Assembly (NCBI GenBank): GCA_009841265.1
Contig: VXMB01000009.1
Coordinates: 1,725,235 to 1,789,234, forward strand
Reading direction: 5' to 3'
Origin: Gemmatimonadota bacterium
GTDB taxonomy: Bacteria; JAAXHH01
Length of the DNA stretch: 64,000 nucleotides
The notes under the pieces: model-generated
The model's input: only the letters and a program-made list of their open reading frames with translations
Told to the model about the DNA's origin: nothing
The model's database searches: none
Part shown: positions 1 to 64,000 of the stretch, one piece after another
Layout: each line of letters starts with the position of its first letter
Position numbering within the stretch: the first letter of the stretch is position 1
Translations under genes and position numbers: made by a program

Positions 1-244
1 CCTGGTCTTCCAGATTGTACTTCGACAGGGACAGGGCATTGGCCCCGAAAGTATTGGTTTCGATCAACCCGGCACCCGCGTCCACGTATTCCTCGTGGAT
101 CTTGCGGATCAGATCGGGCCGGCTCAGGTTGATCTCATCGAAACAGACTTCCATGGGCACGCCGCGGGCGTACAGCATGGTTCCGATGGCGCCGTCCGCC
201 ACCAGCAGGGAGGACTGGAGATGGTCGAGGAGGGATGTGTTCAT
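1..244 (-). CDS. Homocysteine S-methyltransferase family protein, N-terminus only (YitJ/MetH-like; runs off window)
   Basis: Not in ORF track. Manual translation from ATG 244: MNTSLLDHLQSSLLVADGAIGTMLYARG...IHEEYVDAGAGLIETNTFGAN; DGAxGT and IETNTFGAN are Hcy-binding domain motifs. Confidence 0.85.
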   Translation of the reverse strand, partial: MNTSLLDHLQSSLLVADGAIGTMLYARGVPMEVCFDEINLSRPDLIRKIHEEYVDAGAGLIETNTFGANALSLSKYNLEDQ

Positions 245-272
245 GGGAGGGAATCCGTTGTCGCCGCACCGT

Positions 273-366
273 GGCCGTCGGGCAGAAGCGCCGCGCTCGG
301 GCCGCCGTTCGGAAACACCGCACGCGGGCCGTCGGGCAGAAGCGCCGCACACGGGCCGCCGTTCGG
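273..366. repeat. Two-copy 40-bp direct repeat (273-312, 327-366), intergenic
   Basis: ggccgtcgggcagaagcgccgc(g/a)c(t/a)cgggccgccgttcgg twice, 2 mismatches, 54-bp period. Confidence 0.85.
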
Positions 367-386
367 CACGTATCGACGCGCCTGGT

Positions 387-1295
387 TCAATGGCCGTTGT
401 TCAACGCGTATCGACGGATCGCCCAGGCAAAGCCGTTCTCGTGGTTCGGCGGGGCGATGAACAGGCCCTGCGCCCGGCCCGCATCCTTGACCGCGTCCTG
501 GGCGTTTTCCATGATTACGCCCAGACCCGCGTTGAACAGCATGGGCAGGTCGTTGTCGCCGTCCCCGACGGCCATCACGTGATCCATGGATATCCCGTGC
601 TCGCGCGCGACGAACTCGACGGCGACCTTCTTGTTGACGTCGGCGTGCATGGCTTCGATCCGGTCCGGATTCGTCTTGACGAGATAGAGGCGGGAGGCGA
701 AACGGGTCTTCAACTCCGCCAGGACCGCCTCGCGCCGGTCCAGGCCGGGCAGGATCAGCATCTTGGGCGGCGGGGGATAGTCGCCCCGTCTCAGTCTCGC
801 CATAAGGTCGTCGTCCCGGTCGACGGCGGCGCGGCTTTGTTCCTCGATGGATGCGATGGAAGGGGTGTATTCGTTGGTGATCACGCTGTCCAGGGGGCCG
901 CTTTCCGTCACACGCAGCCAGCTGTATACGAAATTGAATCCGTTTTCCTCGATGAAATCCAGCAGGTCCAGGAAGACGTCTCGTTGAATGCGCTTTTCGA
1001 AGAGCAAGGGCCTCTGCCCCTGCCGGACCGGCCCGAGAATGATGCCGCCGTTGTTGGCGATGACGTAAAGCCGGTCGAACAACTGCCGAGCATCGCTGAA
1101 AGGCTCGCAGCTGCGGTCGATGTTGCGACCGCTCACGGAGCTCACGACCAGTCCCTGTTCGAGGGCGGCTTCGATGGCGTGCAGCCCCTCGGAGGAGGGT
1201 TTCCCGTTGGGCAACAGCGCCGTGTCGTCCTGGTCGAAGGCGATCAGCTTGATTACGGGGGTTTCGTCGCTGGCTTTCGGTACTTCCGCGATCAT
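387..1295 (-). CDS. Cof-type HAD-IIB hydrolase (sugar phosphatase-like)
   Basis: AFDQDDT motif I variant, SVSGR, NKKVAV, VGDGDNDLPM motif IV, GVIMENA. Confidence 0.85.
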   Translation of the reverse strand: MIAEVPKASDETPVIKLIAFDQDDTALLPNGKPSSEGLHAIEAALEQGLVVSSVSGRNIDRSCEPFSDARQLFDRLYVIANNGGIILGPVRQGQRPLLFEKRIQRDVFLDLLDFIEENGFNFVYSWLRVTESGPLDSVITNEYTPSIASIEEQSRAAVDRDDDLMARLRRGDYPPPPKMLILPGLDRREAVLAELKTRFASRLYLVKTNPDRIEAMHADVNKKVAVEFVAREHGISMDHVMAVGDGDNDLPMLFNAGLGVIMENAQDAVKDAGRAQGLFIAPPNHENGFAWAIRRYALNNGH

Positions 1296-1314
1296 GGCGT
1301 TCCTTTCCGAACCC

Positions 1315-3030
1315 TCAGGTTTCTGCTTCGCTATCCTTCAGTCGCTTTCCAATGCTGCCTCCGGGATGGTACCGGGCGAAGTCCTCGCGGGTAAATCCGC
1401 GGCCGGCCTTCAGCGCCATGGCAAGCCCGTCGGCCGCGGCGAGCTGGCAGGACGTGCTCGCCGTCGGCGCGAGGCCGAGGGGACCGGCCTCACTCGCCAC
1501 GGGCACGTGCAGGATCGCCGCGCTCGACCGGGCTAGACTGGATGAAGGATCCCCCGTGATCGCGATGATCGTCGCGCCGTTTGCGGTGAGGGTTTGCACG
1601 GCGGCCATCAGTTCCGCTGTCTCCCCGCTGTGGGAAAGAGCGATGGCCACGTCCCCTTGCGCAACCTGGCCGCTGTCTCCGTGATTGCAGTCGGCCGGAT
1701 CGAGGAAATACGCCTTCGTGCCGGTACTCTGCAGCGTGGCCGCCAGCTTGCGGCCGATATGACGGGACTTCCCCACGCCGGTGACGTGTACGCGCCCCCC
1801 GGCGGCTTCTGCCTTTCGAATGATTGCGATGGCTTCGTCGAAGTAGGTGTTGGACATGCCTTCATGCAACGTGGAAAGCGCTTCGGCAGTCCGCTGTACG
1901 GCCTTCAGTCCGGCCGCACCGGGGGTCGCTGTGCCGGGGGTCGCCGCGGCCGACGCTGTCTCGGTGGAATCGGGTATCTCGGCTTTCACCGTTGCCGTTT
2001 CCGAGGCGGCCACGGTTTCGGGCGCGTTCCGGACAGGGATCGGAGCGCCTTCGTACAGGGCCATCACGTCTTCCCGGCTCGATCCCAGCTGCGGGAAAGC
2101 CCCTGGGATGCGGCAACACACGGCGCCGCAGGCGTTGGCGAGCGATGCGGTATCCCGTAAAGAAAGCCCGTGGAAAAGTCCCGCGATCAGTCCGCCCAGG
2201 AAGGCATCCCCGGCGCCGGTGGTGTCCCGGGCTTCCACGGGTTTCGCAGGCGCACGGACCGTCTGCTTCCCGTCGGTGACGACCGAGCCCTGCGCTCCTT
2301 CGGTGATGGCCACCAGGCGGGCGCCGTACCGGTTGAAAATACCCTCGGCCCGTTCTTCGGAAGTGTCGGCTTCCACCATCTGCAATGCGGCGGCTTTTGC
2401 GGGTTTCACGACGTCGGCGAGACTCAGGGCTTCCTCGAAATCTTCGGCCGAACCGAGTCCGGCCACTTCGATGGCGAAATCCGGGGGGACATCCACGTCC
2501 AGCACGGTGGGCACGCCGGCCTCGCGGGCGATCCGCAGCACGGCGATGACGGCATCCAGCGGTAGTTGGGAGATCTCTGTCGTCACCATGGCAGCCGACC
2601 GAATGTAGTCGGCGAAATGCGTCTCCACGTGCGTGGCCGTGGTCTCCGCCGTCAGGGCACGGGCCATGTAGATTGCCCGGTCCGCGTCTTCGGCCACGTT
2701 CACCACCGAAAAGCCCGATGCGCGTCCTTCGACGACCCGAATGGCCGACCGGTCGATGCCGTGGCGGTCCATCTCGTCCCGGATCATCGCGCCGTACCGG
2801 TCATCTCCCTGAAATCCGAACAGCCCGGCGGGAACCCCCATCTGGGCCGTCCAGGCCAGGTGATTCAGCGTCACCCCGCCCGCGATCTCGGTGACGACCG
2901 ATCCCGATTCATCCGGCAGGATATAGGTTTTCTCCTCCGGACCCGCGATCCGGTTCACCCGGTAGATCACGTCCACGACGTTGCTTCCGATACCCACTAC
3001 CCTGCGGGTCCGGTCGATCTCCTGGATCAC
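1315..3030 (-). CDS. Fusion: PfkB/ribokinase-family kinase + KdsD/GutQ-like SIS sugar-phosphate isomerase (no CBS domains)
   Basis: N-domain has DTTGAGDAF PfkB signature; C-domain TGVGKSRHIGRKLAATLQSTG, HGD, SHSGET, LAPTAST, HPGGSIGKRL match arabinose-5-phosphate isomerases. Confidence 0.88.
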   Translation of the reverse strand: MIQEIDRTRRVVGIGSNVVDVIYRVNRIAGPEEKTYILPDESGSVVTEIAGGVTLNHLAWTAQMGVPAGLFGFQGDDRYGAMIRDEMDRHGIDRSAIRVVEGRASGFSVVNVAEDADRAIYMARALTAETTATHVETHFADYIRSAAMVTTEISQLPLDAVIAVLRIAREAGVPTVLDVDVPPDFAIEVAGLGSAEDFEEALSLADVVKPAKAAALQMVEADTSEERAEGIFNRYGARLVAITEGAQGSVVTDGKQTVRAPAKPVEARDTTGAGDAFLGGLIAGLFHGLSLRDTASLANACGAVCCRIPGAFPQLGSSREDVMALYEGAPIPVRNAPETVAASETATVKAEIPDSTETASAAATPGTATPGAAGLKAVQRTAEALSTLHEGMSNTYFDEAIAIIRKAEAAGGRVHVTGVGKSRHIGRKLAATLQSTGTKAYFLDPADCNHGDSGQVAQGDVAIALSHSGETAELMAAVQTLTANGATIIAITGDPSSSLARSSAAILHVPVASEAGPLGLAPTASTSCQLAAADGLAMALKAGRGFTREDFARYHPGGSIGKRLKDSEAET

Positions 3031-3109
3031 GAAATACCACCTTCTTGGGAATCACTCGAGCGGCCGGTATCTCAGTGGCCGGTACCTCTTAACACGCGTA
3101 ATTTTATAT

Positions 3110-3137
3110 TGTCAACATTGATTAAAATAAGAATCAA
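3110..3137 (-). promoter_or_regulatory. Perfect -35 hexamer (TTGACA, 3115-3110) with adjacent inverted repeat TTGATT-N8-AATCAA (3118-3137) upstream of kinase-isomerase operon
   Basis: Read directly in an AT-rich intergenic stretch; no convincing -10 at 17 bp. Confidence 0.4.
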
Positions 3138-3200
3138 CATATATTTTTGTGATGGACATGCCTGCGCTATGGGCAAGCTTACGTTATGGACGTGCTTTAA

Positions 3201-3728
3201 TTATTTGCGGTCTAAAAAATCGAGATACAAACGACTGGGTTGAATGCCCGTGTTGTTCTGGTACTTCCCACTTTCATAGGTCTCGAAATCGCCATCCAGC
3301 GTGTGATAGTAAACCTGGCAGATTTCCACGTTCGGATAGATCCTGATGGGCCGGACACAGAACATCTCCAAAGTCCAGTAGCCGGCAAATCCCACATCGC
3401 CGAAACCCGCGGTTACGTGTACAAATAGCCCCAATCTACCCACGGATGACCGCCCCTCGAGCATGGGAACGTACTTGTCCGTCCTGGTAAACTCCGCTGT
3501 CCTGCCAAGATAAAGCGTATGAGGGCGCAACTCGTACCCATCGTCCGGAATCTGAATGGATCGCGTGCGGTGTTGCTTCTTCATATCGAGCACGTCATCC
3601 TCGTATAACATGAGTTCATCGGCGAGCGAGAGATTGTAGCTATTCGGATTGAGCCTGGCAGGATCAAATGGTTCGATAAAAATGTCTTTTCCAATACGCT
3701 CGTGAATCATTTTTCCCGACAGGATCAC
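3201..3728 (-). CDS. dcd: dCTP deaminase
   Basis: LNPNSYNL, EGRSSVGRLGL, TAGFGDVGFAGYWTLE, GKYQ motifs. Confidence 0.92.
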   Translation of the reverse strand: MILSGKMIHERIGKDIFIEPFDPARLNPNSYNLSLADELMLYEDDVLDMKKQHRTRSIQIPDDGYELRPHTLYLGRTAEFTRTDKYVPMLEGRSSVGRLGLFVHVTAGFGDVGFAGYWTLEMFCVRPIRIYPNVEICQVYYHTLDGDFETYESGKYQNNTGIQPSRLYLDFLDRK

Positions 3729-3758
3729 TACAATAGTCCTTTTTGGTTGTGGGTTGTC

Positions 3759-4640
3759 TCAGCCGCTGTTTACGAGTACGACCGCGACCAGGGTCAGGCC
3801 GATGCCGACGTAGGCCAGCCCGCGCACCTGCTCTTTCCAGTACAATATAGCCACGAGCGTAGTGATGACAAGGCCGACCGCGCTGACGAAGGGAAAGACG
3901 ACCGTGCCGGGGAGGTACTTGAGCGTGAGGACCAGGAGCCAGGTCCCCGAGACGTTGACCGCGCCAAGGAGGACGCTCCACCGCAACTCGGGCATGCGTG
4001 CCTGTATCGGTTTAGTCCAGAAGTAGAAGAACCCCATGATTCCGGATACGGCAAAGAGGGAAAAGAGGTAGAGCGGCATCTGGCTCTGGGGCGCGAGTTC
4101 GCTGAAGACCTTCGGGGACAGGTGGCAGAATCCGGTCGTGATGAAGAGGGCGCCGACCAGCCAGGCGACGCCGCGCAGGGACAACTCGGCCTGTCTGCCC
4201 ACGCCGAGCGTCAGAAGCGGCAGGGCGATGCAGACCGTTATGATGCCCGCGATTTGCGCCAGGTTGGGGACCTCGTACCATATGACGATGGAACAGAGGA
4301 TGGGGATGAGGACGGACAGGCGGACGATGGCCAGGGTCACGGCCACCCCGCCCTGCAGGAGCGCCTGGATCAGAAAGCGGAAGGCGACGAAATAGAAGAA
4401 TCCGCTGGCCGCGCCGATCCACACGGTAGTCCAGTGCCAGACCCAGCCCGGGTCCGCGAGCATCAGCAGGCCGGAGATCACGGCGCCGGCGCCGTAATTG
4501 AGGCTGCCCACCGCCAGGGCATTGTGTCCGTTGTGGTGGGCGGACTTCAGGATCAGGCCGAAGCACGACGTCACGACGGTCGCCGTGATCAGCAGAAGGA
4601 GTCCGAGCGCCGTAGTCTGTTCTCCGTCCTTAGATAGCAA
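3759..4640 (-). CDS. DMT/EamA-family transporter
   Basis: About 10 hydrophobic helices in two EamA-like repeats; start uncertain. Confidence 0.75.
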   Translation of the reverse strand: MLSKDGEQTTALGLLLLITATVVTSCFGLILKSAHHNGHNALAVGSLNYGAGAVISGLLMLADPGWVWHWTTVWIGAASGFFYFVAFRFLIQALLQGGVAVTLAIVRLSVLIPILCSIVIWYEVPNLAQIAGIITVCIALPLLTLGVGRQAELSLRGVAWLVGALFITTGFCHLSPKVFSELAPQSQMPLYLFSLFAVSGIMGFFYFWTKPIQARMPELRWSVLLGAVNVSGTWLLVLTLKYLPGTVVFPFVSAVGLVITTLVAILYWKEQVRGLAYVGIGLTLVAVVLVNSG

Positions 4641-4714
4641 GAAGCCGGCGAACGTGTACCTCCTCGCCGGCTTCCAGATTCATGATCGCCGTGGGTTCCG
4701 CTCGAAGGTGCCGC

Positions 4715-5362
4715 TTAAGGCGTGAAGGCGAAAGTTCCCACGTAGGCGCTGCGCTTGTTCGGAATGCTCCACGTCGCGATCAGGTCCGAACCGCTGTACG
4801 CGTGAGCGGCGGTCTGGACCAGCGCGGCTGATGCGTCTTTCGTGAAGGGATCGTACCAGACCATGCGGTCGCAGTTGGGCTCGTGATCCGTCGCCAGCAT
4901 GGTCCTGGTGGCCACGCGCACCTGGCCGTCCACCGTAACGGTGTAGGCGTCCCTGCCGTCGTGGCGGAAGGAGATGTCCGTGGGCTTTACCGTCTTAACG
5001 GTGCCGAACAGCTCGCCGTACCGGGCGGTGAATGCGCTCTTCAGGTCCTGGCGCTGGACCGGCGTGGCCCGGCTGTCGATCAACAGCACGGTCTCGCGGG
5101 CGTGATGACCGAGTTGCAGGTTGCCCTTGCCGAGAATGACGGCGACGACGGACAGATCGGCCAGCGCGCCTTCACGGATGTGCCAGGCCACCACGGCCTG
5201 GTTGGCATCGCCACCCGCTTCCGCCGAGTAGGTACAGCCGCCGCCCAGGATGTGGTTGGAGCGGACCTCCACGTAATCGCCGGCAATGGACGGTGAGCCG
5301 GCCAGGGCCGGAGACGCCGCGAGGACGATCGCGGCCATGAGTGCGAAACCGGTCTTCATCAT
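4715..5362 (-). CDS. DUF1326-like exported protein
   Basis: Signal peptide (ALA|GS), GDYVEVRS...C...AVVAWHI pattern and LIDSRATPVQR typical of DUF1326. Confidence 0.6.
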   Translation of the reverse strand: MMKTGFALMAAIVLAASPALAGSPSIAGDYVEVRSNHILGGGCTYSAEAGGDANQAVVAWHIREGALADLSVVAVILGKGNLQLGHHARETVLLIDSRATPVQRQDLKSAFTARYGELFGTVKTVKPTDISFRHDGRDAYTVTVDGQVRVATRTMLATDHEPNCDRMVWYDPFTKDASAALVQTAAHAYSGSDLIATWSIPNKRSAYVGTFAFTP

Positions 5363-5612
5363 AGTGCCTCCCTGTTATGCGTTGCTGGAACTCTGGTTTG
5401 GGGGTCAGCGCATCCGGCCACGCCGTTCGTGACGAGGACTGCGGCTTCGCAGGCTCAAAACGGACCGCTGCTTCGATCTCGGGTCAATATCGTTTGGGCG
5501 CAAAAAAGTAACGCGGTATATTCTACCGTACCGGAAACATCGCAGTATATTCAATATATGTGCTCACCGCCCATTAAGTCAATCGCTAATCGAATCGATC
5601 GAGGAAACGAAT

Positions 5613-6554
5613 ATGGAATACAGAGCGCTCGGTGAATCGGGACTCACGGTATCGGCCATCGGCATGGGTTGCTGGCCCATGGCCGGCGTCGGGTGGACCG
5701 GAATCGACGACAACGCGTCCCTGGCGGCGCTCGAGGCGGCCATGGACGGCGGCATCACCCTCATCGACACCGCCTACATGTACGGACGCAGCGGCGAATC
5801 GGAACGGCTGGTGGGACGGGCCATCGCGGGCAGGCGCGACCGGATCGTCCTGGCGACGAAATGCGGCCTGTACTGGGACGGCACGACGCTGCTTCGCGAC
5901 AGTTCGCGGAAGCGTGTCCTTGATCAGGTCGAAGAGAGCCTCCGCAGGCTGAATACCGACTACATCGACCTGTACCAGGTGCACGCGCCCGACGAGAACA
6001 CGCCCTTCGAGGAGACGGCCGCCACGCTCGCCGAACTGAAGGAGCAGGGCAAGATCCGCGCCATCGGCGTGAGCAATTACGACGTAGCGCAGATGAGGGA
6101 GTTCGCCCGCCACGCGCCGCTCCACTCGGACCAGCCGCCGTACAACCTGCTCAAGCGGGACATCGAGGCGGAGATCCTGCCCTACTGCCGCGACAACAAC
6201 ATCGCCGTGATCTCCTACTGGCCGCTGTACAAGGGGCTGCTGACCGGGAAATACGGACGAGGCCACCAATTTCCCGAAGGCGATAACCGCAGCGAGGACG
6301 TCCGGTTCCAGGGGAAGGAACTCGAACGCACCCTCGACATGCTCGACCTGCTGAAGCCGATCGCGGACGAATACGGCAAGTCCATCGCCCAGCTCGTGAT
6401 CCACTGGACGGCCCGGCAGCCGGGCATCACGTCGGTCCTTTGCGGCGCGACGCGGCCGGCCCAGGTTGAACAGAACATCGAAGCGGTGGGTTGGGAGCTG
6501 TCCGAAGATCACCGCGCGCAGGTCGACGGGATCGTTGCCGGCATGAGTGATTAG
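5613..6554 (+). CDS. Aldo/keto reductase
   Basis: IGMGCW, IDTAYMYG, LATKCG, SLRRLNTDYIDLYQVH, IGVSN motifs. Confidence 0.93.
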   Translation: MEYRALGESGLTVSAIGMGCWPMAGVGWTGIDDNASLAALEAAMDGGITLIDTAYMYGRSGESERLVGRAIAGRRDRIVLATKCGLYWDGTTLLRDSSRKRVLDQVEESLRRLNTDYIDLYQVHAPDENTPFEETAATLAELKEQGKIRAIGVSNYDVAQMREFARHAPLHSDQPPYNLLKRDIEAEILPYCRDNNIAVISYWPLYKGLLTGKYGRGHQFPEGDNRSEDVRFQGKELERTLDMLDLLKPIADEYGKSIAQLVIHWTARQPGITSVLCGATRPAQVEQNIEAVGWELSEDHRAQVDGIVAGMSD

Positions 6555-6583
6555 GTCGGGATCGGGCGGGCGCGCGGGCGTCC

Positions 6584-7012
6584 CTAGTTGGCCAGCGCGC
6601 CGTCGGCGATCGAGCGGATCTTCTTGACCATGGACCGGAAGCCGTTGCTCCGGCTCGGGCTGAGGTGGGACGCCAGGTCCAGCCGGCTGAAGATGCCCTC
6701 GATGTCGGCGTCCAGGATCTGGCGAGGCGTCTTCCCTGAATAGACCATGAGCAGGATGGCCACGAGGCCGCGGACGATGTGGGCGTCGCTGTCGGCGTCG
6801 AAGCTGATGGTCGGCGGCAGGGTCTCGGCCACATGGGGAACGAGCCAGACCTGGCTCACGCAACCCTTGACCTTGTACGCATCGGTCTTGTAGGCATCGT
6901 CAAGGGGCGGGAGCTTCTTGCCGAGGTCGATGATTTCCTGGTAACGCTCTTCCCAGTCATCCAGGTATTCGAAGTCTTCCAGCACTTCTTCTATGGTCGT
7001 GTCCATCGTCAC
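6584..7012 (-). CDS. sufE: SufE family Fe-S metabolism protein
   Basis: DWEERYQEIIDLG, VKGCVSQVWL, ADSDAHIVRGL, LSPSRSNGF. Confidence 0.9.
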   Translation of the reverse strand: MTMDTTIEEVLEDFEYLDDWEERYQEIIDLGKKLPPLDDAYKTDAYKVKGCVSQVWLVPHVAETLPPTISFDADSDAHIVRGLVAILLMVYSGKTPRQILDADIEGIFSRLDLASHLSPSRSNGFRSMVKKIRSIADGALAN

Positions 7013-7030
7013 GATCGTACGTCCTCCACT

Positions 7031-7609
7031 TCAGTTCGCCCCGATCAACAGCACGGCCGATACGCCGGCGGCCGCTCCCGATACGAAGAGGTTCCACTGC
7101 CGATGCGGCGTTCCCAGGATCCGCAGGATCACGAAGGCCACGGCCGCGAAGAGCGCCACGATCATCAACTGGCCCAGTTCCAGCCCTATATTGAAGGACA
7201 GGAGCGGCACGACGATCGATTCCTCCATGCCGAGCAGCGCCCTCAGGTAGTTCGAGAAACCCAGGCCGTGGATCAGGCCGAAGAAGAGGGCCAGTCCGTA
7301 GCTCGTCTTCCGGCCGATTTTCCCCTCGAACGGCCGGTACACGTTCATCAGGCAGGTCGCCAGGATCGTCACCGGAATGAGCGTCTCGACCAGATCCGTC
7401 GGGACCAGGATGAGGCGGAGCGTAGCCAGCGCCAGGGTGACCGAGTGCCCGACCGTGAAGGCCGTGACCAGCAGGAGCACCGAACGCCACCGGTTCAGCG
7501 GATAGGCGGCGCAGAGCGCGATGATGAAGACGATATGGTCGTAGGCGTTCAGGTCCGAAATATGGTCGAAACCGAGTTGCAGATATACCTGGAATTCGGA
7601 CATCGTCAT
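7031..7609 (-). CDS. HupE/UreJ family membrane protein
   Basis: LGFDHI, YDHIVF, TAFTVGHSVTL, FGLIHGLGF, FNIGLELGQL. Confidence 0.88.
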   Translation of the reverse strand: MTMSEFQVYLQLGFDHISDLNAYDHIVFIIALCAAYPLNRWRSVLLLVTAFTVGHSVTLALATLRLILVPTDLVETLIPVTILATCLMNVYRPFEGKIGRKTSYGLALFFGLIHGLGFSNYLRALLGMEESIVVPLLSFNIGLELGQLMIVALFAAVAFVILRILGTPHRQWNLFVSGAAAGVSAVLLIGAN

Positions 7610-8223
7610 GCCCCGAAACGAACCGTCCCCGTGACGGTTTTCTTGCTCAGGTTGACGTATTTCTTCTCGCCGCCGATTTCGAACCGCATCACGTTGGCCT
7701 GCGTGTCGAACATTTCGATCAGGATCCTGTTCTCGACCTCGATCGTCTCCACGCGGTCCACACCCGTAATCTGCACCAGGCAGGCCGTGGCGTCAAGTGC
7801 GTCCTCTATGCCGGCGTAGGTCAATTGCCGGTCTACGCCGTTGACTCGAAAGGCCAGCCGGGAGGCCAGATACTCGGCAACGTGCCGGTCTCGGTCGGCG
7901 TGGGCCTGGTCGGTCCAGAGCCTGAGCCGGGGGCCGCCCTTCGCCACGATGGCCTCTTCCAGGTCGTCCGTGAAGATCCGCACGGATATGTCGAGACGCG
8001 CATCGTCCGCGTTCCACTTGACCCGCGCTATGCTCACGTAGAACACGTGGGCTGGTGCCGCGGCGGAACTCGGGACAGCGGCAGGAGCCGCGGCCGGAAC
8101 CGCAGCCGGACTTGGTCCCGCGGCCGGAACCGCAGCCGGACCCGGACCCGCGGCCGGACCCGGGAAGGATGCGGCAAGGAACAACAGGCAAAGCAGGACC
8201 CCGAGCGTCTTCATCGCCACCAT
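7606..8223 (-). CDS. DUF6702-like exported protein with Pro/Ala repeat linker
   Basis: Signal peptide; HVFYVS...RIFTDDLE...Q.N pattern; 4-bp overlap with HupE/UreJ gene. Confidence 0.65.
   Translation of the reverse strand: MVAMKTLGVLLCLLFLAASFPGPAAGPGPAAVPAAGPSPAAVPAAAPAAVPSSAAAPAHVFYVSIARVKWNADDARLDISVRIFTDDLEEAIVAKGGPRLRLWTDQAHADRDRHVAEYLASRLAFRVNGVDRQLTYAGIEDALDATACLVQITGVDRVETIEVENRILIEMFDTQANVMRFEIGGEKKYVNLSKKTVTGTVRFGA
8088..8160. repeat. 30-bp-period coding repeat (AAGP/AVPAAGP linker)
   Basis: ccgcggccggaaccgcagccggac at 8088 and 8118 plus partial third copy. Confidence 0.8.
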
Positions 8224-8224
8224 C

Positions 8225-9751
8225 CTACTGGGCCATATCGTCCCGCAGGCCGTACTTATCGATCAGGTAGATCAACGTGGCGATGGACGCACCGCCCAGT
8301 TCCAGCTCCCGGCGGTTTACGGCTTCAAAGACGTCGGTGGGCGCGTGATGGTAGTCGAACGCCCGTTGCGAGTCGGGGTTGAACCCGATGGTCGGGGTAC
8401 CCGTCTCCCTGCGGAGCGGACCGATATCGGCGCCGCCGCCGCCCCTATTGATGTAGGAGATCGTGTTCTGGGGAAACAGGGGCAGCCACGACCGGAAGCG
8501 TTCAATGACGTCATCGTCCGCAGACACGCCGAATCCCCGGGGGCTGAATCCGCCCGCGTCGCTTTCGAGGGCGATCAGGTGATCCTCGCCCGTTTCCTTC
8601 GCCACCTCGGCGTACTTGAGACCGCCGCGGAGGCCGTTTTCCTCGTTCATGAACAGGACGGCCCGGATGGTGTGGCGGGGCCGGATGCCCAGCTTCTGGA
8701 AGGTCCGCAGCACGCCGATGGAATGGACCACGCCCGCGCCGTCGTCGTGGGCGCCTTCAGACACGTCCCACGAGTCGAGATGACCGCCCACCAGGATGAT
8801 CTCGTCCGGCCGTTCGCTGCCCCGGATCTCGCCGATCACGTTATGCGAAAGGGCGTCGGGGTGCCACTTGCTGTCCAGGCGCATGTAGAGCATGGCTTCG
8901 GGCTGCTCCTCGAGCGCCCGTTCCAGGCGGTCGGCGGACTGGTAGCCCAGGGCCGCCGCGGGGATGCGCTCCACGTCTTCGAGATAGCGCAGTCCGCCGG
9001 TGTGAGGCGCATCGCCGAAGTCCGAACCGGCCGACCGGATCACTACGCCCACGGCGCCGAACCTGGCCGCCTGGGACGGTCCGGCGGTCCGCTGGTCCAC
9101 CGCTCCGCCGTAGCCGGGGCCCGTGGCAATCACCGTCTGGTCGAAGCGCCGGTTGTAGAAGACGATCTTCCCTTCAACGGCCTCGCGGCCGAGTTCTTCC
9201 ACTTCTTCCAGGGAGTGGACTACCACGACGGGCGCCGTGAGCCCCACCGGAGCGGTCGGCACCGATCCCCCGATGGCCAGGGCGGTCAGCTCGATCATGC
9301 CTTCGTTGACGTTGACGATCCGCACCTGCTCCGGTTCGCCCCGTTCCCAGTGGGGCACCATGACTTCCTGCAGGTAGACCCGGTCGAATCCGTAGCCTTC
9401 CATCACCTCTTTTGCCCATACTACGGCGCGTTCGGCGCCTTCCGAACCGCTGAGGCGCGGTCCGATATTCTTGCTCAGGTCTTCCAGGAGGTAGTACATC
9501 TCTCCGGAAGTCAGCCGTTCGCTGAAGATCGCGGTGACCGTTTTTTCGTCATCGGTCTGCCCGCGGGCCTCGCCCGGTAAGGCCGTCGAAAGGGCCAGTG
9601 AAAGCGTCACCGAAACGGCCAGCGAGAAGGACAGGGTGAGCATTGGGACGCGCGTCCTGAAGCTGCGTGGGCCGACGCGGTGCGGGCTGAAGCTGCGTGG
9701 GCCGACGCGGTGCGCGAGACCTGGCAGTGATCCGGTAATAGCGGACAGCAT
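8225..9751 (-). CDS. M28-family Zn peptidase (carboxypeptidase Q-like, PA domain), exported
   Basis: GPRLSGS, GGHLDSWD, GAHDDGAG, NEENGLRG, ESDAG, YHHAPTD; ATG 9751 preferred over 9790. Confidence 0.88.
   Translation of the reverse strand: MLSAITGSLPGLAHRVGPRSFSPHRVGPRSFRTRVPMLTLSFSLAVSVTLSLALSTALPGEARGQTDDEKTVTAIFSERLTSGEMYYLLEDLSKNIGPRLSGSEGAERAVVWAKEVMEGYGFDRVYLQEVMVPHWERGEPEQVRIVNVNEGMIELTALAIGGSVPTAPVGLTAPVVVVHSLEEVEELGREAVEGKIVFYNRRFDQTVIATGPGYGGAVDQRTAGPSQAARFGAVGVVIRSAGSDFGDAPHTGGLRYLEDVERIPAAALGYQSADRLERALEEQPEAMLYMRLDSKWHPDALSHNVIGEIRGSERPDEIILVGGHLDSWDVSEGAHDDGAGVVHSIGVLRTFQKLGIRPRHTIRAVLFMNEENGLRGGLKYAEVAKETGEDHLIALESDAGGFSPRGFGVSADDDVIERFRSWLPLFPQNTISYINRGGGGADIGPLRRETGTPTIGFNPDSQRAFDYHHAPTDVFEAVNRRELELGGASIATLIYLIDKYGLRDDMAQ
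9657..9714. repeat. Two-copy 30-bp-period repeat in M28 N-terminal extension
   Basis: ctgaagctgcgtgggccgacgcggtgcg at 9657 and 9687 (HRVGPRSF x2). Confidence 0.85.
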
Positions 9752-9865
9752 GTAGACCTCCGTGTTGATATGGAAAGGGACCGCCCCCACCCATGGCCGG
9801 GCGGCCTTGCTTGATTTAAATTGTTTGATACGAACTGATTGATTCGAAGCGTTCAGTGCAGACGA

Positions 9866-10381
9866 CTACCGCGTCAGTTCCCAGCCCAGGTGGGCAATCT
9901 CCGGCGCGATCAGTTTCTCCCAGGCCAGTTCCACCGCGGCCGGGGAGCCGGGCGTGGAGATGACCACCGTGTTGCGGTACACGCCAGCGGTGGCGCGGGA
10001 CAACATGGATGCGGCACCGACCTGTTCGTAGCTGAGCATGCGAAAAAGCTCGCCGAAACCGGTCAGCGGCTTTTCCAATTTACGGTGCAGCACGTCGAAG
10101 GTCCGGTCTCTCTTCGAGATGCCGGTGCCCCCGTTGAAAATGACGATCTGGACGTCATCGCCGGTACTCGCCTCCAGGGCGGCTTCGACCTGGTCTGGTT
10201 CATCCTGGATCAGGTGATAGCCGGCGACCCGGTGGCCCGCTTCCTCAATGCGTGTCCGGAGGTAATTCCCGTTGATGTCCGTTTCCGGCGTGCGGGAATC
10301 GCTGACGGTTACCACGGCAACGGCCAGGGGTCCGAGCTCGGCCGCCTGGGACTTGTGGGATGAAGTGCTCTTGGACGACAT
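9866..10381 (-). CDS. moaB: MogA/MoaB molybdenum cofactor biosynthesis protein
   Basis: [40 protein letters not shown]. Confidence 0.9.
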
Positions 10382-10392
10382 GAGGCCGGATG

Positions 10393-10632
10393 CTACAGCA
10401 CGTCCTGCAGCCGCAGTCCCTGCTTCTTCAGGAAGGGCATCAGTCCAATCTTCGTGACCGTCCGCAAGGCGCTGACGGACATCTTGATGCGCACCGTGCG
10501 GCCGAGTTCGGGCACGTAGATACGCTTCAACTGAAGATTGGGATATTGACGCCGCTTGGTCTTGTTATGAGCGTGGGATATGTTGAAGCCGACCAGGGGC
10601 CCTTTTCCGGTCAACTTGCATTTTCTGGACAT
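10393..10632 (-). CDS. rpmB: 50S ribosomal protein L28 (no CxxC pairs)
   Basis: [27 protein letters not shown]. Confidence 0.95.
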
Positions 10633-10655
10633 GAGGTCAGCCTCCAGGAACGACT

Positions 10656-10817
10656 TTACCGCGTTTCCCGGTACATGACGTGCCGCCGCAGCGTGGGATC
10701 GTACTTCTTGAGTTCGACGCGGGCGGTCGTATTACGCCGGTTCTTCTTCGTGTAGTAGCAGTGCGCGCTTTCCGTGCTCTTGAGTTTCACCAGTTCACGG
10801 TTCTTGCTCTTGGCCAT
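10656..10817 (-). CDS. rpmG: 50S ribosomal protein L33 (no CxxC pairs)
   Basis: Not in ORF track; manual translation [53 protein letters not shown]; SD AGGAG. Confidence 0.95.
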
Positions 10818-10875
10818 GCTGTACTCCTAAAGCGAGCCCATCTTTTAAATGCCGGTTCTACCAATCAGGCGTTCA

Positions 10876-10904
10876 AATTTAAGGGGCGCGTCCGCCGAAA
10901 TCAA
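10876..10904 (-). promoter_or_regulatory. Putative sigma70 promoter of rpmG-rpmB
   Basis: TTGATT-17 bp-TAAATT on minus strand. Confidence 0.5.
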
Positions 10905-10982
10905 GGAAATAAAACAAGACCGGCCATGCTTTGGTCGTTCGTGATGGCTGGTGCGGTTCGTCCGTGATGGCTGGCTGCCGGT

Positions 10983-11342
10983 CTACGCCTCGTCCATGGC
11001 GCAGGCTTGCAGCTCTTCCAGCGACACGAATTCCAGGGACATGGCGTGGGTGGCGCTCAGCACCACAGGCGGCGCCACGCCCGCATCGTAGGCTTCTTTC
11101 CACCGGTTCACGCAGACGCACCAGCGGTCGCCGGGTTTCAGGCCCTGGAAGCCGAAGGCGGGCACGGGCGTGCTGAGGTCGTTTCCCGCCTCCTTCGAAA
11201 AGACCAGAAACTCCTCGGTCATCACCGCGCACACGGTGTGAACGCCCGCGTCGCCCGATCCGGTGTTGCACGCGCCGTCGCGGTAGAATCCGGTCAGGGG
11301 ATCCATCGAACAGCCTGTGAGTGGTCCGCCGAGTACGTTCAT
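10983..11342 (-). CDS. DUF2237 family protein
   Basis: NVLGGPLTGCSMDPLTGFYRDGAC, HTVCAVMT, LKPGDRWCVC; alternative TTG start at 11381 overlaps the DUF5916 stop. Confidence 0.9.
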   Translation of the reverse strand: MNVLGGPLTGCSMDPLTGFYRDGACNTGSGDAGVHTVCAVMTEEFLVFSKEAGNDLSTPVPAFGFQGLKPGDRWCVCVNRWKEAYDAGVAPPVVLSATHAMSLEFVSLEELQACAMDEA

Positions 11343-11377
11343 GAGAAAATCGCGAGCCGTCCCGCCGAAAGGATTGA

Positions 11378-13657
11378 TCAAAGATCGAACAGGTAGGCCG
11401 GCTTGACGATCAAGGTACGATCCAGCGGGTCGCCGAGCAGGGCTTCCGTGGCGTCCCCGTTGTCGCGCCGCTCGTTGTACACGACGTAGACGTTGCTGCC
11501 CGGACTGATGATGTAGTTGAACCGGAAATTCGACACGAACCGGTCCTGGTTCGTATCCCACTGTACCAGCGCGTTGAGGGACACATCGGGCGAGAAGGAA
11601 TAGCTGGTCCGGACGCCGAACAGATGGGCCGTGACGTCCCGCTCCCTGTTTCCGTTATCGGTGAGCGTCACGTCGTTGAGCTCGTACCGAGGACCGATGG
11701 TGAATTTCGAACCGGCGCGCAGTCCGCCCTCGAGATTCAGCGAACGCCGGTTCCCATTGATGTACTGGCCGAGGATGAGCTGGAAATCGCCGAATACGGG
11801 CTTGCTCAGGTTCGTCGTGTAATGCATGCGCGAAGACGCGTCCGTGTAGTTTCCCGCGGGGAGCTTGATGCCCAGAATCGGGCGGGTGCTTTCACTGATC
11901 CTGCGGTAGGCGCGGTCCAAAGTGATCCCGGCCTGCTCGCCGCCGGTGAAGAACAGCTCCCAGTGGTAGTGCTCCCGCCGGGTCAGCTGCGTGCCGTCGT
12001 CGCCGAATGTGGCGGACAGCACGATATGGGGGAAGTACCGGCGGACGATGCTGTGGGTGGGTTCGGGCGTGAAGAACGCACGAGCCGAGACCTCGTGGAA
12101 TCCGCCGAAATTACGGGCCAGGCTCCGGCGGCTGAAGAAGCCCATGCCGGGATTGAAGAACTCGGACACGCCCATGTACAGGCCCTCGAACTGCCAGAGT
12201 GGACCGTTCCAGCGCGACCACAGCCGTCCCGCGAAGCCCGATTCGCTTTCCTCGCCTGCCTGGTAAGTGGTTCCGGCCAGGAACCCGCTGACGGCCAGCT
12301 TGGGACCGATGGCCAGGTTCAAGTCGCCGCCGACCGCCCGGTTGTAGTCGCCGCCGCCGACCCGCTGGTTAGTGACGATGAAACCCACGTTGGATTTCTC
12401 ACCCACGTCCTGGCTGATCCGCGCCACGGCGTAGATGTTGTCCTCGAGCTTGGTTTCGCCGAACCGCTCGTCGCCCGTGCGCATGAGCAGCAGGCCCAGG
12501 TTCGTGCGTCCGGCCTTGCCCGTCAGGCGGCCGCCGCCGGTGATCGGCACCTGCCTCAGCGCGCCGGTATTATCGCGCGCCAGGCCGACGTTGCGGCTGT
12601 AGAAGAGTTCCGTCTCCCGGGCCACGCCGAAGCGGAACAGTCCGCCGTTCTCCAGGAAGAAGGCACGTTTTTCGGGGAAGAACAGGTTGAACTGCGTAAG
12701 GTTGACCTGCGCGTCGTCCACTTCCACCTGGGAGAAGTCCGTGTTGTAGGTCAGGTCGAGGGACAGGTTGTTGGTCAGGCCGTACTTCACGTCCACCCCG
12801 CCGTCGAAGTCTTCGTCCCGCGTCGAAGGGCCGGGCTCGTAGGTCCACGTGGCCCCGCCCAGGGAGTACGGCGTAACCTGCAGGTAACGGTGGTCGTGCC
12901 GCGTGAGGTTCATGCCCGACAGCGTGCCGGCCACCGACACCTGGGAGATGTTAAAGGGACGGATGACGGGCGCCCAGAAGGACTGTTCGTTGCGGCGGCG
13001 GATCTGGCGCTCCAGGTTGATCCCGAAATCGACGTCGTCCCCGGTCTCGAAGCGCAGCGTGCTCCAGGGAATGGCCATCTCGGCGTACCACCCCTCTTCG
13101 TTCCGGGAGGTGTATACGTCCCACACGCCGTTCCAGTCCGTCAGGATGTTGGTATTGAAGCGGCCTTCCGAACGGCCCTCGTTGCGCACCTGGGCGTCAT
13201 AGCGGGCGCCGTCCGGGTTGGTGGCGAAGAGAATGCCGTTCTGCCGGTCCATGAACGTGTCCAGGATGATCTGGAAGTAGTCGTCGTCCGCCAGGTCGCC
13301 GTCCCGCGCCATCTGGGTGGCAATGATCTGGGAGGGGTCCGAGTCGTAGGCCCAGACGCCGATGTACATCGTCTGCTCATCGTAGAGGACCCGCACCTCG
13401 GTCCGCTCGGACGCCGGCTGGCCTTCGTCGGGGCGTTGCTGGGTGAAGCCGCTGGCGGCCAGAGCGTTCTGCCAAATATCCTCGTCCAGGACGCCGTCCA
13501 TGTGCAACGCTTCCAGAATGCGCAGCGGGACGATCTCCCGCCCCTGTGCCGACACGGAGCCAGCGGTCAGCATGGTCTGCATAGCCAGAAGGGCGGCCAG
13601 CAGGACAGCGAAGCAGAAGGGGGGCAATGTGTGCGGGGATGTACAAACACGGTACAT
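11378..13657 (-). CDS. DUF5916-type protein (CBM9-like N-domain + outer-membrane beta-barrel)
   Basis: DGVLDE, WYAEMAIPW, LDLTYNTDFSQVEVD, FFPEKRAFFLE, FYSR; ends in aromatic C-terminus. Confidence 0.8.
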   Translation of the reverse strand: MYRVCTSPHTLPPFCFAVLLAALLAMQTMLTAGSVSAQGREIVPLRILEALHMDGVLDEDIWQNALAASGFTQQRPDEGQPASERTEVRVLYDEQTMYIGVWAYDSDPSQIIATQMARDGDLADDDYFQIILDTFMDRQNGILFATNPDGARYDAQVRNEGRSEGRFNTNILTDWNGVWDVYTSRNEEGWYAEMAIPWSTLRFETGDDVDFGINLERQIRRRNEQSFWAPVIRPFNISQVSVAGTLSGMNLTRHDHRYLQVTPYSLGGATWTYEPGPSTRDEDFDGGVDVKYGLTNNLSLDLTYNTDFSQVEVDDAQVNLTQFNLFFPEKRAFFLENGGLFRFGVARETELFYSRNVGLARDNTGALRQVPITGGGRLTGKAGRTNLGLLLMRTGDERFGETKLEDNIYAVARISQDVGEKSNVGFIVTNQRVGGGDYNRAVGGDLNLAIGPKLAVSGFLAGTTYQAGEESESGFAGRLWSRWNGPLWQFEGLYMGVSEFFNPGMGFFSRRSLARNFGGFHEVSARAFFTPEPTHSIVRRYFPHIVLSATFGDDGTQLTRREHYHWELFFTGGEQAGITLDRAYRRISESTRPILGIKLPAGNYTDASSRMHYTTNLSKPVFGDFQLILGQYINGNRRSLNLEGGLRAGSKFTIGPRYELNDVTLTDNGNRERDVTAHLFGVRTSYSFSPDVSLNALVQWDTNQDRFVSNFRFNYIISPGSNVYVVYNERRDNGDATEALLGDPLDRTLIVKPAYLFDL

Positions 13658-13661
13658 CTTG

Positions 13662-16010
13662 CTATTCCTCCATGGGTTGCCCGAACGGCACGGACAGGCT
13701 GACTGTAATGTTCCGACCTGGATCGTCGGTAAAATAGCGGAACCGGCTCAGGTAGTCCCGGTAGCGCTTGTTGAACAGATTGTGTACGCCGAACTGCATG
13801 CGGACGGGCTGGTCGGCCACGGCCAGCTCCGCGTGAAGCGACACGTCGAAGAGGTTGTAGCCGGCTGGCGGATCCGCAAAGTCGATGCCTTCGGGATAAT
13901 CCTCCTGCCGCAGGACGAAGCGGCCTTCAAAACCAATCCCGGCTTCCAGCAGGCGCCCGGCGGTGGGCAGCCGGAACTCCAGGCCGGTGATCAACCGGGT
14001 GGGCGGCATCTGGTACAGGGGTTGGTTATCCACTGTGTTTCGTCCACGGACGATCGAGGCGGAAATGTAGGTACCCACGTACCGTGTCAGTTCGTACTCC
14101 AGGTATCCGTCCAATCCCTGGATCACCGCGTCCGACTGGACATAGGTAAATTTGGGGAACGCACCCCGAATTGTCAACACAAGATCGCCCGCCGGCAGCA
14201 GCGAGATGAAGTTCCGGTAACTCGATCTGAAGAACCCCAGTTCGCCGTGGCCCCGGTCCCCCCTGTACCTCAGGGTGAGATCCGTGTTCACGCTCGATTC
14301 CGTGTCCAGTTCCTTGTCTCCGATCTCGAACTGCGCCGTACCGTGATGAACGCCATAGCTGTACAACTCGTTCACCCCGGGTGGACGCCAGGCCCTCCCG
14401 ATGTTGGCGGCGACGGCCAGGGCCGGGGTCAACTCGCGGATCAGGCCGACAACCCCGGTCACGTTGCGGTAGGTGAAGATCCCTCCCTCGACAATCTCGG
14501 TGGCGCGCCGGCCTTCGTTCGAGTAGACCTCCGCCCAGCGGTAGTCGTACCGCAGGCCTGTTTCTACCGTAGTCTTTCCCTTCGTCCAGGATTCCAGGGC
14601 GAATACGCCGGAACTGTAGGCCTGGAAGTCGGGAATGAGGAATCCCGTGCTGAACCGCTCGTTCCGCTGACGCATGCCGCTGGCGCCGATCTTTCCGTAC
14701 CAGTTACCGAAGTTCCGGTGGTGGAAGATCACTTCGCCGCTGTGGGTCTGCAATCCAAGATCGAACCCGGGGCGTGTGGGTGCGGCGCCGCTCCGGGTGG
14801 CGTCCCACTCCTCGCGCCGGTTGTATTGCTGTCCGTACCGCAGTTCGAGATTGCCCATCCCCTCGAAACGTACCAGGGATCGAACGGACAAGAGATCGTG
14901 GTCCACCCGTTGGCGCGGATTGCCGATATCGTAGGTAAATTCGCCCGTGAACAGTGGGTCGCCCCGCTCGATGGCCCGTTTCAGGTCCGTGGTGTTACCG
15001 ATGTGCGCGCCTTTGTAGATCCCCAGCCAGGTTCCGAAATGACTGAAATATGCCTCCGTGTCCATCCGGTCGGTCGTATAACCCAGTGCCACGGAGTAAT
15101 TGCGTTCGTCGAATCCGGAATTGCGTATGACGTGCTTCGGCGCCCGGGCGTCGCCCGCCCGGCGAAGACTCCCCTGCACCCGCCACTTGAGTCCGGGCAG
15201 GCGGTGAAGCGCTCCCTGCAGGAGGAGGGAAGCCGCCCCCTGCTTGTTGTTGGAAAAGAGATTCGTGTTGAGCCGGCCACCCACCCCTGGTTCCACGGGC
15301 AGCTCCGGCGGTTCGACGCGGATGACGCCGCCGATGGCGCCGACGCCGTACTGCACGCCGGCGGCGCCCTTGAGCACCTCGATGCGGGCCGGGGAAAAAG
15401 GATCGATCTCCGGGGCGTGGTCTCCGCCCCACTGCTGTCCTTCCTGGGTAACACCGGCGTTGAGTACCAGCACCCGGGCGCTATGCACTCCGCGCACCAC
15501 GGGCTTCGAGATGGCGGGGCCCGTGGTCAGGGTGGATACGCCCGGCAGGGACTCCAGCGTCTCACCCAGCGTCTGGCCCCGGCGTTCTTCCAGTGCGGAC
15601 AGGGGCAGGACGAGAACGGACTGGCTGGATCCGGTGAGTTCGCCCGCAAGGTCCCGGTCGCCCGTGACGGTGACCTCATCACCCATCAGGATCTCCGGCT
15701 CCATGCTGACTTCGAGCACGGGAGACCTGTTTTCGGTAACGTGTATCTCGCTTTGGACCGTCCGGTAGCCGATAAACCGGAATTCGATCGTGTGGCGGCC
15801 CTGTGGTACGTTTTCGAGACGGAATACGCCTTCTTCGTCTGTAAATGTACCGATTTCGAGCACGGGCAAAACTACGGTCACCGCCGGCAACGGTTCGCCG
15901 CGCTCACTGAGCACCTTGCCGCTCACTGTGGCGGCCCGTGCCGCTGCCGGAAGTACAAGGAAGAACACGGCGATCGCCAGGATGGCGCACCGTACATTCG
16001 TTGCTTTCAT
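13662..16010 (-). CDS. TonB-dependent receptor, cassette copy 1 (likely metal uptake)
   Basis: Signal peptide, CarboxypepD-like domain, plug (QQWGGDHAPEID, IEVLKG), NLFNKRYRDYLSRFRYF C-terminus; ATG 16010 aligns with copy 2. Confidence 0.92.
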   Translation of the reverse strand: MKATNVRCAILAIAVFFLVLPAAARAATVSGKVLSERGEPLPAVTVVLPVLEIGTFTDEEGVFRLENVPQGRHTIEFRFIGYRTVQSEIHVTENRSPVLEVSMEPEILMGDEVTVTGDRDLAGELTGSSQSVLVLPLSALEERRGQTLGETLESLPGVSTLTTGPAISKPVVRGVHSARVLVLNAGVTQEGQQWGGDHAPEIDPFSPARIEVLKGAAGVQYGVGAIGGVIRVEPPELPVEPGVGGRLNTNLFSNNKQGAASLLLQGALHRLPGLKWRVQGSLRRAGDARAPKHVIRNSGFDERNYSVALGYTTDRMDTEAYFSHFGTWLGIYKGAHIGNTTDLKRAIERGDPLFTGEFTYDIGNPRQRVDHDLLSVRSLVRFEGMGNLELRYGQQYNRREEWDATRSGAAPTRPGFDLGLQTHSGEVIFHHRNFGNWYGKIGASGMRQRNERFSTGFLIPDFQAYSSGVFALESWTKGKTTVETGLRYDYRWAEVYSNEGRRATEIVEGGIFTYRNVTGVVGLIRELTPALAVAANIGRAWRPPGVNELYSYGVHHGTAQFEIGDKELDTESSVNTDLTLRYRGDRGHGELGFFRSSYRNFISLLPAGDLVLTIRGAFPKFTYVQSDAVIQGLDGYLEYELTRYVGTYISASIVRGRNTVDNQPLYQMPPTRLITGLEFRLPTAGRLLEAGIGFEGRFVLRQEDYPEGIDFADPPAGYNLFDVSLHAELAVADQPVRMQFGVHNLFNKRYRDYLSRFRYFTDDPGRNITVSLSVPFGQPMEE

Positions 16011-16050
16011 CAGGAAATACTCCAAGCTCGCATTGACGGGAAAAGGCCGC

Positions 16051-16088
16051 GGCCGTGTCCGGGCTGCGAATTGGACACGGCCGTGTCC
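16051..16088 (-). promoter_or_regulatory. 10-bp stem hairpin between lipoprotein and TBDR copy 1
   Basis: ggccgtgtcc (16051-60) pairs with ggacacggcc (16073-82); followed on minus strand by gcggcc-tttt. Confidence 0.45.
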
Positions 16089-16091
16089 GTA

Positions 16092-16751
16092 CTATGACCG
16101 CACTTCCACTTCGAAGGTCACTTCGATATCCGTCTCATCACTCGGCGTCACGCCGTCCTTGGGTCCGGCATCGTAATGACTCTGAGAGACCCGGAACTGA
16201 CCGTTCCGTGCGTTAGACGGGACCGTAAGCGTGAATTTGAGTCCGACGGGATGATCAGCGCCCGTGTTCGTCACGTAGTCGGATTCCTTGTCCGCGTAGG
16301 CGACGGTGGCCGGTGCAAATCCCCCGAGGGTTTCAAAGAACAGCTGGTGGACTTCGGCTTCCTCCCTGATCTCTTCGGTGATATCCTCCGGCGGGCTTTC
16401 CAACTCGTTCAACTCCTGTATCATGCCGTCGTAAACTGTACCCGCGTCCACGACGATTCTGTCCACGACCGGTGCGTTGCCGCCTTCACCGTCGAGGTCC
16501 TGGAACTGCACGGTGAGCGGAGATCCCCCGCCCTGGGGCGTAAGCGTGATCTTGAGCGTCGTGATGAGCTCTACTTCACCCGGTCCGTGGCCATGATCGT
16601 CGTCGTGATCGTCGTGGTCATCGTCATGTGCGTCCGGCTCGTCCGGACCCATTGGATTGGAGTCATTGTCGTCTGCGCAGGAAAACGTCAGCGCGGCAGC
16701 CAACATCGCGGCGGTCATTACGGACAGTAAGTTCCATCGGAATTTCAACAT
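16092..16751 (-). CDS. His/Asp-rich lipoprotein, cassette copy 1
   Basis: Lipobox LTFS-C, acidic ADDND, HDDDHDDDHDDDHGHG tract, conserved ELITTL...DLDGEGGN...EAEVHQLFF core. Confidence 0.85.
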   Translation of the reverse strand: MLKFRWNLLSVMTAAMLAAALTFSCADDNDSNPMGPDEPDAHDDDHDDHDDDHGHGPGEVELITTLKITLTPQGGGSPLTVQFQDLDGEGGNAPVVDRIVVDAGTVYDGMIQELNELESPPEDITEEIREEAEVHQLFFETLGGFAPATVAYADKESDYVTNTGADHPVGLKFTLTVPSNARNGQFRVSQSHYDAGPKDGVTPSDETDIEVTFEVEVRS

Positions 16752-17040
16752 TTTCGGCTTCTCTTCCTTTGCTGAGTTGCGTCAAGTACGTGAGCTGCTT
16801 CTTCGATCGTAAACTGATCCTTCAGTGCCTGGAACTCGGCATCTCGATGTTCCAATCTCTCGACTTCGATAAAAGGCCCCTACGGCCATCGTGCGCGTGC
16901 ATCGACCCGGCTGATCCCGGTGCTGCTCGCACGGCGAAGCGCGTGAGCAGGTTCCGCGATCGGCGGATCTGCGCCGGTCCAGATTACCCGCACCGAGACT
17001 GCAGGTTCCGTTACGGACATCGGTGCTGACCGATGCGAGT

Positions 17041-17132
17041 GAACGGCCCGAACGGTCTGAACGGTCTGGACGGACCGAACGGTCTGAACGGTCTGGACGG
17101 TCTGGACGGTCTGGAAGACCTGGAGGTCTGGA
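17041..17132. repeat. Tandem array of nine 9-bp units (G(A/G)ACGGTCT consensus) in cassette-1 leader
   Basis: gaacggccc gaacggtct gaacggtct ggacggacc gaacggtct gaacggtct ggacggtct ggacggtct ggaagacct. Confidence 0.9.
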
Positions 17133-17216
17133 TTTACAAGCCAGCGATGTCCGGCATGGGTCAAGGTCCGCGCCTGATGGATTCAGGCGTTCGTCCGGAG
17201 CATCCGGGCTAGCAGG

Positions 17217-17486
17217 TCAGGGAAGGGGCGGTGCGCGGTTTCTGTGCTGCTTAACCTGAATTCGAGGGTGACCGGGCTGCGATACACCGGCCGCAAAGCC
17301 GACGATATCGTAGTCCGGGAGGGTAGGAGATGCATGCTCAAGCACCGCGGTGAACGCGGCGGCGCCAAGGCAGAACTGGCAGTGTTCCACATGCCCGGCT
17401 TCGGTCTCCAGCTCATCGCAGTCGTGCGGGGGATGCGCAAAATACACGGCAAACGCGACGGCGAAGGATAGCGTGAGGAGTTTCAT
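17217..17486 (-). CDS. DUF2946-like leader ORF with HCxxC and C-terminal RAPP, copy 1
   Basis: 89 aa; hydrophobic N-terminus, HCQFC (35-39), NRAPPLP end; conserved paralog at 20988. Confidence 0.85.
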   Translation of the reverse strand: MKLLTLSFAVAFAVYFAHPPHDCDELETEAGHVEHCQFCLGAAAFTAVLEHASPTLPDYDIVGFAAGVSQPGHPRIQVKQHRNRAPPLP

Positions 17487-17558
17487 GGGAGACCCGACAC
17501 CAAGTGGCTTGATCTATCAAAGAAATGGAACTGTTTCAACGAAATACCAGTCGCGCGA

Positions 17559-17586
17559 ATTAAAACGGTGAGCGCTGGCTTGTCAA
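17559..17586 (-). promoter_or_regulatory. Putative promoter of cassette 1
   Basis: Perfect TTGACA (17586-17581) followed by TTTAAT/TTAATT at 16-17 bp. Confidence 0.4.
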
Positions 17587-17593
17587 TCGGTTT

Positions 17594-19942
17594 CTATTCT
17601 GACATGGCCTGTCCGAAGGGTATGGACATGCCGAAAGTGACGTTGCGGCCCGGATTGTCGATGTAGTACCTGAAACGGCTCAGGTAGTCCCGGTACCGCT
17701 GGTTGAACAGGTTGCGAACGCCGAACTGCACGCGCACGGGCTGGTCGGCCACGGCTATTTCAGCGTGCAGGTCCAGGTCGAAGAGCTCGTAGCCGGCCGG
17801 CGGGTCCGCATAGTCGATGCCTTCGGGAAAGTTGTCCTGCCTCAAGACGAAACGGCCTTCGAACCCAATCCCGGCGTCGAGGAGCCGCCCGCCGGTGGGC
17901 AGGTGGAAACTCAAGCCGGCGATGAACCGGGTGGCCGGCATCTGGTACAGGGGCTGGCGTTCCACCGTATTTCGTCCCCGGACGAACGAAGCGGACAAAT
18001 GGGTGTCGATGTGCGGCGTCAGTTCGTATTCCAGGTACCCGTCGAATCCCTGGATCACCGCGTCGGACTGGACGTAGGTGAATTTGGGAAATGCGCCCCT
18101 GATGGTTAAGACGAGATCGTCCGCCGGCAACAGGGAGATGTAGTTGCTGTATTGGGAACGGAAAAGCCCCAGTTCGCCGCGGCCCCGGTCCCCCTGGTAC
18201 CGCAAGGTCAGGTCCGTGTTCAGGCTCGATTCCGTGCCCAGTTCCTTGTCCCCGATCTCGAACTGCGCGGTGCCGTGGTGGACGCCGTGGCTGTACAATT
18301 CGTTCACCCCTGGCGGCCGCCAGGCCCGGCCGACGTTGGCGGCGACGGCCGTGTTCGGCGTCAACTCGTAGATCAGGCCGAGCACACCGGTCATGTTGCT
18401 GTAGGTGAAAACGCCGCCATCCACGATCTCGGTGGCGCGGCGACCCGTGTTCGAGTAGATCTCCATCCACCGGTAGTCGTAACGCAGTCCGGTCTCCACC
18501 GTCGTTTTTCCCTTCGTCCAGGACTCCAGGGCGAACACGCCGGCACTGTAGGCCAGAAAGTCGGGAATCAGGAAACCGGTACTGAAGCGCTTGTTCTCCT
18601 GGCGCATGCCGCTGACGCCGACTTTTCCGTACCAGTTTCCGAAGTTGCGGTGCTGGAAGATCGCGTCGCCGCTGTGGGTCTGTAGCCCCTGGGAGAAGCC
18701 GGGTCTGGCCACCCCGCCGCTCCTGGCGTGGGAGTCCCATTCCTCCCGCCGGTTGTATTGTTGTCCGTACCGGAGTTCGAGATTGCCCTTCCCTTCAATA
18801 CGTACAAGAGATCGAACGGAAAGGAGATCGTGGTCCACCCGCTGGCACGGATTATCGATTTCGTAGGTGAAGGAGCCCACGATGGTCGGCTCGCCGCGCT
18901 CGATGGACCTTCGCAGGTCCGTGGTGTTGCCGATGTGGGCCCCTTTGAAGATCCCGATCCAGGTACCGAAATGGCTGAAGTAGGCTTCGGTGTCCACGCG
19001 GTCCGACGTATAGCCCAGCGCCATCGAATAGTCCCGCTCGTCGAACCCGGAATTCCGTATGACGTGGACCGGCGCGTGGGCGTCGCCCGCCCGGCGCAGG
19101 CTACCCTGGACCCTCCACTTGAGTCCCCCAAGCTGCCGCAGAGCGCCCTGCAGGAGCAGAGAGCCCGCGCCTTGCCGGTTGTTGGAGAAGAGGTTCGTGT
19201 TGATCCGGCCGCCCATGCCCGGCCTCGTGGGCAGTTCCGGCGGTTCGATGCGGATGACGCCGCCGATGGCGCCGGCGCCGTATTGCACGCCGGCGGCGCC
19301 CTTGAGCACCTCGATGCGGGCCGGGGAAAAGGGATCGATCTCCGGGGCGTGGTCTCCGCCCCACTGCTGTCCTTCCTGGGTAATGCCGGCGTTGAGTACC
19401 AGCACCCGGGCGCTGTGGACGCCTCGCAGCACAGGTTTCGATACGGCCGGCCCCGTAGTCAGGGAGGTTACGCCTGGCAGGGATTCCAGTGTCTCGCCCA
19501 CCGTCTGTCCCCGCCGCTCTTCCAGGTCGGAGAGGGGGAGGACGAGGACGGACTGGCTGGACCCGGTGAGTTCGCCCGCCAGGTCCCGGTCGCCGGTGAC
19601 GGTGACCTCCTCGCCGAGCAGCGCCTCAGGCTGCATGCTGACTTCAAGCACCTTCGGCTCGGTTTCGGAGACGACCACCTCGCTTCGGATCGTTCGGTAA
19701 CCGACGAACCGGAACTCGATCGTGTGCCTGCCCACCGGCACGTTCTCCAGGCGAAACCGGCCTTCCTCGTCGGAGAACGCTCCGATCTCGAGATCGGGCA
19801 GGATAACGGTCACCGCCGGCAGTGGCTCTCCAGTCTCGTTCAGCACCTTTCCGCTCACCGTGGCGGCATGCGCTTCGACCGGAAGTACCAGACAGGACAC
19901 GGCTATCGCCAGTATGACGCTCAGGGTTTTCGTTGCATTCAT
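17594..19942 (-). CDS. TonB-dependent receptor, cassette copy 2
   Basis: Close paralog of 13662-16010 with long identical peptide blocks; ATG 19942 (MNATKTL). Confidence 0.92.
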   Translation of the reverse strand: MNATKTLSVILAIAVSCLVLPVEAHAATVSGKVLNETGEPLPAVTVILPDLEIGAFSDEEGRFRLENVPVGRHTIEFRFVGYRTIRSEVVVSETEPKVLEVSMQPEALLGEEVTVTGDRDLAGELTGSSQSVLVLPLSDLEERRGQTVGETLESLPGVTSLTTGPAVSKPVLRGVHSARVLVLNAGITQEGQQWGGDHAPEIDPFSPARIEVLKGAAGVQYGAGAIGGVIRIEPPELPTRPGMGGRINTNLFSNNRQGAGSLLLQGALRQLGGLKWRVQGSLRRAGDAHAPVHVIRNSGFDERDYSMALGYTSDRVDTEAYFSHFGTWIGIFKGAHIGNTTDLRRSIERGEPTIVGSFTYEIDNPCQRVDHDLLSVRSLVRIEGKGNLELRYGQQYNRREEWDSHARSGGVARPGFSQGLQTHSGDAIFQHRNFGNWYGKVGVSGMRQENKRFSTGFLIPDFLAYSAGVFALESWTKGKTTVETGLRYDYRWMEIYSNTGRRATEIVDGGVFTYSNMTGVLGLIYELTPNTAVAANVGRAWRPPGVNELYSHGVHHGTAQFEIGDKELGTESSLNTDLTLRYQGDRGRGELGLFRSQYSNYISLLPADDLVLTIRGAFPKFTYVQSDAVIQGFDGYLEYELTPHIDTHLSASFVRGRNTVERQPLYQMPATRFIAGLSFHLPTGGRLLDAGIGFEGRFVLRQDNFPEGIDYADPPAGYELFDLDLHAEIAVADQPVRVQFGVRNLFNQRYRDYLSRFRYYIDNPGRNVTFGMSIPFGQAMSE

Positions 19943-20039
19943 GGGAAACCCTCTGGCGCGCGATTCCACGAACAGATCACTCTGCAAGCAACTCACACTG
20001 CATTAAGACTACTTAACGTGTTAAATGCTACCAGACGTA

Positions 20040-20690
20040 TTAACGCACGAGGACTTCGAAGGTCACGTCGATGTCCGTCTCGTCGCTCTGGTTCACGCCG
20101 TCCTTGGGTGCTTCATCAAAGTGACTCAGAATGATGCGTAACTGGCCGTTCTGCGCGTTGTCCGGCACGGAAAGGGTAAACGCGAGGCCAACGGGATGGT
20201 CCGCTCCCGAATTCGACACGTAATCGGATTCCTTGTCCGCATACTCGACGGTAGCCGCTGAGAATCCCCCGAGGGTCTCAAAGAAGAACTGGTGGGCCTC
20301 AGCTTCCTCTTCCACCTCCTCGGTGATGTTCTCCGGCGGGGTTTCGGTCTCGTTCAATACCTCGACCATACCGTTGTAATCCGTTCCGGAAGTTACGGCC
20401 AGCACGTCCACGACCGGCTCGTTGCCGCCTTCACCGTCCAGGTCACGGAATCGCACGGTTATCGGCGATCCTCCGCCACTGGGCGTAAGGGTGATCGCAA
20501 GCGTCGTGATGAGTTCTTCTTCGCCCGGTCCGTGGTCGTGGTCGTCGTCATGGTCGTCTTCCTCATGTTCTTCCGGATCGGAAGGACCGGTGGGACTGTC
20601 GTCGTCATCGGCGCAGCCGAACGTCAACGCGGCGGAGACGAATACGGCGGCGGTCAGGATGGTCAGTACGTTCCAGTGATGCCTGAACAT
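20040..20690 (-). CDS. His/Asp-rich lipoprotein, cassette copy 2
   Basis: Lipobox LTFG-C, ADDDD, HEEDDHDDDHDHG tract; paralog of 16092-16751. Confidence 0.85.
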   Translation of the reverse strand: MFRHHWNVLTILTAAVFVSAALTFGCADDDDSPTGPSDPEEHEEDDHDDDHDHGPGEEELITTLAITLTPSGGGSPITVRFRDLDGEGGNEPVVDVLAVTSGTDYNGMVEVLNETETPPENITEEVEEEAEAHQFFFETLGGFSAATVEYADKESDYVSNSGADHPVGLAFTLSVPDNAQNGQLRIILSHFDEAPKDGVNQSDETDIDVTFEVLVR

Positions 20691-20987
20691 ATCGAGCTTC
20701 TCCTCAATGTGTTGCGTAGCGTGGGTTGAATTGATGCTGCTGTGTGAATCAAACGGCTATTGCGACTATGCACTTGCCAACGGTCTCGATCCGGGCCGGC
20801 GTCAGGACCGGTGCGACCATGATCGGTGCTACCTCGACCGGGATCAGCGCGGCCAGCGACGTGACCGTCTTCAAATCCTATGCCGAGCCGGTGAACGGCC
20901 TGGACGAAATGAATCGGTTAAGTTTGTTATGGTCGCGGACCGTGCCGAGTGGATTTGGCGATCGGCCGGAGCCTGCGGAGTGTCAGG

Positions 20988-21257
20988 TCAGGGAAGAGGC
21001 GGTGCGCGGTTGAGGTGCTGCGCGTTACGTGTCTGGGGGTACCCGGTTTCAGGCGCGCCGGCCACGAAGCCGACCAACGCGTGGTCCGGGGGCGAATCAG
21101 GCGAATCTTCTAGCACCGCGGAGGATGCGGCACCTAAAAGACACCCCTGGCAGTGGTCTGCATTCGCGGCGTCCGATTCCAGTCCATGACAGTGATGCGG
21201 CGGACTGGTGAATAGAAAGGCGAATACCAGGACGAAAGAGAGCGTAAGCAATTTCAT
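20988..21257 (-). CDS. DUF2946-like leader ORF with HCxxC and C-terminal RAPP, copy 2
   Basis: 89 aa from ATG 21257: MKLLTLSF...PPHHC...HCQGC...NRAPPLP. Confidence 0.85.
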   Translation of the reverse strand: MKLLTLSFVLVFAFLFTSPPHHCHGLESDAANADHCQGCLLGAASSAVLEDSPDSPPDHALVGFVAGAPETGYPQTRNAQHLNRAPPLP

Positions 21258-21335
21258 GCCGGACTCGTCACGCGGAAAACGGACCCATCGAATATGGTGC
21301 AATTTTCGAGATTTTTAGCTTGTTTCAGTCACGTA

Positions 21336-21364
21336 ATATTGCGCCAATTCAGCCGATTTGTCAA
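21336..21364 (-). promoter_or_regulatory. Putative promoter of cassette 2 with overlapping near-palindrome CGTAATATTGCG (21331-21342)
   Basis: TTGACA (21364-21359), 17 bp, CAATAT. Confidence 0.45.
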
Positions 21365-21393
21365 GTGATTTCGCGCCTTCGCACAATACGGAC

Positions 21394-21422
21394 TTGACAC
21401 GGACAGGGCCCCTTGTTATTAT
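21394..21422 (+). promoter_or_regulatory. Near-consensus sigma70 promoter of ABC operon
   Basis: TTGACA-17 bp-TATTAT with TGn extension. Confidence 0.65.
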
Positions 21423-21514
21423 CCGACGCCGCGAAAAAAGCAACGCGAAAAATGCGCGGACATCTGCTTTTAAACGCAAGAAAAGGAGCGAGAACAGGGG
21501 TGTCCGGGAAAACC

Positions 21515-22324
21515 ATGATCGAAGCGAAGGACCTATGCAAGTACTACGGTTCCTTCGTCGCCGTGCAAGACATCTCCTTTACCATACCCGAGGGCCAGAT
21601 CGTGGCCTTCCTCGGACCGAACGGCGCGGGCAAGTCCACGACGATGAAGATCCTCAGCGGCTACCTGGGCGCCAGCGCGGGCACCGCGGCCATCGCCGGA
21701 CTCGACGTGAGACGGGACCGCCTCTCCATGTCAAGGCGTCTTGGATACCTCCCGGAGAACGGTCCGCTGTACCAGAACATGACACCGCTGGAACTCCTGC
21801 GGTTCTTCGGCGAGGCCCGTGGTCTCGATCGACTCCGGCTGTCCGAGCGCCTGGATTACGTCATCGACCGGTGCAGCCTCCACGAAGCGCTCGAAAAACC
21901 CATCGACAAGCTTTCCCGGGGCAACAAGCAGCGGGTCGGTCTGGCGCAGGCCCTGCTCCACGACCCCGATGTGCTCATCATGGACGAACCGACCGCCGGG
22001 CTCGATCCCAACCAGATCCGGGACTTCCGCCAGGATATCCGGTTGCTCGGGCAGACCAGGACCATCCTGCTTTCCACCCACATCCTGCAGGAAGTGGACC
22101 TCATCGCCGACCGCGTTCTCCTGATCAACGAGGGCAGGATAGTCTTCGATGGCCCGCCTGCCGATCTGCGTCGCGGCGGATCGCTCGAAGCGTCTTTCCA
22201 CGCCCTTACCGGACACGAAGGGGAGGCGTCGAGTGGCGAGAGTGGCGTGAGTGGCGAGGCGGCGTCGAATGACGAAGCGGCGTCGGGTGGCGTGACCGGA
22301 CACGGCGAGGAGGCGGACGAATGA
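21515..22324 (+). CDS. ABC transporter ATP-binding protein (GldA-like)
   Basis: GPNGAGKST, LSRGNKQR, LIMDEPT, LSTH; low-complexity C-tail. Confidence 0.92.
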   Translation: MIEAKDLCKYYGSFVAVQDISFTIPEGQIVAFLGPNGAGKSTTMKILSGYLGASAGTAAIAGLDVRRDRLSMSRRLGYLPENGPLYQNMTPLELLRFFGEARGLDRLRLSERLDYVIDRCSLHEALEKPIDKLSRGNKQRVGLAQALLHDPDVLIMDEPTAGLDPNQIRDFRQDIRLLGQTRTILLSTHILQEVDLIADRVLLINEGRIVFDGPPADLRRGGSLEASFHALTGHEGEASSGESGVSGEAASNDEAASGGVTGHGEEADE

Positions 22325-25041
22325 ACCTCGGCCCGGCAAACCGAATCAACGTCCGGCTGGTGGCGGCCATCGTCCGAAGGGACCTGCGCCTGGCCTTCAG
22401 CAATCCCACGGGATACGTCTTCGTTACGCTGTTCATCTTCCTCAGCGCGGCCGCCGCGTTCTGGCAGGTCCCGTTCTTCCTGAACAACCTGGCGAACCTC
22501 GATCAGCTGAACGCCGTGTTCCCCTACCTGCTGCTCTTCTTCATCCCGGCGCTGACCATGGGCGTCTGGGCCGAGGAAACCCGGCAGGGTACGGATGAAC
22601 TGCTGCTTACGCTCCCGGCGACGGACCTGGAAATCGTCCTCGGAAAATACCTCTCGGTGGTGGGCGTCTATACGGCCTCGCTCGTGCTGTCCCTGACCCA
22701 CGTGCTGGTCCTGATGTTTCTCGGCAGTCCCGACCTTGGGCTCATGGCCGGAAATTACCTCGGATACTGGCTCGCCGGCGCCGCCCTGATCTCCGCCGGC
22801 ATGCTGGCGTCCCTGCTGACCTCGCACGTCACCATCGCCTTCATCCTCGGCGCGCTGTTCTGCGCCGCCTTCGTACTCATCGGACCCATAGCCGGCGGAA
22901 TCAGCGACGGACTGCGGAGCCTGCTGTCGCCCCTGGGGTTATTTACCGCCTTCGACGACTTCGCGCGCGGCGTCGTCAGTTTCTCCGGACTGGTCCACTT
23001 CGTCTCCGTCGCCGGTCTGATGCTGTATCTCAACGTGGTGCTGATCGGTCGGCGCCACTGGCCCGTGCAGGCCGGCGGATACCGGATGGGGATCCACCAC
23101 GGCGCGAGGGCGGCGGCCCTCGTGGCGGTGGTAATCGGACTGAACGTCATCCTGGGCCGGGCGGGCGTCCGCCTGGACGTAACCGCCGAAGGGCTCCATT
23201 CGCTTTCAGACGAGACCGTGCAGATGCTGTCGGAGCTGGACCCGGAGCGTCCCGTATTCATCCAGGCCTTCGTGAGTCCGGAGGTGCCGGAGTCCTACGT
23301 ACAGACCCGATCGAGCCTGATCGACGTGCTCAAGGAGCTGGACGCCGTGGGCGGCAGCCGGGTCCAGGTTCGGATCCAGGCCACGGAGATGTACACTCCC
23401 GAGGCCCGGGAGGCCAGTGAGCGATTCGGCATAACTCCCCGCGAGCTGCCGGACCTGCGCAGTGCCCGATCGGGGTTCACGAACGTCTTCGCCGGGATCG
23501 CCGTTACCTGCGGCCCCGAGGAACAGGTGATCGGGTTCCTGGACACCGGACTCCCCGTCGAGTACGAACTGGTGCGCAGTCTGCGCGTGGCCGCCCGGGC
23601 GGACCGCGCGAAACTCGGCATACTCGCCACGGAAGTGCGGCTTTTCGGGGGATTCGATTTCAACACCATGCAGAGCCGCCAGCCCTGGGCCATGACCGAA
23701 GAGCTGCGCAAGCAGTACGACGTGGTGCAGGTCCAGCCCCAGGAGGACTATCCCGACGACCTGGACGTGCTCCTGGCCGCCCTGCCCAACACCCTGACCC
23801 AGCCCGAAATGGACCGGCTGTCGGACTACATCGCCTCGGGGAACCCCACGCTGCTCCTGACGGACCCGCTGCCCTCCTTCAACCTGGCCCTTTCCCCTTC
23901 CGAGCAGAAGGGGGCAAGCGCCAATCCCTTCGCCGGCAACCAGCAGCCCGCTCCCGTGCCGAAGGGCGATATCCAGGGCCTGCTGCGCAGGTTCGGCGTG
24001 GAATGGACCACCGGCCTGATCGTATGGGACCAGTATAACCCCCACCCCGGCATGGCCCACCTCCCGCCGGAAGTGGTCTTCGCGTCCCCGGGCAACGAGA
24101 ATCCGGACACCTTCAACCAGGAAGCCGTCAGCACCGCGTCGTTGCAGGAACTCGTCTTCATCTTCCCGGGCCGGCTGCAGCATGCCGGCTCGGCGGACTT
24201 CACGTTCACCCCCCTGGTACAAAGCGGCATCATGTCGGGGCTGACCGCCTATTCCCAGCTCGTTCAGCGCAACTTCTTCGGCGGTTCGCAACTGGTGCTC
24301 ACCAATATCCCGCGGCGCGCTAGTCAGAACGCCTACACGGTGGCGGCCCACGTCACGGGCAACGCGGATGGCACCGCGGCCACGGACGACGCGGCCGGGG
24401 AAGGCGCGGTGGGAACCGGAGTAAGTACGCCGGTCAACCTGGTCGTCGTGGCCGACGTGGATTTCGCTTCGCAGCAGTTCTTCGACATACGCCGCATGGG
24501 CGCCGCCGGGCTAAGCTTCGACAACGTCACCTTCTTCCTTAACCTCATGGACGTTCTGGTCGGTGACGAGTCCTTCATCGCCCTGCGCAGCAAGCGGGTG
24601 CGTTACCGCACGCTCGAGACCGTCGAAAGGCAGACCATGGCCTATACGGAGCAACGGGTCAGGGACGAGGACGCCGCCGAGGAGGAGGCGCAGGCGGCAC
24701 TGGACCAGGCCCGCCGCCGGCTCACGGCCCGGGTGGACGAGGTCCGCCAGCGGACCGACCTGGACGAACAGACCCGGCGGATCATGGTCCGCAACCTGGA
24801 GGAAGTGGAGAATCGGCGGTTCGAGACGCTGCAGACCAATATCGAGGCCGAAAAGGAAGCCAGGATCCAGGAAAGCAAGGAGATGATGGAAAGCCAGGTC
24901 CGGCTGATCCAGAACACCATAAAGAACCTGGCCGCCCTGCTTCCGCCCGTGCCGGTCTTCCTCCTGGGCGTATTCATCTTCCTCCGGCGCAGGCGTCGCG
25001 AAAACGAAGCGGCCGCCGCCGCGCGGAGGTTGAGGAGCTGA
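22321..25041 (+). CDS. ABC-2 permease fused to GldG-like periplasmic domain (GldF-GldG-like)
   Basis: PTGYVF, AEETRQGTDELLLTLP, LGKY; RLDVTAEGLHSLS, DVDF, FFLNLMDVL. Confidence 0.8.
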   Translation: MNLGPANRINVRLVAAIVRRDLRLAFSNPTGYVFVTLFIFLSAAAAFWQVPFFLNNLANLDQLNAVFPYLLLFFIPALTMGVWAEETRQGTDELLLTLPATDLEIVLGKYLSVVGVYTASLVLSLTHVLVLMFLGSPDLGLMAGNYLGYWLAGAALISAGMLASLLTSHVTIAFILGALFCAAFVLIGPIAGGISDGLRSLLSPLGLFTAFDDFARGVVSFSGLVHFVSVAGLMLYLNVVLIGRRHWPVQAGGYRMGIHHGARAAALVAVVIGLNVILGRAGVRLDVTAEGLHSLSDETVQMLSELDPERPVFIQAFVSPEVPESYVQTRSSLIDVLKELDAVGGSRVQVRIQATEMYTPEAREASERFGITPRELPDLRSARSGFTNVFAGIAVTCGPEEQVIGFLDTGLPVEYELVRSLRVAARADRAKLGILATEVRLFGGFDFNTMQSRQPWAMTEELRKQYDVVQVQPQEDYPDDLDVLLAALPNTLTQPEMDRLSDYIASGNPTLLLTDPLPSFNLALSPSEQKGASANPFAGNQQPAPVPKGDIQGLLRRFGVEWTTGLIVWDQYNPHPGMAHLPPEVVFASPGNENPDTFNQEAVSTASLQELVFIFPGRLQHAGSADFTFTPLVQSGIMSGLTAYSQLVQRNFFGGSQLVLTNIPRRASQNAYTVAAHVTGNADGTAATDDAAGEGAVGTGVSTPVNLVVVADVDFASQQFFDIRRMGAAGLSFDNVTFFLNLMDVLVGDESFIALRSKRVRYRTLETVERQTMAYTEQRVRDEDAAEEEAQAALDQARRRLTARVDEVRQRTDLDEQTRRIMVRNLEEVENRRFETLQTNIEAEKEARIQESKEMMESQVRLIQNTIKNLAALLPPVPVFLLGVFIFLRRRRRENEAAAAARRLRS

Positions 25042-25043
25042 AC

Positions 25044-26453
25044 ATGGACGAGACACGCAAGACCCTGGCCTTCGTCGCCGCGGCGGTCGTAGTGACCGCC
25101 GCCGCCTTCCTGGCGGCTCCGGCCGACCCGACGCCGGAAGCTTTCTCGGACCGCGGCGAGGCTTTCTTTCCGGACTTCGTCGATCCGAACGACGCGGTCT
25201 CCCTCGAGGTCATCGACTTCGACGAAGCGACGGGAGGCATCGTCGCTTTCAGCGTGGCGTTCAAAGGAACGCGCTGGCGCATTCCCTCCCATCACAACTA
25301 CCCCGCCGACGACAAGGACCGCCTCGCCCGCACGGCCGCCGGACTCATCGAGGTCCGCAAGGACGACGTGGTCGCCGAGATCGCCGCGGACCACGAAGCA
25401 CTGGGCGTGGTGGACCCGCTGGACGAGTCGATCGCCTCCCTGTCGGGACGCGGCAAGCGCGTTACGATCAAGGATGGAAACGATAACCTGCTCGCCGACC
25501 TCATCGTCGGCAGGAACGTCCCGGGCCGGGAAGGCCAGTACCGCTACCTCCGGGTACCCGGCCAGAAGCGGACCTACGCGGCGCGGTTCGACGTGGACGT
25601 ATCCTCCCGGTTCGGCGACTGGATCGAAAAGGACCTGCTGGAAGTGGACCAGGCGCGTATCGACCAGGTGATTCTGAAAGACTACTCCATAGACGAGGGC
25701 ACCCGCATGTTGAACCAGCGCGACACGATCGTGCTGTCGAAAGGGGACGCCGACTGGACGGCCAACCGCATGCGGACCGGGCAGCAGGTCGACGCCGTAA
25801 AGATGGAAGACCTGCTCAAGGCCCTGGACGAGTTGACCATCGTGGGCGTCCGGCCCAAGCCCGCCGGTCTTACCCGGAGCCTGGAAGACAACGACGAAGG
25901 CATCAGCATTACCCGCGGCGATCTGGCCTCGTTACAGCAGAAGGGTTACTACTTCACGGGGGACGGCCAGCTGGTCTCCAACGAAGGCGAAACCCAGGTC
26001 CGCACGGAGGACGGCGTCCTCTACACGCTGCGGTTCGGGGAGATCGTGTACGGCGCGGGAGACGAGGTCACGGCCGGTCTGGCAGGCGCGAGTAGTGCGG
26101 GCGGTCTGGGCGGCTCGGGCGGCCCCGGCGGATCAGGAGCCGGAAGCCCCGCGGGACCGGGCGAGAACCGGTACCTGTTCATCACGACCGGATTCGACGC
26201 CGGCCTCTTCCCGGAACCGTCCAGGCCCGCTGACCTGGGATTCCAGGCCCGGGCGGACTCCCTCTGGACCAATGCCGACCGGACCAATGCCGATCTACAC
26301 GAAGAACACGAGACCTGGCGGCAGCGCGTCGATACGGGACGCCGGACCTCCGCGGACTTGAACGCCCGTTTCGCCCAGTGGTACTACGTCATATCCGCGG
26401 AGAGCTTCGACCGGATCCGCCTGAGGCGCACCGACCTGGTAACCTCCGAGTAA
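25044..26453 (+). CDS. DUF4340-type protein
   Basis: N-terminal TM anchor, WRIPSHHNYPAD, typical third gene of Gld-like ABC operons. Confidence 0.7.
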   Translation: MDETRKTLAFVAAAVVVTAAAFLAAPADPTPEAFSDRGEAFFPDFVDPNDAVSLEVIDFDEATGGIVAFSVAFKGTRWRIPSHHNYPADDKDRLARTAAGLIEVRKDDVVAEIAADHEALGVVDPLDESIASLSGRGKRVTIKDGNDNLLADLIVGRNVPGREGQYRYLRVPGQKRTYAARFDVDVSSRFGDWIEKDLLEVDQARIDQVILKDYSIDEGTRMLNQRDTIVLSKGDADWTANRMRTGQQVDAVKMEDLLKALDELTIVGVRPKPAGLTRSLEDNDEGISITRGDLASLQQKGYYFTGDGQLVSNEGETQVRTEDGVLYTLRFGEIVYGAGDEVTAGLAGASSAGGLGGSGGPGGSGAGSPAGPGENRYLFITTGFDAGLFPEPSRPADLGFQARADSLWTNADRTNADLHEEHETWRQRVDTGRRTSADLNARFAQWYYVISAESFDRIRLRRTDLVTSE

Positions 26454-28103
26454 ATGGTGACCGGTTTAACCCGAAATCCCACCTGCGCGGAGGTCATCGC
26501 GCAGACCCTTCACGAAGCCGGCGTCCGATTCGCTTTCGGGCATCCCGGTGGTGAAGTACTTGAGTTGATGGACGCACTGGAACGGTCGGGGATCCGGTTC
26601 GTCCTGACCGGACACGAGTCCACGGCGGCCTTCATGGCGGCGGCCGTGGGACGCCTGACCGGTACCCCGGGGGTCTGCGTGGCGACCCTGGGACCCGGTG
26701 CGTGCAACCTGGTGCTCGGTGTGGGGACCGCCTACCTGGACCGCGACCCCGTCCTGGCCATCTCTGCGCGGACGTCGACGGAAAGGCACCACCGGAGCAA
26801 CAAGCAGAACCTGCCGCTGATCGACCTCTTCACCCCCATCACCCGGTGGTCCGTCGACCTCGAAGGCGCGGACGTCGAGGACACCGTGAAAACCGCCCTT
26901 TCCGTCGCGGCGGGGCCGCCGCGGGGCCCGGTATACCTCTCCCTGCCGTCGGACGTGGCGGGAAAGCCGGTCGCCGGCCCGGATTCCGCGGGCAGCCAGG
27001 CAGGCCGCGGGACAGTGCATCCACCGCTTCCGACCCCCGCACACGAATCGGATCTACCCCGCATCCTGTCCACGTTGAACGGCGCCGAAAGACCCGTCGC
27101 CGTGGTCGGCATCGCCATGGACGCGGCCAGAGACGCACCGGCCGTCCGGCGTTTCCTGCGCGATACCGGCCTGCCCTACGCGTCGACCGTGCAGGCGAAG
27201 GGGATCGCCGATGAACTCGGTGACGGTTTTCTCGGCACGATCGCGCCGGCCGCCGGCGAAGACCGGATCATCGAATGGCTGCAGCAAAGCGACTGTGTGC
27301 TGGGCATCGGCTTCGATCCGGTGGAGGTCTCCCGGCTCTGGCATTTCGACGCGCCGCTGCAGATCGTCGCCAACGCCCCCGTGGGGTTCGGTACCTTTAC
27401 GCCGCCGGCGGCCTGCGTGGGCGACGTGTCCGCCCTCCTGGGCCGCATCGCGGAAGGATACCGCGGGCGATGCCTGTGGACGGCCGACGACATCGGTTAC
27501 CTGAGGGCCCGGGTCGACGCGGTCTATCACCCGCCGTCCGAGGAGGGACCGGCAGGCATGTCGCCCTACCACCTGGTGGGCGCCCTGCGGGACGCGCTCC
27601 CGGACGACGCCGTCGTTTCCTCGGACGTGGGCGCGCACAAGAACGTAATGGGACAGCGATGGCGGGCGCCGGAACCGGGCACCTTCCTCATGTCCAACGG
27701 CCTTTCTTCCATGGGTTACGGGGTAGGCGCGGCCATGGGCGCGGCCATGGCCCTGCCCGACCGCCCGGTGGCGGCGGTGACCGGTGACGGCGCCTTCGCC
27801 ATGATGGTCCAGGAACTCGAGACGATCAGGCGCACCGGCATCGCGCCGTTGATCGTCGTCCTGTACGACGCGTCGCTGGCGGTCATCAAGATCGCCCAGC
27901 AGGCCAGGGAACTCCCCGTGACCGGGGTCGACTTCGCGCCGGTGGAGTGGGTGAAGGTCGCCGAAGGATTCGGAATCCCCGCGGAGGACGTAAGCACCCC
28001 GGACGAAACCCGCGACGCCGTTGCGCGGTGGGTGCGTCGGCGGGATGCGCGGGTCCTGGTCGCCCGGGTGGACGAACGGCTCTACACGGGGTTGAAGTAC
28101 TGA
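26454..28103 (+). CDS. Thiamine pyrophosphate-binding enzyme (acetolactate synthase-like)
   Basis: FGHPGG, HESTAAFMA, TLGPGACN, SDVGAH, GLSSMGYG, TGDGAFAM. Confidence 0.88.
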   Translation: MVTGLTRNPTCAEVIAQTLHEAGVRFAFGHPGGEVLELMDALERSGIRFVLTGHESTAAFMAAAVGRLTGTPGVCVATLGPGACNLVLGVGTAYLDRDPVLAISARTSTERHHRSNKQNLPLIDLFTPITRWSVDLEGADVEDTVKTALSVAAGPPRGPVYLSLPSDVAGKPVAGPDSAGSQAGRGTVHPPLPTPAHESDLPRILSTLNGAERPVAVVGIAMDAARDAPAVRRFLRDTGLPYASTVQAKGIADELGDGFLGTIAPAAGEDRIIEWLQQSDCVLGIGFDPVEVSRLWHFDAPLQIVANAPVGFGTFTPPAACVGDVSALLGRIAEGYRGRCLWTADDIGYLRARVDAVYHPPSEEGPAGMSPYHLVGALRDALPDDAVVSSDVGAHKNVMGQRWRAPEPGTFLMSNGLSSMGYGVGAAMGAAMALPDRPVAAVTGDGAFAMMVQELETIRRTGIAPLIVVLYDASLAVIKIAQQARELPVTGVDFAPVEWVKVAEGFGIPAEDVSTPDETRDAVARWVRRRDARVLVARVDERLYTGLKY

Positions 28104-28293
28104 TTTTCCGGGTTCCAGGGAGGATTCGTTAGCTAGCACTGCGGTACGGAAAGCTATCCGCGGCGCAGCGAAAAAAAGCGTGGCGCTGAAGCGCCTCGTC
28201 GGTATATTGAACCCGCCTTTAACGGACCCGGTCCACCTCCGGCCCGGACCAACGTCTCACTACCCACCGTACGCCAGGAGAGAAACTGCATCT

Positions 28294-29556
28294 ATGGGGG
28301 GCGACTTTACCCTGTATCTGGCCGTAGCGCTCGGGCTGTACATGGCCTTCTCCATCGGCGCGAACGACGTGGCCAACGCCATGGGTACGTCGGTGGGGTC
28401 CAAGGCGCTCACGATCAAGCAGGCCATCCTGATCGCCGGCGTGCTCGAATTCCTCGGGGCCTTCCTGGTGGGAGGCCAGGTCACCAAAACCGTTCGGGGA
28501 GGCATACTGGACCCCCAGATTTCGGCGGCTGCGCCGGAGCTCATCGTGTACGGCATGCTCGCGGCGCTCATGGCCGCGGGTACCTGGCTCGTAGTCGCTT
28601 CCCGGTTGGGCTGGCCCGTGTCGACCACTCATTCGATCGTGGGAGCCATCGCGGGCTTCGGCATCGTCGCCTTCGGCTTCAACGTCGTACAGTGGGACCA
28701 ATTAACGCAAATCGTCGCCTCCTGGGTCGTCTCGCCGCTGCTGTGCGGCATACTGGCCTACCTGATCTTCAGCGCGATCAAATGGACGATCCTCCGCCAC
28801 TCGGATCCCGTGCGGCGGACCCGGAAATGGGCGCCGCTCTATATTTTCAGCGTCGTCGTCGTGATTTCACTCGTCACCCTGTTCAAGGGACTGCAGAACG
28901 TCGACCTGGATCTCACGCTCGCCGAGTCGCTCCTCTGGTCCGGCGTCCTGGGCATCTTCGCGGTAATCGCCGGCCACTTCCTGCTCGGGATGATCGGTAA
29001 CCGGTCGGGGACCGAAGCTATGGACACATCGTCCGGTGACGGCCAGATGGCCATCGTCGAGAAGATGTTCGGCGTGCTCCAGATCATGAGCGCCTGCGCC
29101 GTGGCCTTCGCCCACGGCTCCAACGACGTGGCGAACGCCATCGGACCGCTGGCGGCCGTGGTGAATATCAGCCAGTCCGGCGTGGTCAACCCGGAGTCTC
29201 CGGTGCCCAGTTGGCTCCTCTTGGTCGGCGGCATCGGCATCGTCATCGGCCTGGCGACCATGGGCTACCGCGTCATGGCGACCATCGGCACCAAGATCAC
29301 GGAGCTGACGCCCACCCGGGGATACTCGGCCGAATTTGCCGCGGCCATTACCATCGTCCTGGCCAGCCGCCTCGGACTGCCCATCTCGACGACCCAGACC
29401 CTGGTCGGCGGGGTCATGGGCGTGGGACTCGCCCAGGGCGTCAAGGCCCTGGACCTGAGCATCCTGGGCCGGATCGCGGCTTCCTGGATCATCACCGTAC
29501 CCGTCGGCGCCCTGCTGGCGATAATCTTCTTCTACGTTTTCCGGGCCATACTTTAA
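28294..29556 (+). CDS. PiT-family inorganic phosphate transporter
   Basis: GANDVANAMGTSVGS, PVSTTHSIVG, HGSNDVANA, PISTTQ. Confidence 0.93.
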   Translation: MGGDFTLYLAVALGLYMAFSIGANDVANAMGTSVGSKALTIKQAILIAGVLEFLGAFLVGGQVTKTVRGGILDPQISAAAPELIVYGMLAALMAAGTWLVVASRLGWPVSTTHSIVGAIAGFGIVAFGFNVVQWDQLTQIVASWVVSPLLCGILAYLIFSAIKWTILRHSDPVRRTRKWAPLYIFSVVVVISLVTLFKGLQNVDLDLTLAESLLWSGVLGIFAVIAGHFLLGMIGNRSGTEAMDTSSGDGQMAIVEKMFGVLQIMSACAVAFAHGSNDVANAIGPLAAVVNISQSGVVNPESPVPSWLLLVGGIGIVIGLATMGYRVMATIGTKITELTPTRGYSAEFAAAITIVLASRLGLPISTTQTLVGGVMGVGLAQGVKALDLSILGRIAASWIITVPVGALLAIIFFYVFRAIL

Positions 29557-29605
29557 ACCTGCGGACGGCCTGGACGACCGGCCCGGACGGTCTGGATGAC
29601 GCCGC

Positions 29606-30367
29606 ATGAACGAACCCCCGCTGGACGCCGTCGACCCTGAAGAAATCCAACCGCGGCCGCGACTCGCGTTCACCCTCGCTTCCACCGCGCTGGTACTGGG
29701 CGCCTACCTGATGCTGCAGGTCGCTGTGACGGTCGTCCTCATAGCCGTGCTGGACCTGGATCCGACGGAACGCATGGGCGACCTGATCGCCGTGGGCGTA
29801 ATCCTCTCCGCCATACCCTGTACATTCCTCCTGCTGCTCATCCTGGACCGCCCCGGCCGCGCGCGTGGCATGGACCCGCGAACCTGGCTGGCGCTCCAAC
29901 CGGTCCGGGATTCCACCGTGCTCGCCTGGGTGGTATTCGCCTTCGTGCTGCTTCAGCTTGCCGACCTGATCACCGTGGAATTCGGACGGTCGCCGGTACC
30001 GCCGGTCATGGAGTCGGTCATCGAAACGACCCGGTATACGGCGCTGCTCTGGTTCGCGCTCGTGATCGCCGCGCCGGTCTTCGAAGAAGCGCTGTTCAGG
30101 GGGTTTCTCTACACGGGGCTGCGCCGGACGAAGTTAGGCGCCGGGGGAACGATCGTTGTCACCACGCTGCTCTGGACAATGCTGCACGCCGCCCAGTACG
30201 ACCAGTTCTTCCTGACGCTGATCGCCCTGATCGGCATCCTGCTCGGGATCGCCCGCGAGTATACTGGTTCGCTGTACGTCCCCCTCGCCATCCACGGGGT
30301 GAACAACCTGCTCAGTACCCTTCAGATGACGGAAGAAAGAGACGCGCTCGTCAACGCGTTATTTTAG
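29606..30367 (+). CDS. CPBP/Abi intramembrane metalloprotease
   Basis: APVFEEALFRG, WTMLH, HGVNN. Confidence 0.88.
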   Translation: MNEPPLDAVDPEEIQPRPRLAFTLASTALVLGAYLMLQVAVTVVLIAVLDLDPTERMGDLIAVGVILSAIPCTFLLLLILDRPGRARGMDPRTWLALQPVRDSTVLAWVVFAFVLLQLADLITVEFGRSPVPPVMESVIETTRYTALLWFALVIAAPVFEEALFRGFLYTGLRRTKLGAGGTIVVTTLLWTMLHAAQYDQFFLTLIALIGILLGIAREYTGSLYVPLAIHGVNNLLSTLQMTEERDALVNALF

Positions 30368-30434
30368 AGATGATGCGTTTCGTTTGGTAGAGGTGGGGAT
30401 TCCGCGGCGTACGGACCTGCCTGGCCAGGACTAA

Positions 30435-30517
30435 CCTGGTCCCGCTCGGCCTGACCCGGCCCCGCTCGGCCTGGTCCCGCCCGGCCTGACCTGGTTCAAC
30501 CTGACCTGGTTCAGCCT
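30435..30517. repeat. Degenerate pentamer-periodic repeat between convergent genes
   Basis: cctgg tcccg ctcgg cctga cccgg ccccg ctcgg cctgg tcccg cccgg cctga cctgg ttcaa cctga cctgg ttcag. Confidence 0.75.
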
Positions 30518-30693
30518 CAGACGCCGAGGGCTTTCTTGTTCTCGGGAGTCAGCCTGGTCAGCGTGCGCTTGAACTTGTAGTGGCCCTCTTCGGACTTGAC
30601 GGGTTTGACCAGCAGTACGGTCTGGGCTTCGTCTTCCTGGTTCTTATCGCTTCCCTTGGCCATCTTGGCCGCAAAGCTCCTGTCCTTAGCCAT
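30517..30693 (-). CDS. Small basic 58-aa protein, DUF4295-like
   Basis: MAKDRSFAAK...VKPVKSEEGHYKF; SD GGAGG before ATG 30693; the ORF-track extension to 30963 is unlikely. Confidence 0.6.
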   Translation of the reverse strand: MAKDRSFAAKMAKGSDKNQEDEAQTVLLVKPVKSEEGHYKFKRTLTRLTPENKKALGV

Positions 30694-30773
30694 TTCCGTT
30701 TCCTCCTTGAAGGTGAATTCCTGTTTCGTTACAGTGCGGCCGCGATCGGCTCGTTGGTCTTCTAAACGCGTCC

Positions 30774-30802
30774 AATCTAACGATTCTGCTTGACAAATGC
30801 AA
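30774..30802 (-). promoter_or_regulatory. Putative promoter of the small protein gene
   Basis: TTGCAT-17 bp-TAGATT on minus strand. Confidence 0.35.
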
Positions 30803-31087
30803 TAAAAAACATCAAGATCAAAGTAACTGTCATCGGAACCTGTCTGCGATTCCGGCGTGCGTGGGTGCACCGGAAGCCCGCAAATCGCCGGTTCGGGGCG
30901 ATATACTTGAACCATAAGCCCTGCCGCGAGAGGAGACAACATGGATCTGTAGGGATAAGCCATGTAACCGCTGTACTTACGTGTGCAATCGTATGGTTAA
31001 TCGAGAAGCATCGTCCAGAACCCCCTTAAGTGTTCATGCATCTTCGCGATGACTGCGCAGTATGCACGAAGGGGGATGGGGGATACA

Positions 31088-33736
31088 ATGATCAGGATTT
31101 CCGGCAACAAACCAGCGACGTTCGTACTGCGCTCCATCGCGCTGTTTTGCTTCATGGCGGCATTCCTCATGGTCACCGCGCAGCAGACCCTGGCGCAGGA
31201 GTCCGCCGAAGAGACGGCAACCGGTGAAGAACAGTCGACTTCGGCCGAACAGCAATTGCCCGAATTGCCCATCGTGCTGGAAGAGGAACTGGAAAGCATG
31301 ACGGTGGTCGGAGCGCGGACACAGCCCCGGACCATCACCGAGTCCACCGTACCCATCGACGTGATTCAGGTCGAGGAATTCATCCAGCAGGGCGGTTCGG
31401 ACCTGGCCGACCTGATGCGGAACGTCGTTCCCTCCTACAACGTCAATACCCAGCCGATCAGCGACGCGGGCACGATCGTCCGGCCCGCCAACCTGCGCAG
31501 CCTGGCGCCCGACCAGGTGCTGGTCCTGGTCAACGGCAAGCGCCGGCACCGCGGCGCCGTGATCAACTGGTATGCAAACGCCGTGGCCGAAGGCGCGCAG
31601 GGCCCCGACCTGGCGGCGATTCCATCCATTGCGCTCGAAAGAGTGGAAGTACTGCGGGACGGCGCCTCGGCGCAGTACGGTTCCGATGCCATCGCGGGGG
31701 TGCTGAACTTCCAGCTCAAGAACAATTACGACGGATTCAACCTGGAGACCAAGGTCGGCAGCTTCCAGGACGGTTCCGGCAGGTTTCTCGGCGACGGGGA
31801 GCTTTTCCTGATCGCGGGTAATGTGGGGGTGGGCCACGAAGACGCGTGGCTCAGCCTCAGCGCGGAATACGGCAACTCCAGCGAATCGGTCCGTTCGGTG
31901 CAGACGGCTTCCGGCCGAGCCCTGATCGCGGCCGGCAATCTCGAAATCGCCAATCCCGAGACCTTCTGGGGCCAGCCCTTCGTTCGGGACGACCTGAAGA
32001 TCTTCGCAAACTTCGGCGCGGCGATCGGGGATGACCTCGAATTCTTCGGCCACGCCAACTACGCCAGCAAGGAAGTCGACGGCGGTTTCTACTTCCGGAA
32101 TCCGCACACCCGCGGCGGCGTGTACCAGGGCCCCGTGGTGACCATCGACGGCGTGGACCGGGCTACACTGCTGGTCGGCGACCTGGACGGCTTGGGCCAG
32201 GGCAGTGAATGCGCACCGGTGCCCATCATCAACGACCGGCCGGACCAGGAAGCCTGGCTGCGGGTTCGCGACGATCCCAACTGCTTCTCGTTCCTGAAGA
32301 TGTTTCCCGGAGGGTTCACACCCCGTTTCGGCGCTTTCGCGTCGGACGAGTCCGTGGTGCTTGGCATCAGGGGACGGGCGGCGACATTGCTGCGCTGGGA
32401 ACTGAGCGCGGCGTACGGACGCAACGAGGCCGACTACTTCATTTACAATACGGTTAACGCCTCCATGGGTCCCGACACTCCGACCTATTTCGATCCGGGC
32501 TCCTACGTCCAGTCCGAAGTCAACCTGAACTTCGACATGACCTACCCGGTCGGCAACAACCTGGTCCTGGCTGCCGGCCTCGAACGACGGACCGAGACCT
32601 TCGAACTGGTCGAAGGTCAGATCGAGTCCTACCTGATCGGCCAGCCGCTCGCCAGCCAGGGGTTCACGCCGGCTACCAATGGTTTCGCGGGATTCAGCAA
32701 GGTCGCCGCGGGTTCATGGGACCGTTCCAACAACGCGGTCTACCTGGAAGGCGGACTCACGCCCACGGACCGTTGGCTGCTCGACCTGGCCGTGCGTGCC
32801 GAAGATTTCGAAGATTTCGGTACGACCACCAACTACAAGGTGGCCACGAACTTCAGCTTGACCGACGAAGTGAAACTACGCGGCAGCGCCAGCACGGGTT
32901 TCAGGGCGCCGACGCCCGGCCAGCAGAACGCCTTCAACATCACGACGGAGTTCGACCTGGAACTGAACGACCTGGTGAACAACGGTACGGTGCCTTCCAA
33001 CAGCCGCGCGGCCGAGTTGAAGGGCGGCAAGCCGCTCGACGCGGAGAAATCCGTGAATATCTCCGCGGGCCTCGTCTTCGATCTGGGCACCGTGAGCGCC
33101 ACCATCGATTATTTCGATATCCGGGTGCGCGATCGGCTGACGGTCTCCCAGAATTTCGAGCTCACCGACGAGGAGAGAGCCCAGTTGATCGCCGAAGGCA
33201 TCACCAGCGCGGCGGGGCTGCAGGGCTTTCAGTTCTTCACCAACGACTTCGACTCCGCCAACCGGGGTATCGATGTGGTGATATCGGCGCCGGTGGGGAC
33301 GGGCACGATGAGCCTGGCCTACAACTACACGAGCTCCGAAGTCACCGATCATAATCCGGAAATCCTGGATGCCACGCAGATCAAGGCGCTGGAGGAGGGA
33401 CTCCCCAGGCAACGCGGCAATCTGACCCTGACCCAGCCCCTGGCCGATAACTGGAACGCCCTGGGGCGGGCCAGTTACTTCGGTTCCTGGTACGATTTTC
33501 GCGATGGCGAGACCTATGACGGCAAGGTCCTGGTGGATCTGGAAAGTACCATCAGGTTCAACGACGACCGGTCCAGGATAACGGTTGGCGCGCAGAACAT
33601 CCTGAACACCTATCCGGACGAGAATCCCCATGCAGCCGGTGGCCCCTCGGGCGGACCCGGCAACAAGTACAGCCAGTACAGTCCGTTCGGCTTCGGCGGC
33701 GCATTCTGGTACGTCAAGTATGGCTTCTCGCTCTAG
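31088..33736 (+). CDS. TonB-dependent receptor (unrelated to the cassette pair; substrate unknown)
   Basis: Signal peptide, VVGARTQPR, LVLVNGKRRH, VEVLRDGASAQYGSDAIAGV, C-terminal YGFSL. Confidence 0.92.
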   Translation: MIRISGNKPATFVLRSIALFCFMAAFLMVTAQQTLAQESAEETATGEEQSTSAEQQLPELPIVLEEELESMTVVGARTQPRTITESTVPIDVIQVEEFIQQGGSDLADLMRNVVPSYNVNTQPISDAGTIVRPANLRSLAPDQVLVLVNGKRRHRGAVINWYANAVAEGAQGPDLAAIPSIALERVEVLRDGASAQYGSDAIAGVLNFQLKNNYDGFNLETKVGSFQDGSGRFLGDGELFLIAGNVGVGHEDAWLSLSAEYGNSSESVRSVQTASGRALIAAGNLEIANPETFWGQPFVRDDLKIFANFGAAIGDDLEFFGHANYASKEVDGGFYFRNPHTRGGVYQGPVVTIDGVDRATLLVGDLDGLGQGSECAPVPIINDRPDQEAWLRVRDDPNCFSFLKMFPGGFTPRFGAFASDESVVLGIRGRAATLLRWELSAAYGRNEADYFIYNTVNASMGPDTPTYFDPGSYVQSEVNLNFDMTYPVGNNLVLAAGLERRTETFELVEGQIESYLIGQPLASQGFTPATNGFAGFSKVAAGSWDRSNNAVYLEGGLTPTDRWLLDLAVRAEDFEDFGTTTNYKVATNFSLTDEVKLRGSASTGFRAPTPGQQNAFNITTEFDLELNDLVNNGTVPSNSRAAELKGGKPLDAEKSVNISAGLVFDLGTVSATIDYFDIRVRDRLTVSQNFELTDEERAQLIAEGITSAAGLQGFQFFTNDFDSANRGIDVVISAPVGTGTMSLAYNYTSSEVTDHNPEILDATQIKALEEGLPRQRGNLTLTQPLADNWNALGRASYFGSWYDFRDGETYDGKVLVDLESTIRFNDDRSRITVGAQNILNTYPDENPHAAGGPSGGPGNKYSQYSPFGFGGAFWYVKYGFSL

Positions 33737-33768
33737 GTAGGGTTTGTCGCGCTGAGTACGGCTCGAAT

Positions 33769-33809
33769 ACGCCCCGGGACCCTCAAGGTTCCGGGGCGTT
33801 TCTTTTTTT
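33769..33809 (+). terminator. Rho-independent terminator after TBDR
   Basis: acgccccgggacc-ctcaa-ggttccggggcgt stem followed by tttcttttttt. Confidence 0.85.
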
Positions 33810-33899
33810 GCCAGGTGGCCGGGGATGACTATTCAATAGACAATGGGGGCCTCCCGCCGTATCTTGATCCGGCCCATACGTGATAACCGGAGTGGCTGC

Positions 33900-35057
33900 A
33901 TGACTGCGCAAATGACACGGCGAAAAACCAAAAACCAGGCCGATCGGAAGACGAAAGGCGGGAAGCCCGAAGGCAGGAAGCCCGAAGGCAGGAAACCCGA
34001 TGGCAGGAAACCCGAGCTGAGAGGCCTTACCCTGCCCGAGATCTCGCGGATCGTCGCCGAGATGAACGAACCGGCGTACCGGGCCGGGCAGATCGCCTCG
34101 TGGGTATACAAGAAGGCCGCGGGTTCTTTCGACGAGATGACCAACCTGTCCAAGTCGCTACGGACCGAACTGGCCGACCGTGCGTGCCTGAACCCCCTGA
34201 CCCCCATCCGGAAGTCGAAGTCCCGTCACGGACCGACCACGAAGTACCTGTTCGAACTCCAGGACGGCCAGAAGGTGGAAACGGTGCTGATCGGCGGGTC
34301 GCGGCGCAACACGCTCTGCATCTCCACGCAGGTGGGATGCGCCATCGGCTGCCGGTTCTGCGCGAGTGGGCTCGAGGGCCTCGTGCGAAACATGACGTCG
34401 GCCGAAATCGTCGACCAGGTCGTGCAGGTAAAGAAGCAGGTCATGCTGGCCGGCGATGACCGCCCCATCAACAACATCGTCGTCATGGGCATGGGGGAGC
34501 CGCTGGCGAATTACCGCCCGGTGCTCAGGGCCGTACGGATCATCAACGCCGACTGGGGGCTCGGTATCGGCGCCCGCAAGATCACGTTGTCCACCAGCGG
34601 ACTGGTACCGAAGATCTACCAACTGGCCGAAGAGAAGATCCAGTTCGAGCTGTCCGTTTCACTCCACGCCGCCGACGACCGGACGCGGACCTCGATCGTC
34701 CCGATCAACCGGCGCTATCCGCTCAAGCAGCTCATGAGGGCCTGCCGCCATTACACCGGGACCACCGACCGCATCATTACCTACGAATATGTCCTGCTCA
34801 AGGGCGTGAACGACCGGTTCCAGGACGCGGAGAATCTCGTAAAGCTGTTGAAAAAGGATAAGTGCAAGCTTAACCTCATTCCCTATAACCCGGTACAGGG
34901 CCTGCCCTACGAAACGCCCGACGAACACCGGCGTACGGCCTTCGCGGATGCGTTGCGGGCGGGCGGACTGCAGTTGACCATTCGCCGGGAGCGCGGACGG
35001 GACATCGACGCGGCGTGCGGGCAACTGCGCCTCGCCGAATCCCGCAGGAGCCGCTGA
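33900..35057 (+). CDS. rlmN: 23S rRNA (A2503)-C2 methyltransferase RlmN
   Basis: CISTQVGCAIGCRFC radical SAM motif, MGMGEPL, LNLIPYN, DIDAACGQL. Confidence 0.95.
   Translation: MTAQMTRRKTKNQADRKTKGGKPEGRKPEGRKPDGRKPELRGLTLPEISRIVAEMNEPAYRAGQIASWVYKKAAGSFDEMTNLSKSLRTELADRACLNPLTPIRKSKSRHGPTTKYLFELQDGQKVETVLIGGSRRNTLCISTQVGCAIGCRFCASGLEGLVRNMTSAEIVDQVVQVKKQVMLAGDDRPINNIVVMGMGEPLANYRPVLRAVRIINADWGLGIGARKITLSTSGLVPKIYQLAEEKIQFELSVSLHAADDRTRTSIVPINRRYPLKQLMRACRHYTGTTDRIITYEYVLLKGVNDRFQDAENLVKLLKKDKCKLNLIPYNPVQGLPYETPDEHRRTAFADALRAGGLQLTIRRERGRDIDAACGQLRLAESRRSR
33961..34016 (+). repeat. 15-bp coding repeat (RKPEG x4) in RlmN N-terminus
   Basis: ggaagcccgaaggca x2, ggaaacccgatggca, ggaaacccgag. 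Confidence 0.85.
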
Positions 35058-35060
35058 CGG

Positions 35061-35132
35061 CCTGGCGGACCTGGCGGACCTGGCGGACCAGGCGTACCAG
35101 GCGTACCAGGCGGACCGGGCGGACCAGGCGGG
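35061..35132. repeat. Tandem array of eight 9-bp units between rlmN and GT9
   Basis: cctggcgga x3, ccaggcgta x2, ccaggcgga, ccgggcgga, ccaggcggg. Confidence 0.9.
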
Positions 35133-35145
35133 CCGGAGAATCACC

Positions 35146-36186
35146 ATGGATCATGCATCGTCACCCCGGATCCTCGTGGTGCGGCCCGACCGGATCGGGG
35201 ACGTGGTGCTCTCCCTGCCGGTGCTGGACGCCCTTCGGCATCGCTGGCCAAAGGCCTACCTGGCCATGTTGGCGCGTCCCTACACCCGGGACGTACTCGA
35301 GCGAAATCCCTGCCTGGACGCCATATTCGAAGACGATCCGGAGTCTGTTCACCGTGGTCCGGCGGGTTTTTTAAGGCAGGTGCGGCGACTGCGCGCCCAG
35401 GCCTTCGACACCGCCCTGGTGCTCATGCCGACCATGCGTCATGTGTGGATGATATGCCTGGCGGGCATTCCCCGGCGCATCAGCGTGGGACGGAAGGTCT
35501 ACCACGCGCTCACCCGCACCCGGTCCCTCAGCCGCCACCGCTATATACCGCTCCGCCACGAATCCGACTTCTGCCTGGACCTGGCCCGGATCATCGATGC
35601 CCGGGAACCCGGGAACCGGCCGCTGATCGAATTGAAGGAGAAGGAGCGTCAGGGGGCCCGCGCGGTCCTGGCCCGGTCACACGGACGGCCGGTCATCGGC
35701 ATCCATCCCGGCAACGGGCGCAACGCGCCGAACTGGACGGTCGAGCGTTACGCGGCACTTGCGAGGACCCTGCAGGATCGCCACGGCGCGAAGATCGTCG
35801 TGACCGGGAGCGCGGAGGAGGAGCATCTCGCCGAAGCGATTGTGTCCCCCCTGGACGGACCCGCCCTTTCGCTGGCGGGGCGGCTGACACTGGGCGAGCT
35901 CATCGCGGTAATCGGTGAACTGGACCTCCTGGTGAGCAGCAGCACGGGGCCCATGCACCTGGCCGGGGCGCTGGGCGTTCCGACGGTGTCCGTCTTCTGT
36001 CCCCTGCCCGCCAGGTCGCCCGAACGGTGGCGGCCGCTGGGCGGCCGGGACCGCAACCTCCTGCCGCCGGAGGGACAATGCCCGACCTGCGACCGCGGCC
36101 CCTTCTGCGAGCTGTCCGGCATCACCGTGGACATGGTCGGGGAGGCCGTTGGGGAGCAATTGGCCCGCGGATGTGCGAAACGATGA
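35146..36186 (+). CDS. Glycosyltransferase family 9 (LPS heptosyltransferase-like)
   Basis: ILVVRPDRIGDVVLSLP, VSSSTGPMHLAGALGVP. Confidence 0.9.
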   Translation: MDHASSPRILVVRPDRIGDVVLSLPVLDALRHRWPKAYLAMLARPYTRDVLERNPCLDAIFEDDPESVHRGPAGFLRQVRRLRAQAFDTALVLMPTMRHVWMICLAGIPRRISVGRKVYHALTRTRSLSRHRYIPLRHESDFCLDLARIIDAREPGNRPLIELKEKERQGARAVLARSHGRPVIGIHPGNGRNAPNWTVERYAALARTLQDRHGAKIVVTGSAEEEHLAEAIVSPLDGPALSLAGRLTLGELIAVIGELDLLVSSSTGPMHLAGALGVPTVSVFCPLPARSPERWRPLGGRDRNLLPPEGQCPTCDRGPFCELSGITVDMVGEAVGEQLARGCAKR

Positions 36187-37244
36187 CCGTCTCTGACACG
36201 CCATCCCGCATCCTCGTCATCCGGTTCAGCTCAATGGGCGATATCGTGCTGACCTCGCCGGTCACACGACAGTTGGACCGGCTCTTTCCGGATGCGGAGA
36301 TCGACTTCCTCACGCGCAGTGAATACGCTCCCCTGGCCCGCGCGCTCCCCGGGGTCGCCGAAGTGCAGCGCTTCGATCCAGGCACCGGCCTCTTGAGCCT
36401 CGTCTCCCGCCTGCGCGAAAGACGCTACGACCTGGCGATCGACCTGCACGGGAACCTGCGCAGCAGACTCGTTGCCATGACGGGCATCGCGAGGCGAGTG
36501 CTTCGTTACGACAAACGCCGGTTCGCCCGGATGGCCATCGTCAGGAGGCGAAGGCGGTCCAGGCCCGTACCTCATACGATCGACTGTTATCTGGAAGTGC
36601 TCGACCGGTTCGAAGCAAGCGCCGCACCTGGCCTGGAAGGCGCACAAAACGCAGCGGAGAAGAGGCTGCCGCAACTGAAAGTCGACGAAGCGTCGGCGGC
36701 CATGGTGGAGGAACGACTGGCCGGTGCCGGCATCGGGCCGGATGTCCGTATACTCGGCGTAGCGCCGGGGGCCTCCCATGGTCCGAAACGCTGGCCGCCG
36801 GAGCGGTTTGCCCGGGTAGCGGACCACATGGCGGAATCCCGCGACATGAAGATACTGCTGCTGGGCAGCGAGGCGGACCGGCCGGTCACCGGCGAGGTGG
36901 TCCATGCCATGGAGCGTCCGGCCGTGGACTGGACCGGGGCGACCGATCTCGCGATGCTGCCCGCGGCCGTGCGGCGGTGCGCGCTCCTGGTCAGCAACGA
37001 TTCCGGCCCAATGCACGTGTCCACGGCCGTGGGCACACCCGTGATCGGCGTATTCGGCGCCACCCATCCCCGCCTGGGGTTCGCGCCGGTCGGACCGGCG
37101 GACGCCGCCATAACGCTCGACCTGCCGTGCAGCCCCTGCAGCCTGCACGGGAACCGGGCCTGCCGGTTTCACACGCACGCGTGCATGGTTGATCTCGATC
37201 CCTCGCGCGTAATTGCCGAGGCGGAGCGCCGGGTACCGGTTTAG
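36183..37244 (+). CDS. Glycosyltransferase family 9 (WaaF-like)
   Basis: ILVIRFSSMGDIVL, APGASHGPKRWP, SNDSGPMHVS; ATG 36183 overlaps the upstream stop. Confidence 0.9.
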   Translation: MTVSDTPSRILVIRFSSMGDIVLTSPVTRQLDRLFPDAEIDFLTRSEYAPLARALPGVAEVQRFDPGTGLLSLVSRLRERRYDLAIDLHGNLRSRLVAMTGIARRVLRYDKRRFARMAIVRRRRRSRPVPHTIDCYLEVLDRFEASAAPGLEGAQNAAEKRLPQLKVDEASAAMVEERLAGAGIGPDVRILGVAPGASHGPKRWPPERFARVADHMAESRDMKILLLGSEADRPVTGEVVHAMERPAVDWTGATDLAMLPAAVRRCALLVSNDSGPMHVSTAVGTPVIGVFGATHPRLGFAPVGPADAAITLDLPCSPCSLHGNRACRFHTHACMVDLDPSRVIAEAERRVPV

Positions 37245-37283
37245 CGGAAATAACGCAGGTTGACCGGCGGCTGCGGTGCAGAA

Positions 37284-37811
37284 TTACTCGTCGGCGCCGT
37301 ATTCGAGGAGCGAGAATACGGGACGCTCACCCAGCTTTTTCCGGCCGTCCAGGAAGGATAGTTCGATCAGGAACCCTACGCCGGCCACGACCCCGCCCGC
37401 GTCTTCGACCAGCTGACACGCCGCCGTCGCGGTCCCCCCCGTGGCCAGCAGGTCGTCCACGATGAGCACGCGGTCTCCGGGCCTCACGGCATCCAGGTGC
37501 ATTTCCAACGCGTCCGTGCCGTATTCCAGTTCGAATTCGATCCGCCGCGTCTCCGCCGGGAGCTTGCCGGGCTTGCGCAAGGGAACGACTCCCTTTCCCA
37601 TGTGGTAGGCGAGCACCGGCGCCAGGATGAACCCCCGGGCCTCGATTCCGGCCACGAGATCGATGGAACGCTCCGCGTATTCATCGACGAAACGATCCAC
37701 GGCCTTGCGAAAGGCGGCGGGATCCTTGAAGAGCGTGGTCACGTCTTTGAAGTTGATGCCGGGAATGGGAAAGTCCGGCACGTTGCGGATCTTCTGTTTC
37801 AGGACGTCCAA
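37284..37811 (-). CDS. apt: Adenine phosphoribosyltransferase
   Basis: PDFPIPGINFKD, EARGF, RKPGKLP, LEYG, VDDLLATGGT; TTG start. Confidence 0.95.
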   Translation of the reverse strand: MDVLKQKIRNVPDFPIPGINFKDVTTLFKDPAAFRKAVDRFVDEYAERSIDLVAGIEARGFILAPVLAYHMGKGVVPLRKPGKLPAETRRIEFELEYGTDALEMHLDAVRPGDRVLIVDDLLATGGTATAACQLVEDAGGVVAGVGFLIELSFLDGRKKLGERPVFSLLEYGADE

Positions 37812-37865
37812 TTCACACCTCGATTCAGATACCTTCGAAACCCGATGCGGTGCAGACCGCGCAGG

Positions 37866-40655
37866 TCACTGTTCGAATTCACGTATCCAGTTCTGCACGA
37901 TGGTGAGGGAAGGGCGGGCTTCTTCCGCGTTGGCGGCGATGATGAACGATTCCCCTCCCCTGTACACTTCGTAACCGGGAAACCGCAGGTCGTCGGCGCC
38001 GACCGGGACGCCTTCGAAGAGCGTTTCGGGACGGCCAAACCGGAAACCCTGGCCTTCCACCACGGGTACAGCTATCAGCCTGTTGCCCTCAACGAAATAC
38101 AACATATCGCCCGACGGGCTCCAGCGGGGCGTCCATCCACTGATTGACGAAACCTGCCATCGTCCCGTACTCGTGGGAAACCGGGTCACGAAAACCTGCC
38201 AGCCGGCCCCCTGGTTCGATACGTAGGCCAGGTAGCGGTTGTCCGGCGAAAGGGCGGCCTGAACCACGCGTCCCTGGTCAGCCACGAGCACCTGGGATTC
38301 GGCGCCTTCTTCCGTTGAAACATACCGAACCTGCCCCTGGTGGAAATAAACGAGAAACCGGCCGTCACTGGAGAGCATGGGTCCCCGACCCCTCAGCGAA
38401 TCGGCGGAAAAGACCGTCATTTCGTCCAGGACGTCGAGATCCAAGCGCATGAAAAGGGCATTCTCCCTCGAACGCCCGGGGTTTACGGCCGGGGTAACCG
38501 TGAACACGATCGAGCCGCCGTCCGGTGTGAAGCTCGGTCTGCTGTAGTTCAGATCCGCGAAGGTAAGCCGGGTACCGATACCGCTATCGAGCTCGTACAG
38601 CCACAGCGCGGACTGTCCCCCTTCCTCCCTTTCCACTATGACCTGGTCTTCAGTGGGGGAAAGGACCAGTTCTCTGATCTCTTCCATGGGCTCGCTGATG
38701 ATCCGGTCGATCCGGCCGCGACGATCCACCAGGGCGAGGTGCTTGGGTGACTGGTAGGTTTTCCGGTAAACCATGATCCCGTCGTCGGATACGCTCAGCG
38801 AATTAACGTGCCGGGCAACCAGAAAAGCCTCGCCCGTCATTTCACCGGATCCCGGCGAAAAGGGAACGGCCCAGAGGTCATCCTCGGGATGGGTCGTGGT
38901 CTCCCGGTAGTACAGGAGGTGACCCGACGCATATCCCGCAACGGCGAGAAAGTCGCCCTCCAGGGACAGTATGCGGCGGCCGGACCGGGACGGACTGGGC
39001 GGTCCGGGGAACTCCACGGCAATGCGGGAGGCCGTGATCCGGGCCATCGAGATCATCATACTCAGATCCCCATTCCCCCGGTACTTTTCGCTGAGGTCGG
39101 CGATCACCTGCGGATCGCCCGAGGACGAGACCACGGTGTACAGACGCAGGCCGTACTCGGACAGGACGAGAGGGGAAATCAACGCCCTTTCGTCATTCGT
39201 CCCGTCCGGTTCCAGCAACAGGGCCAGGTCACCCCCGTTTTCGGATACGGCGAATATCCCGCCGCCGGGCCTTACGCCGGCCGTGCTGAAGAGTATCTGG
39301 CCGTCACCGCCCCAGGAGATCCCCATGAGACCCCGTTCCGGCAGATCGCAGAGATGTATCTGACCGCCCCCGTCCGCCGCGACCTTCCAGAGCGACCGTC
39401 TGGCAACGTATCCGATATGGCGGCTGTCGGGTGACCAGAATACCCTTTCGATATCCTCCGTTCCGGGAATCGCCCGACCCTCGTCCTGGTCAAGAAATCG
39501 TACCCAGAGGTGGTTTTCGTGGACATAGGCGAGCATCGAACCATCCGGCGAGATGGCCGCGTTGTCGCGGCCCAGGTTGTCCATGCCCATCTGGAATTTG
39601 CGCAGCGTCGCGCCGGGATTCTCATTCACCGTACCCATTAGCGCCGCGGCGATCAGCGACCCGGCGACCAGGCAGGCGGCGCAGACACCGAGCACGACTG
39701 GATTCCGCAGGAGGGTAAGGGCGGACCCCGGCTGCGATACGCCGCCGGCCGTACCGGCCGCCGGCCCCGCCTCGTGTTCGTTCCGGCTGTCGGACAGGTC
39801 ATGGCACACGTCGAGCACGGACTGGTAGCGGGACCTGGGTTCCTTGCCCATGCAGCGCCGGACGACCCGGTTCAGTAGGGGAGGCACCTTACTGTTCGCC
39901 GCGCTCACCGGTTCCGGGTCATCCTTCAGGGTACTGCTGATGACGGACACGTAGTTATCACCCGTGAAGGGCCGGACGCCCGTCAGCGCCTCGTACATCA
40001 TGACGCCCAGGCTGAAAATATCGCTCCGGTGATCGCCGTTGTTGCCAGTCGCCTGTTCGGGCGACATGTACGCCGGCGTGCCCAGTACCGTGCCGGCCTG
40101 GGTGAGACTCATCGTGGGCCCGGCGCCATCGGTTTCGTCGGAAGGCCCGGAGACGACCCGGGCCAGGCCGAAGTCCAGGACCTTGGGGACGCCGTCGTCG
40201 GAAATCATGACGTTCGCAGGCTTCAGGTCCCGGTGCACCACACCCCGCTCGTGGGCGTGGTCCAGGGCCTCCACGATGGGCATGAACCAGTCGTAGAAGG
40301 ATGCCAGCGGGAGGAGCGTACCGGACAGGTGCTCGTGGAGCGGCCGGCCGGAAACGTATTCCATGGTGATGAAGTACACGGTGGCGGAACCGCCCGGCTC
40401 GCCCGGTCCGCCCGTCCGCGCTTCCTCGATGGCGTACACCTGGGCGATATTCGGGTGGTTCAGCTTGGCGGCCGCCTCCGCCTCGATCCGGAAACGCTGG
40501 AGCAGCGCGGGGTCGCGGGACAGGTCCTCCGGCAGCACCTTCAGGGCAACCCGCCGCTTCAGACGGGTGTCCTCGGCCAGGTAGACCTCACCCATGCCTC
40601 CTCGTCCGAGCGTGCGTTCGATGCGGTAATGGAGGACGGCGTCGCCCTGTTGCAT
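37866..40655 (-). CDS. Hanks-type Ser/Thr kinase with TM helix and TolB/PD40-like beta-propeller
   Basis: LGRGGMGEVY, VALKVL, HRDLKPAN, DFGLA, GTPAYMSPEQ; repeated SPDG/WSP propeller blades. Confidence 0.93.
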   Translation of the reverse strand: MQQGDAVLHYRIERTLGRGGMGEVYLAEDTRLKRRVALKVLPEDLSRDPALLQRFRIEAEAAAKLNHPNIAQVYAIEEARTGGPGEPGGSATVYFITMEYVSGRPLHEHLSGTLLPLASFYDWFMPIVEALDHAHERGVVHRDLKPANVMISDDGVPKVLDFGLARVVSGPSDETDGAGPTMSLTQAGTVLGTPAYMSPEQATGNNGDHRSDIFSLGVMMYEALTGVRPFTGDNYVSVISSTLKDDPEPVSAANSKVPPLLNRVVRRCMGKEPRSRYQSVLDVCHDLSDSRNEHEAGPAAGTAGGVSQPGSALTLLRNPVVLGVCAACLVAGSLIAAALMGTVNENPGATLRKFQMGMDNLGRDNAAISPDGSMLAYVHENHLWVRFLDQDEGRAIPGTEDIERVFWSPDSRHIGYVARRSLWKVAADGGGQIHLCDLPERGLMGISWGGDGQILFSTAGVRPGGGIFAVSENGGDLALLLEPDGTNDERALISPLVLSEYGLRLYTVVSSSGDPQVIADLSEKYRGNGDLSMMISMARITASRIAVEFPGPPSPSRSGRRILSLEGDFLAVAGYASGHLLYYRETTTHPEDDLWAVPFSPGSGEMTGEAFLVARHVNSLSVSDDGIMVYRKTYQSPKHLALVDRRGRIDRIISEPMEEIRELVLSPTEDQVIVEREEGGQSALWLYELDSGIGTRLTFADLNYSRPSFTPDGGSIVFTVTPAVNPGRSRENALFMRLDLDVLDEMTVFSADSLRGRGPMLSSDGRFLVYFHQGQVRYVSTEEGAESQVLVADQGRVVQAALSPDNRYLAYVSNQGAGWQVFVTRFPTSTGRWQVSSISGWTPRWSPSGDMLYFVEGNRLIAVPVVEGQGFRFGRPETLFEGVPVGADDLRFPGYEVYRGGESFIIAANAEEARPSLTIVQNWIREFEQ

Positions 40656-40695
40656 GCGCTTACTCCATGGCGATAGATAGTCCAGCTGCCGATCG

Positions 40696-41751
<1,056 letters not shown>

Positions 41752-41753
41752 GG

Positions 41754-42359
41754 TCAGCCTCCGGAGCTTTGCAGGTCGTTCAACATGGTCATCCACCGGC
41801 CGTGGTCGGTTTCCATCGTGGCGAGGGAGGTCCGCTCGAAGACGAAGGGATAAGCGGTGATCGCCGCCGCATGTTTGAATGGATCGTCGGCGCAGCAGTC
41901 CTCGACGACCGCGGCAAGGAACCCGCGCTGCACGGCGGAAGCCGCGGTCAACAGCACGCAGACGGAAGTTTCCAGTCCCGCAACCAGTATAAAGGATTTA
42001 CGCGCGCGATGTAAATGGGTTAATAGGTCCGGCTGCAGGAAGGCATCGAAGGTCTGCTTGCGCAGGACCGTTTCTCCGGTCCGTTCGGCGGCGCAAGGCA
42101 ACACGCCGGCGCCGGACGTTCCCCGGACGCAGGGCGTCTCCCCCTTGACGCGGTAAGGCGCCATCCAGTCCGTCCCGTCCGATTCGAACTCCGCCCGCAC
42201 ATGCACGATGTCGAGGCCCGAAGATCGGCCATATTCCAGCAGCCTTTCGACATTCGACGGGAAATCCGGAAATGCCTTCGCGGTTGCTGCAGGCCAGAAA
42301 TCACGCTGGACATCGATGAGCAACAGCACAAACCGGCGCCAGTCTGTCTGGTCAGCCAT
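41754..42359 (-). CDS. Cysteine hydrolase / isochorismatase family
   Basis: [27 protein letters not shown]. Confidence 0.85.
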
Positions 42360-42580
42360 GGACCTGCTTTCGACTGAAGGTGATTCGTCTGAAGGCGAAA
42401 GAATGTCGTTCCACTTTGACCCGTGGAAACGCGTTGTTCTTCTCTATCAATCATGTGTTAAGTCCGGCTTCGGGCAAGGTGAATTGCTCAGTCGGTGCAG
42501 TCGGTGCAGTAGTTGCCGGTGGAATTTCGTTCCCGTCAAAAAACCTTTATATCAATACGGATATTTCTGCCTTCCCGCCC

Positions 42581-42608
42581 TTGACATTCCCGTGGACCGG
42601 TGTAGATT
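42581..42608 (+). promoter_or_regulatory. Putative promoter of PhyH-enolase operon
   Basis: TTGACA-16 bp-TAGATT. Confidence 0.45.
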
Positions 42609-42674
42609 GAATGCTAACCCTGTTCTACGGCGCGGGCATCGTCCCGCGTCGCATCGTTTTACGGTAAACCTTAC

Positions 42675-43868
42675 ATGCATTTCGATCCTCGGAAACTGTT
42701 CGAAGACGGTTTCGTCGTGCTTCGTGGAGTGGTTCCCCCTGACTGGCTCGGTCCGCTGAGGGACAGCTTCGAGTGCCTGGTGGACCGCCAGCGGGAGATC
42801 TGGGCCCGGGAAAGAAAACCGGACGATCCGCCTGGCGGAGCGTGGGAAACCGGCCACCAGCCCAGGTTGAATTTCGAGACCCTCGTGGACGGGGACACGG
42901 CCAATACGATGGCATTCTGCCTCCACGAGAACACCATGGGCGTCAGCCGGCGCATCATGGGCGCGGAAGCCGCCGGCAACACGGGTTTCTTTTTCATGTG
43001 CAACCCGGTGACCGACCGCGGACCGGCGCCGTGGCACCGGGACATACACCCCATAGACCAGGCGCCGCTGCGGGGTCTCCAGGACGACCTGCTGCACAAC
43101 GCGCCCGGTTACCTCCAGTGGAACATCCCCCTCTACGATGACAACGTGCTCTGGGTCGTGCCGATGAGTCACCGCAGGGGGAACACGGCCGAAGAAAATC
43201 GCTGCCTGGCACAAAACCCCCGCGAACCGCTGCCCGGCGGCGTGCAGGTCGAGCTCAACGCGGGCGACGGTGTGGTCTATACCAACACGATCCTGCACTG
43301 GGGGAGCGACTACAGCGCCAGGACCCGTCGCACCATCCACCTGGGCTTCCGTTCCTACGGCGGGCCGATTTTCCCCTACGTCAACCGGACCTTCCGCGAC
43401 CTCGGCTTCATCGAATGCCTGCCTTCCGATATGCAGACGGTTTTCAAGGACATCCGGCGCAGATATGACGATGAGACCGACCGGATCGAGTACATCTTCC
43501 GCGCGGCCATCGACGGCGACGAGGACGCTTTCCAGGAAGGCGTCGCCGCGCTGCATCCCGGTGAATCAGGACGGATCGTATGCGCCGTGCTCCTTTCCAA
43601 GATCGTGTACAAGATGAGGTTCGCCACCCATCCGGTCCGACCGCACTACGGCAGCGACATCTCGCACGACGAAGACTTGAAACCACGGTTCACCGAAGGC
43701 GAGCTGGACACGCTCTGGCGGCGCTTCGAGCCGCTGGACGAACAAATGCAGTCCGATGCGCTCCAGTACGTGCCGGGATTCCAGTCGGATCCCATGCACT
43801 ACTATTTCGAGGAAATGCCTTCCGGCCTGAATATGGGATCTTTCATGGCGGGATGGCGGAACAACTGA
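42675..43868 (+). CDS. PhyH-family Fe(II)/2OG dioxygenase with C-terminal extension
   Basis: WHRDIH, WNIPL, VVPMSH, AGDGVVY, LHWG..RRT. Confidence 0.75.
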   Translation: MHFDPRKLFEDGFVVLRGVVPPDWLGPLRDSFECLVDRQREIWARERKPDDPPGGAWETGHQPRLNFETLVDGDTANTMAFCLHENTMGVSRRIMGAEAAGNTGFFFMCNPVTDRGPAPWHRDIHPIDQAPLRGLQDDLLHNAPGYLQWNIPLYDDNVLWVVPMSHRRGNTAEENRCLAQNPREPLPGGVQVELNAGDGVVYTNTILHWGSDYSARTRRTIHLGFRSYGGPIFPYVNRTFRDLGFIECLPSDMQTVFKDIRRRYDDETDRIEYIFRAAIDGDEDAFQEGVAALHPGESGRIVCAVLLSKIVYKMRFATHPVRPHYGSDISHDEDLKPRFTEGELDTLWRRFEPLDEQMQSDALQYVPGFQSDPMHYYFEEMPSGLNMGSFMAGWRNN

Positions 43869-43902
43869 CGAGCCGCTATCGCGCCCTCCCGGGGAGACCA
43901 CG

Positions 43903-45021
43903 ATGAAGATCACCGCAGTTTCCGTCTGGACCGTCGTCGTACCCACCATACCCGGCCGGGTGCACAGTCCGGAATACGCGGAGAAGACCGGGTGGGACGA
44001 GGTGCCCAAGCACATCATTCGGGTCGATACCGACACCGAGTACGCCGGGATCGGGGAGACCGGCCGGGGCCTGCCCATCGAACAGGTCCGAGAAGGGGCA
44101 GGGCTGCTCATTGGCCGCGATCCCGAGGAAATCACGCCGCAGGACATCTTCGGGCGCCGCGCCGAACGGGCGGCGGACGACCTCACCGTGGGAGCGGGGC
44201 CGGCCTACGACGCCTACGAGATGGCCGTGCTCGACCTGGTGGGACGGGTCCGGGGGCTGCCCGTGCACACCCTCCTGGGCGGCGCGGTCCGGGACCGGGT
44301 CCGGGCCGATTACTGGATGGGCCACCAGACGCCGGAGGACGGCGCAAAGGCCGTGGAAAGAGGGCTGCGCCTGGGATTCACGGGCGTCAAGATCAAGTGT
44401 CGGCTCGAAGAACCCATGTACGAGCGCTTGAAGGCCATGCGCGACGTGGCCGGTCCGGGATTCAAGGTGACGGTGGACCCCAACGAACGGTTCTACACGG
44501 CCGCCCAGGCCATCGAGCTGGCCGGCCGTCTCGAAACCCTGGGCAACGTGGAGGTCTTCGAGGATCCCATACCCAAGACGGACATCGCGGGCTACGAGGA
44601 GATCCACCGGGCCATCCCCTTCCCCCTGGCCATGCACCTGGGGAACGGGGAAGGGGTCGTGCGCGCCCTGCAGGCGGACGGGGGCCGGGGCGTGGTGGAC
44701 TGCGTGAACCTGGGCGGCAGCATGTTCGGCTTTCAGCGCAACGCCGCCGTGGCCGCCGCGGCCGGCCTTCCCTGCTGGCACGGTTCCGGAAACGACCTGG
44801 GGATCTCGGACACTTCTTTCGTGCACGCCGCCGCCGCCGCGCCGAACTGCACCATGGCCTCCGATTTCGTCGGCGGGTGGACCCGGGAAGACGATCTCAT
44901 CGTAGAGCCCATCTCCTTCGCGGACGGACACGTGCCCACGCCGATGAAACCGGGACTCGGCTGCGACCTGGACTACGACGCGCTGCAGCGGTACACGCAG
45001 CAACACGAGGAGCTGAACTGA
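43903..45021 (+). CDS. Mandelate racemase/muconate lactonizing enzyme family
   Basis: GIGET, KIK, VDPN, FEDP, enolase-superfamily fold. Confidence 0.85.
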   Translation: MKITAVSVWTVVVPTIPGRVHSPEYAEKTGWDEVPKHIIRVDTDTEYAGIGETGRGLPIEQVREGAGLLIGRDPEEITPQDIFGRRAERAADDLTVGAGPAYDAYEMAVLDLVGRVRGLPVHTLLGGAVRDRVRADYWMGHQTPEDGAKAVERGLRLGFTGVKIKCRLEEPMYERLKAMRDVAGPGFKVTVDPNERFYTAAQAIELAGRLETLGNVEVFEDPIPKTDIAGYEEIHRAIPFPLAMHLGNGEGVVRALQADGGRGVVDCVNLGGSMFGFQRNAAVAAAAGLPCWHGSGNDLGISDTSFVHAAAAAPNCTMASDFVGGWTREDDLIVEPISFADGHVPTPMKPGLGCDLDYDALQRYTQQHEELN

Positions 45022-45052
45022 TGCGCCATGCGGAACCACGGAAGGAGCGTCC

Positions 45053-45664
45053 ATGCGGTTGATCGCCGTGGGCTGCGAATACGCCGGGGTCACGACGCTG
45101 ATCGACGGCCTCTACGCCTGGGGAAACGAACGGGGCGTCCACCACCACCTCGACGACCACTTCACCATACCGGACGCGTACCACCTCGACGAAGCGGAGC
45201 AGCAGGGATTCATCGACATGCTGCCGGCCATCAAAGAGCGGTTCCAGCGGTTCCAGATCGTGTACCACGTCCGCCTGATGCACAAGTTCGATCACATTCT
45301 CCTCGGCGGGTTCCACATCGAGGAAATGGTGTACGGACCCCGGTACTATTACCCGGGGATCAACATCGCGGTGCGCGAGTACGAACCGGACATGCCGGAC
45401 GACGCGATCCTCGTCCATCTCCACGCTCGTCCGGAGGTCATCCGGCGGCGCATGGAGACGGACCCCCATCCCCGGCAACTGGTCCCGGCGGAGGACGTCG
45501 AACGCATCCTGGAACGGTTCGATGAAGAGGTCGCGCAGTCGTGGATCCACCGGAAGTTCGACATCGACACGTCCGATCTGACGCCCGGGGAATTGCTGGA
45601 GACCTTCCTTGAACGATCGGTTCCCTTTCTCAACACCCGGGATGCGTTGACCAGGATGCAATGA
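45053..45664 (+). CDS. Hypothetical NMP-kinase-like fold protein with atypical P-loop
   Basis: LIAVGCEYAGVTTL, LVHLHARPEVIRRRM, IDTS. Confidence 0.6.
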   Translation: MRLIAVGCEYAGVTTLIDGLYAWGNERGVHHHLDDHFTIPDAYHLDEAEQQGFIDMLPAIKERFQRFQIVYHVRLMHKFDHILLGGFHIEEMVYGPRYYYPGINIAVREYEPDMPDDAILVHLHARPEVIRRRMETDPHPRQLVPAEDVERILERFDEEVAQSWIHRKFDIDTSDLTPGELLETFLERSVPFLNTRDALTRMQ

Positions 45665-46791
45665 GCATGAAAATAACACACGTGGGGGCCGTACTGCTCC
45701 ATCCCATGCCCTGGGTGCTGGTGAAGGTGAAGACCGACGAGGGGCTGGTCGGCATCGGCGAGGCCTATCACGGCGCCGGTGTCCACCAGATCGCCACCGA
45801 TCCCCGGCTGGTCGAAAGGGCGCTCATCGGCCAGGACCCGCGGAACGTGGACAAGCTTTTTCACGATATGATGGGTTCCATGTCCGCCTCCGGATTCTAC
45901 CAGGGTGCGGTCATGAGCGCCATCAGCGGGATCGAAATGGCCCTGTGGGACATCACGGGACAGGCCTGTGGCGTGCCCATCTGGCAACTGCTCGGCGGCA
46001 AGTTCAGGGACCGCATCCGTGTATACAACGACTGTCACGCGGGAGACGAAGAAACGCCGGAAGCCTACGCGGAGAAGGCCCAGGCCGTGGAAGCCCGGGG
46101 CTTCGACGCCATCAAGTTCGACATCGATCCGCAGCCTTCCCGGCGGGACCGGTACAACCGGACCATCAGCAACCACGACGTGGCCTACTTCGTCGACGTC
46201 ATCACCGCCTTGCGGGAGGCCCTGGATCCCAATACCGACCTGCTCATCGACGCCCACTGGAACTACGCTCCGGTGGACATCCTCAAGGTGGCCTACGCCA
46301 TCGAGGACCTCGACCTGATGTGGCTGGAGGACCCCGTGCCGCCGGAGAACATCGAGGCCATGGCGAAGGTCACCCAGGCCACGCGTGTCCCCATCTGCAC
46401 CGGGGAGAACTTCTATACGCGCCACGGATTCCGGGACCTCATCGAGGCGCAGGCGGCGGACATCATCTCGCCCGATCACGCCAAGGCGGGCGGCCTGCTG
46501 GAGGGCCGGAAGATTGCCGATCTGGCCGACATGTACTACATCCCCATTTCACCGCACAACATCTGCGGCCCCATCGGGACGATGGCCGTGTGCCACCTGT
46601 GCGCGGCAGTACCCAACTTCCAGGTGCTCGAATTCCATCACCTGGACGACGAAGTGTGGAATACGCTGACGGTGGAACGGGACCTGATCCGGGACGGGCA
46701 TATCGACCTGCCCATGACGCCGGGCCTGGGCGTTACGCTGGACGAGGAAGTAGCCCGGCGCGCGGCCCGGGAGGACCTCGGTTTCTTCTGA
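45661..46791 (+). CDS. Mandelate racemase family (acid-sugar dehydratase-like)
   Basis: GLVGIGE, SGIEMALWDI, IKFD, IDAH, WLEDP, TGEN, PHN. Confidence 0.88.
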   Translation: MSMKITHVGAVLLHPMPWVLVKVKTDEGLVGIGEAYHGAGVHQIATDPRLVERALIGQDPRNVDKLFHDMMGSMSASGFYQGAVMSAISGIEMALWDITGQACGVPIWQLLGGKFRDRIRVYNDCHAGDEETPEAYAEKAQAVEARGFDAIKFDIDPQPSRRDRYNRTISNHDVAYFVDVITALREALDPNTDLLIDAHWNYAPVDILKVAYAIEDLDLMWLEDPVPPENIEAMAKVTQATRVPICTGENFYTRHGFRDLIEAQAADIISPDHAKAGGLLEGRKIADLADMYYIPISPHNICGPIGTMAVCHLCAAVPNFQVLEFHHLDDEVWNTLTVERDLIRDGHIDLPMTPGLGVTLDEEVARRAAREDLGFF

Positions 46792-46881
46792 TCATGGACC
46801 GGGAATGTGCGCGGCCGGCCGGGACGCCTGCCGGCCGAGAAGCACATGACCGACCTGGGATTCCAATAGACCACGGATACC

Positions 46882-47628
46882 ATGGGATATGATGCCGAAA
46901 TCGTCGGCCCGCGAATGAACCCGGACCTGACCCCCGAACTGGAACGGGAGGCCGCCTTCTTCCTGAAATGGGGCTATCTGATCGTGGAAGATGCGCTGAC
47001 CTCCGGGCAGATCGAGCAGCTTCGGGACGCCCTCGACGAGACCTTCACCCGGCGCGGCGAGTCCTTCATTCACCAACTACTGGAAGAGGACCAACGGTTT
47101 GCATTCCTGCTGGACAACCCACCCGTCCTGGACCGCATGAAGGCCATACTCGGCAACTGCATCCAGCTGCACAGCGCGACGGCGCGGGTTACGAAACCGG
47201 GCGAACCGGACCAGAACTGGCACAGGGACATACCCTGGCCCAAGGATCCGGAGCCGCCGCCCTACGGCAACGAGCCGGGCCAGATCAACTGCGGGTACTA
47301 CCTCGACCAGCTGACCATGGAAAACGGACCCATCGTCATCGTGCCGGGCAGCCACCGGGCGCCCTTTAAGCCGCCGGAGACCCAGGCCCGTTTTCCGGAC
47401 GAGAAGCATGTACTGGCGAGGCCGGGACAGGCCGTCCTGTTCGACGGCTGGCTCTTTCACCGCGGGGCCGCCAACCAGTCGGACCGCAACCGCAAGGTCT
47501 GCCTGATGTGCTACCAGAACGCCTGGATGAAGTCCCGGGAACCCTTCGACGGCCCACGGGTGACCGCCATGCGGGAGAAGGGAACCCGGGAACAGAAACT
47601 GCTGCTCGGCGCAATCGACCGCTGGTAG
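46882..47628 (+). CDS. PhyH-family dioxygenase
   Basis: WHRD, IVPGSH, LFHRG..N..R. Confidence 0.85.
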   Translation: MGYDAEIVGPRMNPDLTPELEREAAFFLKWGYLIVEDALTSGQIEQLRDALDETFTRRGESFIHQLLEEDQRFAFLLDNPPVLDRMKAILGNCIQLHSATARVTKPGEPDQNWHRDIPWPKDPEPPPYGNEPGQINCGYYLDQLTMENGPIVIVPGSHRAPFKPPETQARFPDEKHVLARPGQAVLFDGWLFHRGAANQSDRNRKVCLMCYQNAWMKSREPFDGPRVTAMREKGTREQKLLLGAIDRW

Positions 47629-47652
47629 CGTAACATGACCGACGTCCTGCCC

Positions 47653-47697
47653 TGAGCGAGATGAGCGAGATGAGCGAGTTGAACGAGATGAGCGAAT
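47653..47697 (+). repeat. Five 9-bp units (TGAGCGAGA) upstream of ybgA-like gene
   Basis: tgagcgaga tgagcgaga tgagcgagt tgaacgaga tgagcgaat; creates in-frame extra ATGs. Confidence 0.85.
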
Positions 47698-47702
47698 TGT
47701 CC

Positions 47703-48671
47703 ATGATGGATATCCATCGGGCCGAAATGCCCGTACGCATCGGCATCTCGTCCTGCCTGCTCGGGGAGCGCGTCCGCTACGACGGCGGGCACAAGCGCGA
47801 CGACTACCTGGTGGACGTGGTCGGCCGTTACGTGGAGTGGATCCCGGTGTGTCCGGAAGTGGAAGCAGGCATGGGTACCCCGCGGGAGACCGTGCAGTTG
47901 ACCCGGGTCGACGGCGATGTCCGGATGCTGACGAAAAACGGGGTCGACCACACCGACATGGTGGACTGGTTCGCCCGCCAACGCGTGCAGACCCTGGAGC
48001 AGGCCCGGCTCAGCGGCTATATCCTGAAGAGCCGGTCACCCTCCTGCGGCATGGGAAGGGTGCCCGTGGTCCAGCCTGAGGGCGCCGCGCTCCGTAACGG
48101 GCGCGGGATATTCGCCCGGCGGCTGATGGATGCCCTGCCCCATCTGCCCGTGGAAGAAGAGCGGCGGCTGCATAACCCGCGGGTCCGGGAGAACTTCATC
48201 AGCCGGGTTTTCGCCTGCTACCGCTGGCTGCAGCTCGCCGATTCGGGCCTGACCCGGCAATCGCTGATGAGCTATCACCGGGCCTACAAGTACCTCCTCA
48301 TGGCGCACAGCCAGGAGGGCACGCGCCGTCTCGGACGGCTGCTGGCGAAACCGGAACGCTACGCCACCACCGGGGAACTGTCGGACGCCTACCTGGGCGA
48401 ATTCAACCGCGTCATGAAAAGAACGCCGTCCCGGCGGAATCACACCAACGTGCTGCAGCACATGGCGGGCTATGTCTCCGACCGGCTCGACGCCCGTACG
48501 CGCCGTGAACTGACGCGCATGATCCAGAAGTACCACGAGGAGCTACTGCCCCTGATCGTGCCCGTGGTCATGCTGCGGCACTACGTGCGCGAGTTCGACA
48601 TCACCTACCTGCAGGACCAGACCTACCTCCAACCCTTTCCCGGCGAACTGATGCTGCTCAACCAGTTGTAG
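47703..48671 (+). CDS. DUF523-DUF1722 (YbgA-like; 2-thiouracil desulfurase-type N-domain)
   Basis: GISSCLLGERVRYDGGHK, VCPEVEAG, KSRSPSCG, HYKY-like/NHTNVLQH, YLQP. Confidence 0.88.
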   Translation: MMDIHRAEMPVRIGISSCLLGERVRYDGGHKRDDYLVDVVGRYVEWIPVCPEVEAGMGTPRETVQLTRVDGDVRMLTKNGVDHTDMVDWFARQRVQTLEQARLSGYILKSRSPSCGMGRVPVVQPEGAALRNGRGIFARRLMDALPHLPVEEERRLHNPRVRENFISRVFACYRWLQLADSGLTRQSLMSYHRAYKYLLMAHSQEGTRRLGRLLAKPERYATTGELSDAYLGEFNRVMKRTPSRRNHTNVLQHMAGYVSDRLDARTRRELTRMIQKYHEELLPLIVPVVMLRHYVREFDITYLQDQTYLQPFPGELMLLNQL

Positions 48672-48704
48672 CCCTGATCTCGAGTTCCGCAAGAAATACT
48701 GTTA

Positions 48705-49631
48705 TCAAGTTGAGTCTAATAGTCGATCAAGTTCTGCGACTATTCCCAGTGTTGAACTAACTGTGGGGGAAAGTTCATCGGATGTTTGCTGGACTTTCTG
48801 TTTCAGTCGGTAAATTGCTGTTCGCGCCTCTTCGTCGTTTGTTCCTTCCTGAAATGTTTTAAGGAATTCGCGCCAAAACACTGTTTTGATTCCACTTAGT
48901 TGTACGTCGTTTAACTTCGTCATGTAAGAATCCATAATCCCAGTACGAGCTAAACGACCAAAGTTCCCTCCACCGTCAGATTCAGGTTTATCTAATACTG
49001 GATCTGATTTTTGTGGGTAAGGAGCAATTCCGTTTGGGATATTTATGACCGTACTCAGTTGAGTTCTTCTAATATGTTGCCAGTGGTAGTTGCGAAACTC
49101 AGCAGCAAATTTTGCAGATTCAATATACGGTTCAAAGAGTATAGGTGAACCGCTTATTACGTTACCGAGAACCCATGGAACGACTACAATCAGGTCCTGC
49201 TTCGTGCAAGCAGCGGCAGTAGTTTGGAATCTCAAACTTGGCTCAGCTTCTTTTGCCAGGAGGTACCAACCTTTGAGCTCGATTCCCATGAGGATCTCAC
49301 CACTTGACGCCTTACGTAATAGGACATCAGGGAAAGTCTGCGCTTGTCGAACAAAACTGTATAGAGGGTACTTTTCTAAAGGATCCCAAGTATTTCGCAT
49401 ATGGTTGAGAGTACCGACTACCTGTTCTTCTATTGTCGCTCCTAAGACCGTATTGAGTGTGTGCAGATCAGTTGCCATAATTCCAGATATCTGCGTCTCC
49501 GTACGGTAATAAACTGGAAGGCTCGCTATCGCTTCTATAACGTCACAATAAAGTTGATAATGCTCCCAGTCACTGTTGGGTGCTTCCTTGACTGGAGCTT
49601 CTGGTACGGTTGGGTTTTCGTTACTATTCAT
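48705..49631 (-). CDS. Putative PD-(D/E)xK restriction endonuclease
   Basis: FPDVLL...GIELKGW catalytic-like motif; ATGA overlap with upstream MTase; AT-rich. Confidence 0.6.
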   Translation of the reverse strand: MNSNENPTVPEAPVKEAPNSDWEHYQLYCDVIEAIASLPVYYRTETQISGIMATDLHTLNTVLGATIEEQVVGTLNHMRNTWDPLEKYPLYSFVRQAQTFPDVLLRKASSGEILMGIELKGWYLLAKEAEPSLRFQTTAAACTKQDLIVVVPWVLGNVISGSPILFEPYIESAKFAAEFRNYHWQHIRRTQLSTVINIPNGIAPYPQKSDPVLDKPESDGGGNFGRLARTGIMDSYMTKLNDVQLSGIKTVFWREFLKTFQEGTNDEEARTAIYRLKQKVQQTSDELSPTVSSTLGIVAELDRLLDST

Positions 49632-50668
49632 TGTTCGGCCAATCTCTCTATCGCAGCAGTATAGAATTCAGGTACTATCTCGGTAGCAAAATACCTTCGG
49701 CTTGATCGATAAGACACTACGGCACCGGGACATAGACCTCCAAAGGGCTCCCAAACAACATCGCCCGAAACCGTTGACGCGCGGACAATACGATCAATGA
49801 ATTTCAGTGGTTTCTGACTCCCGTGCAAACTACGGAATTTGTACTTCATCGCACTGCGAGATCCACGGATACGCTCAGAACCTCCGACTTGGGGTTCTCG
49901 CCAAACATTCGTGATACCAACTTCGCATTTAAATTTAGCTCGCATCTTTTCCCACTGAGAACCTGTTACCGGATTGTTGCCATCCACGCTAAAATAAGGT
50001 CTACCTTTGAGCTCACCGTGTGTATTTGCAAACTCTACCAGCTTTATAAACGTTTCAACTGGCGGGAAGTACCAAAGATGGTCGGCTGTCAGGTACTTCC
50101 TTGTCGCAGCATTGAGTACACCGCACGCTTCATTTGCTAAACGCAAAGGTAAACCTGTTCGTTTCCACTCGTACCTTAGCCATTCCTGCATATTGTAAGA
50201 TTCACTATCAACTTGAAATCTGGTAGCTTTAACATAATGTACGCACACTTCCGTAACTACAGGGAACTTCCTTAGAGTCTGGGTGTTTGCGTTTCCTGCA
50301 ATATGTCCTATTCCCTTATCCCAGATGTTACAACAACGATACTCCCACCCGTTCGATACAAGGACCGGATGTACCGTAGCCCAACCTACTTCGGTATTCC
50401 AGAACCATAGGGTGGTAGATGGTGTAGAAAACATGCTCCAAGCTTTTATGTGTTGCTCGTACCAATCTGCCAATGAATCAGCGGTATGACTGTCACCAGG
50501 AAACCCCCCGATACCGTAAGGACCATCAGAGATTATACAAGATGGCGGTGGCCAGTTTGCGTATTGACTTTCTGCATGGTCAAAGTGAATTGACACCTGA
50601 TTGCGAGTGTAAGACTCACCTTTTTCTGGTGAATTTGTGGATTGTTTTTCACTTAGTTGAACTGACAT
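49628..50668 (-). CDS. Beta-class amino (N6-A/N4-C) DNA methyltransferase
   Basis: N-terminal ISDGPYG (DPPY-like motif IV), WDKG, HGSQKPL, C-terminal VWEPFGG (motif I variant), EI...Y..A..RL. Confidence 0.82.
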   Translation of the reverse strand: MSVQLSEKQSTNSPEKGESYTRNQVSIHFDHAESQYANWPPPSCIISDGPYGIGGFPGDSHTADSLADWYEQHIKAWSMFSTPSTTLWFWNTEVGWATVHPVLVSNGWEYRCCNIWDKGIGHIAGNANTQTLRKFPVVTEVCVHYVKATRFQVDSESYNMQEWLRYEWKRTGLPLRLANEACGVLNAATRKYLTADHLWYFPPVETFIKLVEFANTHGELKGRPYFSVDGNNPVTGSQWEKMRAKFKCEVGITNVWREPQVGGSERIRGSRSAMKYKFRSLHGSQKPLKFIDRIVRASTVSGDVVWEPFGGLCPGAVVSYRSSRRYFATEIVPEFYTAAIERLAEQ

Positions 50669-50994
50669 TCAATAAACCATTGTTGTGTAACACATATTAT
50701 ATTTTGTGTGCAGTTGATTAATCGCTTTTCTGAGTCATGAGTTTTAAGCAAGTCTAACGAAGGCGCGGACTAGGGTAGTTCTATTAGAAGAAGCTATCGT
50801 GGTAGTGTCAAGTGGATTCCATTTGCAACAGAATCTAGTGACAGGTTTAACCTTCTCGGCTTACTATTGATGTTTCTAAATCCTTTCTACAAAGTACTTG
50901 ACCGTTACATCCATTAGATGAATTTTCCCTTGTTTGAGTGAGAACGTATCGTGGTCGTAATATACACCTTAGGAATTCATGGTGATCGGCTTTT

Positions 50995-51771
50995 ATGGTA
51001 GATAACCTGGTTTCCATCCAGCTCACCGACGCGCAGGTCGCCCGGTTCCACGAAGAAGGCTATCTCGTCGTCCCGGACCTGCTGACGGCGGATGAAGTCG
51101 AGGCGTTCGTCCGGCACCAGGCCGATCCGGAAGCCGAGTCCCTGAAGCAGGGGCTCCGTACCCACCTTTCGGACCCCTTCTGGCGCCGGCTGTCCCACCA
51201 TCCCAACGTGGCCGGCGTCGCCCGCCGGATCCTGGGCGGACGGCCCCGCATCGTACAGACCATGTACATGGCCAAGGAACCGGCCAAGCCGGACGAGGAA
51301 CTGGGCGGCGCCGGCATCTCGCTGCACCAGGATTCCCACTACCTGCCCAACGAGCCCGACACGTTGATGGCCTGCTGGATCGCCATGAGCGATACCGATC
51401 CGGAGAACGGCGGACTTTGCGTGGCGCCGGGCAGCCACAAGGACACCCTTCGGGAAACAACCCTGAATACCAATCCGGAGCACATGAGCTGGGAAAACGA
51501 CTACGGCATGAGATCGCCGGACGGCCGCGAATGGACCGAGAAGCTCTACTCCTTCGACGTGGTGGGCATCGAGGAGGAAGACCTCGTCCGGCTGACGGTG
51601 CCGCGCGGCAGCGGGGTGTTCTTTACCAGCAGGACGGTGCACGGTTCCTACGCCAACCGGTCGCACACCCGGCCGCGCCTGGCCTTCGCCGTCCACTACG
51701 TGAAGGACGGCACCTGGGTGTTCCGGACCGACGTACAGGATACAACCCCGGTGGATCTGCCGGGAGCCTGA
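50995..51771 (+). CDS. PhyH-family dioxygenase
   Basis: LHQDSHY, WIAM, VAPGSH, TVHGSYAN, RLAF. Confidence 0.9.
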   Translation: MVDNLVSIQLTDAQVARFHEEGYLVVPDLLTADEVEAFVRHQADPEAESLKQGLRTHLSDPFWRRLSHHPNVAGVARRILGGRPRIVQTMYMAKEPAKPDEELGGAGISLHQDSHYLPNEPDTLMACWIAMSDTDPENGGLCVAPGSHKDTLRETTLNTNPEHMSWENDYGMRSPDGREWTEKLYSFDVVGIEEEDLVRLTVPRGSGVFFTSRTVHGSYANRSHTRPRLAFAVHYVKDGTWVFRTDVQDTTPVDLPGA

Positions 51772-51809
51772 CCCAGGTTTATACTGGAGATTCATTTCCT
51801 GGAGAATCG

Positions 51810-52781
51810 ATGGAACGCCTGAACGTCCTGCTGCTTCCCGTACGCCCCATTTACAGCCCGTGGTGCGTGGACATCCGGACGGCCATCGGCGACCGCCACG
51901 AATTGCGGGACCTCGACGATGCCAGACCCCTGGCGCCCCAGTTCGCCGGCGTGGACGTGGTGATCGACCAGGGCGGAAGCCGGGGCACGCGGGAGATGAT
52001 GGACGCGGCGGCCGACTGCCGGCTGTGGCAGATCGTGGGCACGGGATTCGACCACTTCGAACTGGCCTATATCAAGACGAAGGGCATCCCCACGGCCAAT
52101 ACCCCCGGACTGTTCAGCGACGTCGCCCTGGCCGAGACCGCCATGATGTTCATCATTATGGTATCGCGGCGGTACCGGGAAGCGGTGGACAATTTACGAC
52201 AAGGCCGCATGTACAATCCGCTCGGATACGAGCTGGAGCACCAGACGCTGGGCATCGTGGGATTCGGCGCGAGCGGCCAGGCGCTGGCCCGCCGGGCGAA
52301 ACCCTTCGGCATGCGGATCCTGGGGATCGACGTCCGGGAGATCGAATCCGAGGTGCTTGACGACATTGAGCCGGACTTCATCGGCGGCCCGGACGACCTG
52401 GACCGGGTCGTGGCCGAAAGCGACTTCCTCTCCCTGCACCTGCATCTGAACGACGAGACCCGCCATATCATCGACGGCCGGCGGCTGGGGCTCATGAAAC
52501 CGACGGCCAGCGTCATCAACGTGGCCCGCGGCGCCCTCGTGGACGAAGCGGCCCTCTACGACGCCCTGGTCGAGGGGAAGATCGGCGGGGCCGGCCTCGA
52601 CGTCTTCGCCCAGGAACCGCCCGATCCTTCCCTGCCCGTCTACCAGTTGCCCAACGTGGTCGTCACGCCCCATATCGCCGGGGTGACGGACGGTACCTCC
52701 CGCCGGCGGGCCGCCGCGGCCGCGGAGAACACGGACCGGGTCGCCCAGGGCCTGGAACCCCTGTACCGGATCGACCTGTGA
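51810..52781 (+). CDS. D-2-hydroxyacid dehydrogenase family
   Basis: GIVGFGASG, INVARG, GLDVF..EP, TPHIAG; ATG 51810 with SD. Confidence 0.9.
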   Translation: MERLNVLLLPVRPIYSPWCVDIRTAIGDRHELRDLDDARPLAPQFAGVDVVIDQGGSRGTREMMDAAADCRLWQIVGTGFDHFELAYIKTKGIPTANTPGLFSDVALAETAMMFIIMVSRRYREAVDNLRQGRMYNPLGYELEHQTLGIVGFGASGQALARRAKPFGMRILGIDVREIESEVLDDIEPDFIGGPDDLDRVVAESDFLSLHLHLNDETRHIIDGRRLGLMKPTASVINVARGALVDEAALYDALVEGKIGGAGLDVFAQEPPDPSLPVYQLPNVVVTPHIAGVTDGTSRRRAAAAAENTDRVAQGLEPLYRIDL

Positions 52782-52815
52782 CCTGCCGGCCACCTATCCC
52801 GGAAACCCGACCTCC

Positions 52816-54474
52816 ATGCAACAGATGACCACCGCCGAAGCCATCGTCCGGACGCTGATCGGTCACGGAATCGATACCGTCTTCGGACTGCCGGGCGTGC
52901 AGAACGACGCCCTCTACAACGCCTTCTACGACCATCGGGACGAAATACGCCTCGTCCACACGCGCCACGAGCAGGGCGCGGCGTACATGGCGCTCGGATA
53001 CGCCCTCTCGACGGACCGGCCCGGGGTCTACAACGTGGTCCCTGGACCGGGGTTTCTCAACGGGACCGCCGCCCTTTCCACGGCCTATGCCACCAACGCG
53101 AAGGTGCTCTGCCTGACGGGCGAGATCCCTACGAAGTACCTTGGGCGGCACACGGGCCAGCTGCACGAGATCAACGGCCAGCTCGATGTGCTGCGGTCCC
53201 TGACCAAGTGGGCCGCACGGATCGACAGTACCGCCGGTGCGCCTTCCAGAACGGCCGAGGCCATCCGGCAGCTGAATTCCGGCCGGCCGCGCCCCGTGGG
53301 CCTGGAATGTCCCTGGGACGTGCTCGCGTCCGAAGGCGAAGCGCCGCCCATTCCGGAACCGTTACCCATATCCAATCCCCCGGTGGACACGGAGATGCTG
53401 GAAGCCGCCGCGCGGAAACTGGGCCGGGCCGAAAACCCCATGATCTTCGTCGGCCGCGGCGCCATGAACGTTTCCGGGGAGATCACGCGGCTCGCCGAAC
53501 TGCTTCAGGCGCCGGTCATCGGGTACCGGACGGGCCGCGGCGTGCTCGACAGCCGCCACTATCTGAGCCATCCCAATCCCGCGGCCCACAAGCTCTGGCC
53601 GAAGGTGGACGTCGTCCTCGCCGTGGGATCCCGCCTGGCGATCCCACAGCTTTACTGGGGCGTGGACGAGCACCTGACGACCATCCGCATCGAAGTGGAC
53701 GCCAGGGCCCAGGACCGCATCGCCCGGCCGGACATCGCCATCACCGCACGGTCCGAAGACGCCATGCCCCTGCTGGTCGAAGCGGTGGAAAGGCACAACC
53801 GCGTTCGTGCGTCCAGGGAAGCCGAAATGCGCGCGCTTAGAGCGGAGACCGAGGAGATGTTCGCGTTCCTGGAACCCCAGACTTCCTTTCTGCGGGTGAT
53901 CCGGGAAGAACTGGGCGAGGACGGCCTCTTCGTGGAAGAACTGACGCAGGTGGGTTACGCCGCCCGGCAGATCATGCCGGTGTACAAACCCTACACCTTT
54001 GTCTCCACGGGCTACCAGGGCACCCTGGGCTGGGGCTTCCCGACGGCCCTCGGCGTGAAGGTCGCCCACCCGGACAAACCCGTCATCTCCGTAACGGGCG
54101 ACGGCGGGTTCATGTTCGGCGTGCAGGAACTGGCCACGGCCGTCCAGCACCGCATCGGCCTGGTGACACTCCTTTTCAACGACAACGCCTACGGCAACGT
54201 GAAGCGGATGCAGCAGAAACTGTACGGCAACCGGGTGATCGCGTCCGACCTGCACAACCCCGATTTCGTCCGGATGGCCGAATCCTTCGGCGCCCGGGGC
54301 ATCAGGGCGGAGACCCCGGAGGAACTGCGCCGGGCCATCCGCGAGGGGTTTGCCGAAGACGGTCCCACCCTGGTGGAGATCCCGGTGGGCGAGATGCCGG
54401 ACGTGGACCGCTTCAAGCGGGGGGCCCGCGTACGGGGCACGGCCGAACGCTCCGAGCACGCCCTGCAATGGTAA
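52816..54474 (+). CDS. TPP-dependent enzyme (2-oxo-acid decarboxylase/ALS-like)
   Basis: FGLPGVQ, RHEQGA, PGPG, GTLGWG, GDGGF, NDNAYG. Confidence 0.9.
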   Translation: MQQMTTAEAIVRTLIGHGIDTVFGLPGVQNDALYNAFYDHRDEIRLVHTRHEQGAAYMALGYALSTDRPGVYNVVPGPGFLNGTAALSTAYATNAKVLCLTGEIPTKYLGRHTGQLHEINGQLDVLRSLTKWAARIDSTAGAPSRTAEAIRQLNSGRPRPVGLECPWDVLASEGEAPPIPEPLPISNPPVDTEMLEAAARKLGRAENPMIFVGRGAMNVSGEITRLAELLQAPVIGYRTGRGVLDSRHYLSHPNPAAHKLWPKVDVVLAVGSRLAIPQLYWGVDEHLTTIRIEVDARAQDRIARPDIAITARSEDAMPLLVEAVERHNRVRASREAEMRALRAETEEMFAFLEPQTSFLRVIREELGEDGLFVEELTQVGYAARQIMPVYKPYTFVSTGYQGTLGWGFPTALGVKVAHPDKPVISVTGDGGFMFGVQELATAVQHRIGLVTLLFNDNAYGNVKRMQQKLYGNRVIASDLHNPDFVRMAESFGARGIRAETPEELRRAIREGFAEDGPTLVEIPVGEMPDVDRFKRGARVRGTAERSEHALQW

Positions 54475-54509
54475 GGCCCGGCAGCCAGCCCGCAGGACAC
54501 GCACAGCAC

Positions 54510-55382
54510 ATGTTTCTGATACCCGAAGACAGCGGACTTTTTCGGACCCTTCGGCATCTGGTGGACACCCGGAAGATGGTTTTCCTCGCCGGACTGCCGG
54601 GCACAGGAAAGAGCCTGCTTCTGCAGCAGTTGGCCATCCTGGCCCACGGCCGCGGGCGCACGCCCCACCTGCTCCAGTGGGACGTCTGCCGGCTGCCGTT
54701 CTTGACAAACGACCGCGTGAAGGAACATTATCACGAGCAGGACGGGATCACCCACGCCGGCGTCCGCAAGGCCGTGGGCCTGTGGGCCAGGCGCGCCGTC
54801 GGGCACTGGGCCGATGCGCACCGGGACGACCGGGATATCCTCATCGGCGAGGTCCCGATCATCGGCAACCGGCTGGTCGAACTCGTCCGCAGGGAGCAGG
54901 ACCCCGTCGAGGCCCTGCTCTCGGACGGGGAATCCGCCTGCTTCGCCATACCGACGCCCTCCCGGCGGGTCAGGCGGCTCATCGAGACACAGCGCAAGGA
55001 ACGTAGCGTCAGCCCGCTGCACGAGCGGGAGAAGGGGGACGCGCAGCCCGACATCATGTATGCGCTGTGGGAAGACCTGCGGGAGGTGGCGTCGCGATTC
55101 GGCCTGCTCGATGAAACAGGGCAGGCATGCGGGGCGGGCGAGTACGATCCGGACCTGTATTGCGACACCTATTCCGCCCTGCTCAAGCGCCGGCCCGCGG
55201 GCCGGATCGACCTGGACATGCTCCTGTCCACGGAAGGCCGGTCGGTCTACGACCTTTCCGCCGGACAGCGGGACCTCGTCCCGTCGGCGCCGGAAGTGGA
55301 AGCCGCCATCCAGGAAATGGAAGACCGGTATGCCCGTCCCGAAGCGTTGGCGCAAGCCGTGGAACAGTGGTATGAGGTGTAA
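54510..55382 (+). CDS. Hypothetical P-loop NTPase
   Basis: FLAGLPGTGKS Walker A, ILIGE Walker-B-like; host-like codon usage. Confidence 0.65.
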   Translation: MFLIPEDSGLFRTLRHLVDTRKMVFLAGLPGTGKSLLLQQLAILAHGRGRTPHLLQWDVCRLPFLTNDRVKEHYHEQDGITHAGVRKAVGLWARRAVGHWADAHRDDRDILIGEVPIIGNRLVELVRREQDPVEALLSDGESACFAIPTPSRRVRRLIETQRKERSVSPLHEREKGDAQPDIMYALWEDLREVASRFGLLDETGQACGAGEYDPDLYCDTYSALLKRRPAGRIDLDMLLSTEGRSVYDLSAGQRDLVPSAPEVEAAIQEMEDRYARPEALAQAVEQWYEV

Positions 55383-55404
55383 CAGTGCATAACGGAGATC
55401 AAGT

Positions 55405-56156
55405 ATGAAAACCGCACGCTTCGCCTGCAACGGCCAGGTCCTCGAGGCCGTCTTCGAGAACGGACAACTCATGGTGGGCACGGTCGCCTACGATCCGGAG
55501 GACGTCATGTTCCTGCCGCCGGTAGCCCATACGAGCAAGGCCATCGGCGTCGCGCTGGGGTACACCGAGCACGCGAAGGAACTGAACCTGGACCTGCCCG
55601 AGGAACCCATCCTGTTCAACAAGATGCCCCAGACCTTTATCGGCCACCGGGCGAAGATCGTCGTGCCCCCGGAATTCGACTACCTGCACTACGAATGCGA
55701 GCTCGTCGCCGTGATCGGCCGGCCCGCCCGGAAGGTGAAGGCCGCACAGGCCCTGGACTACGTGGGGGGCTACACCATCGGCAACGACCTGACGATCCGG
55801 GACTTCGTGAGCAACTACTTCAGGCCGCCGATCAAGGCCAAGGGTTTCGATACTTTCGGCCCGCTCGGCCCCTTCCTGACCACCGCGGACGAAATCGATC
55901 CCACCGACGTGCACCTGCGCACCTACGTCAACGGGGAACTCCGACAGGAAGGCTGGACCGGCGACCTGCGCCACGGCGTCGCCGAACTCATCGAGTACAT
56001 CACCGCCTACATGACCCTGAACCCCGGGGACATGATCTGGACGGGCACGCCGGAAGGCATATCCCACATCCACGCGGGCGACAGCCTCCGGCTGGAAGTG
56101 GACGGACTGGGCGCCCTGGAAAACGACGTGGTGGCCAGTCTCAAGGAGGGCGGATC

Positions 56157-56160
<4 letters not shown>
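55405..56160 (+). CDS. Fumarylacetoacetate hydrolase family (HpaG-like, single domain)
   Basis: YECEL, YTIGND, KGFDTFGPLGP, WTGTPEG. Confidence 0.88.
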
Positions 56161-57689
<1,529 letters not shown>

Positions 57690-57700
57690 GAGGACGCATC

Positions 57701-58696
57701 GTGGCCCTTCCCGCAGCGAATCCTTCCCCGCCCTTCAATATCGTCCGCGCCAGCCATGCGGAGTGGGGGGTGACGGACCTGGACTACGCCCGCGACTTCT
57801 ATATCGACCTGCTAGGGTACGTATGCGAGGACGACGCGGGGGACAGGCTCTTCCTGCGCGGCATGGAGGAACGGAACCACCATTCGCTGATCCTGACGAA
57901 GGCGGACGAACCGGTCGTGCACCGCATCGCCTTCAAGGTCGCCGGAGACGCCGACCTGGACCGGGCCGAAGCCTTCTATGACGACGCCGGTTGCCGGACG
58001 GCTTTCGTTGACCGGTACGCCCAGGGCCGTACGCTGCACGTGGACGATCCCTTCGGCATCCCCCTGGAGTTCTATCACGAGATGGAGCGCCGGGACCTGC
58101 TGCTGCAGGAGTACCACCGTTACCACGGCGCCCATATCCAGCGCATCGACCATTTCAACCTGTTCTCCCATGACGTGAACGGGATGACGGCCTTCTACAC
58201 CGAGTCGCTGGGGTTCCGGCCGACGGAGGTGACCGTGGCCGACATCGGGGACGAGCACTCCGACCTCTGGGCCACCTGGCTGCACCGCCGGGGCGGCGTC
58301 CACGACATCGCCTTCACTAACGGGCTGGGGCCGCGCCTGCATCACATCGGCGTCTACGTGCCCACGGCTATGGACATCATCCATTTCTGCGACCGGCTGG
58401 CCAGCTCGGAACACCGCGACGCCTTCGAGCGGGGACCGGGGCGCCACGGCATCTCGAACGCCTTCTTCCTGTACCTCTTCGACCGGGACGGCCACCGGAT
58501 CGAGCTGTTCACGGGAGACTACGTCACCGTCGACCCGGATCATCCCGCGCGGGTCTGGGACCTGAAGGACACCCGGCGCCAGACCCTGTGGGGGCAGGCC
58601 GCCCCGCGGTCCTGGTTCGAGCACGGCACCCGATTTAACGGGGTCGAACCCGTCCCTTCGCGACTTGAAGCCGCACCGGTCATCGCACCGGAATGA
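57701..58696 (+). CDS. hpaD: 3,4-dihydroxyphenylacetate 2,3-dioxygenase (VOC type)
   Basis: IDHFN, VHDIAFT, PRLHH, ERGPGRHGISNAFFLY, GHRIELF. Confidence 0.92.
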   Translation: MALPAANPSPPFNIVRASHAEWGVTDLDYARDFYIDLLGYVCEDDAGDRLFLRGMEERNHHSLILTKADEPVVHRIAFKVAGDADLDRAEAFYDDAGCRTAFVDRYAQGRTLHVDDPFGIPLEFYHEMERRDLLLQEYHRYHGAHIQRIDHFNLFSHDVNGMTAFYTESLGFRPTEVTVADIGDEHSDLWATWLHRRGGVHDIAFTNGLGPRLHHIGVYVPTAMDIIHFCDRLASSEHRDAFERGPGRHGISNAFFLYLFDRDGHRIELFTGDYVTVDPDHPARVWDLKDTRRQTLWGQAAPRSWFEHGTRFNGVEPVPSRLEAAPVIAPE

Positions 58697-58738
58697 GTAC
58701 ATGACGAACATCCAGGCCGCAATCCAACAGGAGCGCTC

Positions 58739-60175
58739 ATGTCCCATACCCATGACGACGAACTCGTAGAAGAGATACTGCCGGCGGGCCAACCCCGGCT
58801 GCTCCGGGTACTGACGGCAAAAACCGGTACGGCGGTCATCATCGGTGCGATCATCGGATCGGGCATTTTCATGGTGCCGAGCACGGTAGCCTCGCAGGTC
58901 GGTTCGCCCGCGCTCAGCCTGTTCGTGTGGATCATCGGCGGCGTGCTGGCCCTGGCGGGCGCCCTGTGCTACGCGGAACTCGGCGCGGCCATACCGCGCA
59001 GCGGGGGTACCTATGCCTTCCTCAGGCGGGCGTACAACACGGACCTGGTCGCCTTTCTTTTCGGATGGGCCTTTCTCTTCATCATCATCACCGGGGCCAT
59101 GGGCGCGGTGGCCACCGTATTCGCCCGGTACGCCGGCGGACTCTTCGGCATAGAAGACCTCTGGACCGAGCGGTGGCTGGCCGTGGGATGCATCCTCTTC
59201 CTGACCGTGGTCAACTGCCTGGGCGTCAAGATCGGCGGATCGGTCCAGAACGTGTTCGCCTTCATCAAGGTCGGCGCCGTCCTGGCCGTGATCCTCCTCG
59301 GTTTTTCCATGGCAACGGGAACGGAAGTCGCCTGGACCCCGCTGGTGCAGGAAAGGACGGGGACCGCGCTCCTCGGCGGCCTGAGCCTGGCGATCCTGGG
59401 GGCGCTGTTCGCCTACAACGGCTGGTTTTTCGTGACGTTCATCGCGACCGAGATCAAGGACCCGGCGCGGAGCATTCCACGGGCGATTTTCGCCGCACTG
59501 GCGATCGTGGCCACGGTCTATATCCTGGCCAACGTAGTCTACCTTACGGTCCTGTCCTTCGAAGAACTCCAGGCGTCCCGCCGGCCGGCGGCCGATACCC
59601 TCCAGGCCCTGGTGGGACCATCGGGTGCGATGGCCATATCGGCGGCCATCATGCTGACGACTTTCGGCACGGTCAACGCCCAGCTGATGGTGGCGCCCAG
59701 GGTCTATCACGCCATGGCGAATCACGAGATCTTCTTCCGCGTGTGCCAGTACGTGCACCCCCGTTTCAGGACGCCGGTGGTTTCCATCGTGATGCAGGGG
59801 CTGTGGGCTTCGGTCTTCGCGCTGACCGGCACCTTCGTCGAGATCGTCAGTTTCGCCATGTTCTACACCTACGTATTCCTGACGCTGGCGGTGATCGGTC
59901 TCATGATATTGCGGAGGAAGGAACCGGACCTGCACCGGCCGTACCGGGTGTGGGGATATCCCGTGACCCCCGTACTTTTCCTCGTGATCGCCGCGGGCGT
60001 GCTGGCCAATGCCCTGATCGGCGACTTTACGCGCCCGTTGCTGGGCCTCGTCATCCTGGCCATCGGACTGCCCTTCTATTTCTACTGGAAGAGGCAGCAG
60101 CGGGCGAACCCGGCGGTCGGATCGACGACCGACCCGGTGGCCGACTCGACGGCCGGCTCGACCGCCATGGAGTAA
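58739..60175 (+). CDS. APC-family amino acid permease
   Basis: IIGSGIF, YAELG..IP.SGG.Y, FAYNGW, EIKDP.R.IP, LHRPYRVWGYP. Confidence 0.92.
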   Translation: MSHTHDDELVEEILPAGQPRLLRVLTAKTGTAVIIGAIIGSGIFMVPSTVASQVGSPALSLFVWIIGGVLALAGALCYAELGAAIPRSGGTYAFLRRAYNTDLVAFLFGWAFLFIIITGAMGAVATVFARYAGGLFGIEDLWTERWLAVGCILFLTVVNCLGVKIGGSVQNVFAFIKVGAVLAVILLGFSMATGTEVAWTPLVQERTGTALLGGLSLAILGALFAYNGWFFVTFIATEIKDPARSIPRAIFAALAIVATVYILANVVYLTVLSFEELQASRRPAADTLQALVGPSGAMAISAAIMLTTFGTVNAQLMVAPRVYHAMANHEIFFRVCQYVHPRFRTPVVSIVMQGLWASVFALTGTFVEIVSFAMFYTYVFLTLAVIGLMILRRKEPDLHRPYRVWGYPVTPVLFLVIAAGVLANALIGDFTRPLLGLVILAIGLPFYFYWKRQQRANPAVGSTTDPVADSTAGSTAME

Positions 60176-60184
60176 ACCCGGCAC

Positions 60185-61594
60185 ATGTCCCGACCGCACG
60201 TCATCTACATCCTGTCCGACGAACACGCGGGCCAGGCCATGGGCCACGCCGGGGATCCCAACTTGCGGACCCCCAACATGGACCGCATGGCCGCGGAGGG
60301 TGTGAGTTTCATGCGCGCCCGGGCCAACTGTCCCGTGTGCACGCCTTCGCGGGGCACCATATTCTCGGGCCGCCACGCCCACGCCGGACCGGTGCAGGGG
60401 TTTCACGACGTGTACAAGCCGGCGGCGCCGAGCACGGCTACGCTGCTTCGAGAAGCCGGCTATCACACCGCCTATTTCGGTAAGTGGCACTGCGGGACGG
60501 TGCGCGACCAGATCCCCCCGGAGGTTCGGCGCGACCCGGGCTACTACGACCTCGAAGGGGCGGCGCGCACGCCGGAATTCCACCGGGGCGGTTTCCAGGA
60601 CTGGTACGGATTCGAGATGAACAATGCGCCGTTCAGGGGATTCTACTACCGGGACGGCGACGTGGACCCCACGCGCATGCCGGGTTACCAGACCGACGCG
60701 TTGACCGACATGGCCATCGCGTACCTGCGGGACTACGACGGGGACCGGCCGCTCTTTCTCGTCCTCAGCGTGGAGCCGCCCCACTGGCCGCTCGAAGCGC
60801 CGGATGCCGACATGCGGTTCGATCCCGCGTCCCTGAGGACCCGCCCGAATTTCGGCGGTCAAGCCGATCTGAGGGAACGGCTGGCCGCCTACTACGCCAT
60901 GATCGAGAACCTGGACGGGAACATCGGCCGCCTGCTCGACGCGGTGGGCGGCATGGACGGTTTCCGGGACAACACGGTGACGGTGTACTTCTCGGATCAC
61001 GGCGACTTCATGGGAAGCCACGGCCAGATGGAGGACAAGGGACATCCCCACGAAGAGTCCGTACGGGTACCCGCGGTCTTTTACGCCCCGGGGGTCCTCG
61101 AGCCGCAGGGCGCGCGGCCGGACCTGTTCAGCCTGGTGGACATGGCGCCCACGACCCTCGGACTGGCCGGGGTGCCCGTGCCGGTCCACATGCAGGGCGC
61201 CGACTTTTCTCCGGCCTTGAGGGGCGCGGATTTCGACGGGCCCGGGGAAGTACTACTCGAAATGGTGGGGGCGCCCAGGGTGCACTTCGACTACGCGGAC
61301 TGGCGCGGACTGGTCACGGACCGTTGGAAGTACGCCTTCTACGAGACCGGCCACGAAGTGCTCTTCGACCTGTGGGAAGACCCGTACGAATCGCGTAACC
61401 TGGCGGACGCGGATCCGGTCCGGCTGGCGGACATGCGGACGCGTCTGCTAAGCCTGCTGGAAGCCACGCGGGAACCCTATTTCGACGTGATCGTCCAGCA
61501 CGGCGTCCGTCCCGACGGTCCGGCCCTGAACATTTCCCGTCGCCGGCGGGACGGCATCGCGCCGTCGTGGGACGACCTGATACGCAACGCCTGA
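60185..61594 (+). CDS. Sulfatase-like hydrolase (Cys-type)
   Basis: LSDEH, CTPSRGTIFSGR (CxPxR), GKWH, SDHG, EES.RVP. Confidence 0.9.
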   Translation: MSRPHVIYILSDEHAGQAMGHAGDPNLRTPNMDRMAAEGVSFMRARANCPVCTPSRGTIFSGRHAHAGPVQGFHDVYKPAAPSTATLLREAGYHTAYFGKWHCGTVRDQIPPEVRRDPGYYDLEGAARTPEFHRGGFQDWYGFEMNNAPFRGFYYRDGDVDPTRMPGYQTDALTDMAIAYLRDYDGDRPLFLVLSVEPPHWPLEAPDADMRFDPASLRTRPNFGGQADLRERLAAYYAMIENLDGNIGRLLDAVGGMDGFRDNTVTVYFSDHGDFMGSHGQMEDKGHPHEESVRVPAVFYAPGVLEPQGARPDLFSLVDMAPTTLGLAGVPVPVHMQGADFSPALRGADFDGPGEVLLEMVGAPRVHFDYADWRGLVTDRWKYAFYETGHEVLFDLWEDPYESRNLADADPVRLADMRTRLLSLLEATREPYFDVIVQHGVRPDGPALNISRRRRDGIAPSWDDLIRNA

Positions 61595-61630
61595 CGAAGG
61601 CGTATCCTGCCCAATCCAGGAGGGAACGAC

Positions 61631-62581
61631 ATGCTGGAACAGTTCAAACGCGACGGCTACATCCTCGTTCCCGGCGTCTTCAGCGCCGAAGAAATGGACG
61701 CCGCGCTGGAGGCCATGGAGCGGAATTTCTACGGCAAATCCTACGCGTCCTGGCTCGGGAACTTCGAACGGGGCGAACAGGGATCCGTGGGAGACGGGTT
61801 CACCACGAAGCAGGACGAAGTGGTGGGACGGTCCCAGTTTCCGGTGGGCGATCCGGCGCTCGACCGGCTCATCGAGAACGAACGCTACCTTGATCTATTC
61901 GAGCTGTTCCTGGACGACCGGCCTAGTTATTGCAACGCCCACCTGTTCATGCGCACCGGACCGGTGGACGAGCGGTATCCCGACGAATCCTGGAGCGGAT
62001 ACCACGTCGACCACAACACGAACTGCGTTCTTCCACCGTCCAAGGACGCCGCGCGATTCTCCTACATCAACTCCGGCGTGTATCTCCATGACGTCGAAGA
62101 CGACGGCGCGCCCATGCTGCTCGTACCCGGTTCGCACACACGGGCGGCCGAGGTCTTTGCCGACGGATGGGACACCGGCAACATGGCGAGCGTCAGCCAC
62201 GTCCGGGACATCCGCAAGGCCGGCCTGCAGGATCCGGTCCCGGCCGTGGGCACGAAGGGAACCGCGGCCTTCTATTCGTCCTACCTGCTCCATTCGGCGC
62301 AGCCCTTTCAGGACAAGAAAAAGCAGCGGGCCTTCTGGACCCTTTCCATGTGCCGCCGCGACGCCGACCGGTTTACACGTTTCTCGAATCCATTCATCTA
62401 CGGCGAGCGGGAGTACATGCTACCATTCATAACGGATACGACCCCGCGCGTCCGGTCGCTGTTCGGCTGGCCCGAGCCCGGCCATCCCTACTACACGGAA
62501 CAGACCCTGGGCCTCCTCGCGCGGGCCTTCCCGGGTATCGACCTGGACCCCTATCGCCAGGCTTTGCACCGGGCATCATGA
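61631..62581 (+). CDS. PhyH-family dioxygenase
   Basis: YHVD, VYLHD, VPGSH, LLHSA. Confidence 0.8.
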   Translation: MLEQFKRDGYILVPGVFSAEEMDAALEAMERNFYGKSYASWLGNFERGEQGSVGDGFTTKQDEVVGRSQFPVGDPALDRLIENERYLDLFELFLDDRPSYCNAHLFMRTGPVDERYPDESWSGYHVDHNTNCVLPPSKDAARFSYINSGVYLHDVEDDGAPMLLVPGSHTRAAEVFADGWDTGNMASVSHVRDIRKAGLQDPVPAVGTKGTAAFYSSYLLHSAQPFQDKKKQRAFWTLSMCRRDADRFTRFSNPFIYGEREYMLPFITDTTPRVRSLFGWPEPGHPYYTEQTLGLLARAFPGIDLDPYRQALHRAS

Positions 62582-62583
62582 CC

Positions 62584-62618
62584 TTGACATCAACGGGCGT
62601 TTCCCGTTATCCTGATGT
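62584..62618 (+). promoter_or_regulatory. Putative promoter of ACMSD-kynU with nested inverted repeats
   Basis: TTGACA-18 bp-TATCCT; ACATCA/TGATGT and AACGGG/CCCGTT arms overlap it. Confidence 0.45.
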
Positions 62619-62721
62619 TGCATCGTCCGTTCCCTTTCAGGTCGCGGGACGCGTCGCCGTAATACGCTTCGGACAGGCGGTCAGATGGTCCCGACGCCGC
62701 CCCAGCACCTCTCCTTGAACC

Positions 62722-63774
62722 ATGTGCGAATACACCGGCCCCAACCCCATACCCAAGATCGACATCCACACCCATATCCTGCCGGAGAACTGGCCCGACC
62801 TGCACAAGCGCTACGGGTACGGCGGGTTCGTCGAACTGGACCATTACCGGCCGGGATGCGCGCGCATGATGATCGACGGCAGGCAGTTCCGCGAGATACA
62901 GGCCAACTCGTGGGACCCGCCGACCCGGATCGGGGAATGCGACGCCGCCGGCGTGCACGTCCAGGTCCTCTCCACCGTCCCGGTGATGTTCAGCTACTGG
63001 GCGCAGCCGGCGGACGCGCTGGACCTGTCCCGCATGCTCAACGACCACATCGCCGATGTCGTCCATACCTGGCCCCGGCGTTTCATCGGCCTGGGCACGG
63101 TGCCCATGCAGGCGCCCGACCTGGCCATCCGGGAAATGGAGCGGTGCGTCCGGGAACTGGGCCTGTCCGGCATTGAGATCGGGACCCACATCAATGGCAA
63201 CAACCTGAGCGAACCCCACCTGTTCCCGGTGTTCGAAGCGGCGGCTGAACTCGGCGCGGCGGTGTTCATCCATCCCTGGGACATCATGGGACAGGAGTCC
63301 ATGGAGAAGTACTGGCTGCCCTGGCTGGTGGGCATGCCCGCCGAGACCTCACGGGCAATCTGTTCCATGATCTTCGGCGGAGTGCTCGAGCGCCTGCCCG
63401 ACCTGCGCGTGGCCTTTGCCCACGGCGGCGGGTCCTTTCCCGCGACCATCGGACGGATCGACTACGGGTTCCAGATCCGCCCCGACCTGTGCGCGGTGGA
63501 CAACGACGTGCTGCCGAGCGATTACCTGGGCCGGTTCTACCTGGATTCCCTCGTCCACGACAGCCGCATCCTGGACTACCTGATCCAGCTCATCGGACCG
63601 GACCACATCGCCCTGGGATCGGACTATCCCTTCCCGCTCGGTGAAGCGGTGCCGGGCAGGATGATCGAGTCCATGAGCCACCTGGACGATGACGTCAAGT
63701 CCAGGCTGCTGTACCGCTCCGCGCTCGCGTGGCTGAACCTGGCAGCAGACCGGTTTTTCGGTGGAAACGACTAG
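62722..63774 (+). CDS. 2-amino-3-carboxymuconate-6-semialdehyde decarboxylase (amidohydrolase 2)
   Basis: [52 protein letters not shown]. Confidence 0.9.
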
Positions 63775-63777
63775 CCT

Positions 63778-64000
63778 ATGGACACGCGACCCGACCAGCG
63801 AACGGACGCCGGCGAGATGGACGCCAGGGACGGGCTTTCAGCCTTCCGGTCGCGTTTTCACTTCCCGAGGGCCGGAAACGGGGCGGAGGCGGTCTACCTG
63901 GTGGGCCATTCGCTCGGACTCCAGCCCGTAGCCGCACGGGAATACGTGGAACGTGAACTCGACGACTGGCGAAGCCTGGGCGTCGAAGGGCATTTCAAGG
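63778..64000 (+). CDS. kynU: Kynureninase, N-terminus only (runs off window)
   Basis: Not in ORF track; manual translation MDTRPDQ...FRSRFHFP...YLVGHSLGLQP...ELDDW..LGVEGHF. Confidence 0.85.
   Translation, partial: MDTRPDQRTDAGEMDARDGLSAFRSRFHFPRAGNGAEAVYLVGHSLGLQPVAAREYVERELDDWRSLGVEGHFK

Follow-up and report, generated by a model that had tools for sequence, protein, structure and literature searches.

Almost all bacteria that bear lipopolysaccharide (LPS) need Kdo, and the isomerase KdsD, which carries out the first committed step toward it, is a studied antibacterial target. In Escherichia coli, KdsD, GutQ, and KpsF each combine a SIS domain with tandem CBS domains, a domain type that binds adenosine derivatives. 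The E. coli slot upstream of lptC-lptA-lptB-rpoN is filled by kdsD-kdsC. Arabinose-5-phosphate isomerases (APIs) also come as a single SIS domain with no CBS pair, as in the structures 5uqi/5vhu (presumably c3406 of E. coli CFT073), 3etn of Bacteroides fragilis, and 3fxa of Listeria, and in the API of Clostridium tetani. These enzymes can complement kdsD gutQ mutants, and they occur as stand-alone accessory paralogs beside KdsD or in bacteria without LPS. In PfkB kinases, an NXXE motif is thought to be needed for handling Mg and phosphate. A precedent for fusing such a kinase to an LPS-precursor enzyme is HldE (RfaE), which forms an isomerase/kinase/HAD triad with GmhA and GmhB.

The window, that is, the whole 64,000-nucleotide stretch of DNA analyzed, carries on its minus strand a gene (1315..3030) that fuses a PfkB kinase to a KdsD-type isomerase. 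The original prediction had described a single 571-aa reading frame in which a PfkB kinase, an Ala/Pro/Thr linker, and a CBS-less SIS domain follow one another, and the ORF list, Pfam, and NCBIfam all uphold this architecture. Pfam places PfkB at residues 42 to 311 (E 2e-45) and SIS at residues 413 to 538 (E 2e-25). The frame starts at a GTG codon preceded by AGAAGG. Between the domains lies a flexible, Ala/Pro/Thr/Glu-rich linker of 33 aa (aa 335 to 367; 1930..2028, minus strand), disordered in an AlphaFold2 model that otherwise shows two confident domains (mean pLDDT 88.6, falling below 50 in the linker); its length varies among homologs, whose alignment is gapped at this point. Is this arrangement peculiar to the window? 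A database search with the fusion returned 1,479 proteins at E<=0.001, the top matches listed being full-length PfkB+SIS proteins, and a species-genome collection holds relatives in 161 of its stretches. The architecture is conserved far beyond chance, and a literature search found no paper describing a PfkB-SIS fusion.

Upstream of the gene is a 170-bp AT-rich leader (3031..3200, minus strand) with a TTGACA box and the AGAAGG run, which resembles a Shine-Dalgarno sequence; from these features it is a putative promoter region, and an Rfam search of it matched no family. Further upstream on the same strand is an EamA/DMT-family membrane transporter (3759..4640; PF00892), a conserved neighbor of the fusion and the phosphatase gene that follows it (described below), both in the organism's own clade and beside a split version of the locus (L113). 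No specific NCBIfam family matched the transporter, and sugar import by it is a speculation.

The SIS domain (aa 368 to 571; 1318..1929, minus strand) is of the same type as those of E. coli KdsD, GutQ, and KpsF and shares their five catalytic residues and, by inference, their role in converting ribulose-5-phosphate to arabinose-5-phosphate (A5P). K421, H450, E473, E514, and H555, which we take to be the equivalents of K59, H88, E111, E152, and H193 of E. coli KdsD, are invariant in 49 sequences down to 42% identity and align to the GxGKS, HGD, SGE..E, E..PLGLAP, and HPGG motifs of 5uqi and of 2xhz, the E. coli KdsD SIS structure (119 to 122 bits, E 4e-34). The KpsF model TIGR00393 matches at positions 1 to 153 of 268 only (170 bits, E 5.6e-50), and the KdsD equivalog NF008141 matches at positions 16 to 202 of 328 (E 7.8e-49). 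Together with the invariant residues, these matches bear out the assignment of the domain as a KdsD-type API. What sets the protein apart from KdsD is that it has no CBS pair: TIGR00393 positions 154 to 268 are unmatched, the protein ends 13 residues past HPGG, and the score stays below the curated TIGR00393 cut-off (203.7 bits), while the N terminus has gained a 334-aa PfkB kinase and the disordered linker. The best solved relatives are the single-SIS enzymes introduced above, which have the same module length and likewise end just past HPGG; residues 29 to 195 of the 198-aa 5uqi protein align to the domain at E 1e-37. The same module occurs unfused in split operons elsewhere (L104, L113, and L115).

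Unlike the single-SIS enzymes, however, the fusion is the only API candidate of its genome. A TIGR00393 search of that genome for a separate kdsD found none, the fusion being the sole KpsF-type SIS match and thus the only candidate. The remainder of the route to Kdo is in place: KdsA (326 bits, above cut-off) and WaaA are present, one cluster reads kdsB-kdsA-lpxL-lptC-lptA-lptB-rpoN, and the window holds two GT9 heptosyltransferase genes (35146-36186 and 36027-37244), as had been noted before. Full-length KdsD was found in none of 33 relatives of the same clade. For 32 of them the frame that holds the SIS match measures 553 to 681 aa (31 genomes) or, where the contig is short, 386 aa, and the fusion is single-copy. 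Beyond it, KdsD is absent from all 24 fusion-bearing Poribacteria, Acidobacteriota, and Myxococcota-type genomes, and KdsA is present in 17 of 21 fusion-bearing genomes of other phyla. A sample of 90 fusion-less Acidobacteriota gave one SIS-only match in each of 86 genomes, mostly in a frame of about 320 to 410 aa, the length of KdsD; in this phylum, fusion and ordinary KdsD are mutually exclusive. The genomes surveyed are metagenome-assembled (MAGs), many of them closed, with completeness of 95 to 99%, and the sole-candidate claim covers the organism's own genome and 56 other fusion-bearing genomes.

Because the fusion is the sole KpsF-type SIS protein, keeps its catalytic residues invariant, and complements ordinary KdsD in its distribution, it is very probably the housekeeping API for Kdo, and would have replaced the SIS+CBS kdsD here and in several other lineages. 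Its SIS domain would supply KdsA with A5P made from ribulose-5-phosphate, which is the job of KdsD in Kdo and LPS synthesis. Could the locus instead be purely catabolic or a salvage module, with scavenged D-arabinose or arabinose released from Kdo being phosphorylated and isomerized to ribulose-5-phosphate that enters central metabolism, no envelope role, and the Kdo precursor coming from an unrecognized enzyme? A kinase fused to an isomerase fits such a logic, and the gene order of Myxococcota-type loci, with an aldolase, a kinase, and an isomerase, looks catabolic. Yet none of the 57 fusion-bearing genomes has another API candidate, while KdsA, KdsB, and WaaA are present; the complementarity with ordinary KdsD in Acidobacteriota is strict; and a single-copy gene kept in 32 of 33 clade relatives does not behave like an accessory sugar-utilization gene. 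We regard a purely catabolic module as unlikely. Since the isomerase reaction is reversible, the two roles are not exclusive. The original prediction had offered D-arabinose catabolism or salvage into Kdo; its link to Kdo stands, and the notion of a mere catabolic or salvage accessory gives way to a housekeeping KdsD as the most likely function.

The kinase domain (aa 1 to 334; 2029..3030, minus strand) belongs to the PfkB family (PF00294, 155.9 bits against a gathering threshold of 25.8) and to a distinct subfamily within it. With ribokinase (E. coli RbsK, 1rkd) it shares the fold, a GG dipeptide, the Asp of the sugar-binding GS..D motif near the N terminus, and the TGAGD catalytic/anion-hole motif. 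GS..D20, G51-G52, N56, and TGAGD275AF (T271-G-A-G-D275) are all invariant, and Foldseek superposes the domain on ribokinases with TM scores of 0.87 to 0.88 and an rmsd of 2.3 to 2.6 Å. Identity to ribokinase is only 21 to 26%, however, and Val stands at the positions aligned to the ribose-binding residues N14 and K43 (E. coli numbering). Orthology to ribokinase is ruled out by scores far below the equivalog cut-offs of TIGR02152 (107.5 bits versus 299.65) and NF008353 (90 versus 341). The subfamily has motifs of its own, LNHLxW and RAIYM, common to its fused and stand-alone members. NXXE is lost, a point absent from the original prediction, and in its place stands K209-P-x-K212: P210-A-K212-A-A214 (PAKAA) aligns opposite PNETE of the ribokinase 4x8f, and KP(A/S/T)K occurs in 18 of 18 aligned fused and stand-alone members of the family, whereas two PfkB paralogs in the same genome retain PNxxE. 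Because this motif is missing, the chemistry of the kinase may be unusual.

Does the domain still work as a kinase? It might mainly be regulatory, a nucleotide or sugar sensor that replaces the CBS pair, tunes the isomerase, and carries little or no kinase flux; the CBS domains have been lost exactly where a nucleotide-binding domain was gained, and NXXE is gone. Against this, 49 sequences with identity as low as 42% all keep the Asp of GAGD and the sugar-site residues, the same kinase exists in stand-alone form, sometimes far from any SIS gene, and the domain sits N-terminally on a disordered tether with no predicted interface to the isomerase. A mainly regulatory PfkB domain is therefore improbable, and the N-terminal half is better read as an active kinase of ribokinase-like fold, with its GAGD site intact and KPxK replacing NXXE. 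The AlphaFold model (pTM 0.61) shows kinase and isomerase without a fixed interface, so that channeling between the two domains is not indicated.

The substrate is best approached through gene order in other phyla. Of 22 Myxococcota-type loci, 20 have a gene for an NAL/DHDPS-like aldolase immediately upstream, and the split operons read aldolase/kinase/SIS. D-arabinose 5-kinase activity is favored because the kinase sits there between the aldolase and the isomerase. From this order and the ribokinase-like fold, phosphorylation of a free pentose at O5 seems most likely, and D-arabinose, giving A5P, is our best guess, one to which we would give nearly even weight; D-ribulose, giving ribulose-5-phosphate, comes next. 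Either product would feed the same pool through the flexible tether. D-arabinose was also the substrate put forward in the original prediction, which pointed to a link in Clostridium tetani between D-arabinose phosphorylation and CBS-less isomerases lying next to ribokinase-like kinases. We know of no bacterial D-arabinokinase (EC 2.7.1.54) that has ever been assigned to a gene, and a literature search found neither a sequenced D-arabinokinase gene nor a Kdo aldolase gene. The aldolase itself was considered as a KdsA replacement, which is ruled out by the presence of KdsA in all nine Myxococcota-type genomes tested.

The aldolase admits another interpretation, in which the kinase acts on Kdo in a semi-phosphorylative route: Kdo to Kdo-8-phosphate, cleavage to pyruvate and A5P, and isomerization to ribulose-5-phosphate. 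The best NCBIfam match of the kinase is indeed an IolC-type keto-deoxy-acid kinase (116 bits), its (D/E)RAIYM motif is similar to GERxFxY of KdgK and fructokinases, and KD(P)G aldolases are known in the NAL family. But a single polypeptide would then join nonconsecutive steps, and Kdo phosphorylation would be futile next to a possible Kdo-8-phosphate phosphatase. Strong conservation of the kinase in the organism's own clade is also at odds with such a route, since the clade has no aldolase (a search of the organism's own genome found no NAL-like one). Furthermore, the best 50 Foldseek matches comprise ribokinases, YihV, and pseudouridine kinase and exclude KdgK, and a putative carboxylate-binding Arg (R124) is not conserved. 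A Kdo kinase is thus highly unlikely, and a pentose 5-kinase is the reading we retain.

How far does the parallel with HldE extend? There, too, a PfkB kinase is fused to an LPS-precursor enzyme and works alongside an isomerase and an HAD phosphatase, but the fusion partner is an adenylyltransferase rather than an SIS isomerase, and the SIS type of GmhA and the HAD class also differ. Membership in the heptose pathway is ruled out: the SIS domain is of KpsF type, the match to rfaE domain I reaches only 56 bits where the cut-off demands 345, and GmhA-like (126 bits) and HldE-kinase-like (223 bits) proteins have genes of their own elsewhere in the genome. A nucleotide-sugar pathway built on the GmhA/HldE-kinase/GmhB plan could still be imagined, with A5P made, phosphorylated at C1, and relieved of its 5-phosphate by the HAD enzyme to give arabinose-1-phosphate. 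The isomerase, kinase, and HAD set matches that plan, the rfaE domain I match exists if weakly (E 3e-15), and L115 has an NTP_transf_3 gene about 0.8 kb farther downstream. Set against these points are the separate heptose-type genes just mentioned, the lack of a nucleotidyltransferase beside the fusion in its own clade, and the lack of the phosphatase in most fusion-bearing phyla. The association with a pyruvate-type aldolase better suits a free-sugar substrate, and the best structural matches are ribokinases acting on a 5-OH. We consider this pathway very unlikely and keep to O5 phosphorylation of a free pentose.

Immediately downstream of the fusion is a Cof-type HAD-IIB phosphatase of 302 aa (387..1295, minus strand), 19 bp away as the original prediction had it. 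It matches Pfam Hydrolase_3 (PF08282) with 122.5 bits and TIGR00099 with 103 bits, the latter below the cut-off of 137. Its HAD motifs are motif I (D21-x-D23-x-T25), motif III (K222), and motif IV (GDGDND, 244 to 249), and among orthologs D21, D23, T25, K222, G244-D245-G246, and N248-D249 are invariant. The spacer (1296..1314, minus strand) contains GGAAAGGA, a ribosome-binding-like run 7 nt before the ATG of cof, and no terminator-like site lies between the genes; the short gap and these two features point to putative cotranscription. A 27/54-bp tandem repeat after cof was considered as a structured terminator and rejected, since shuffled versions of the sequence fold at least as well (z = +1.6). 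In every locus of the clade the phosphatase gene is the next one after the fusion, and it also adjoins the split version L113. Its orthologs are confined to the clade, and a role alongside every fusion is thereby ruled out. A metagenome scan centered on cof, intended to gauge how general a linkage to lpt genes is, used generic HAD motifs and returned unrelated Cof-type phosphatases; the neighbors of the one relative among them (L117), an oxidoreductase of the GFO/IDH/MocA group and a TIM-barrel protein resembling xylose isomerase, shed no light on that linkage.

What might this phosphatase do? KdsC, the Kdo-8-phosphate phosphatase, is absent from all 17 genomes of the clade tested. In the organism's own genome, a search with the KdsC/YrbI model TIGR01670 gave only 25-bit partial matches, none of them at cof, whose product does not match the model. 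In one lineage only (L101), the order is fusion-cof-lptC-lptA-lptB-rpoN, so that fusion and phosphatase hold the slot that kdsD and kdsC hold in E. coli; the SIS part of that fusion is frameshifted. KdsC and Cof are both HAD superfamily proteins with a DxD nucleophile motif and sit similarly beside an API gene, but KdsC is a cap-less protein of about 180 aa, whereas Cof, at about 300 aa, has a cap and belongs to HAD-IIB. The absence of KdsC is only weakly informative, because most fusion-bearing genomes lack it whether or not Cof is present; in Myxococcota and Poribacteria, KdsC and a Cof of this type are both missing. Given that absence and the L101 slot, we tentatively put Cof forward as a candidate replacement for KdsC, which would make fusion plus Cof a functional counterpart of kdsD plus kdsC. 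It would in any case be a sugar-phosphate phosphatase, plausibly acting on Kdo-8-phosphate in this KdsC-less clade. The same two observations make the house-cleaning role first proposed for it probably wrong, a Kdo-8-phosphate phosphatase being at least as likely. Taken as a whole, the reading of the locus as a sole-API fusion with a pentose kinase and a Cof phosphatase, drawn from sequence, fold, and phyletic pattern, is somewhat more likely than not.

A wider reading is more speculative and, in its entirety, rather unlikely to hold: bacterial D-arabinokinase would be this PfkB domain, a kinase that works without NXXE; in several diderm phyla the fusion would have ousted the canonical KdsD and serve as an alternative to it; with the divergent NAL-type aldolase of Myxococcota-type clades it would complete a loop that recycles Kdo; and Cof would stand in for KdsC in the organism's own clade. 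If true, recycling would run from Kdo to pyruvate and D-arabinose and on to A5P, and the opening steps of Kdo synthesis would have an undescribed variant. In any event the kinase gives D-arabinose 5-kinase a candidate gene and offers mechanistic work a naturally NXXE-less PfkB enzyme. The lineages that lack ordinary KdsD and would rely on the fusion are the mostly marine clade of this organism, Poribacteria, part of the Acidobacteriota, and the Myxococcota-type clades; the closest records of the first include what we take to be sponge-derived MAGs, labeled Gemmatimonadota or Latescibacterota. Annotation of the Kdo pathway in metagenomes is affected as well, in that pipelines would call kdsD and kdsC missing from such genomes. 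For the bacteria themselves, the fusion points to a physiological link between the salvage of free pentose or Kdo and the supply of LPS precursors.

The fusion is a 571-aa ORF on the minus strand (1315-3030) whose GTG start lies 8 nt after AGAAGG. It is followed on the same strand by the 302-aa Cof ORF (387-1295), a Cof-type HAD-IIB phosphatase according to both Pfam and NCBIfam, with GGAAAGGA in the 19-bp gap between them, 7 nt ahead of the Cof ATG. Pfam places a PfkB domain at residues 42-311 of the fusion and a SIS domain at 413-538. In an AlphaFold2 model that draws on 49 homologs (mean pLDDT, 88.6), two domains are well folded and the Ala/Pro/Thr-rich linker between them (335-367) is disordered; at a pTM of 0.61, no fixed packing of kinase against isomerase is predicted. 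The original prediction, a kinase-isomerase fusion followed by a Cof phosphatase, was therefore accurate.

Upstream, dcd, a gene missing from many syntenic loci, is set apart from the fusion by 170 bp of AT-rich sequence that includes a TTGACA box. In this leader (3031-3200), a short sequence is directly repeated (TACCGGCC ... TACCGGCC) downstream of the TTGACA box and ahead of the start codon, and an Rfam search of the fusion-Cof region, including this leader, matched no family. Downstream, the 150-bp spacer between Cof and the next gene, which encodes a MetH-like homocysteine-binding domain (likely ATG near 233), holds a GC-rich 27/54-bp tandem repeat (262-358; 3.6 copies, after the Cof stop). 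This repeat has no second occurrence in the genome, and its predicted folding is no better than that of shuffled sequence.

What kind of isomerase is the SIS part? NCBIfam assigns it to the KpsF/KdsD/GutQ type, with only model positions 1-153 of 268 covered; the tandem CBS half is missing, and the score of 170 bits lies under the family cut-off. It aligns nearly end to end with 5uqi, a CBS-less isomerase of 198 aa (E = 1e-37), and also matches 2xhz, the SIS domain of Escherichia coli KdsD (E = 4e-34). The catalytic set of E. coli KdsD, which we take to be K59, H88, E111, E152, and H193, has its counterparts in K421, H450, E473, E514, and H555 of the fusion, none of which varies among 49 aligned sequences, the most divergent at 42% identity.

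Does the genome carry another enzyme of this kind? The original prediction had raised the question of a separate kdsD, and there is none: in a six-frame search of the whole genome (3.74 Mb, 97% complete) with the KpsF model, the fusion is the only match. KDO-8-P synthase (scoring above the curated cut-off) and WaaA are present, and the KdsA cluster reads kdsB-kdsA-lpxL-like-lptC-lptA-lptB-rpoN. The window does contain GT9 (heptosyltransferase) genes, as had been remarked; the two are adjacent and overlapping (35146-37244), and confirm that this organism's predicted LPS inner core carries heptose and is built on Kdo. A purely catabolic role for the fusion conflicts with the lack of any other API. 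Since the isomerase reaction is reversible, roles in envelope sugar synthesis and in central metabolism can coexist. That the fusion serves a heptose-like nucleotide-sugar pathway instead is unlikely, as the genome has separate GmhA-like and HldE-kinase-like genes.

The same pattern extends to other genomes. The nearest relatives are uncultured, mostly marine MAGs labeled Gemmatimonadota or Latescibacterota; for some of the closest, the isolate names suggest an origin in sponges. None of 33 genomes from this phylum-level group encodes a full-length KdsD; 32 have a sole SIS match (positions 1 to ~153), which sits in a frame of 553 to 681 aa in 31 genomes and, in the remaining one, in a frame of 386 aa at a short contig. 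KdsD is likewise absent from all 24 fusion-bearing genomes of Poribacteria, Acidobacteriota, and Myxococcota-type clades, while KdsA is present in 17 of the 21 tested. The search method does pick up KdsD in control genomes that have it. As a reverse control, 91 evenly sampled Acidobacteriota genomes were searched, and the fusion occurred in the seed genome alone. A match to the SIS part only was found in 86 of the other 90, in single copy save in two genomes, mostly in frames of ~320 to 410 aa, the size of an ordinary KdsD; about one-quarter of the stop-to-stop frames are longer. Fusion and ordinary KdsD thus exclude each other, and from this phyletic pattern and the conserved catalytic residues we infer that the fusion serves as the housekeeping KdsD.

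The kinase domain is a genuine PfkB fold. The top 50 Foldseek matches comprise ribokinases, YihV (a sulfofructose kinase), and a pseudouridine kinase; TM scores against ribokinases of E. coli and Thermus are 0.87 to 0.88. In sequence, the domain is distant from all curated NCBIfam equivalogs, the best being IolC-N (116 bits) and ribokinase (107 bits), where cut-offs are near 300. It belongs to a PfkB subfamily of its own, whose fused and stand-alone members share the signatures GS-x-x-x-D, GG(V/L)(T/V)LNHLxW, (D/E)RAIYM, and TE(I/V)SQLPL and an intact TGAGDAF. Where PfkB kinases have the NXXE motif, this subfamily has KP(A/S/T)K; PN-x-x-E is kept in two further PfkB paralogs of the genome. The catalytic aspartate and the sugar-site residues are strongly conserved, which speaks for an active enzyme. 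A purely regulatory domain conflicts with this conservation and with its stand-alone occurrence.

Which sugar might it phosphorylate? Gene neighbors in other lineages offer a hint. Of 22 Myxococcota-type loci, 20 have a gene for a divergent, NAL/DHDPS-like class I aldolase immediately upstream of the fusion. Split gene orders also occur: aldolase/kinase/SIS-only (L104/L105 and L115), aldolase/kinase (L116), and kinase/SIS-only/Cof ... EamA (L113). Split and fused orders together tie the kinase to both aldolase and isomerase and place it between them. The aldolase, seen outside the window in loci L079-L097, L104, L115, and L116 directly upstream of kinase or fusion, is 360 to 396 aa long and very divergent, with a Pfam DHDPS score of just 27 bits and visible GTTGE and GIK(V/T) motifs. 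It is a candidate Kdo aldolase; to our knowledge, the only substrate from which a pyruvate aldolase would release a C5 product usable by an A5P isomerase is Kdo or an isomer thereof. The simplest chain would be Kdo to pyruvate plus D-arabinose, then A5P, in equilibrium with Ru5P. Given this chain, the resemblance of the fold to ribokinases, and the joining of consecutive steps in one protein, we tentatively favor a D-arabinose 5-kinase; D-ribulose is a possible substrate as well. A Kdo kinase is less likely, as the fusion would then join nonconsecutive steps, and the activity would be pointless in the window genome's own clade, where there is no NAL-like aldolase; the window's genome itself lacks one. 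Also absent from this genome is a 203-aa protein with no Pfam match, encoded directly upstream of Poribacteria fusions and of a stand-alone kinase (L007:7337-7948, L043, and L102:4393-5004; copies 55 to 61% identical).

The Cof gene comes next after the fusion in every own-clade locus, down to ~60% fusion identity, and also follows in the L113 split operon. The other phyla with the fusion have no Cof ortholog. Neither the window genome nor any of the 17 clade genomes tested has a canonical KdsC. In L101, a locus on a 4.5-Mb long-read contig, the order is fusion-Cof-lptC-lptA-like-lptB-rpoN (kinase domain 63% and Cof 45% identical). Fusion and Cof thereby occupy the slot of kdsD-kdsC in E. coli, where the order is kdsD-kdsC-lptC-lptA-lptB-rpoN. 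The SIS part of this fusion is split over three frames (L101:5764-6336), owing either to indels in the assembly (coverage, 16x) or to true pseudogenization. At another position on the contig, beside a transposase, there is a near-duplicate locus (L100). These arrangements suggest that Cof stands in for KdsC. Support is moderate because the Lpt linkage was seen once, many fusion-bearing genomes have neither KdsC nor this Cof, and solved Cof relatives are generic sugar-phosphate phosphatases.

Elsewhere in the window, a low-GC island (48705-51795; GC of 0.52 to 0.54 versus ~0.64 elsewhere) contains an N6/N4 DNA methylase (49628-50668) with an ORF on either side, of 308 and 272 aa, neither with a Pfam match; the island may be a restriction-modification system or another acquired element. 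Just beside it lies a 2-thiouracil desulfurase-DUF1722 fusion protein (47661-48671).

Public records name the fusion proteins only generically, as "SIS domain-containing protein," "PfkB family carbohydrate kinase," or a JGI compound name. The literature searched, which excludes many subscription papers and so cannot prove absence, contained no study of a PfkB-SIS fusion and no report of a sequenced D-arabinokinase or Kdo aldolase gene. We class the fusion as a predicted KdsD that has lost its CBS pair and gained a kinase, and that would have displaced the canonical gene across several phyla.

What the first reader, a model, noticed from the sequence alone, without database searches (positions are those of the whole stretch)
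13662..21257. Tandem duplication of a complete leader-lipoprotein-TBDR cassette
Seen: two about 3.7-3.8 kb units (13662-17486, 17594-21257) with the same order. Each has its own TTGACA promoter candidate, intact ORFs, many synonymous differences and unrelated intergenic spacers. Differences cluster in loops (DATRSGAAPTRPGFDL vs DSHARSGGVARPGFSQ; NPRQ vs NPCQ), His tracts and leader residues. Inference: an old, selected duplication giving two uptake systems tuned to different metals or metal complexes (Zn, Ni, Co, Cu).
Basis: partly seen in the sequence, partly recalled or inferred. Interest (0 to 1): 0.68.

Follow-up and report, generated by a model that had tools for sequence, protein, structure and literature searches.

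The report
Duplicated metal-uptake cassette with stalling leaders
Two tandem, intact copies of a three-gene outer-membrane metal-uptake unit (ribosome-stalling sensor peptide, lipoprotein, zinc/copper-type receptor) sit side by side; the duplication is old and both copies are kept by selection, but nothing shows they take up different metals.

Summary
On the minus strand, two cassettes (21257-17594 and 17486-13662) have the same gene order. Protein identity between copies is 53% for the leader, 67% for the lipoprotein and 81% for the receptor. Each cassette has its own conserved TTGACA promoter-like site.

The "leader" is a CruR/CutF-type upstream ORF: export signal, HCxxC, a 44-residue ruler and a C-terminal RAPP arrest motif. 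The receptor's nearest solved relatives are ZnuD (zinc) and OprC (copper). It keeps ZnuD's Asp-His and His ligands in both copies. The lipoprotein belongs to an unnamed family.

All 26 cassette-bearing congeners carry the cassette at the same locus. Five species carry both copies, always in the same order, and copies group by position, not by species. So the duplication predates those species, with later loss of either copy and exchange between species.

Both copies are under purifying selection (dN/dS 0.1-0.2). Differences do not concentrate in extracellular loops (20% vs 16%, p=0.35; dN/dS 0.15 in both). Only loops 3 and 4 are hot spots.

"Old, selected duplication" is supported. "Tuned to different metals" is not. 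The sensor peptides and spacers diverged most, so separate regulatory set-points are more likely.

The parts
21335..21364 (-). Promoter-like site of the upstream cassette (TTGACA, 18 nt, AATATT). It lies in the divergent region shared with the ABC ATPase gene.
   Evidence: 10 of 12 matches. The GAAAnCnnTTGACA block is conserved across the genus.
20988..21257 (-). Leader 'up': 89-codon CruR/CutF-like upstream ORF. Features: hydrophobic N-terminus, HHC23HG, H35-C36-QG-C39, and NRAPPLP* at the C-terminus.
   Evidence: There are 44 residues from CxxC to RAPP. No Pfam hit.
20691..20987 (-). 297-nt untranslated spacer of the upstream cassette. The first ~60 nt are conserved in the genus; the rest is not alignable to the other copy.
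   Evidence: (D5). No Rfam match.
20040..20690 (-). Lipoprotein 'up' (216 aa): lipobox Cys, Asp/Glu/His-rich tether with 4 His, Ig-like beta-sandwich.
17594..19942 (-). TonB-dependent transporter 'up': CarboxypepD_reg N-terminal domain, TonB box, plug and 22-strand barrel.
17559..17586 (-). Promoter-like site of the downstream cassette (TTGACA, 16 nt, TTTAAT). It starts 7 nt after the stop codon of the upstream TBDR.
   Evidence: Sequence. Conserved in all dn-type and single cassettes. No terminator-like hairpin between the units.
17217..17486 (-). Leader 'dn': 89-codon CruR/CutF-like upstream ORF. Features: HDC23DE, GH32VEH35-C36-QF-C39, and NRAPPLP*.
   Evidence: DUF2946 hit at 18.2 bits, E=0.0043, below the 23.7 cut-off.
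16752..17216 (-). 465-nt untranslated spacer of the downstream cassette. It includes a 9-nt minisatellite (YCAGACCGT) at about 17041-17132.
   Evidence: (D4).
16092..16751 (-). Lipoprotein 'dn' (219 aa): lipobox Cys25, disordered Asp/His tether (HDDDHDDHDDDHGHG), beta-sandwich at 62-219.
13662..16010 (-). TonB-dependent transporter 'dn' (ZnuD/OprC-like fold). The DUF5916/CBM9 gene follows 4 nt downstream.
11378..13657 (-). DUF5916 plus CBM9-like gene, the conserved 3' neighbour. It is not part of the duplicated unit but is probably co-transcribed with the dn cassette.

Best explanation
The stretch holds two co-oriented tandem copies of a self-contained metal-cation uptake cassette, running from promoter to receptor stop codon.

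Each cassette encodes three products.
1. An 89-residue exported leader peptide of the CruR/CutF kind. It has a Cys/His metal site (Cys23 and H-C36-x-x-C39), a 44-residue ruler and a C-terminal RAPP ribosome-arrest motif.
2. A lipoprotein of an unnamed family. It has an Asp/His-rich disordered tether and an Ig-like sandwich with invariant His/Asp/Glu. It is probably surface-exposed and hands metal to the receptor.
3. A TonB-dependent transporter whose nearest solved relatives are the free-metal transporters ZnuD and OprC. It keeps ZnuD's plug Asp-His and loop His ligands.

Inferred mechanism, by analogy with Bordetella CruR:
- When the metal is scarce, the ribosome stays stalled on RAPP and the long spacer, lipoprotein and receptor are transcribed.
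- When metal binds the nascent Cys/His site, the stall is relieved and transcription (or translation) of the downstream genes is cut off.

Origin. The tandem arrangement arose once, before at least five species of this uncultured genus diverged. It arose either by in-situ duplication or by tandem capture of a diverged allele. Most species later kept only one of the two types, and cassettes were exchanged between species.

Selection and likely benefit. Both copies here are under purifying selection. The transporter's candidate ligand residues are identical, while the sensor peptides and spacers diverged most. So the two copies most likely import the same class of metal (Zn2+ slightly favoured, Cu possible). 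They would differ in when or how strongly they are switched on, that is in set-points or dosage, rather than in substrate.
For: Shown:
- Duplication and intact ORFs.
- Leader features: invariant C36, C39, R84, P86 and P87 across the 22 aligned leaders, with A85 nearly invariant. That alignment holds 19 leaders of the genus, a related family (G031), Flexithrix (Bacteroidota) and a third leader of this genome.
- The CxxC-to-RAPP distance is 44 residues here (43-46 in the others). In CruR it is 45, and regulation tolerates +/-2 but not +5 (PMC9426467).
- The spacers after the leaders are long, 227-542 nt in all 30 cassettes, as described for cruR operons.
- 9 of 22 leaders give sub-threshold DUF2946 hits.
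- TBDR: the best sequence hits in the PDB are ZnuD (4.5e-23) and OprC. The best fold hits are ZnuD (E 5e-37, TM 0.76-0.87), then OprC and heme receptors.
- ZnuD ligands Asp-99/His-100/His-499 (PMC4557270) align with D198/H199/H556. H199 and H556 are invariant in 42 homologs, and all three residues are identical in both copies.
- Lipoprotein: invariant lipobox Cys and 10 invariant acidic or His residues. The AF2 model has pLDDT 81, with a disordered tether and a beta-sandwich.
- Age: copies cluster by position in the TBDR, lipoprotein and leader trees. Paralog dS is 0.58-0.69 against rpoB dS of 0.08-0.44.
- Selection: dN/dS is 0.17-0.20 between TBDR paralogs and 0.05-0.25 between orthologs of each copy.
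- Divergence rises towards the 5' end: TBDR about 80%, lipoprotein about 75%, leader about 60-70% nucleotide identity, and the spacers cannot be aligned.
- The triad of leader, lipoprotein and TBDR recurs in another family and in Flexithrix.

Inferred: the direction of regulation, Rho involvement, surface exposure of the lipoprotein, the metal's identity, and the set-point idea.
Against:
- Neither leader reaches Pfam's DUF2946 threshold.
- No robust conserved RNA structure or clear C-rich rut site was found in the spacers. RNAalifold gave -1.96 kcal/mol, and spacer C/G is only 1.0-1.3.
- CutF works in the opposite direction to CruR, so the sign of regulation is open.
- The leader ligand sets do differ (HHCHG against HDCDE...GHxxH). 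The dn lipoprotein carries derived substitutions right next to invariant residues (positions 113, 137, 190, 210). The fixed N/S between the two clades is high (52:25 and 16:2). These points leave room for a change in selectivity.
- Most species do well with only one cassette, so the second copy may add little.
Confidence: 0.5

Rival explanations
1. One reading: after duplication the two cassettes specialised on different metals or metal complexes (for example Zn and Cu, or Ni/Co). Each leader would sense its own metal, and each lipoprotein/receptor pair would bind its own ligand.
For: - The leaders differ in potential ligands around Cys23 and before the CxxC (HHCHG...ADH against HDCDE...GHVEH).
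- CutF-like leaders with different Cys/His sets are linked to different metals (PMC9973294).
- dn-specific derived substitutions in the lipoprotein lie next to invariant H135, H192, E116 and D208.
- There is a loop 4 indel and hot spot and a dn-specific Q431H.
- There is an excess of fixed non-synonymous differences between the clades.
Against: - The candidate metal ligands of the receptor and all invariant residues of the lipoprotein are identical in the two copies.
- Loops are not enriched for change.
- Most fixed differences are conservative (V/L, V/I, A/G, N/D).
- In G019 and G027 both leaders are of the same HDC type, so leader type is not tied to cassette position.
- The fixed N/S excess is biased upward, because synonymous sites are saturated within the clades.
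Confidence: 0.2
2. The two copies are functionally redundant. The second cassette is kept only for dosage, or is a transient state in a locus that keeps gaining and losing copies by recombination. There would be no functional difference between the copies.
For: - 20 of the 26 cassette-bearing congeners have a single cassette in the DNA held. These include close relatives of this genome with either type.
- The locus shows inter-species exchange. dn copies have a flat dS of about 0.3 whatever the rpoB distance, and G002 carries a distant TBDR allele.
- A 120-nt tract of 97-98% identity between the copies suggests gene conversion.
Against: - Both copies have stayed intact and under purifying selection since before species with rpoB dS of about 0.4 diverged.
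- The two-copy state persists in at least three separate lineages, always in the same order.
- The copies have not been homogenised, apart from the short plug tract.
Confidence: 0.2
3. An origin rival, compatible with any of the functional readings. The pair did not arise by in-situ duplication followed by divergence. Instead, a diverged allele from another species of the genus was captured in tandem by recombination at the shared flanks.
For: - Gene trees of the cassette conflict with the rpoB tree, and the three genes give partly different trees.
- dn-type copies are about equally distant (dS 0.26-0.42) from G000_dn in close and distant species.
- G000_dn against G025_dn has dS 0.21, while rpoB and the up copy have 0.08.
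Against: - The up and dn clades are sister groups nested inside the genus (92 SH-aLRT).
- The junction is a clean promoter-to-stop unit.
- The order is always the same, and no mobility genes are nearby.
- These data cannot separate the two origins.
Confidence: 0.3

Closest known systems
CruR (Bp2923, DUF2946) of Bordetella pertussis, the upstream ORF of the cruR-bfrG-bp2921 operon (PMC9426467)
   Same: Both are small exported peptides encoded first in the operon, with a CxxC, a C-terminal RAPP 2-3 residues from the end and a 44-45-residue ruler. Both are followed by a long intergenic region and then a TonB-dependent transporter.
   Different: The leaders here are 89 aa, whereas CruR is longer (its RAPP lies at residues 139-142, three residues before its C-terminus). 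They score below Pfam's threshold. They carry an additional conserved Cys23 and His residues. They come from an uncultured FCB-group lineage rather than Proteobacteria. The next gene is a lipoprotein, not the receptor. The receptor has a ZnuD-type rather than a copper-type site. The metal and the Rho dependence are untested. Here the whole module is duplicated in tandem.
CutF of Rhodobacter capsulatus and the 'CutF-like' list of that paper (PMC9973294)
   Same: Both have a signal peptide, a Cys/His metal motif and a C-terminal proline-rich stalling motif. That survey already noted many Bacteroidota members and TonB-type neighbours, and that not all members are copper-specific.
   Different: CutF enhances expression of the downstream gene when copper is present, by unfolding an RBS-masking stem-loop. 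No such conserved stem-loop was found here.
ZnuD of Neisseria meningitidis (PDB 4RDR/4RDT/4RVW; PMC4557270)
   Same: ZnuD is the best sequence and fold match among solved structures. The plug-apical Asp-His and the loop His that bind Zn in ZnuD are conserved by alignment.
   Different: Identity is about 20%. The NCBIfam ZnuD score is 108-130 bits against a cut-off of 950. The transporter here has an N-terminal CarboxypepD_reg domain. It lacks ZnuD's His/Asp-rich metal-sensing loop 3. It is partnered with a lipoprotein. Zur control is not evident.
OprC of Pseudomonas aeruginosa (TIGR01778; PDB 6FOK and others), which is preceded by a cruR homolog
   Same: Both are free-metal TonB-dependent transporters behind a CruR-type leader. 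OprC is the second-best structural match.
   Different: OprC's CxxxM-HxM copper site is absent. The aligned plug loop reads GGDHAPE here. The TIGR01778 score is 76 bits against a cut-off of 472.

Membership tests
CruR / DUF2946 (PF11162) copper-responsive upstream ORF | Score above Pfam's gathering threshold | tested here: not met
   The dn leader scores 18.2 bits (E=0.0043) against a cut-off of 23.7. The up leader has no hit. 9 of 22 related leaders hit at E<=0.1, best 7.9e-4.
CruR / DUF2946 (PF11162) copper-responsive upstream ORF | Conserved CXXC motif | tested here: met
   C36 and C39 are present in both copies and invariant in the 22 aligned leaders. One congener (G018_up) has SxxC.
CruR / DUF2946 (PF11162) copper-responsive upstream ORF | C-terminal RAPP arrest motif a few residues before the stop | tested here: met
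   Both copies end in NRAPPLP*. R84, P86 and P87 are invariant. The arrest itself was not tested.
CruR / DUF2946 (PF11162) copper-responsive upstream ORF | Fixed spacing between CXXC and RAPP (45 residues +/-2) | tested here: met
   The spacing is 44 residues in both copies, 43 in Flexithrix, 44 in G031 and 46 in the third leader of this genome.
CruR / DUF2946 (PF11162) copper-responsive upstream ORF | N-terminal export signal; first gene of the operon; long intergenic region before the next gene | tested here: met
   The N-terminus MKLLTLSFAVAFAVYFA is hydrophobic (by eye; no signal-peptide predictor was run). The spacers are 465 and 297 nt here and 227-542 nt in the genus.
CruR / DUF2946 (PF11162) copper-responsive upstream ORF | Copper-dependent relief of stalling with Rho-dependent termination | not testable with these tools
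   This needs reporter, toeprint and bicyclomycin experiments.
ZnuD (NF038289) zinc piracy TonB-dependent receptor | Score above the NCBIfam cut-off | tested here: not met
   Scores are 108 and 130 bits against a cut-off of 950.
ZnuD (NF038289) zinc piracy TonB-dependent receptor | High-affinity Zn site Asp-99/His-100/Glu-340/His-499 | tested here: inconclusive
   Three of the four ligands align with D198, H199 and H556 (alignment). H199 and H556 are invariant in the family. The Glu-340 equivalent is not covered by the alignment.
ZnuD (NF038289) zinc piracy TonB-dependent receptor | His/Asp-rich metal-sensing extracellular loop 3 | tested here: not met
   Loop 3 (332-366) holds a single His and no His/Asp cluster.
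OprC / TonB-copper (TIGR01778) | Score above the cut-off, and the CxxxM-HxM copper site | tested here: not met
   The score is 76 bits against a cut-off of 472. The plug loop that aligns with OprC's C-P-N-R-(M) reads G-G-D-H-A.
Heme/hemoglobin TonB-dependent receptors (TIGR01785) | Score above the cut-off | tested here: not met
   Scores are 158-160 bits against a cut-off of 317. The two facing His residues (plug and loop) are shared with this family and with ZnuD.
SusC/RagA (TIGR04056) | Score above the cut-off, and an adjacent SusD-like partner | tested here: not met
   Scores are 66-72 bits against a cut-off of 368, with only the N-terminal 200 residues matching. The partner is a 219-aa beta-sandwich lipoprotein, not SusD.

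The most novel reading that the evidence does not exclude
The genus maintains two recombining types of a nascent-peptide-gated metal-uptake cassette whose sensors have different ligand sets (H-H-C-H-G...CxxC against H-D-C-D-E...H-x-x-H-CxxC). In genomes that carry both in tandem, the two arrest peptides would read different metals (for example Zn and Cu) or widely separated concentrations. The matched lipoprotein/receptor pairs would have co-adapted to avoid cross-talk. This would be the first natural case of paralogous RAPP arrest-peptide sensors that diverged in selectivity. It would also be evidence that such sensors work for zinc-type receptors outside Proteobacteria.
Probability: 0.15. 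Interest if true: 0.6.

Novelty: new variant of a known kind. Interest (0 to 1): 0.4.

Why it matters
CruR/CutF-type ribosome-arrest metal sensors have been demonstrated only for copper, in two proteobacteria. Here the same design heads a ZnuD-like receptor and an uncharacterised lipoprotein family with 731 detectable homologs and no Pfam model. It occurs in an uncultured lineage whose genomes carry Latescibacterota and Gemmatimonadota labels.

The natural tandem pair gives two diverged sensors in one genome, with near-identical transporters behind them. That makes it a ready-made comparison for asking which residues of the nascent peptide set metal selectivity or threshold. The comparative data also show the locus as a recombination hot spot where either copy is repeatedly lost.

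On the other hand, duplication of receptor cassettes is common. The kind of regulator is known. No evidence here shows different substrates.

Tried and rejected
- Rfam scan of 13000-22000 at E<=1: no hits, so no known riboswitch or leader RNA.
- Terminator scan: nothing between the two units.
- RNAalifold on the conserved ~60 nt after the leader stop: only -1.96 kcal/mol and one covarying pair. I do not claim a hairpin.
- Rut-like C>G bias in the spacers: weak, with C/G of 1.0-1.3.
- Lipoprotein against Pfam, NCBIfam, PDB sequences and PDB folds: no family, and no fold match better than E=4e-3.
- Literature search for the lipoprotein's NCBI name ('type 1 periplasmic binding fold superfamily protein') together with TonB: no papers.
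- Test of loop enrichment of differences: negative.
- McDonald-Kreitman-style count: significant, but I discount it. Synonymous sites are near saturation within the clades, which removes fixed synonymous differences.
- Stem-branch dN/dS through ancestral states: the machine does not offer ancestral sequences, and I did not try another route.
- Independent duplications in each species: rejected, because paralogs never group by species.

Full report
**1. What is there**

All genes of interest are on the minus strand. Reading 5' to 3' on that strand:

- a promoter-like TTGACA/AATATT at 21364-21335;
- an 89-codon small ORF (21257-20988);
- a 297-nt gap;
- a 216-aa lipoprotein (20690-20040);
- a TonB-dependent transporter (TBDR, 19942-17594).

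Seven bases after its stop codon a second TTGACA (17586-17581) begins, followed after 16 nt by TTTAAT. Then come:

- a second 89-codon ORF (17486-17217);
- a 465-nt gap;
- a 219-aa lipoprotein (16751-16092);
- a second TBDR (16010-13662).

A DUF5916/CBM9-like gene starts 4 nt after the second TBDR. An ABC ATPase gene runs divergently on the other side.

The repeat finder gives copy spacings of 3932, 3945 and 3771 nt. Protein identities are 81% for the TBDR (no gap in 784 residues), 67% for the lipoprotein and 53% for the small ORF. A unit-to-unit alignment shows about 80% nucleotide identity in the TBDR, about 75% in the lipoprotein and 58-75% in the small ORF. The spacers cannot be aligned except for about 60 nt after the small ORF's stop codon.

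**2. What the parts are: the leader**

The small ORF has four features:

- a hydrophobic N-terminus;
- a conserved Cys23;
- an H-C36-x-x-C39 motif;
- the C-terminal sequence NRAPPLP*.

The dn copy gives a sub-threshold hit to DUF2946 (18.2 bits, cut-off 23.7). Nine of 22 related leaders do so as well.

DUF2946 is the family of CruR of Bordetella pertussis. CruR is an upstream ORF whose nascent chain stalls the ribosome on a C-terminal RAPP. The stall is relieved when copper binds its CxxC, and Rho then terminates transcription before the receptor gene bfrG (PMC9426467). In CruR the CxxC and RAPP are 45 residues apart, and regulation tolerates +/-2 but not +5 residues.

Here the distance is 44 in both copies. 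It is 44 in a related family (G031), 43 in Flexithrix dorotheae and 46 in a third such ORF elsewhere in this genome. In an alignment of 22 such leaders only M1, C36, C39, R84, P86 and P87 are invariant.

RAPP is a robust, EF-P-resistant arrest motif that is depleted from proteomes and enriched at the C-termini of small exported proteins (PMC12992588). CutF of Rhodobacter is a second studied case, and it works in the opposite direction. That paper's survey already listed many Bacteroidota members with TonB-type neighbours and noted that not all are copper-specific (PMC9973294).

**The receptors**

Each receptor has a CarboxypepD_reg N-terminal domain, a TonB box (EVTVTG), a plug and a barrel. 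All specific NCBIfam models score far below their cut-offs:

| Model | Score (bits) | Cut-off (bits) |
|---|---|---|
| Heme | 160 | 317 |
| ZnuD | 108-130 | 950 |
| TonB-copper | 76 | 472 |

Among solved structures the best sequence hits are ZnuD (4.5e-23) and OprC (5e-13). An AF2 model (pLDDT 79.5) matches ZnuD best (E 5e-37), followed by OprC and the heme receptors.

ZnuD binds Zn through Asp-99 and His-100 of the plug-apical loop, Glu-340 and His-499 (PMC4557270). In the HMMER alignment these positions fall on D198/H199 and H556 of the window's TBDR. H199, H556 and H557 are invariant in 42 homologs down to 46% identity. OprC's C-x-x-x-M in the same plug loop is not present. The receptor is therefore of the 'free metal ion, N/O-ligand' type, and both copies are identical at these positions.

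**The lipoprotein**

It has no Pfam, NCBIfam or PDB relative. A database search gives 731 homologs. Their only names are 'hypothetical protein' and NCBI's uninformative 'type 1 periplasmic binding fold superfamily protein'.

The lipobox Cys is invariant. So are E61, D85, D87, E116, E127, E131, H135, D154, H192 and D208. AF2 (pLDDT 81) gives a disordered residue 26-60 tether, which here carries HDDDHDDHDDDHGHG, and a beta-sandwich with no significant fold match.

The His content of the tether is labile: 0-8 His among congeners, and always a little higher in the dn copy than in the up copy of the same genome.

**3. History**

*Distribution.* The genome belongs to an uncultured genus. Its public MAGs are labelled Latescibacterota, Gemmatimonadota or just 'bacterium'. 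Of 27 other species, 26 have the lipoprotein. In every locus fetched that was not cut by a contig end, it lies in the same place, between the ABC ATPase and DUF5916.

*Two-cassette species.* Two full cassettes occur in G000 (this genome), G025, G018, G019 and G027. G014 has a second leader right after its TBDR, where the contig ends.

*TBDR tree.* All five 'up' copies plus two single-copy species form one clade (support 99). All five 'dn' copies plus eight single-copy species form its sister clade (support 100). Paralogs never group by species. The lipoprotein and leader trees agree on the dn clade, and they place the up-type with the remaining single copies.

*Species tree.* On an rpoB tree the two-cassette species lie in three separate places. 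Species that kept only up or only dn are interspersed among them.

*Dating.* Paralog dS is 0.58-0.69 for the TBDR, against rpoB dS of 0.08 (G025, G018) to 0.37-0.44 (G027, G019). So the tandem state is older than these species, and one or the other copy was lost many times.

*The history is not purely vertical.*
- dS of dn-type copies to G000_dn is 0.26-0.42 whatever the rpoB distance.
- G000_dn against G025_dn has dS 0.21, where rpoB and the up copy have 0.08.
- G002, a close relative, carries a TBDR with dS above 1.1.
- The three genes give partly different trees.
- Hence there has been inter-species recombination at this locus. I cannot tell in-situ duplication from tandem capture of a diverged allele.
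- A 120-nt plug tract (15325-15445 against 19257-19377) is 97-98% identical in this genome but 88% in G025, which suggests a short gene conversion.

**4. Selection and where the copies differ**

NG86 dN/dS between paralogs is 0.17-0.20 for the TBDR, 0.17-0.40 for the lipoprotein and 0.31-0.53 for the leader. Between orthologs of each copy it is 0.05-0.25 for the TBDR and lipoprotein. Neither copy is decaying.

I assigned 22 strands and 11 extracellular loops from the AF2 secondary structure. The two TBDRs then differ as follows:

| Region | Residues differing |
|---|---|
| Loop residues | 34 of 173 (20%) |
| Plug, strand and turn residues | 79 of 480 (16%) |
| Loop 4 | 46% |
| Loop 3 | 29% |
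| Signal peptide | 44% |
| Loops 5, 7 and 8 | almost invariant |

The loop-versus-core difference is not significant (Fisher p=0.35). Pooled over five paralog pairs, dN/dS is 0.15 in loops, 0.15 in strands and 0.15 in the plug.

Of 43 positions fixed between the clades, 23 are derived in dn and 16 in up. Most are conservative.

In the lipoprotein, 16 positions are fixed. The dn state is the derived one at nearly all of them, including residues adjacent to invariant E116, H135, H192 and D208.

A McDonald-Kreitman-style table gives an excess of fixed non-synonymous changes (52:25 against 476:816, and 16:2 against 210:221). I regard this as inflated, because synonymous sites are too variable within the clades to stay fixed. 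A stem-branch estimate needs ancestral states, which the machine does not offer.

The largest divergence is in the sensor peptide and its spacer. The dn leader reads HDC23DE...GH32VEH35CQFC. The up leader reads HHC23HG...NADH35CQGC. The outgroups have the HCHG form, so the dn form is derived. Leader type is not strictly tied to position, however: in G019 and G027 both leaders are of the HDC type.

**5. Regulatory elements**

The block GAAAnCnnTTGACA is conserved upstream of the leader in nearly all of the 30 aligned cassettes, whether up, dn or single. So the duplicated unit carried its promoter.

No terminator-like hairpin separates the units, so read-through from the up cassette into the dn leader is possible.

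About 60 nt after each leader stop codon are conserved across the genus. RNAalifold finds no convincing shared structure there, and Rfam finds nothing.

**6. Mechanism proposed**

Shown: the anatomy, conservation, age and constraint described above.

Inferred by analogy with CruR:
- Under metal scarcity the ribosome stays arrested at RAPP.
- RNA polymerase then proceeds through the long spacer.
- The lipoprotein and receptor (and, for the dn unit, DUF5916) are made.
- Metal binding to the nascent Cys/His site releases the arrest and shuts the operon down.

The sign could be reversed, as in CutF.

The metal is unresolved. I put it at about 45% Zn, 35% Cu and 20% other. The receptor site is ZnuD-like (Asp/His/His). 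The lipoprotein offers His and carboxylates. The leader offers Cys3 plus His. DUF2946 ORFs also head Zn/Cd efflux genes in Caulobacter (PMC4176598). All of this fits zinc at least as well as copper.

The ligand residues of the transport proteins are the same in both copies, and the sensors and spacers differ most. I therefore favour two set-points or dosage over two substrates.

**7. Comparison with what is known, and verdict**

The kind of regulator (CruR/CutF) and the kind of receptor (ZnuD/OprC-like) are known. Membership by curated thresholds fails for all named families, although the architectural features of CruR are all met. The lipoprotein family is undescribed.

The tandem duplication is real and old, and both copies are selected. 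But duplication of TBDR cassettes is ordinary, and the specific claim of different metals has no support. I rate it a new variant of a known kind, with moderate interest.

Noticed in passing
own genome, contig C12:138563-138859 (minus strand), outside the window: A third RAPP-ending leader. It has HDHDHDEEC, then CVPC, then 46 residues, then SRAPPA*. It heads an operon of an ABC ATPase, two ABC-2 permeases (one with DUF3526) and a MerC-like membrane protein. Caulobacter's Zur regulon pairs a TBDR with an ABC-2 system, which hints at zinc.
   Followed up: partly
window 17041-17132 (minus strand): A 9-nt minisatellite (YCAGACCGT, about 8 units) lies in the dn spacer. Copy number varies among congeners: 6 motif hits here, 2-3 in G025, G017, G027 and G003, and none in up-type spacers.
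   Followed up: partly
window 15325-15445 against 19257-19377: A 120-nt tract in the plug region is 97-98% identical between the two TBDR copies, against a background of about 80%. The same tract is 88% identical in G025. This is probably a short, recent gene conversion. The plug's dS (0.40) is also lower than elsewhere.
   Followed up: partly
L052 (G018) 14656-14922: The upstream leader of G018 reads HSQGC: the first Cys of the CxxC is replaced by Ser. In CruR the SxxS mutant keeps expression but loses copper control. That cassette may therefore be constitutive, or this is an assembly error.
   Followed up: no
L061 (G002) 8585-10933: G002 is a close relative by rpoB (dS 0.13). Its TBDR has dS of 1.1-1.2 to both copies here and groups with the distant G005. 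This is allelic replacement by inter-species recombination.
   Followed up: partly
L041 (Flexithrix dorotheae) 3005-6486: The same three components occur in a cultured Bacteroidota species, but in the order leader (HCNLC, 43 residues, SRAPP), TBDR, lipoprotein. It could serve as an experimental model.
   Followed up: partly
window 11378-13657 (minus strand): A DUF5916 plus CBM9-like gene starts 4 nt after the dn TBDR. It follows the cassette in all 24 genomes where the region is complete. It was not duplicated, and its function is unknown.
   Followed up: no
window 20928-20987 and 17157-17216 (minus strand): About 60 nt directly after each leader stop codon are conserved across the genus in up, dn and single cassettes. 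No convincing consensus structure was found. It may be the pause, rut or ribosome-footprint region.
   Followed up: partly

Follow-up and report, generated by a model that had tools for sequence, protein, structure and literature searches.

Two small ORFs at the head of tandem uptake cassettes

What is the function of two 89-aa open reading frames (ORFs), each of which opens a cassette for a lipoprotein and a TonB-dependent receptor (TBDR), in the 64,000-nucleotide stretch of DNA analysed here (the window)? The initial annotation proposed that they encode leader peptides resembling CruR, which sense a metal and control the genes downstream by arresting the ribosome. Its coordinates for the ORFs are right but came without a strand; both lie on the minus strand, and the plus-strand translation of either interval has stops throughout.

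17217..17486, minus strand: putative leader peptide 1, 89 aa, sub-threshold match to Pfam DUF2946
20988..21257, minus strand: putative leader peptide 2, 89 aa, no Pfam match, orthologues in related genomes

The two peptides are paralogous, with 47 of 89 residues identical (53%) in a gapless alignment (BLASTP, E 8e-33). All the motifs that had been listed as common to them are present in the ORF translations: MKLLTLSF (residues 1-8), PPHxC (19-23), HCQxC (35-39), VGFxAG (62-67) and NRAPPLP (83-89). As also described, DNA identity continues past the coding sequence, with TGACCTG (the stop codon and four further nucleotides) in both. Peptide 1 is laid out as a hydrophobic N-terminus, PPHDCDE, HxxHCQFC at 32-39, a 44-aa spacer, RAPP at 84-87, LP and the stop codon; peptide 2 has the same layout with PPHHCHG and with HCQGC at 35-39. 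In both, 44 residues lie between the second Cys and Arg84. The Cys pair has His residues beside it, H32 and H35 in type 1 and HHCH in type 2.

Conservation and the fixed spacer

The module of peptide, long gap, lipoprotein of about 200 aa and receptor of about 770 aa is found in 29 of 33 related genomes, and also in distant metagenomic relatives with other neighbours. In all relatives examined the peptide is followed by a gap of 190-590 nt, and then by the lipoprotein and the TBDR. The host lineage falls in the FCB group, its metagenome-assembled genomes (MAGs) being labelled Latescibacterota or Gemmatimonadetes, and it is absent from the published CruR list. The host is an uncultured marine symbiont.

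Across the family alignment the N-terminus is a conserved MK followed by about 15 hydrophobic residues. Nearly all members carry [H/Q]CxxC (three are single-Cys variants), and in 35 of 39 members 1-3 residues come after R[A/S]PP. A survey of orthologous cassettes for conserved length, suggested by the initial annotation, bears out a fixed spacing: the gap from CxxC to R[A/S]PP is 44 aa in 42 of the 44 members and 43 aa in two. The identity of the spacer between members goes down to 2%, and is below 20% in 192 of 861 pairs. At the RAPP positions all four codon choices for Arg, Ala and Pro occur among the orthologues and the residues are fixed, apart from a single variant, Ser for Ala. The resulting RSPP is arrest-permissive (PMC12992588). 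Selection on RAPP at the amino-acid level is supported by these comparisons, and dN/dS for the peptide ORF is about 0.47.

Spurious ORFs are abundant in GC-rich genomes, and dozens stand in the ORF list of the window. The probability that peptides 1 and 2 are likewise chance or non-functional ORFs is nonetheless negligible; the idea is refuted by their conservation, by the dN/dS and by synonymous variation at invariant residues. Genome-wide, 31,632 stop-to-stop frames are at least 60 aa long, 14 of which end in RAPP plus 0-5 residues. A CxxC lies 42-47 aa upstream in just three of those 14 (peptides 1 and 2 and one on another contig). The pairing of CxxC with RAPP is far beyond chance in this genome.

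The spacer also bears on whether the peptides could be stable, exported, small metal-binding proteins, e.g. periplasmic chaperones or secreted metallophores caught by the lipoprotein and receptor, with RAPP incidental or merely slow to translate. Their signal-like N-terminus, several conserved Cys/His ligands and strict association with genes for an uptake receptor and a surface lipoprotein would suit such a role. However, a binding domain would conserve its sequence, whereas the 44-aa segment conserves its length, and the structural model of the peptide is largely disordered (pLDDT 53), with a helix at residues 2-17. Furthermore, ordinary proteins strongly avoid RAPP-like tetrapeptides, which, where they do occur, are concentrated at the C-termini encoded by small leader ORFs (PMC12992588). 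The long non-coding gap to the next gene and a Shine-Dalgarno sequence that is weak or absent in the peptide genes also argue against a stable product, which we consider quite improbable.

Relation to DUF2946 and CruR

CruR (Bp2923) of Bordetella pertussis, a member of Pfam DUF2946, is the leader of the cruR-crtA(bfrG)-crpH operon (PMC9426467, PMC12914433, PMC12992588). Its CxxC and RAPP are 45 residues apart, a distance kept within 1-2 residues in its family, and the addition of five residues breaks regulation (PMC9426467). Arrest at RAPP has been demonstrated by toeprinting (PMC12992588). Among the traits that define the type are an N-terminal signal peptide or Nin-Cout transmembrane segment, and an arrest that copper relieves and that is tied to Rho-dependent termination.

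An HMM search against DUF2946 (PF11162; gathering threshold 23.7 bits) had been proposed as a check, and on this point formal membership falls short. Peptide 1 scores 18.2 bits (E 0.0043), with residues 27-87 aligned to positions 55-117 of the 117 in the model, peptide 2 has no match to the family, and a six-frame search of the genome with the model gave 16.5 bits. Among family members, DUF2946 is the top Pfam family for 11 of 13 close ones, the scores shown all being sub-threshold; at E <=10 it is matched by 11 of 13 close and 9 of 19 diverse members (best E 1.3e-4). When the family profile was aligned by hhalign with six true DUF2946 proteins from Cupriavidus, Ralstonia and Paraburkholderia, the match reached 80.8% probability (E 1.3e-5) over 58 columns, from CxxC to RAPP, and reversed or column-shuffled control profiles gave at most 1.7%. 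Neither of two HMMER searches with the profile, one of 1.8 and one of 5.8 billion proteins, reached a DUF2946 protein. Since HMMER does not link the two families, the likeness could be convergence, i.e. two short motifs at a functional spacing. Both peptides are probably distant relatives of the copper-sensing leader CruR.

Leaders of this kind are not new. CutF/CruR-like leaders have been reported in many phyla upstream of TonB-class genes, and long intergenic regions and non-copper ligand sets are already published (PMC9426467, PMC9973294, PMC12992588). A 2025 survey lists RAPP upstream ORFs (uORFs) ahead of TonB-class genes throughout Gram-negative bacteria (PMC12992588). The novelty implied at the outset was therefore overstated, as such leaders before TonB-class genes are in the published surveys. 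As probable distant relatives of CruR, the peptides would represent a new branch of a known switch and not a new kind of switch.

Cargo genes

Downstream of the peptides the two cassettes encode the following proteins.

20040..20690, minus strand: lipoprotein 2, 216 aa, with lipobox ...TFGC, a His/Asp/Glu-rich tract and a conserved beta-sandwich domain of about 150 aa
17594..19996, minus strand: TonB-dependent receptor 2, 800 aa, with CarboxypepD_reg, Plug and barrel domains (Pfam)
16092..16751, minus strand: lipoprotein 1, 219 aa, paralogue of lipoprotein 2 (69% identical)
13662..16025, minus strand: TonB-dependent receptor 1, 787 aa (Pfam and NCBIfam)
11378..13657, minus strand: CBM9-like/DUF5916 protein, 759 aa (Pfam), starting 4 nt past receptor 1

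The DUF5916 gene is probably the last gene of cassette 1, and one also follows the receptor in three related loci (L003, L004 and L040). Lipoprotein 2 matches no family in Pfam or NCBIfam. The AlphaFold2 model of lipoprotein 1 is a beta-sandwich at residues 61-219 behind a disordered N-terminal 60 residues, and Foldseek returned only generic Ig-like matches for it, with TM-scores of at most 0.32 among the 50 matches listed.

The receptors are 81% identical to each other. The best NCBIfam matches of receptor 2 are heme/ZnuD-like and all far under the cut-offs; for the two receptors, the ZnuD model gives 108-130 bits (cut-off 950), TonB-hemin 158-160 bits (cut-off 317) and TonB-copper 76 bits (cut-off 472). 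ZnuD is the nearest solved structure (E 4.5e-23), followed by OprC (E 5e-13). The receptors do not belong with CrtA/BfrG and resemble OprC only distantly, so that copper is not established as the metal. The proximity to ZnuD is the one hint of which metal may be sensed. The earlier suggestions that the two switches are "independently tuned" and that they may sense Zn, Ni or Co are speculation.

These genes also help to judge whether the peptides might be arrest peptides that monitor export or the thiol redox state of the envelope, with CxxC as a disulfide sensor, by analogy with the secretion monitors SecM, VemP, ApdA and ApdP. The classical RAPP peptides do monitor secretion and have an export signal at the N-terminus (PMC7897499, PMC10951233), and CxxC is also a redox motif. 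However, the genes downstream are not Sec, YidC or Dsb genes but a receptor nearest to ZnuD and OprC with a His-rich lipoprotein, and the His residues next to the Cys pair are as expected for metal ligands. We regard a monitor of export or redox state as very improbable.

Promoters and untranslated leaders

A promoter-like site precedes each peptide, and a long untranslated leader follows it.

21335..21364, minus strand: promoter-like site of cassette 2, TTGACA-18-AATATT, 10/12 matches in a consensus scan, about 80-105 nt upstream of peptide 2
17559..17586, minus strand: promoter-like site of cassette 1, TTGACA-16-TTTAAT, read from the sequence, starting 8 nt past the receptor 2 stop
20881..21060, minus strand: C>G bubble of the cassette 2 mRNA, C 0.38-0.47 and G 0.19-0.23, candidate Rho loading (rut) region
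20691..20987, minus strand: untranslated leader of cassette 2, 297 nt, between peptide 2 and lipoprotein 2
16752..17216, minus strand: untranslated leader of cassette 1, 465 nt, with a C>G 5' half and a 9-nt tandem array

The consensus scan does not list the cassette 1 site because its second hexamer lacks the A at position 2, and the site aligns with a conserved CTTGACA box of related loci. In an alignment of 37 related loci, distant ones included, nearly every locus has this box about 100 nt before the start of the peptide.

Neither leader has an Rfam match, fold z-scores of 0.04 (cassette 2) and -0.81 (cassette 1) give no signal of RNA structure, and alifold found no conserved structure in the leader. 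Leader 2 shows about 50% identity to the orthologous leaders and many indels, where the flanking genes show 63-87% identity; the leaders evolve faster than the genes around them. The tandem array of leader 1 (17040-17132; period 9, about 9 copies, 82-84% matches by Tandem Repeats Finder) is shared by only some orthologues. In cassette 2 the C>G bubble runs from ~70 nt before the end of the ORF to ~100 nt into the leader. Among all 80-nt windows in the window it ranks at the 98th to 99.9th percentile, and it occupies the same place in 37 related loci. It arises in part from the Pro, His, Gln and Arg codons of the C-terminal peptide. In cassette 1 the leader reaches the 98.6th percentile for C>G (80-nt windows). 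The genome has a rho gene (669 bits).

The long, unstructured leaders are also pertinent to the direction of the response. In Rhodobacter capsulatus, copper induces a stall on CutF that turns on a detoxifying oxidase, and the 'CutF-like' superfamily comprises 29 sequence clusters, with TonB-like neighbours, many Bacteroidota members and probable non-copper specificities (PMC9973294; bioRxiv 10.1101/2025.02.05.636593). Could the peptides here be such a positive switch, exported co-translationally so that periplasmic metal on CxxC induces arrest and raises downstream expression? The family does keep the N-terminal signal-like helix that is essential in CutF (PMC9973294; bioRxiv 10.1101/2025.02.05.636593), and the two studied members of the broad family, CruR and CutF, have opposite signs. 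Yet CutF melts a stem-loop over the next ribosome-binding site (RBS) right after the stall, whereas here the next start is 190-590 nt away in every member and the leaders have neither conserved structure nor a fold signal. The motifs are CxxC and RAPP, as in CruR, and not the CxxxC and PPP of CutF, and it would make little physiological sense for plentiful metal to induce uptake. We find this positive switch improbable.

Proposed mechanism

The reading that we favour, and consider rather probable, is that each 89-aa ORF encodes a CruR-type leader peptide that acts in cis and senses a metal. A sigma-70-like promoter would give a transcript that opens with the leader ORF, and the ribosome would arrest at RAPP with Pro86 in the P site and Pro87 in the A site. 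During arrest HCxxC, 47-50 residues back, would be at or just past the mouth of the exit tunnel. The stalled ribosome would cover the C-rich, G-poor end of the ORF, so that Rho could neither load nor catch the polymerase, which would read on across the 300-465 nt of leader and transcribe the genes for the lipoprotein, the TonB-dependent receptor and the DUF5916 protein. Plentiful metal, bound to the nascent chain by its Cys/His ligands, would release the arrest; the ribosome would then terminate, and Rho would load on the bared C>G RNA and end transcription in the leader, switching uptake off. The arrest, the sign of the response, the role of Rho and the metal sensed are inferred here.

All available comparisons support the core of the initial annotation, CruR/DUF2946-like CxxC...RAPP leaders of TBDR cassettes, without formal membership of Pfam DUF2946. 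They comprise the 44-aa ruler, the apparent selection on RAPP and a first-in-operon position behind what looks to be a separate promoter. Further points in its favour are a long leader rich in C, a genome that encodes Rho and the alignment of the family profile with true DUF2946 proteins.

A bolder version, which we think unlikely but would give some weight, is that these are an independent RAPP leader family, convergent with DUF2946 or extremely diverged from it, that senses zinc or another non-copper metal and controls undescribed metal capture in sponge/coral symbionts, with tandem cassettes tuned to different metals or thresholds. If so, the capture system would consist of a His-rich surface lipoprotein, a ZnuD-like receptor and a DUF5916 protein, and the cassettes would be tuned through their ligand sets (PPHDC...HxxHCxxC versus PPHHCH...(H/Q)CxxC).

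Comparison with known systems

The CruR-type leaders proposed here share with ApdA/ApdP, and with the RAPP/RGPP class of small uORFs, a RAPP at the C-terminus of a small secretory or membrane protein whose ORF precedes the gene under control. However, ApdA and ApdP precede Sec/YidC genes, monitor secretion and lack a CxxC conserved at a set distance. CutF is similar in its signal peptide, Cys/His metal site, C-terminal Pro-rich stalling motif and place upstream of metal-homeostasis genes. It differs in its CxxxC and PPP motifs and in its short gap with a stem-loop over the next RBS; the motifs, long unstructured gap and uptake cargo here fit the mode of CruR.

For the receptors, the nearest solved relatives are ZnuD, a zinc TonB-dependent transporter (TBDT) of Neisseria (PDB 4rdr), and OprC, a copper TBDT of Pseudomonas (PDB 6fok), both of which import metal ions. 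Compared with these, the receptors here add an N-terminal CarboxypepD_reg domain and a dedicated lipoprotein partner.

The closest parallel is CruR itself. [quoted passage not shown] In both, the product is predicted to be poorly structured, the end of the ORF is a C>G region, the genome encodes Rho, and a long untranslated gap leads to a TonB-dependent metal-uptake operon. Nonetheless, the peptides here are 89 aa long and CruR 145 aa, and the leaders, at 297-465 nt, exceed that of CruR (162 nt) by a factor of 2-3. The receptor resembles ZnuD more closely than CrtA or OprC, and there is no PepSY_TM gene. Finally, the first cargo gene here encodes a lipoprotein and not the receptor, and there are two cassettes in tandem.

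Two probable leader peptides and their cassettes

The initial annotation described two 89-aa ORFs as a pair of related leader peptides. Their positions and lengths hold; the strand had to be set to minus, as the plus-strand translation of both ranges is broken by stops. The shared features were also borne out. Pairwise alignment finds MKLLTLSF, PPHxC, HCQxC at residues 35-39, VGFxAG and a terminal NRAPPLP in both peptides, with 44 residues from the second Cys to Arg84, and TGACCTG is common to both ORFs at and after the stop. The alignment is gapless, with 47 of 89 residues identical (53%, E 8e-33).

Could these be chance ORFs? A whole-genome scan covered 31,632 stop-to-stop frames of 60 aa or more, of which 14 finish with RAPP and 0-5 further residues. 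Only three of the 14 have a CxxC 42-47 residues upstream: peptides 1 and 2, and a third on another contig. Because there are only three such frames the pair is well beyond chance, and a chance origin is scarcely credible.

Each peptide heads a cassette of leader peptide, gap (untranslated leader), lipoprotein and TonB-dependent receptor (TBDR). The promoter-like sites are proposed from a consensus argument.

Features of the two cassettes and the adjoining gene
21364-21335, minus: cassette 2 promoter-like site, TTGACA-18-AATATT
21257-20988, minus: peptide 2 ORF, 89 aa
297 nt between peptide 2 and lipoprotein 2, minus: cassette 2 gap
20690-20040, minus: cassette 2 lipoprotein, 216 aa
19996-17594, minus: cassette 2 TonB-dependent receptor, 800 aa
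17586-17559, minus: cassette 1 promoter-like site, TTGACA-16-TTTAAT
17486-17217, minus: peptide 1 ORF, 89 aa
465 nt, minus: cassette 1 gap, containing a 9-nt tandem array at 17040-17132
16751-16092, minus: cassette 1 lipoprotein, 219 aa
16025-13662, minus: cassette 1 receptor, 787 aa
13657-11378, minus: CBM9-like/DUF5916 protein, beginning 4 bases after the cassette 1 receptor

Cassette 1 starts 8 bases past the stop of the cassette 2 receptor. This tandem pair, with the same flanks, is also found at the related loci L003 and L004, and the duplication is therefore old. The receptors of the two cassettes are 81% identical and the lipoproteins 69%, and the gaps, at 29%, are essentially unalignable. 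The leader peptides have thus diverged much faster than the receptors since the duplication.

Distribution and conservation

By profile search, 29 of the 33 genomes in the GTDB phylum-level group of the organism each carry one or two members of the peptide family. The family is small in large protein sets: there were nine profile matches among 1.84 billion protein representatives, seven of which are family members, and an indexed search of a 5.8-billion protein set returned 31 clusters of the family. The source records of family members label the organisms Gemmatimonadetes or Candidatus Latescibacterota MAGs. Two matched proteins, P0016 (801 aa) and P0020 (208 aa), are repetitive, with several stretches that match the peptide profile (E 3e-15 and 2.5e-4); these look like low-complexity or repeat artefacts rather than relatives. 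A search for related loci with the family alignment A1 gave five loci.

The proposed arrangement of a lipoprotein-TBDR pair behind a long leader recurs in relatives. In every relative that we looked at, the peptide is followed by a long gap, a lipoprotein of about 200 aa and a CarboxypepD_reg-Plug-barrel receptor of about 770 aa. This order is intact even in distant relatives with unrelated neighbourhoods (L003, L004, L040, L042 and L044). L003, L004 and the distant L040 also have a DUF5916 gene 3' of the receptor, which makes its product probably an additional component of the uptake module. A few kb downstream, at 7031-9790 on the minus strand, there is a cluster of M28 peptidase, DUF6702 and HupE/UreJ_2 genes, whose synteny is kept in relatives; no small leader ORF was seen before this cluster. 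His-only CutF-like leaders are reported to have HupE/UreJ genes nearby (PMC9973294).

Nearly all of the 37 aligned loci keep a CTTGACA box some 100 nt before the start codon of the peptide gene, so that each peptide gene would be the first of its own transcription unit. The aligned promoters of related loci hold no family-wide motif of the kind expected for a common Fur/Zur-type operator. At loci L028-L030, some 60-75 nt before the start of the peptide gene, a perfect 6-1-6 palindrome, ACTTAT-C-ATAAGT, lies over the promoter -10 region. This possible Fur-family-type operator is limited to one divergent subgroup and is missing from the window's two promoters.

A 44-residue ruler

The initial annotation suggested a survey of orthologues for constant length, and the outcome is clear-cut. 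The distance from the second Cys to the Arg of R[A/S]PP is 44 residues in 42 of the 44 family members and 43 in the other two. Length changes are confined to the regions before CxxC and after RAPP, and spacer identity falls to as little as 2% between distant members (below 20% in 192 of 861 pairs). This is a very clean natural experiment, in which the distance from ligand to arrest motif is held and the intervening sequence is nearly free to vary. It supports the idea that, when the ribosome stalls, the ligand site must be at a set position with respect to the exit tunnel. In one orthologue (L012:1501-1809, plus strand) the usual stop is lost and a 15-residue tail follows RAPP (…RAPPLSRPILPVRMLRTNA); neither the motif nor the spacing of 44 aa has changed.

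The RAPP residues are invariant apart from the Ala/Ser exchange, and RSPP, the variant of some members, is an arrest-permissive substitution (PMC12992588). Across orthologues Arg is encoded by all four CGN codons, Ala by four codons and Pro by all four of its codons. The residues are fixed while the codons vary, hence selection acts on the translated peptide; dN/dS is about 0.47 over the CxxC-RAPP segment. Upstream of the ruler, peptide 1-like (type 1) members carry the ligands PPHDCDE...HxxHC and peptide 2-like (type 2) members PPHHCHG...(H/Q)C, a difference that is compatible with different tuning.

The AlphaFold2 model of the peptide is poor (pLDDT 53, pTM 0.24) except for an N-terminal hydrophobic helix and a helix over CxxC, and a poorly structured product is predicted for CruR too. 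We consider it quite unlikely that the peptide is a stable, exported metal-binding protein, and very unlikely that it serves as a monitor of secretion or redox state.

Relation to DUF2946

The initial annotation likened the peptides to CruR of Bordetella, a DUF2946 protein, and proposed an HMM search. Residues 27-87 of peptide 1 align with positions 55-117 of the 117-position Pfam model at 18.2 bits, below the cut-off of 23.7, and peptide 2 has no match to it. DUF2946 is the most frequent Pfam family among members (11 of 13 close and 9 of 19 diverse ones). A direct HMMER link was rejected, with no DUF2946 protein among the nine matches from the 1.84 billion representatives, and none of the 31 clusters from the 5.8-billion set carries PF11162.

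For a comparison of profiles we took true DUF2946 genes from megaplasmids of Cupriavidus metallidurans and Ralstonia, and added Paraburkholderia homologues. [quoted passage not shown] Aligned with hhalign, the two profiles match at 80.8% probability (E 1.3e-5) over 58 columns that run from CxxC to RAPP, and reversed and column-shuffled controls give at most 1.7%. The two families are probably distant homologues; the alternative is that two motifs at a functional spacing arose by convergence.

The third peptide of the genome scan (contig C12:138563-138883, minus; L046:4764-5084, minus) reads ...PHDHDHDEECVNGTCVPC, followed by 46 aa, RAPPA and a stop codon. It has no detectable relation to the window family or DUF2946 profiles (11% and 6%). 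After 139 nt comes an ABC-2 transporter operon for an ATPase and two ABC2_membrane_2/DUF3526 permeases, and a gene for a MerC-like protein follows that operon. The same kind of leader therefore seems to serve another metal operon, probably of the export type.

The untranslated leaders

On the mRNA strand, a bubble of C over G extends from ~70 nt before the end of each ORF to ~100 nt into the gap. Within the window it stands at the 99.9th percentile in cassette 2 (C 0.47, G 0.20) and reaches the 98.6th percentile in cassette 1. The bubble is found in all 37 related loci, with a mean C minus G of +0.20 at -60 to +20 and +0.12 at +1 to +80, and falls back to about zero beyond. The Pro, His, Gln and Arg codons explain part of it, yet the bubble extends past the stop. 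A 9-nt tandem array, (C/T)CAGACCGT, in about 9-10 copies, occupies the C-rich part of the cassette 1 gap (17040-17132, minus), some 85 nt after the peptide 1 stop. Degenerate arrays are found at the same place in some type 1 orthologues (L003, L004 and L009); they are missing from others and from cassette 2.

Several other contents of the gaps were considered and rejected. No riboswitch or other known RNA matched in Rfam at E ≤ 1 over 13000-22000. A conserved structure, a terminator or a stem that sequesters a ribosome-binding site is opposed by the lack of excess folding energy (z-scores 0.04 and -0.81), by an RNAalifold consensus of 20 orthologous post-stop regions with three pairs, -1.4 kcal/mol and zero covariation, and by a scan that found no intrinsic terminator-like site in either gap. 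A hidden gene was rejected because the gaps, which have many indels, are 39-68% identical to their orthologues (91% for the near-identical L009 alone), and the flanking genes 63-99%.

These properties are those expected of a Rho-dependent attenuator as in cruR, whose rut site maps within the C>G stretch of its ORF; by composition, the bubble here is a candidate rut region. Rho is encoded in the genome. The next start codon lies 190-590 nt after the leader peptide in every member. This distance, together with the lack of a stem-loop, does not fit the CutF-type device, in which a stem-loop over the next ribosome-binding site stands directly behind the stalled ribosome. Induction by the metal in the manner of CutF, itself a CxxxC and PPP leader, is unlikely here.

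Overall we lean, with some reservation, towards a leader of the CruR mode, in which arrest, ligand, sign of the response and Rho's part are all inferred. The ribosome would arrest at RAPP and shield the C-rich RNA from Rho, so that the operon is transcribed. The nascent Cys/His site, placed at the tunnel exit by its distance of 47-50 residues from the peptidyl-transferase centre, would bind metal and release the arrest, after which Rho would terminate within the leader. The uptake system would thus be repressed by its own metal.

The cargo and its metal

The receptors match heme/ZnuD-type NCBIfam models best, far under every cut-off; with zero models above cut-off, naming a metal from the receptors was rejected. 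Among solved structures, ZnuD (E 4.5e-23) and OprC (E 5e-13) are the closest. CrtA, the CruR-controlled copper receptor with a recently solved structure (PMC12914433), is absent among the receptor matches.

The lipoprotein matched no known family. Its model is usable at residues 61-219, a beta-sandwich of about 150 aa, and identification by fold failed, as the Foldseek matches listed against the PDB are generic Ig-like sandwiches only. A His/Asp/Glu-rich tract of varying length follows the lipobox (16580-16680 and 20520-20610, minus). It is missing in L040 and L044 and replaced by a (T)GPT repeat in L027 and L030, and is therefore a variable linker rather than a fixed metal site. Within the folded domain, H135, H192 and several Asp/Glu are among the invariant positions. 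Lipoprotein and receptor are predicted to form a metal-ion-type uptake module, with zinc and copper as the main candidates.

Comparison with known systems

No new mechanism is proposed here. Earlier publications cover the concept, its occurrence across phyla and its association with TonB-dependent receptors. CruR was described in 2022, and the published CruR list has no Gemmatimonadota, Bacteroidota or related taxa. CutF and 5,334 CutF-like proteins followed in 2023, from many phyla (many Bacteroidota included), with TonB-like neighbours and probable non-copper members (PMC9973294). A 2025 survey found RAPP uORFs upstream of TonB-class genes throughout Gram-negative bacteria.

What is new is a compact 89-aa family outside the Pfam model, the lineage that carries it, a lipoprotein-first cargo with DUF5916, unusually long leaders, the tandem duplication and an exceptionally clean 44-residue ruler. 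The nascent-peptide metal switch of CruR and CutF is thus extended to a sequence family missed by Pfam, and to an uncultured FCB-group lineage of marine-invertebrate symbionts. Here the pairing of a dedicated lipoprotein with a ZnuD-like receptor, and a tandem duplication in which the leaders diverged far more quickly than the receptors, offer a testable case of how such a switch is retuned.
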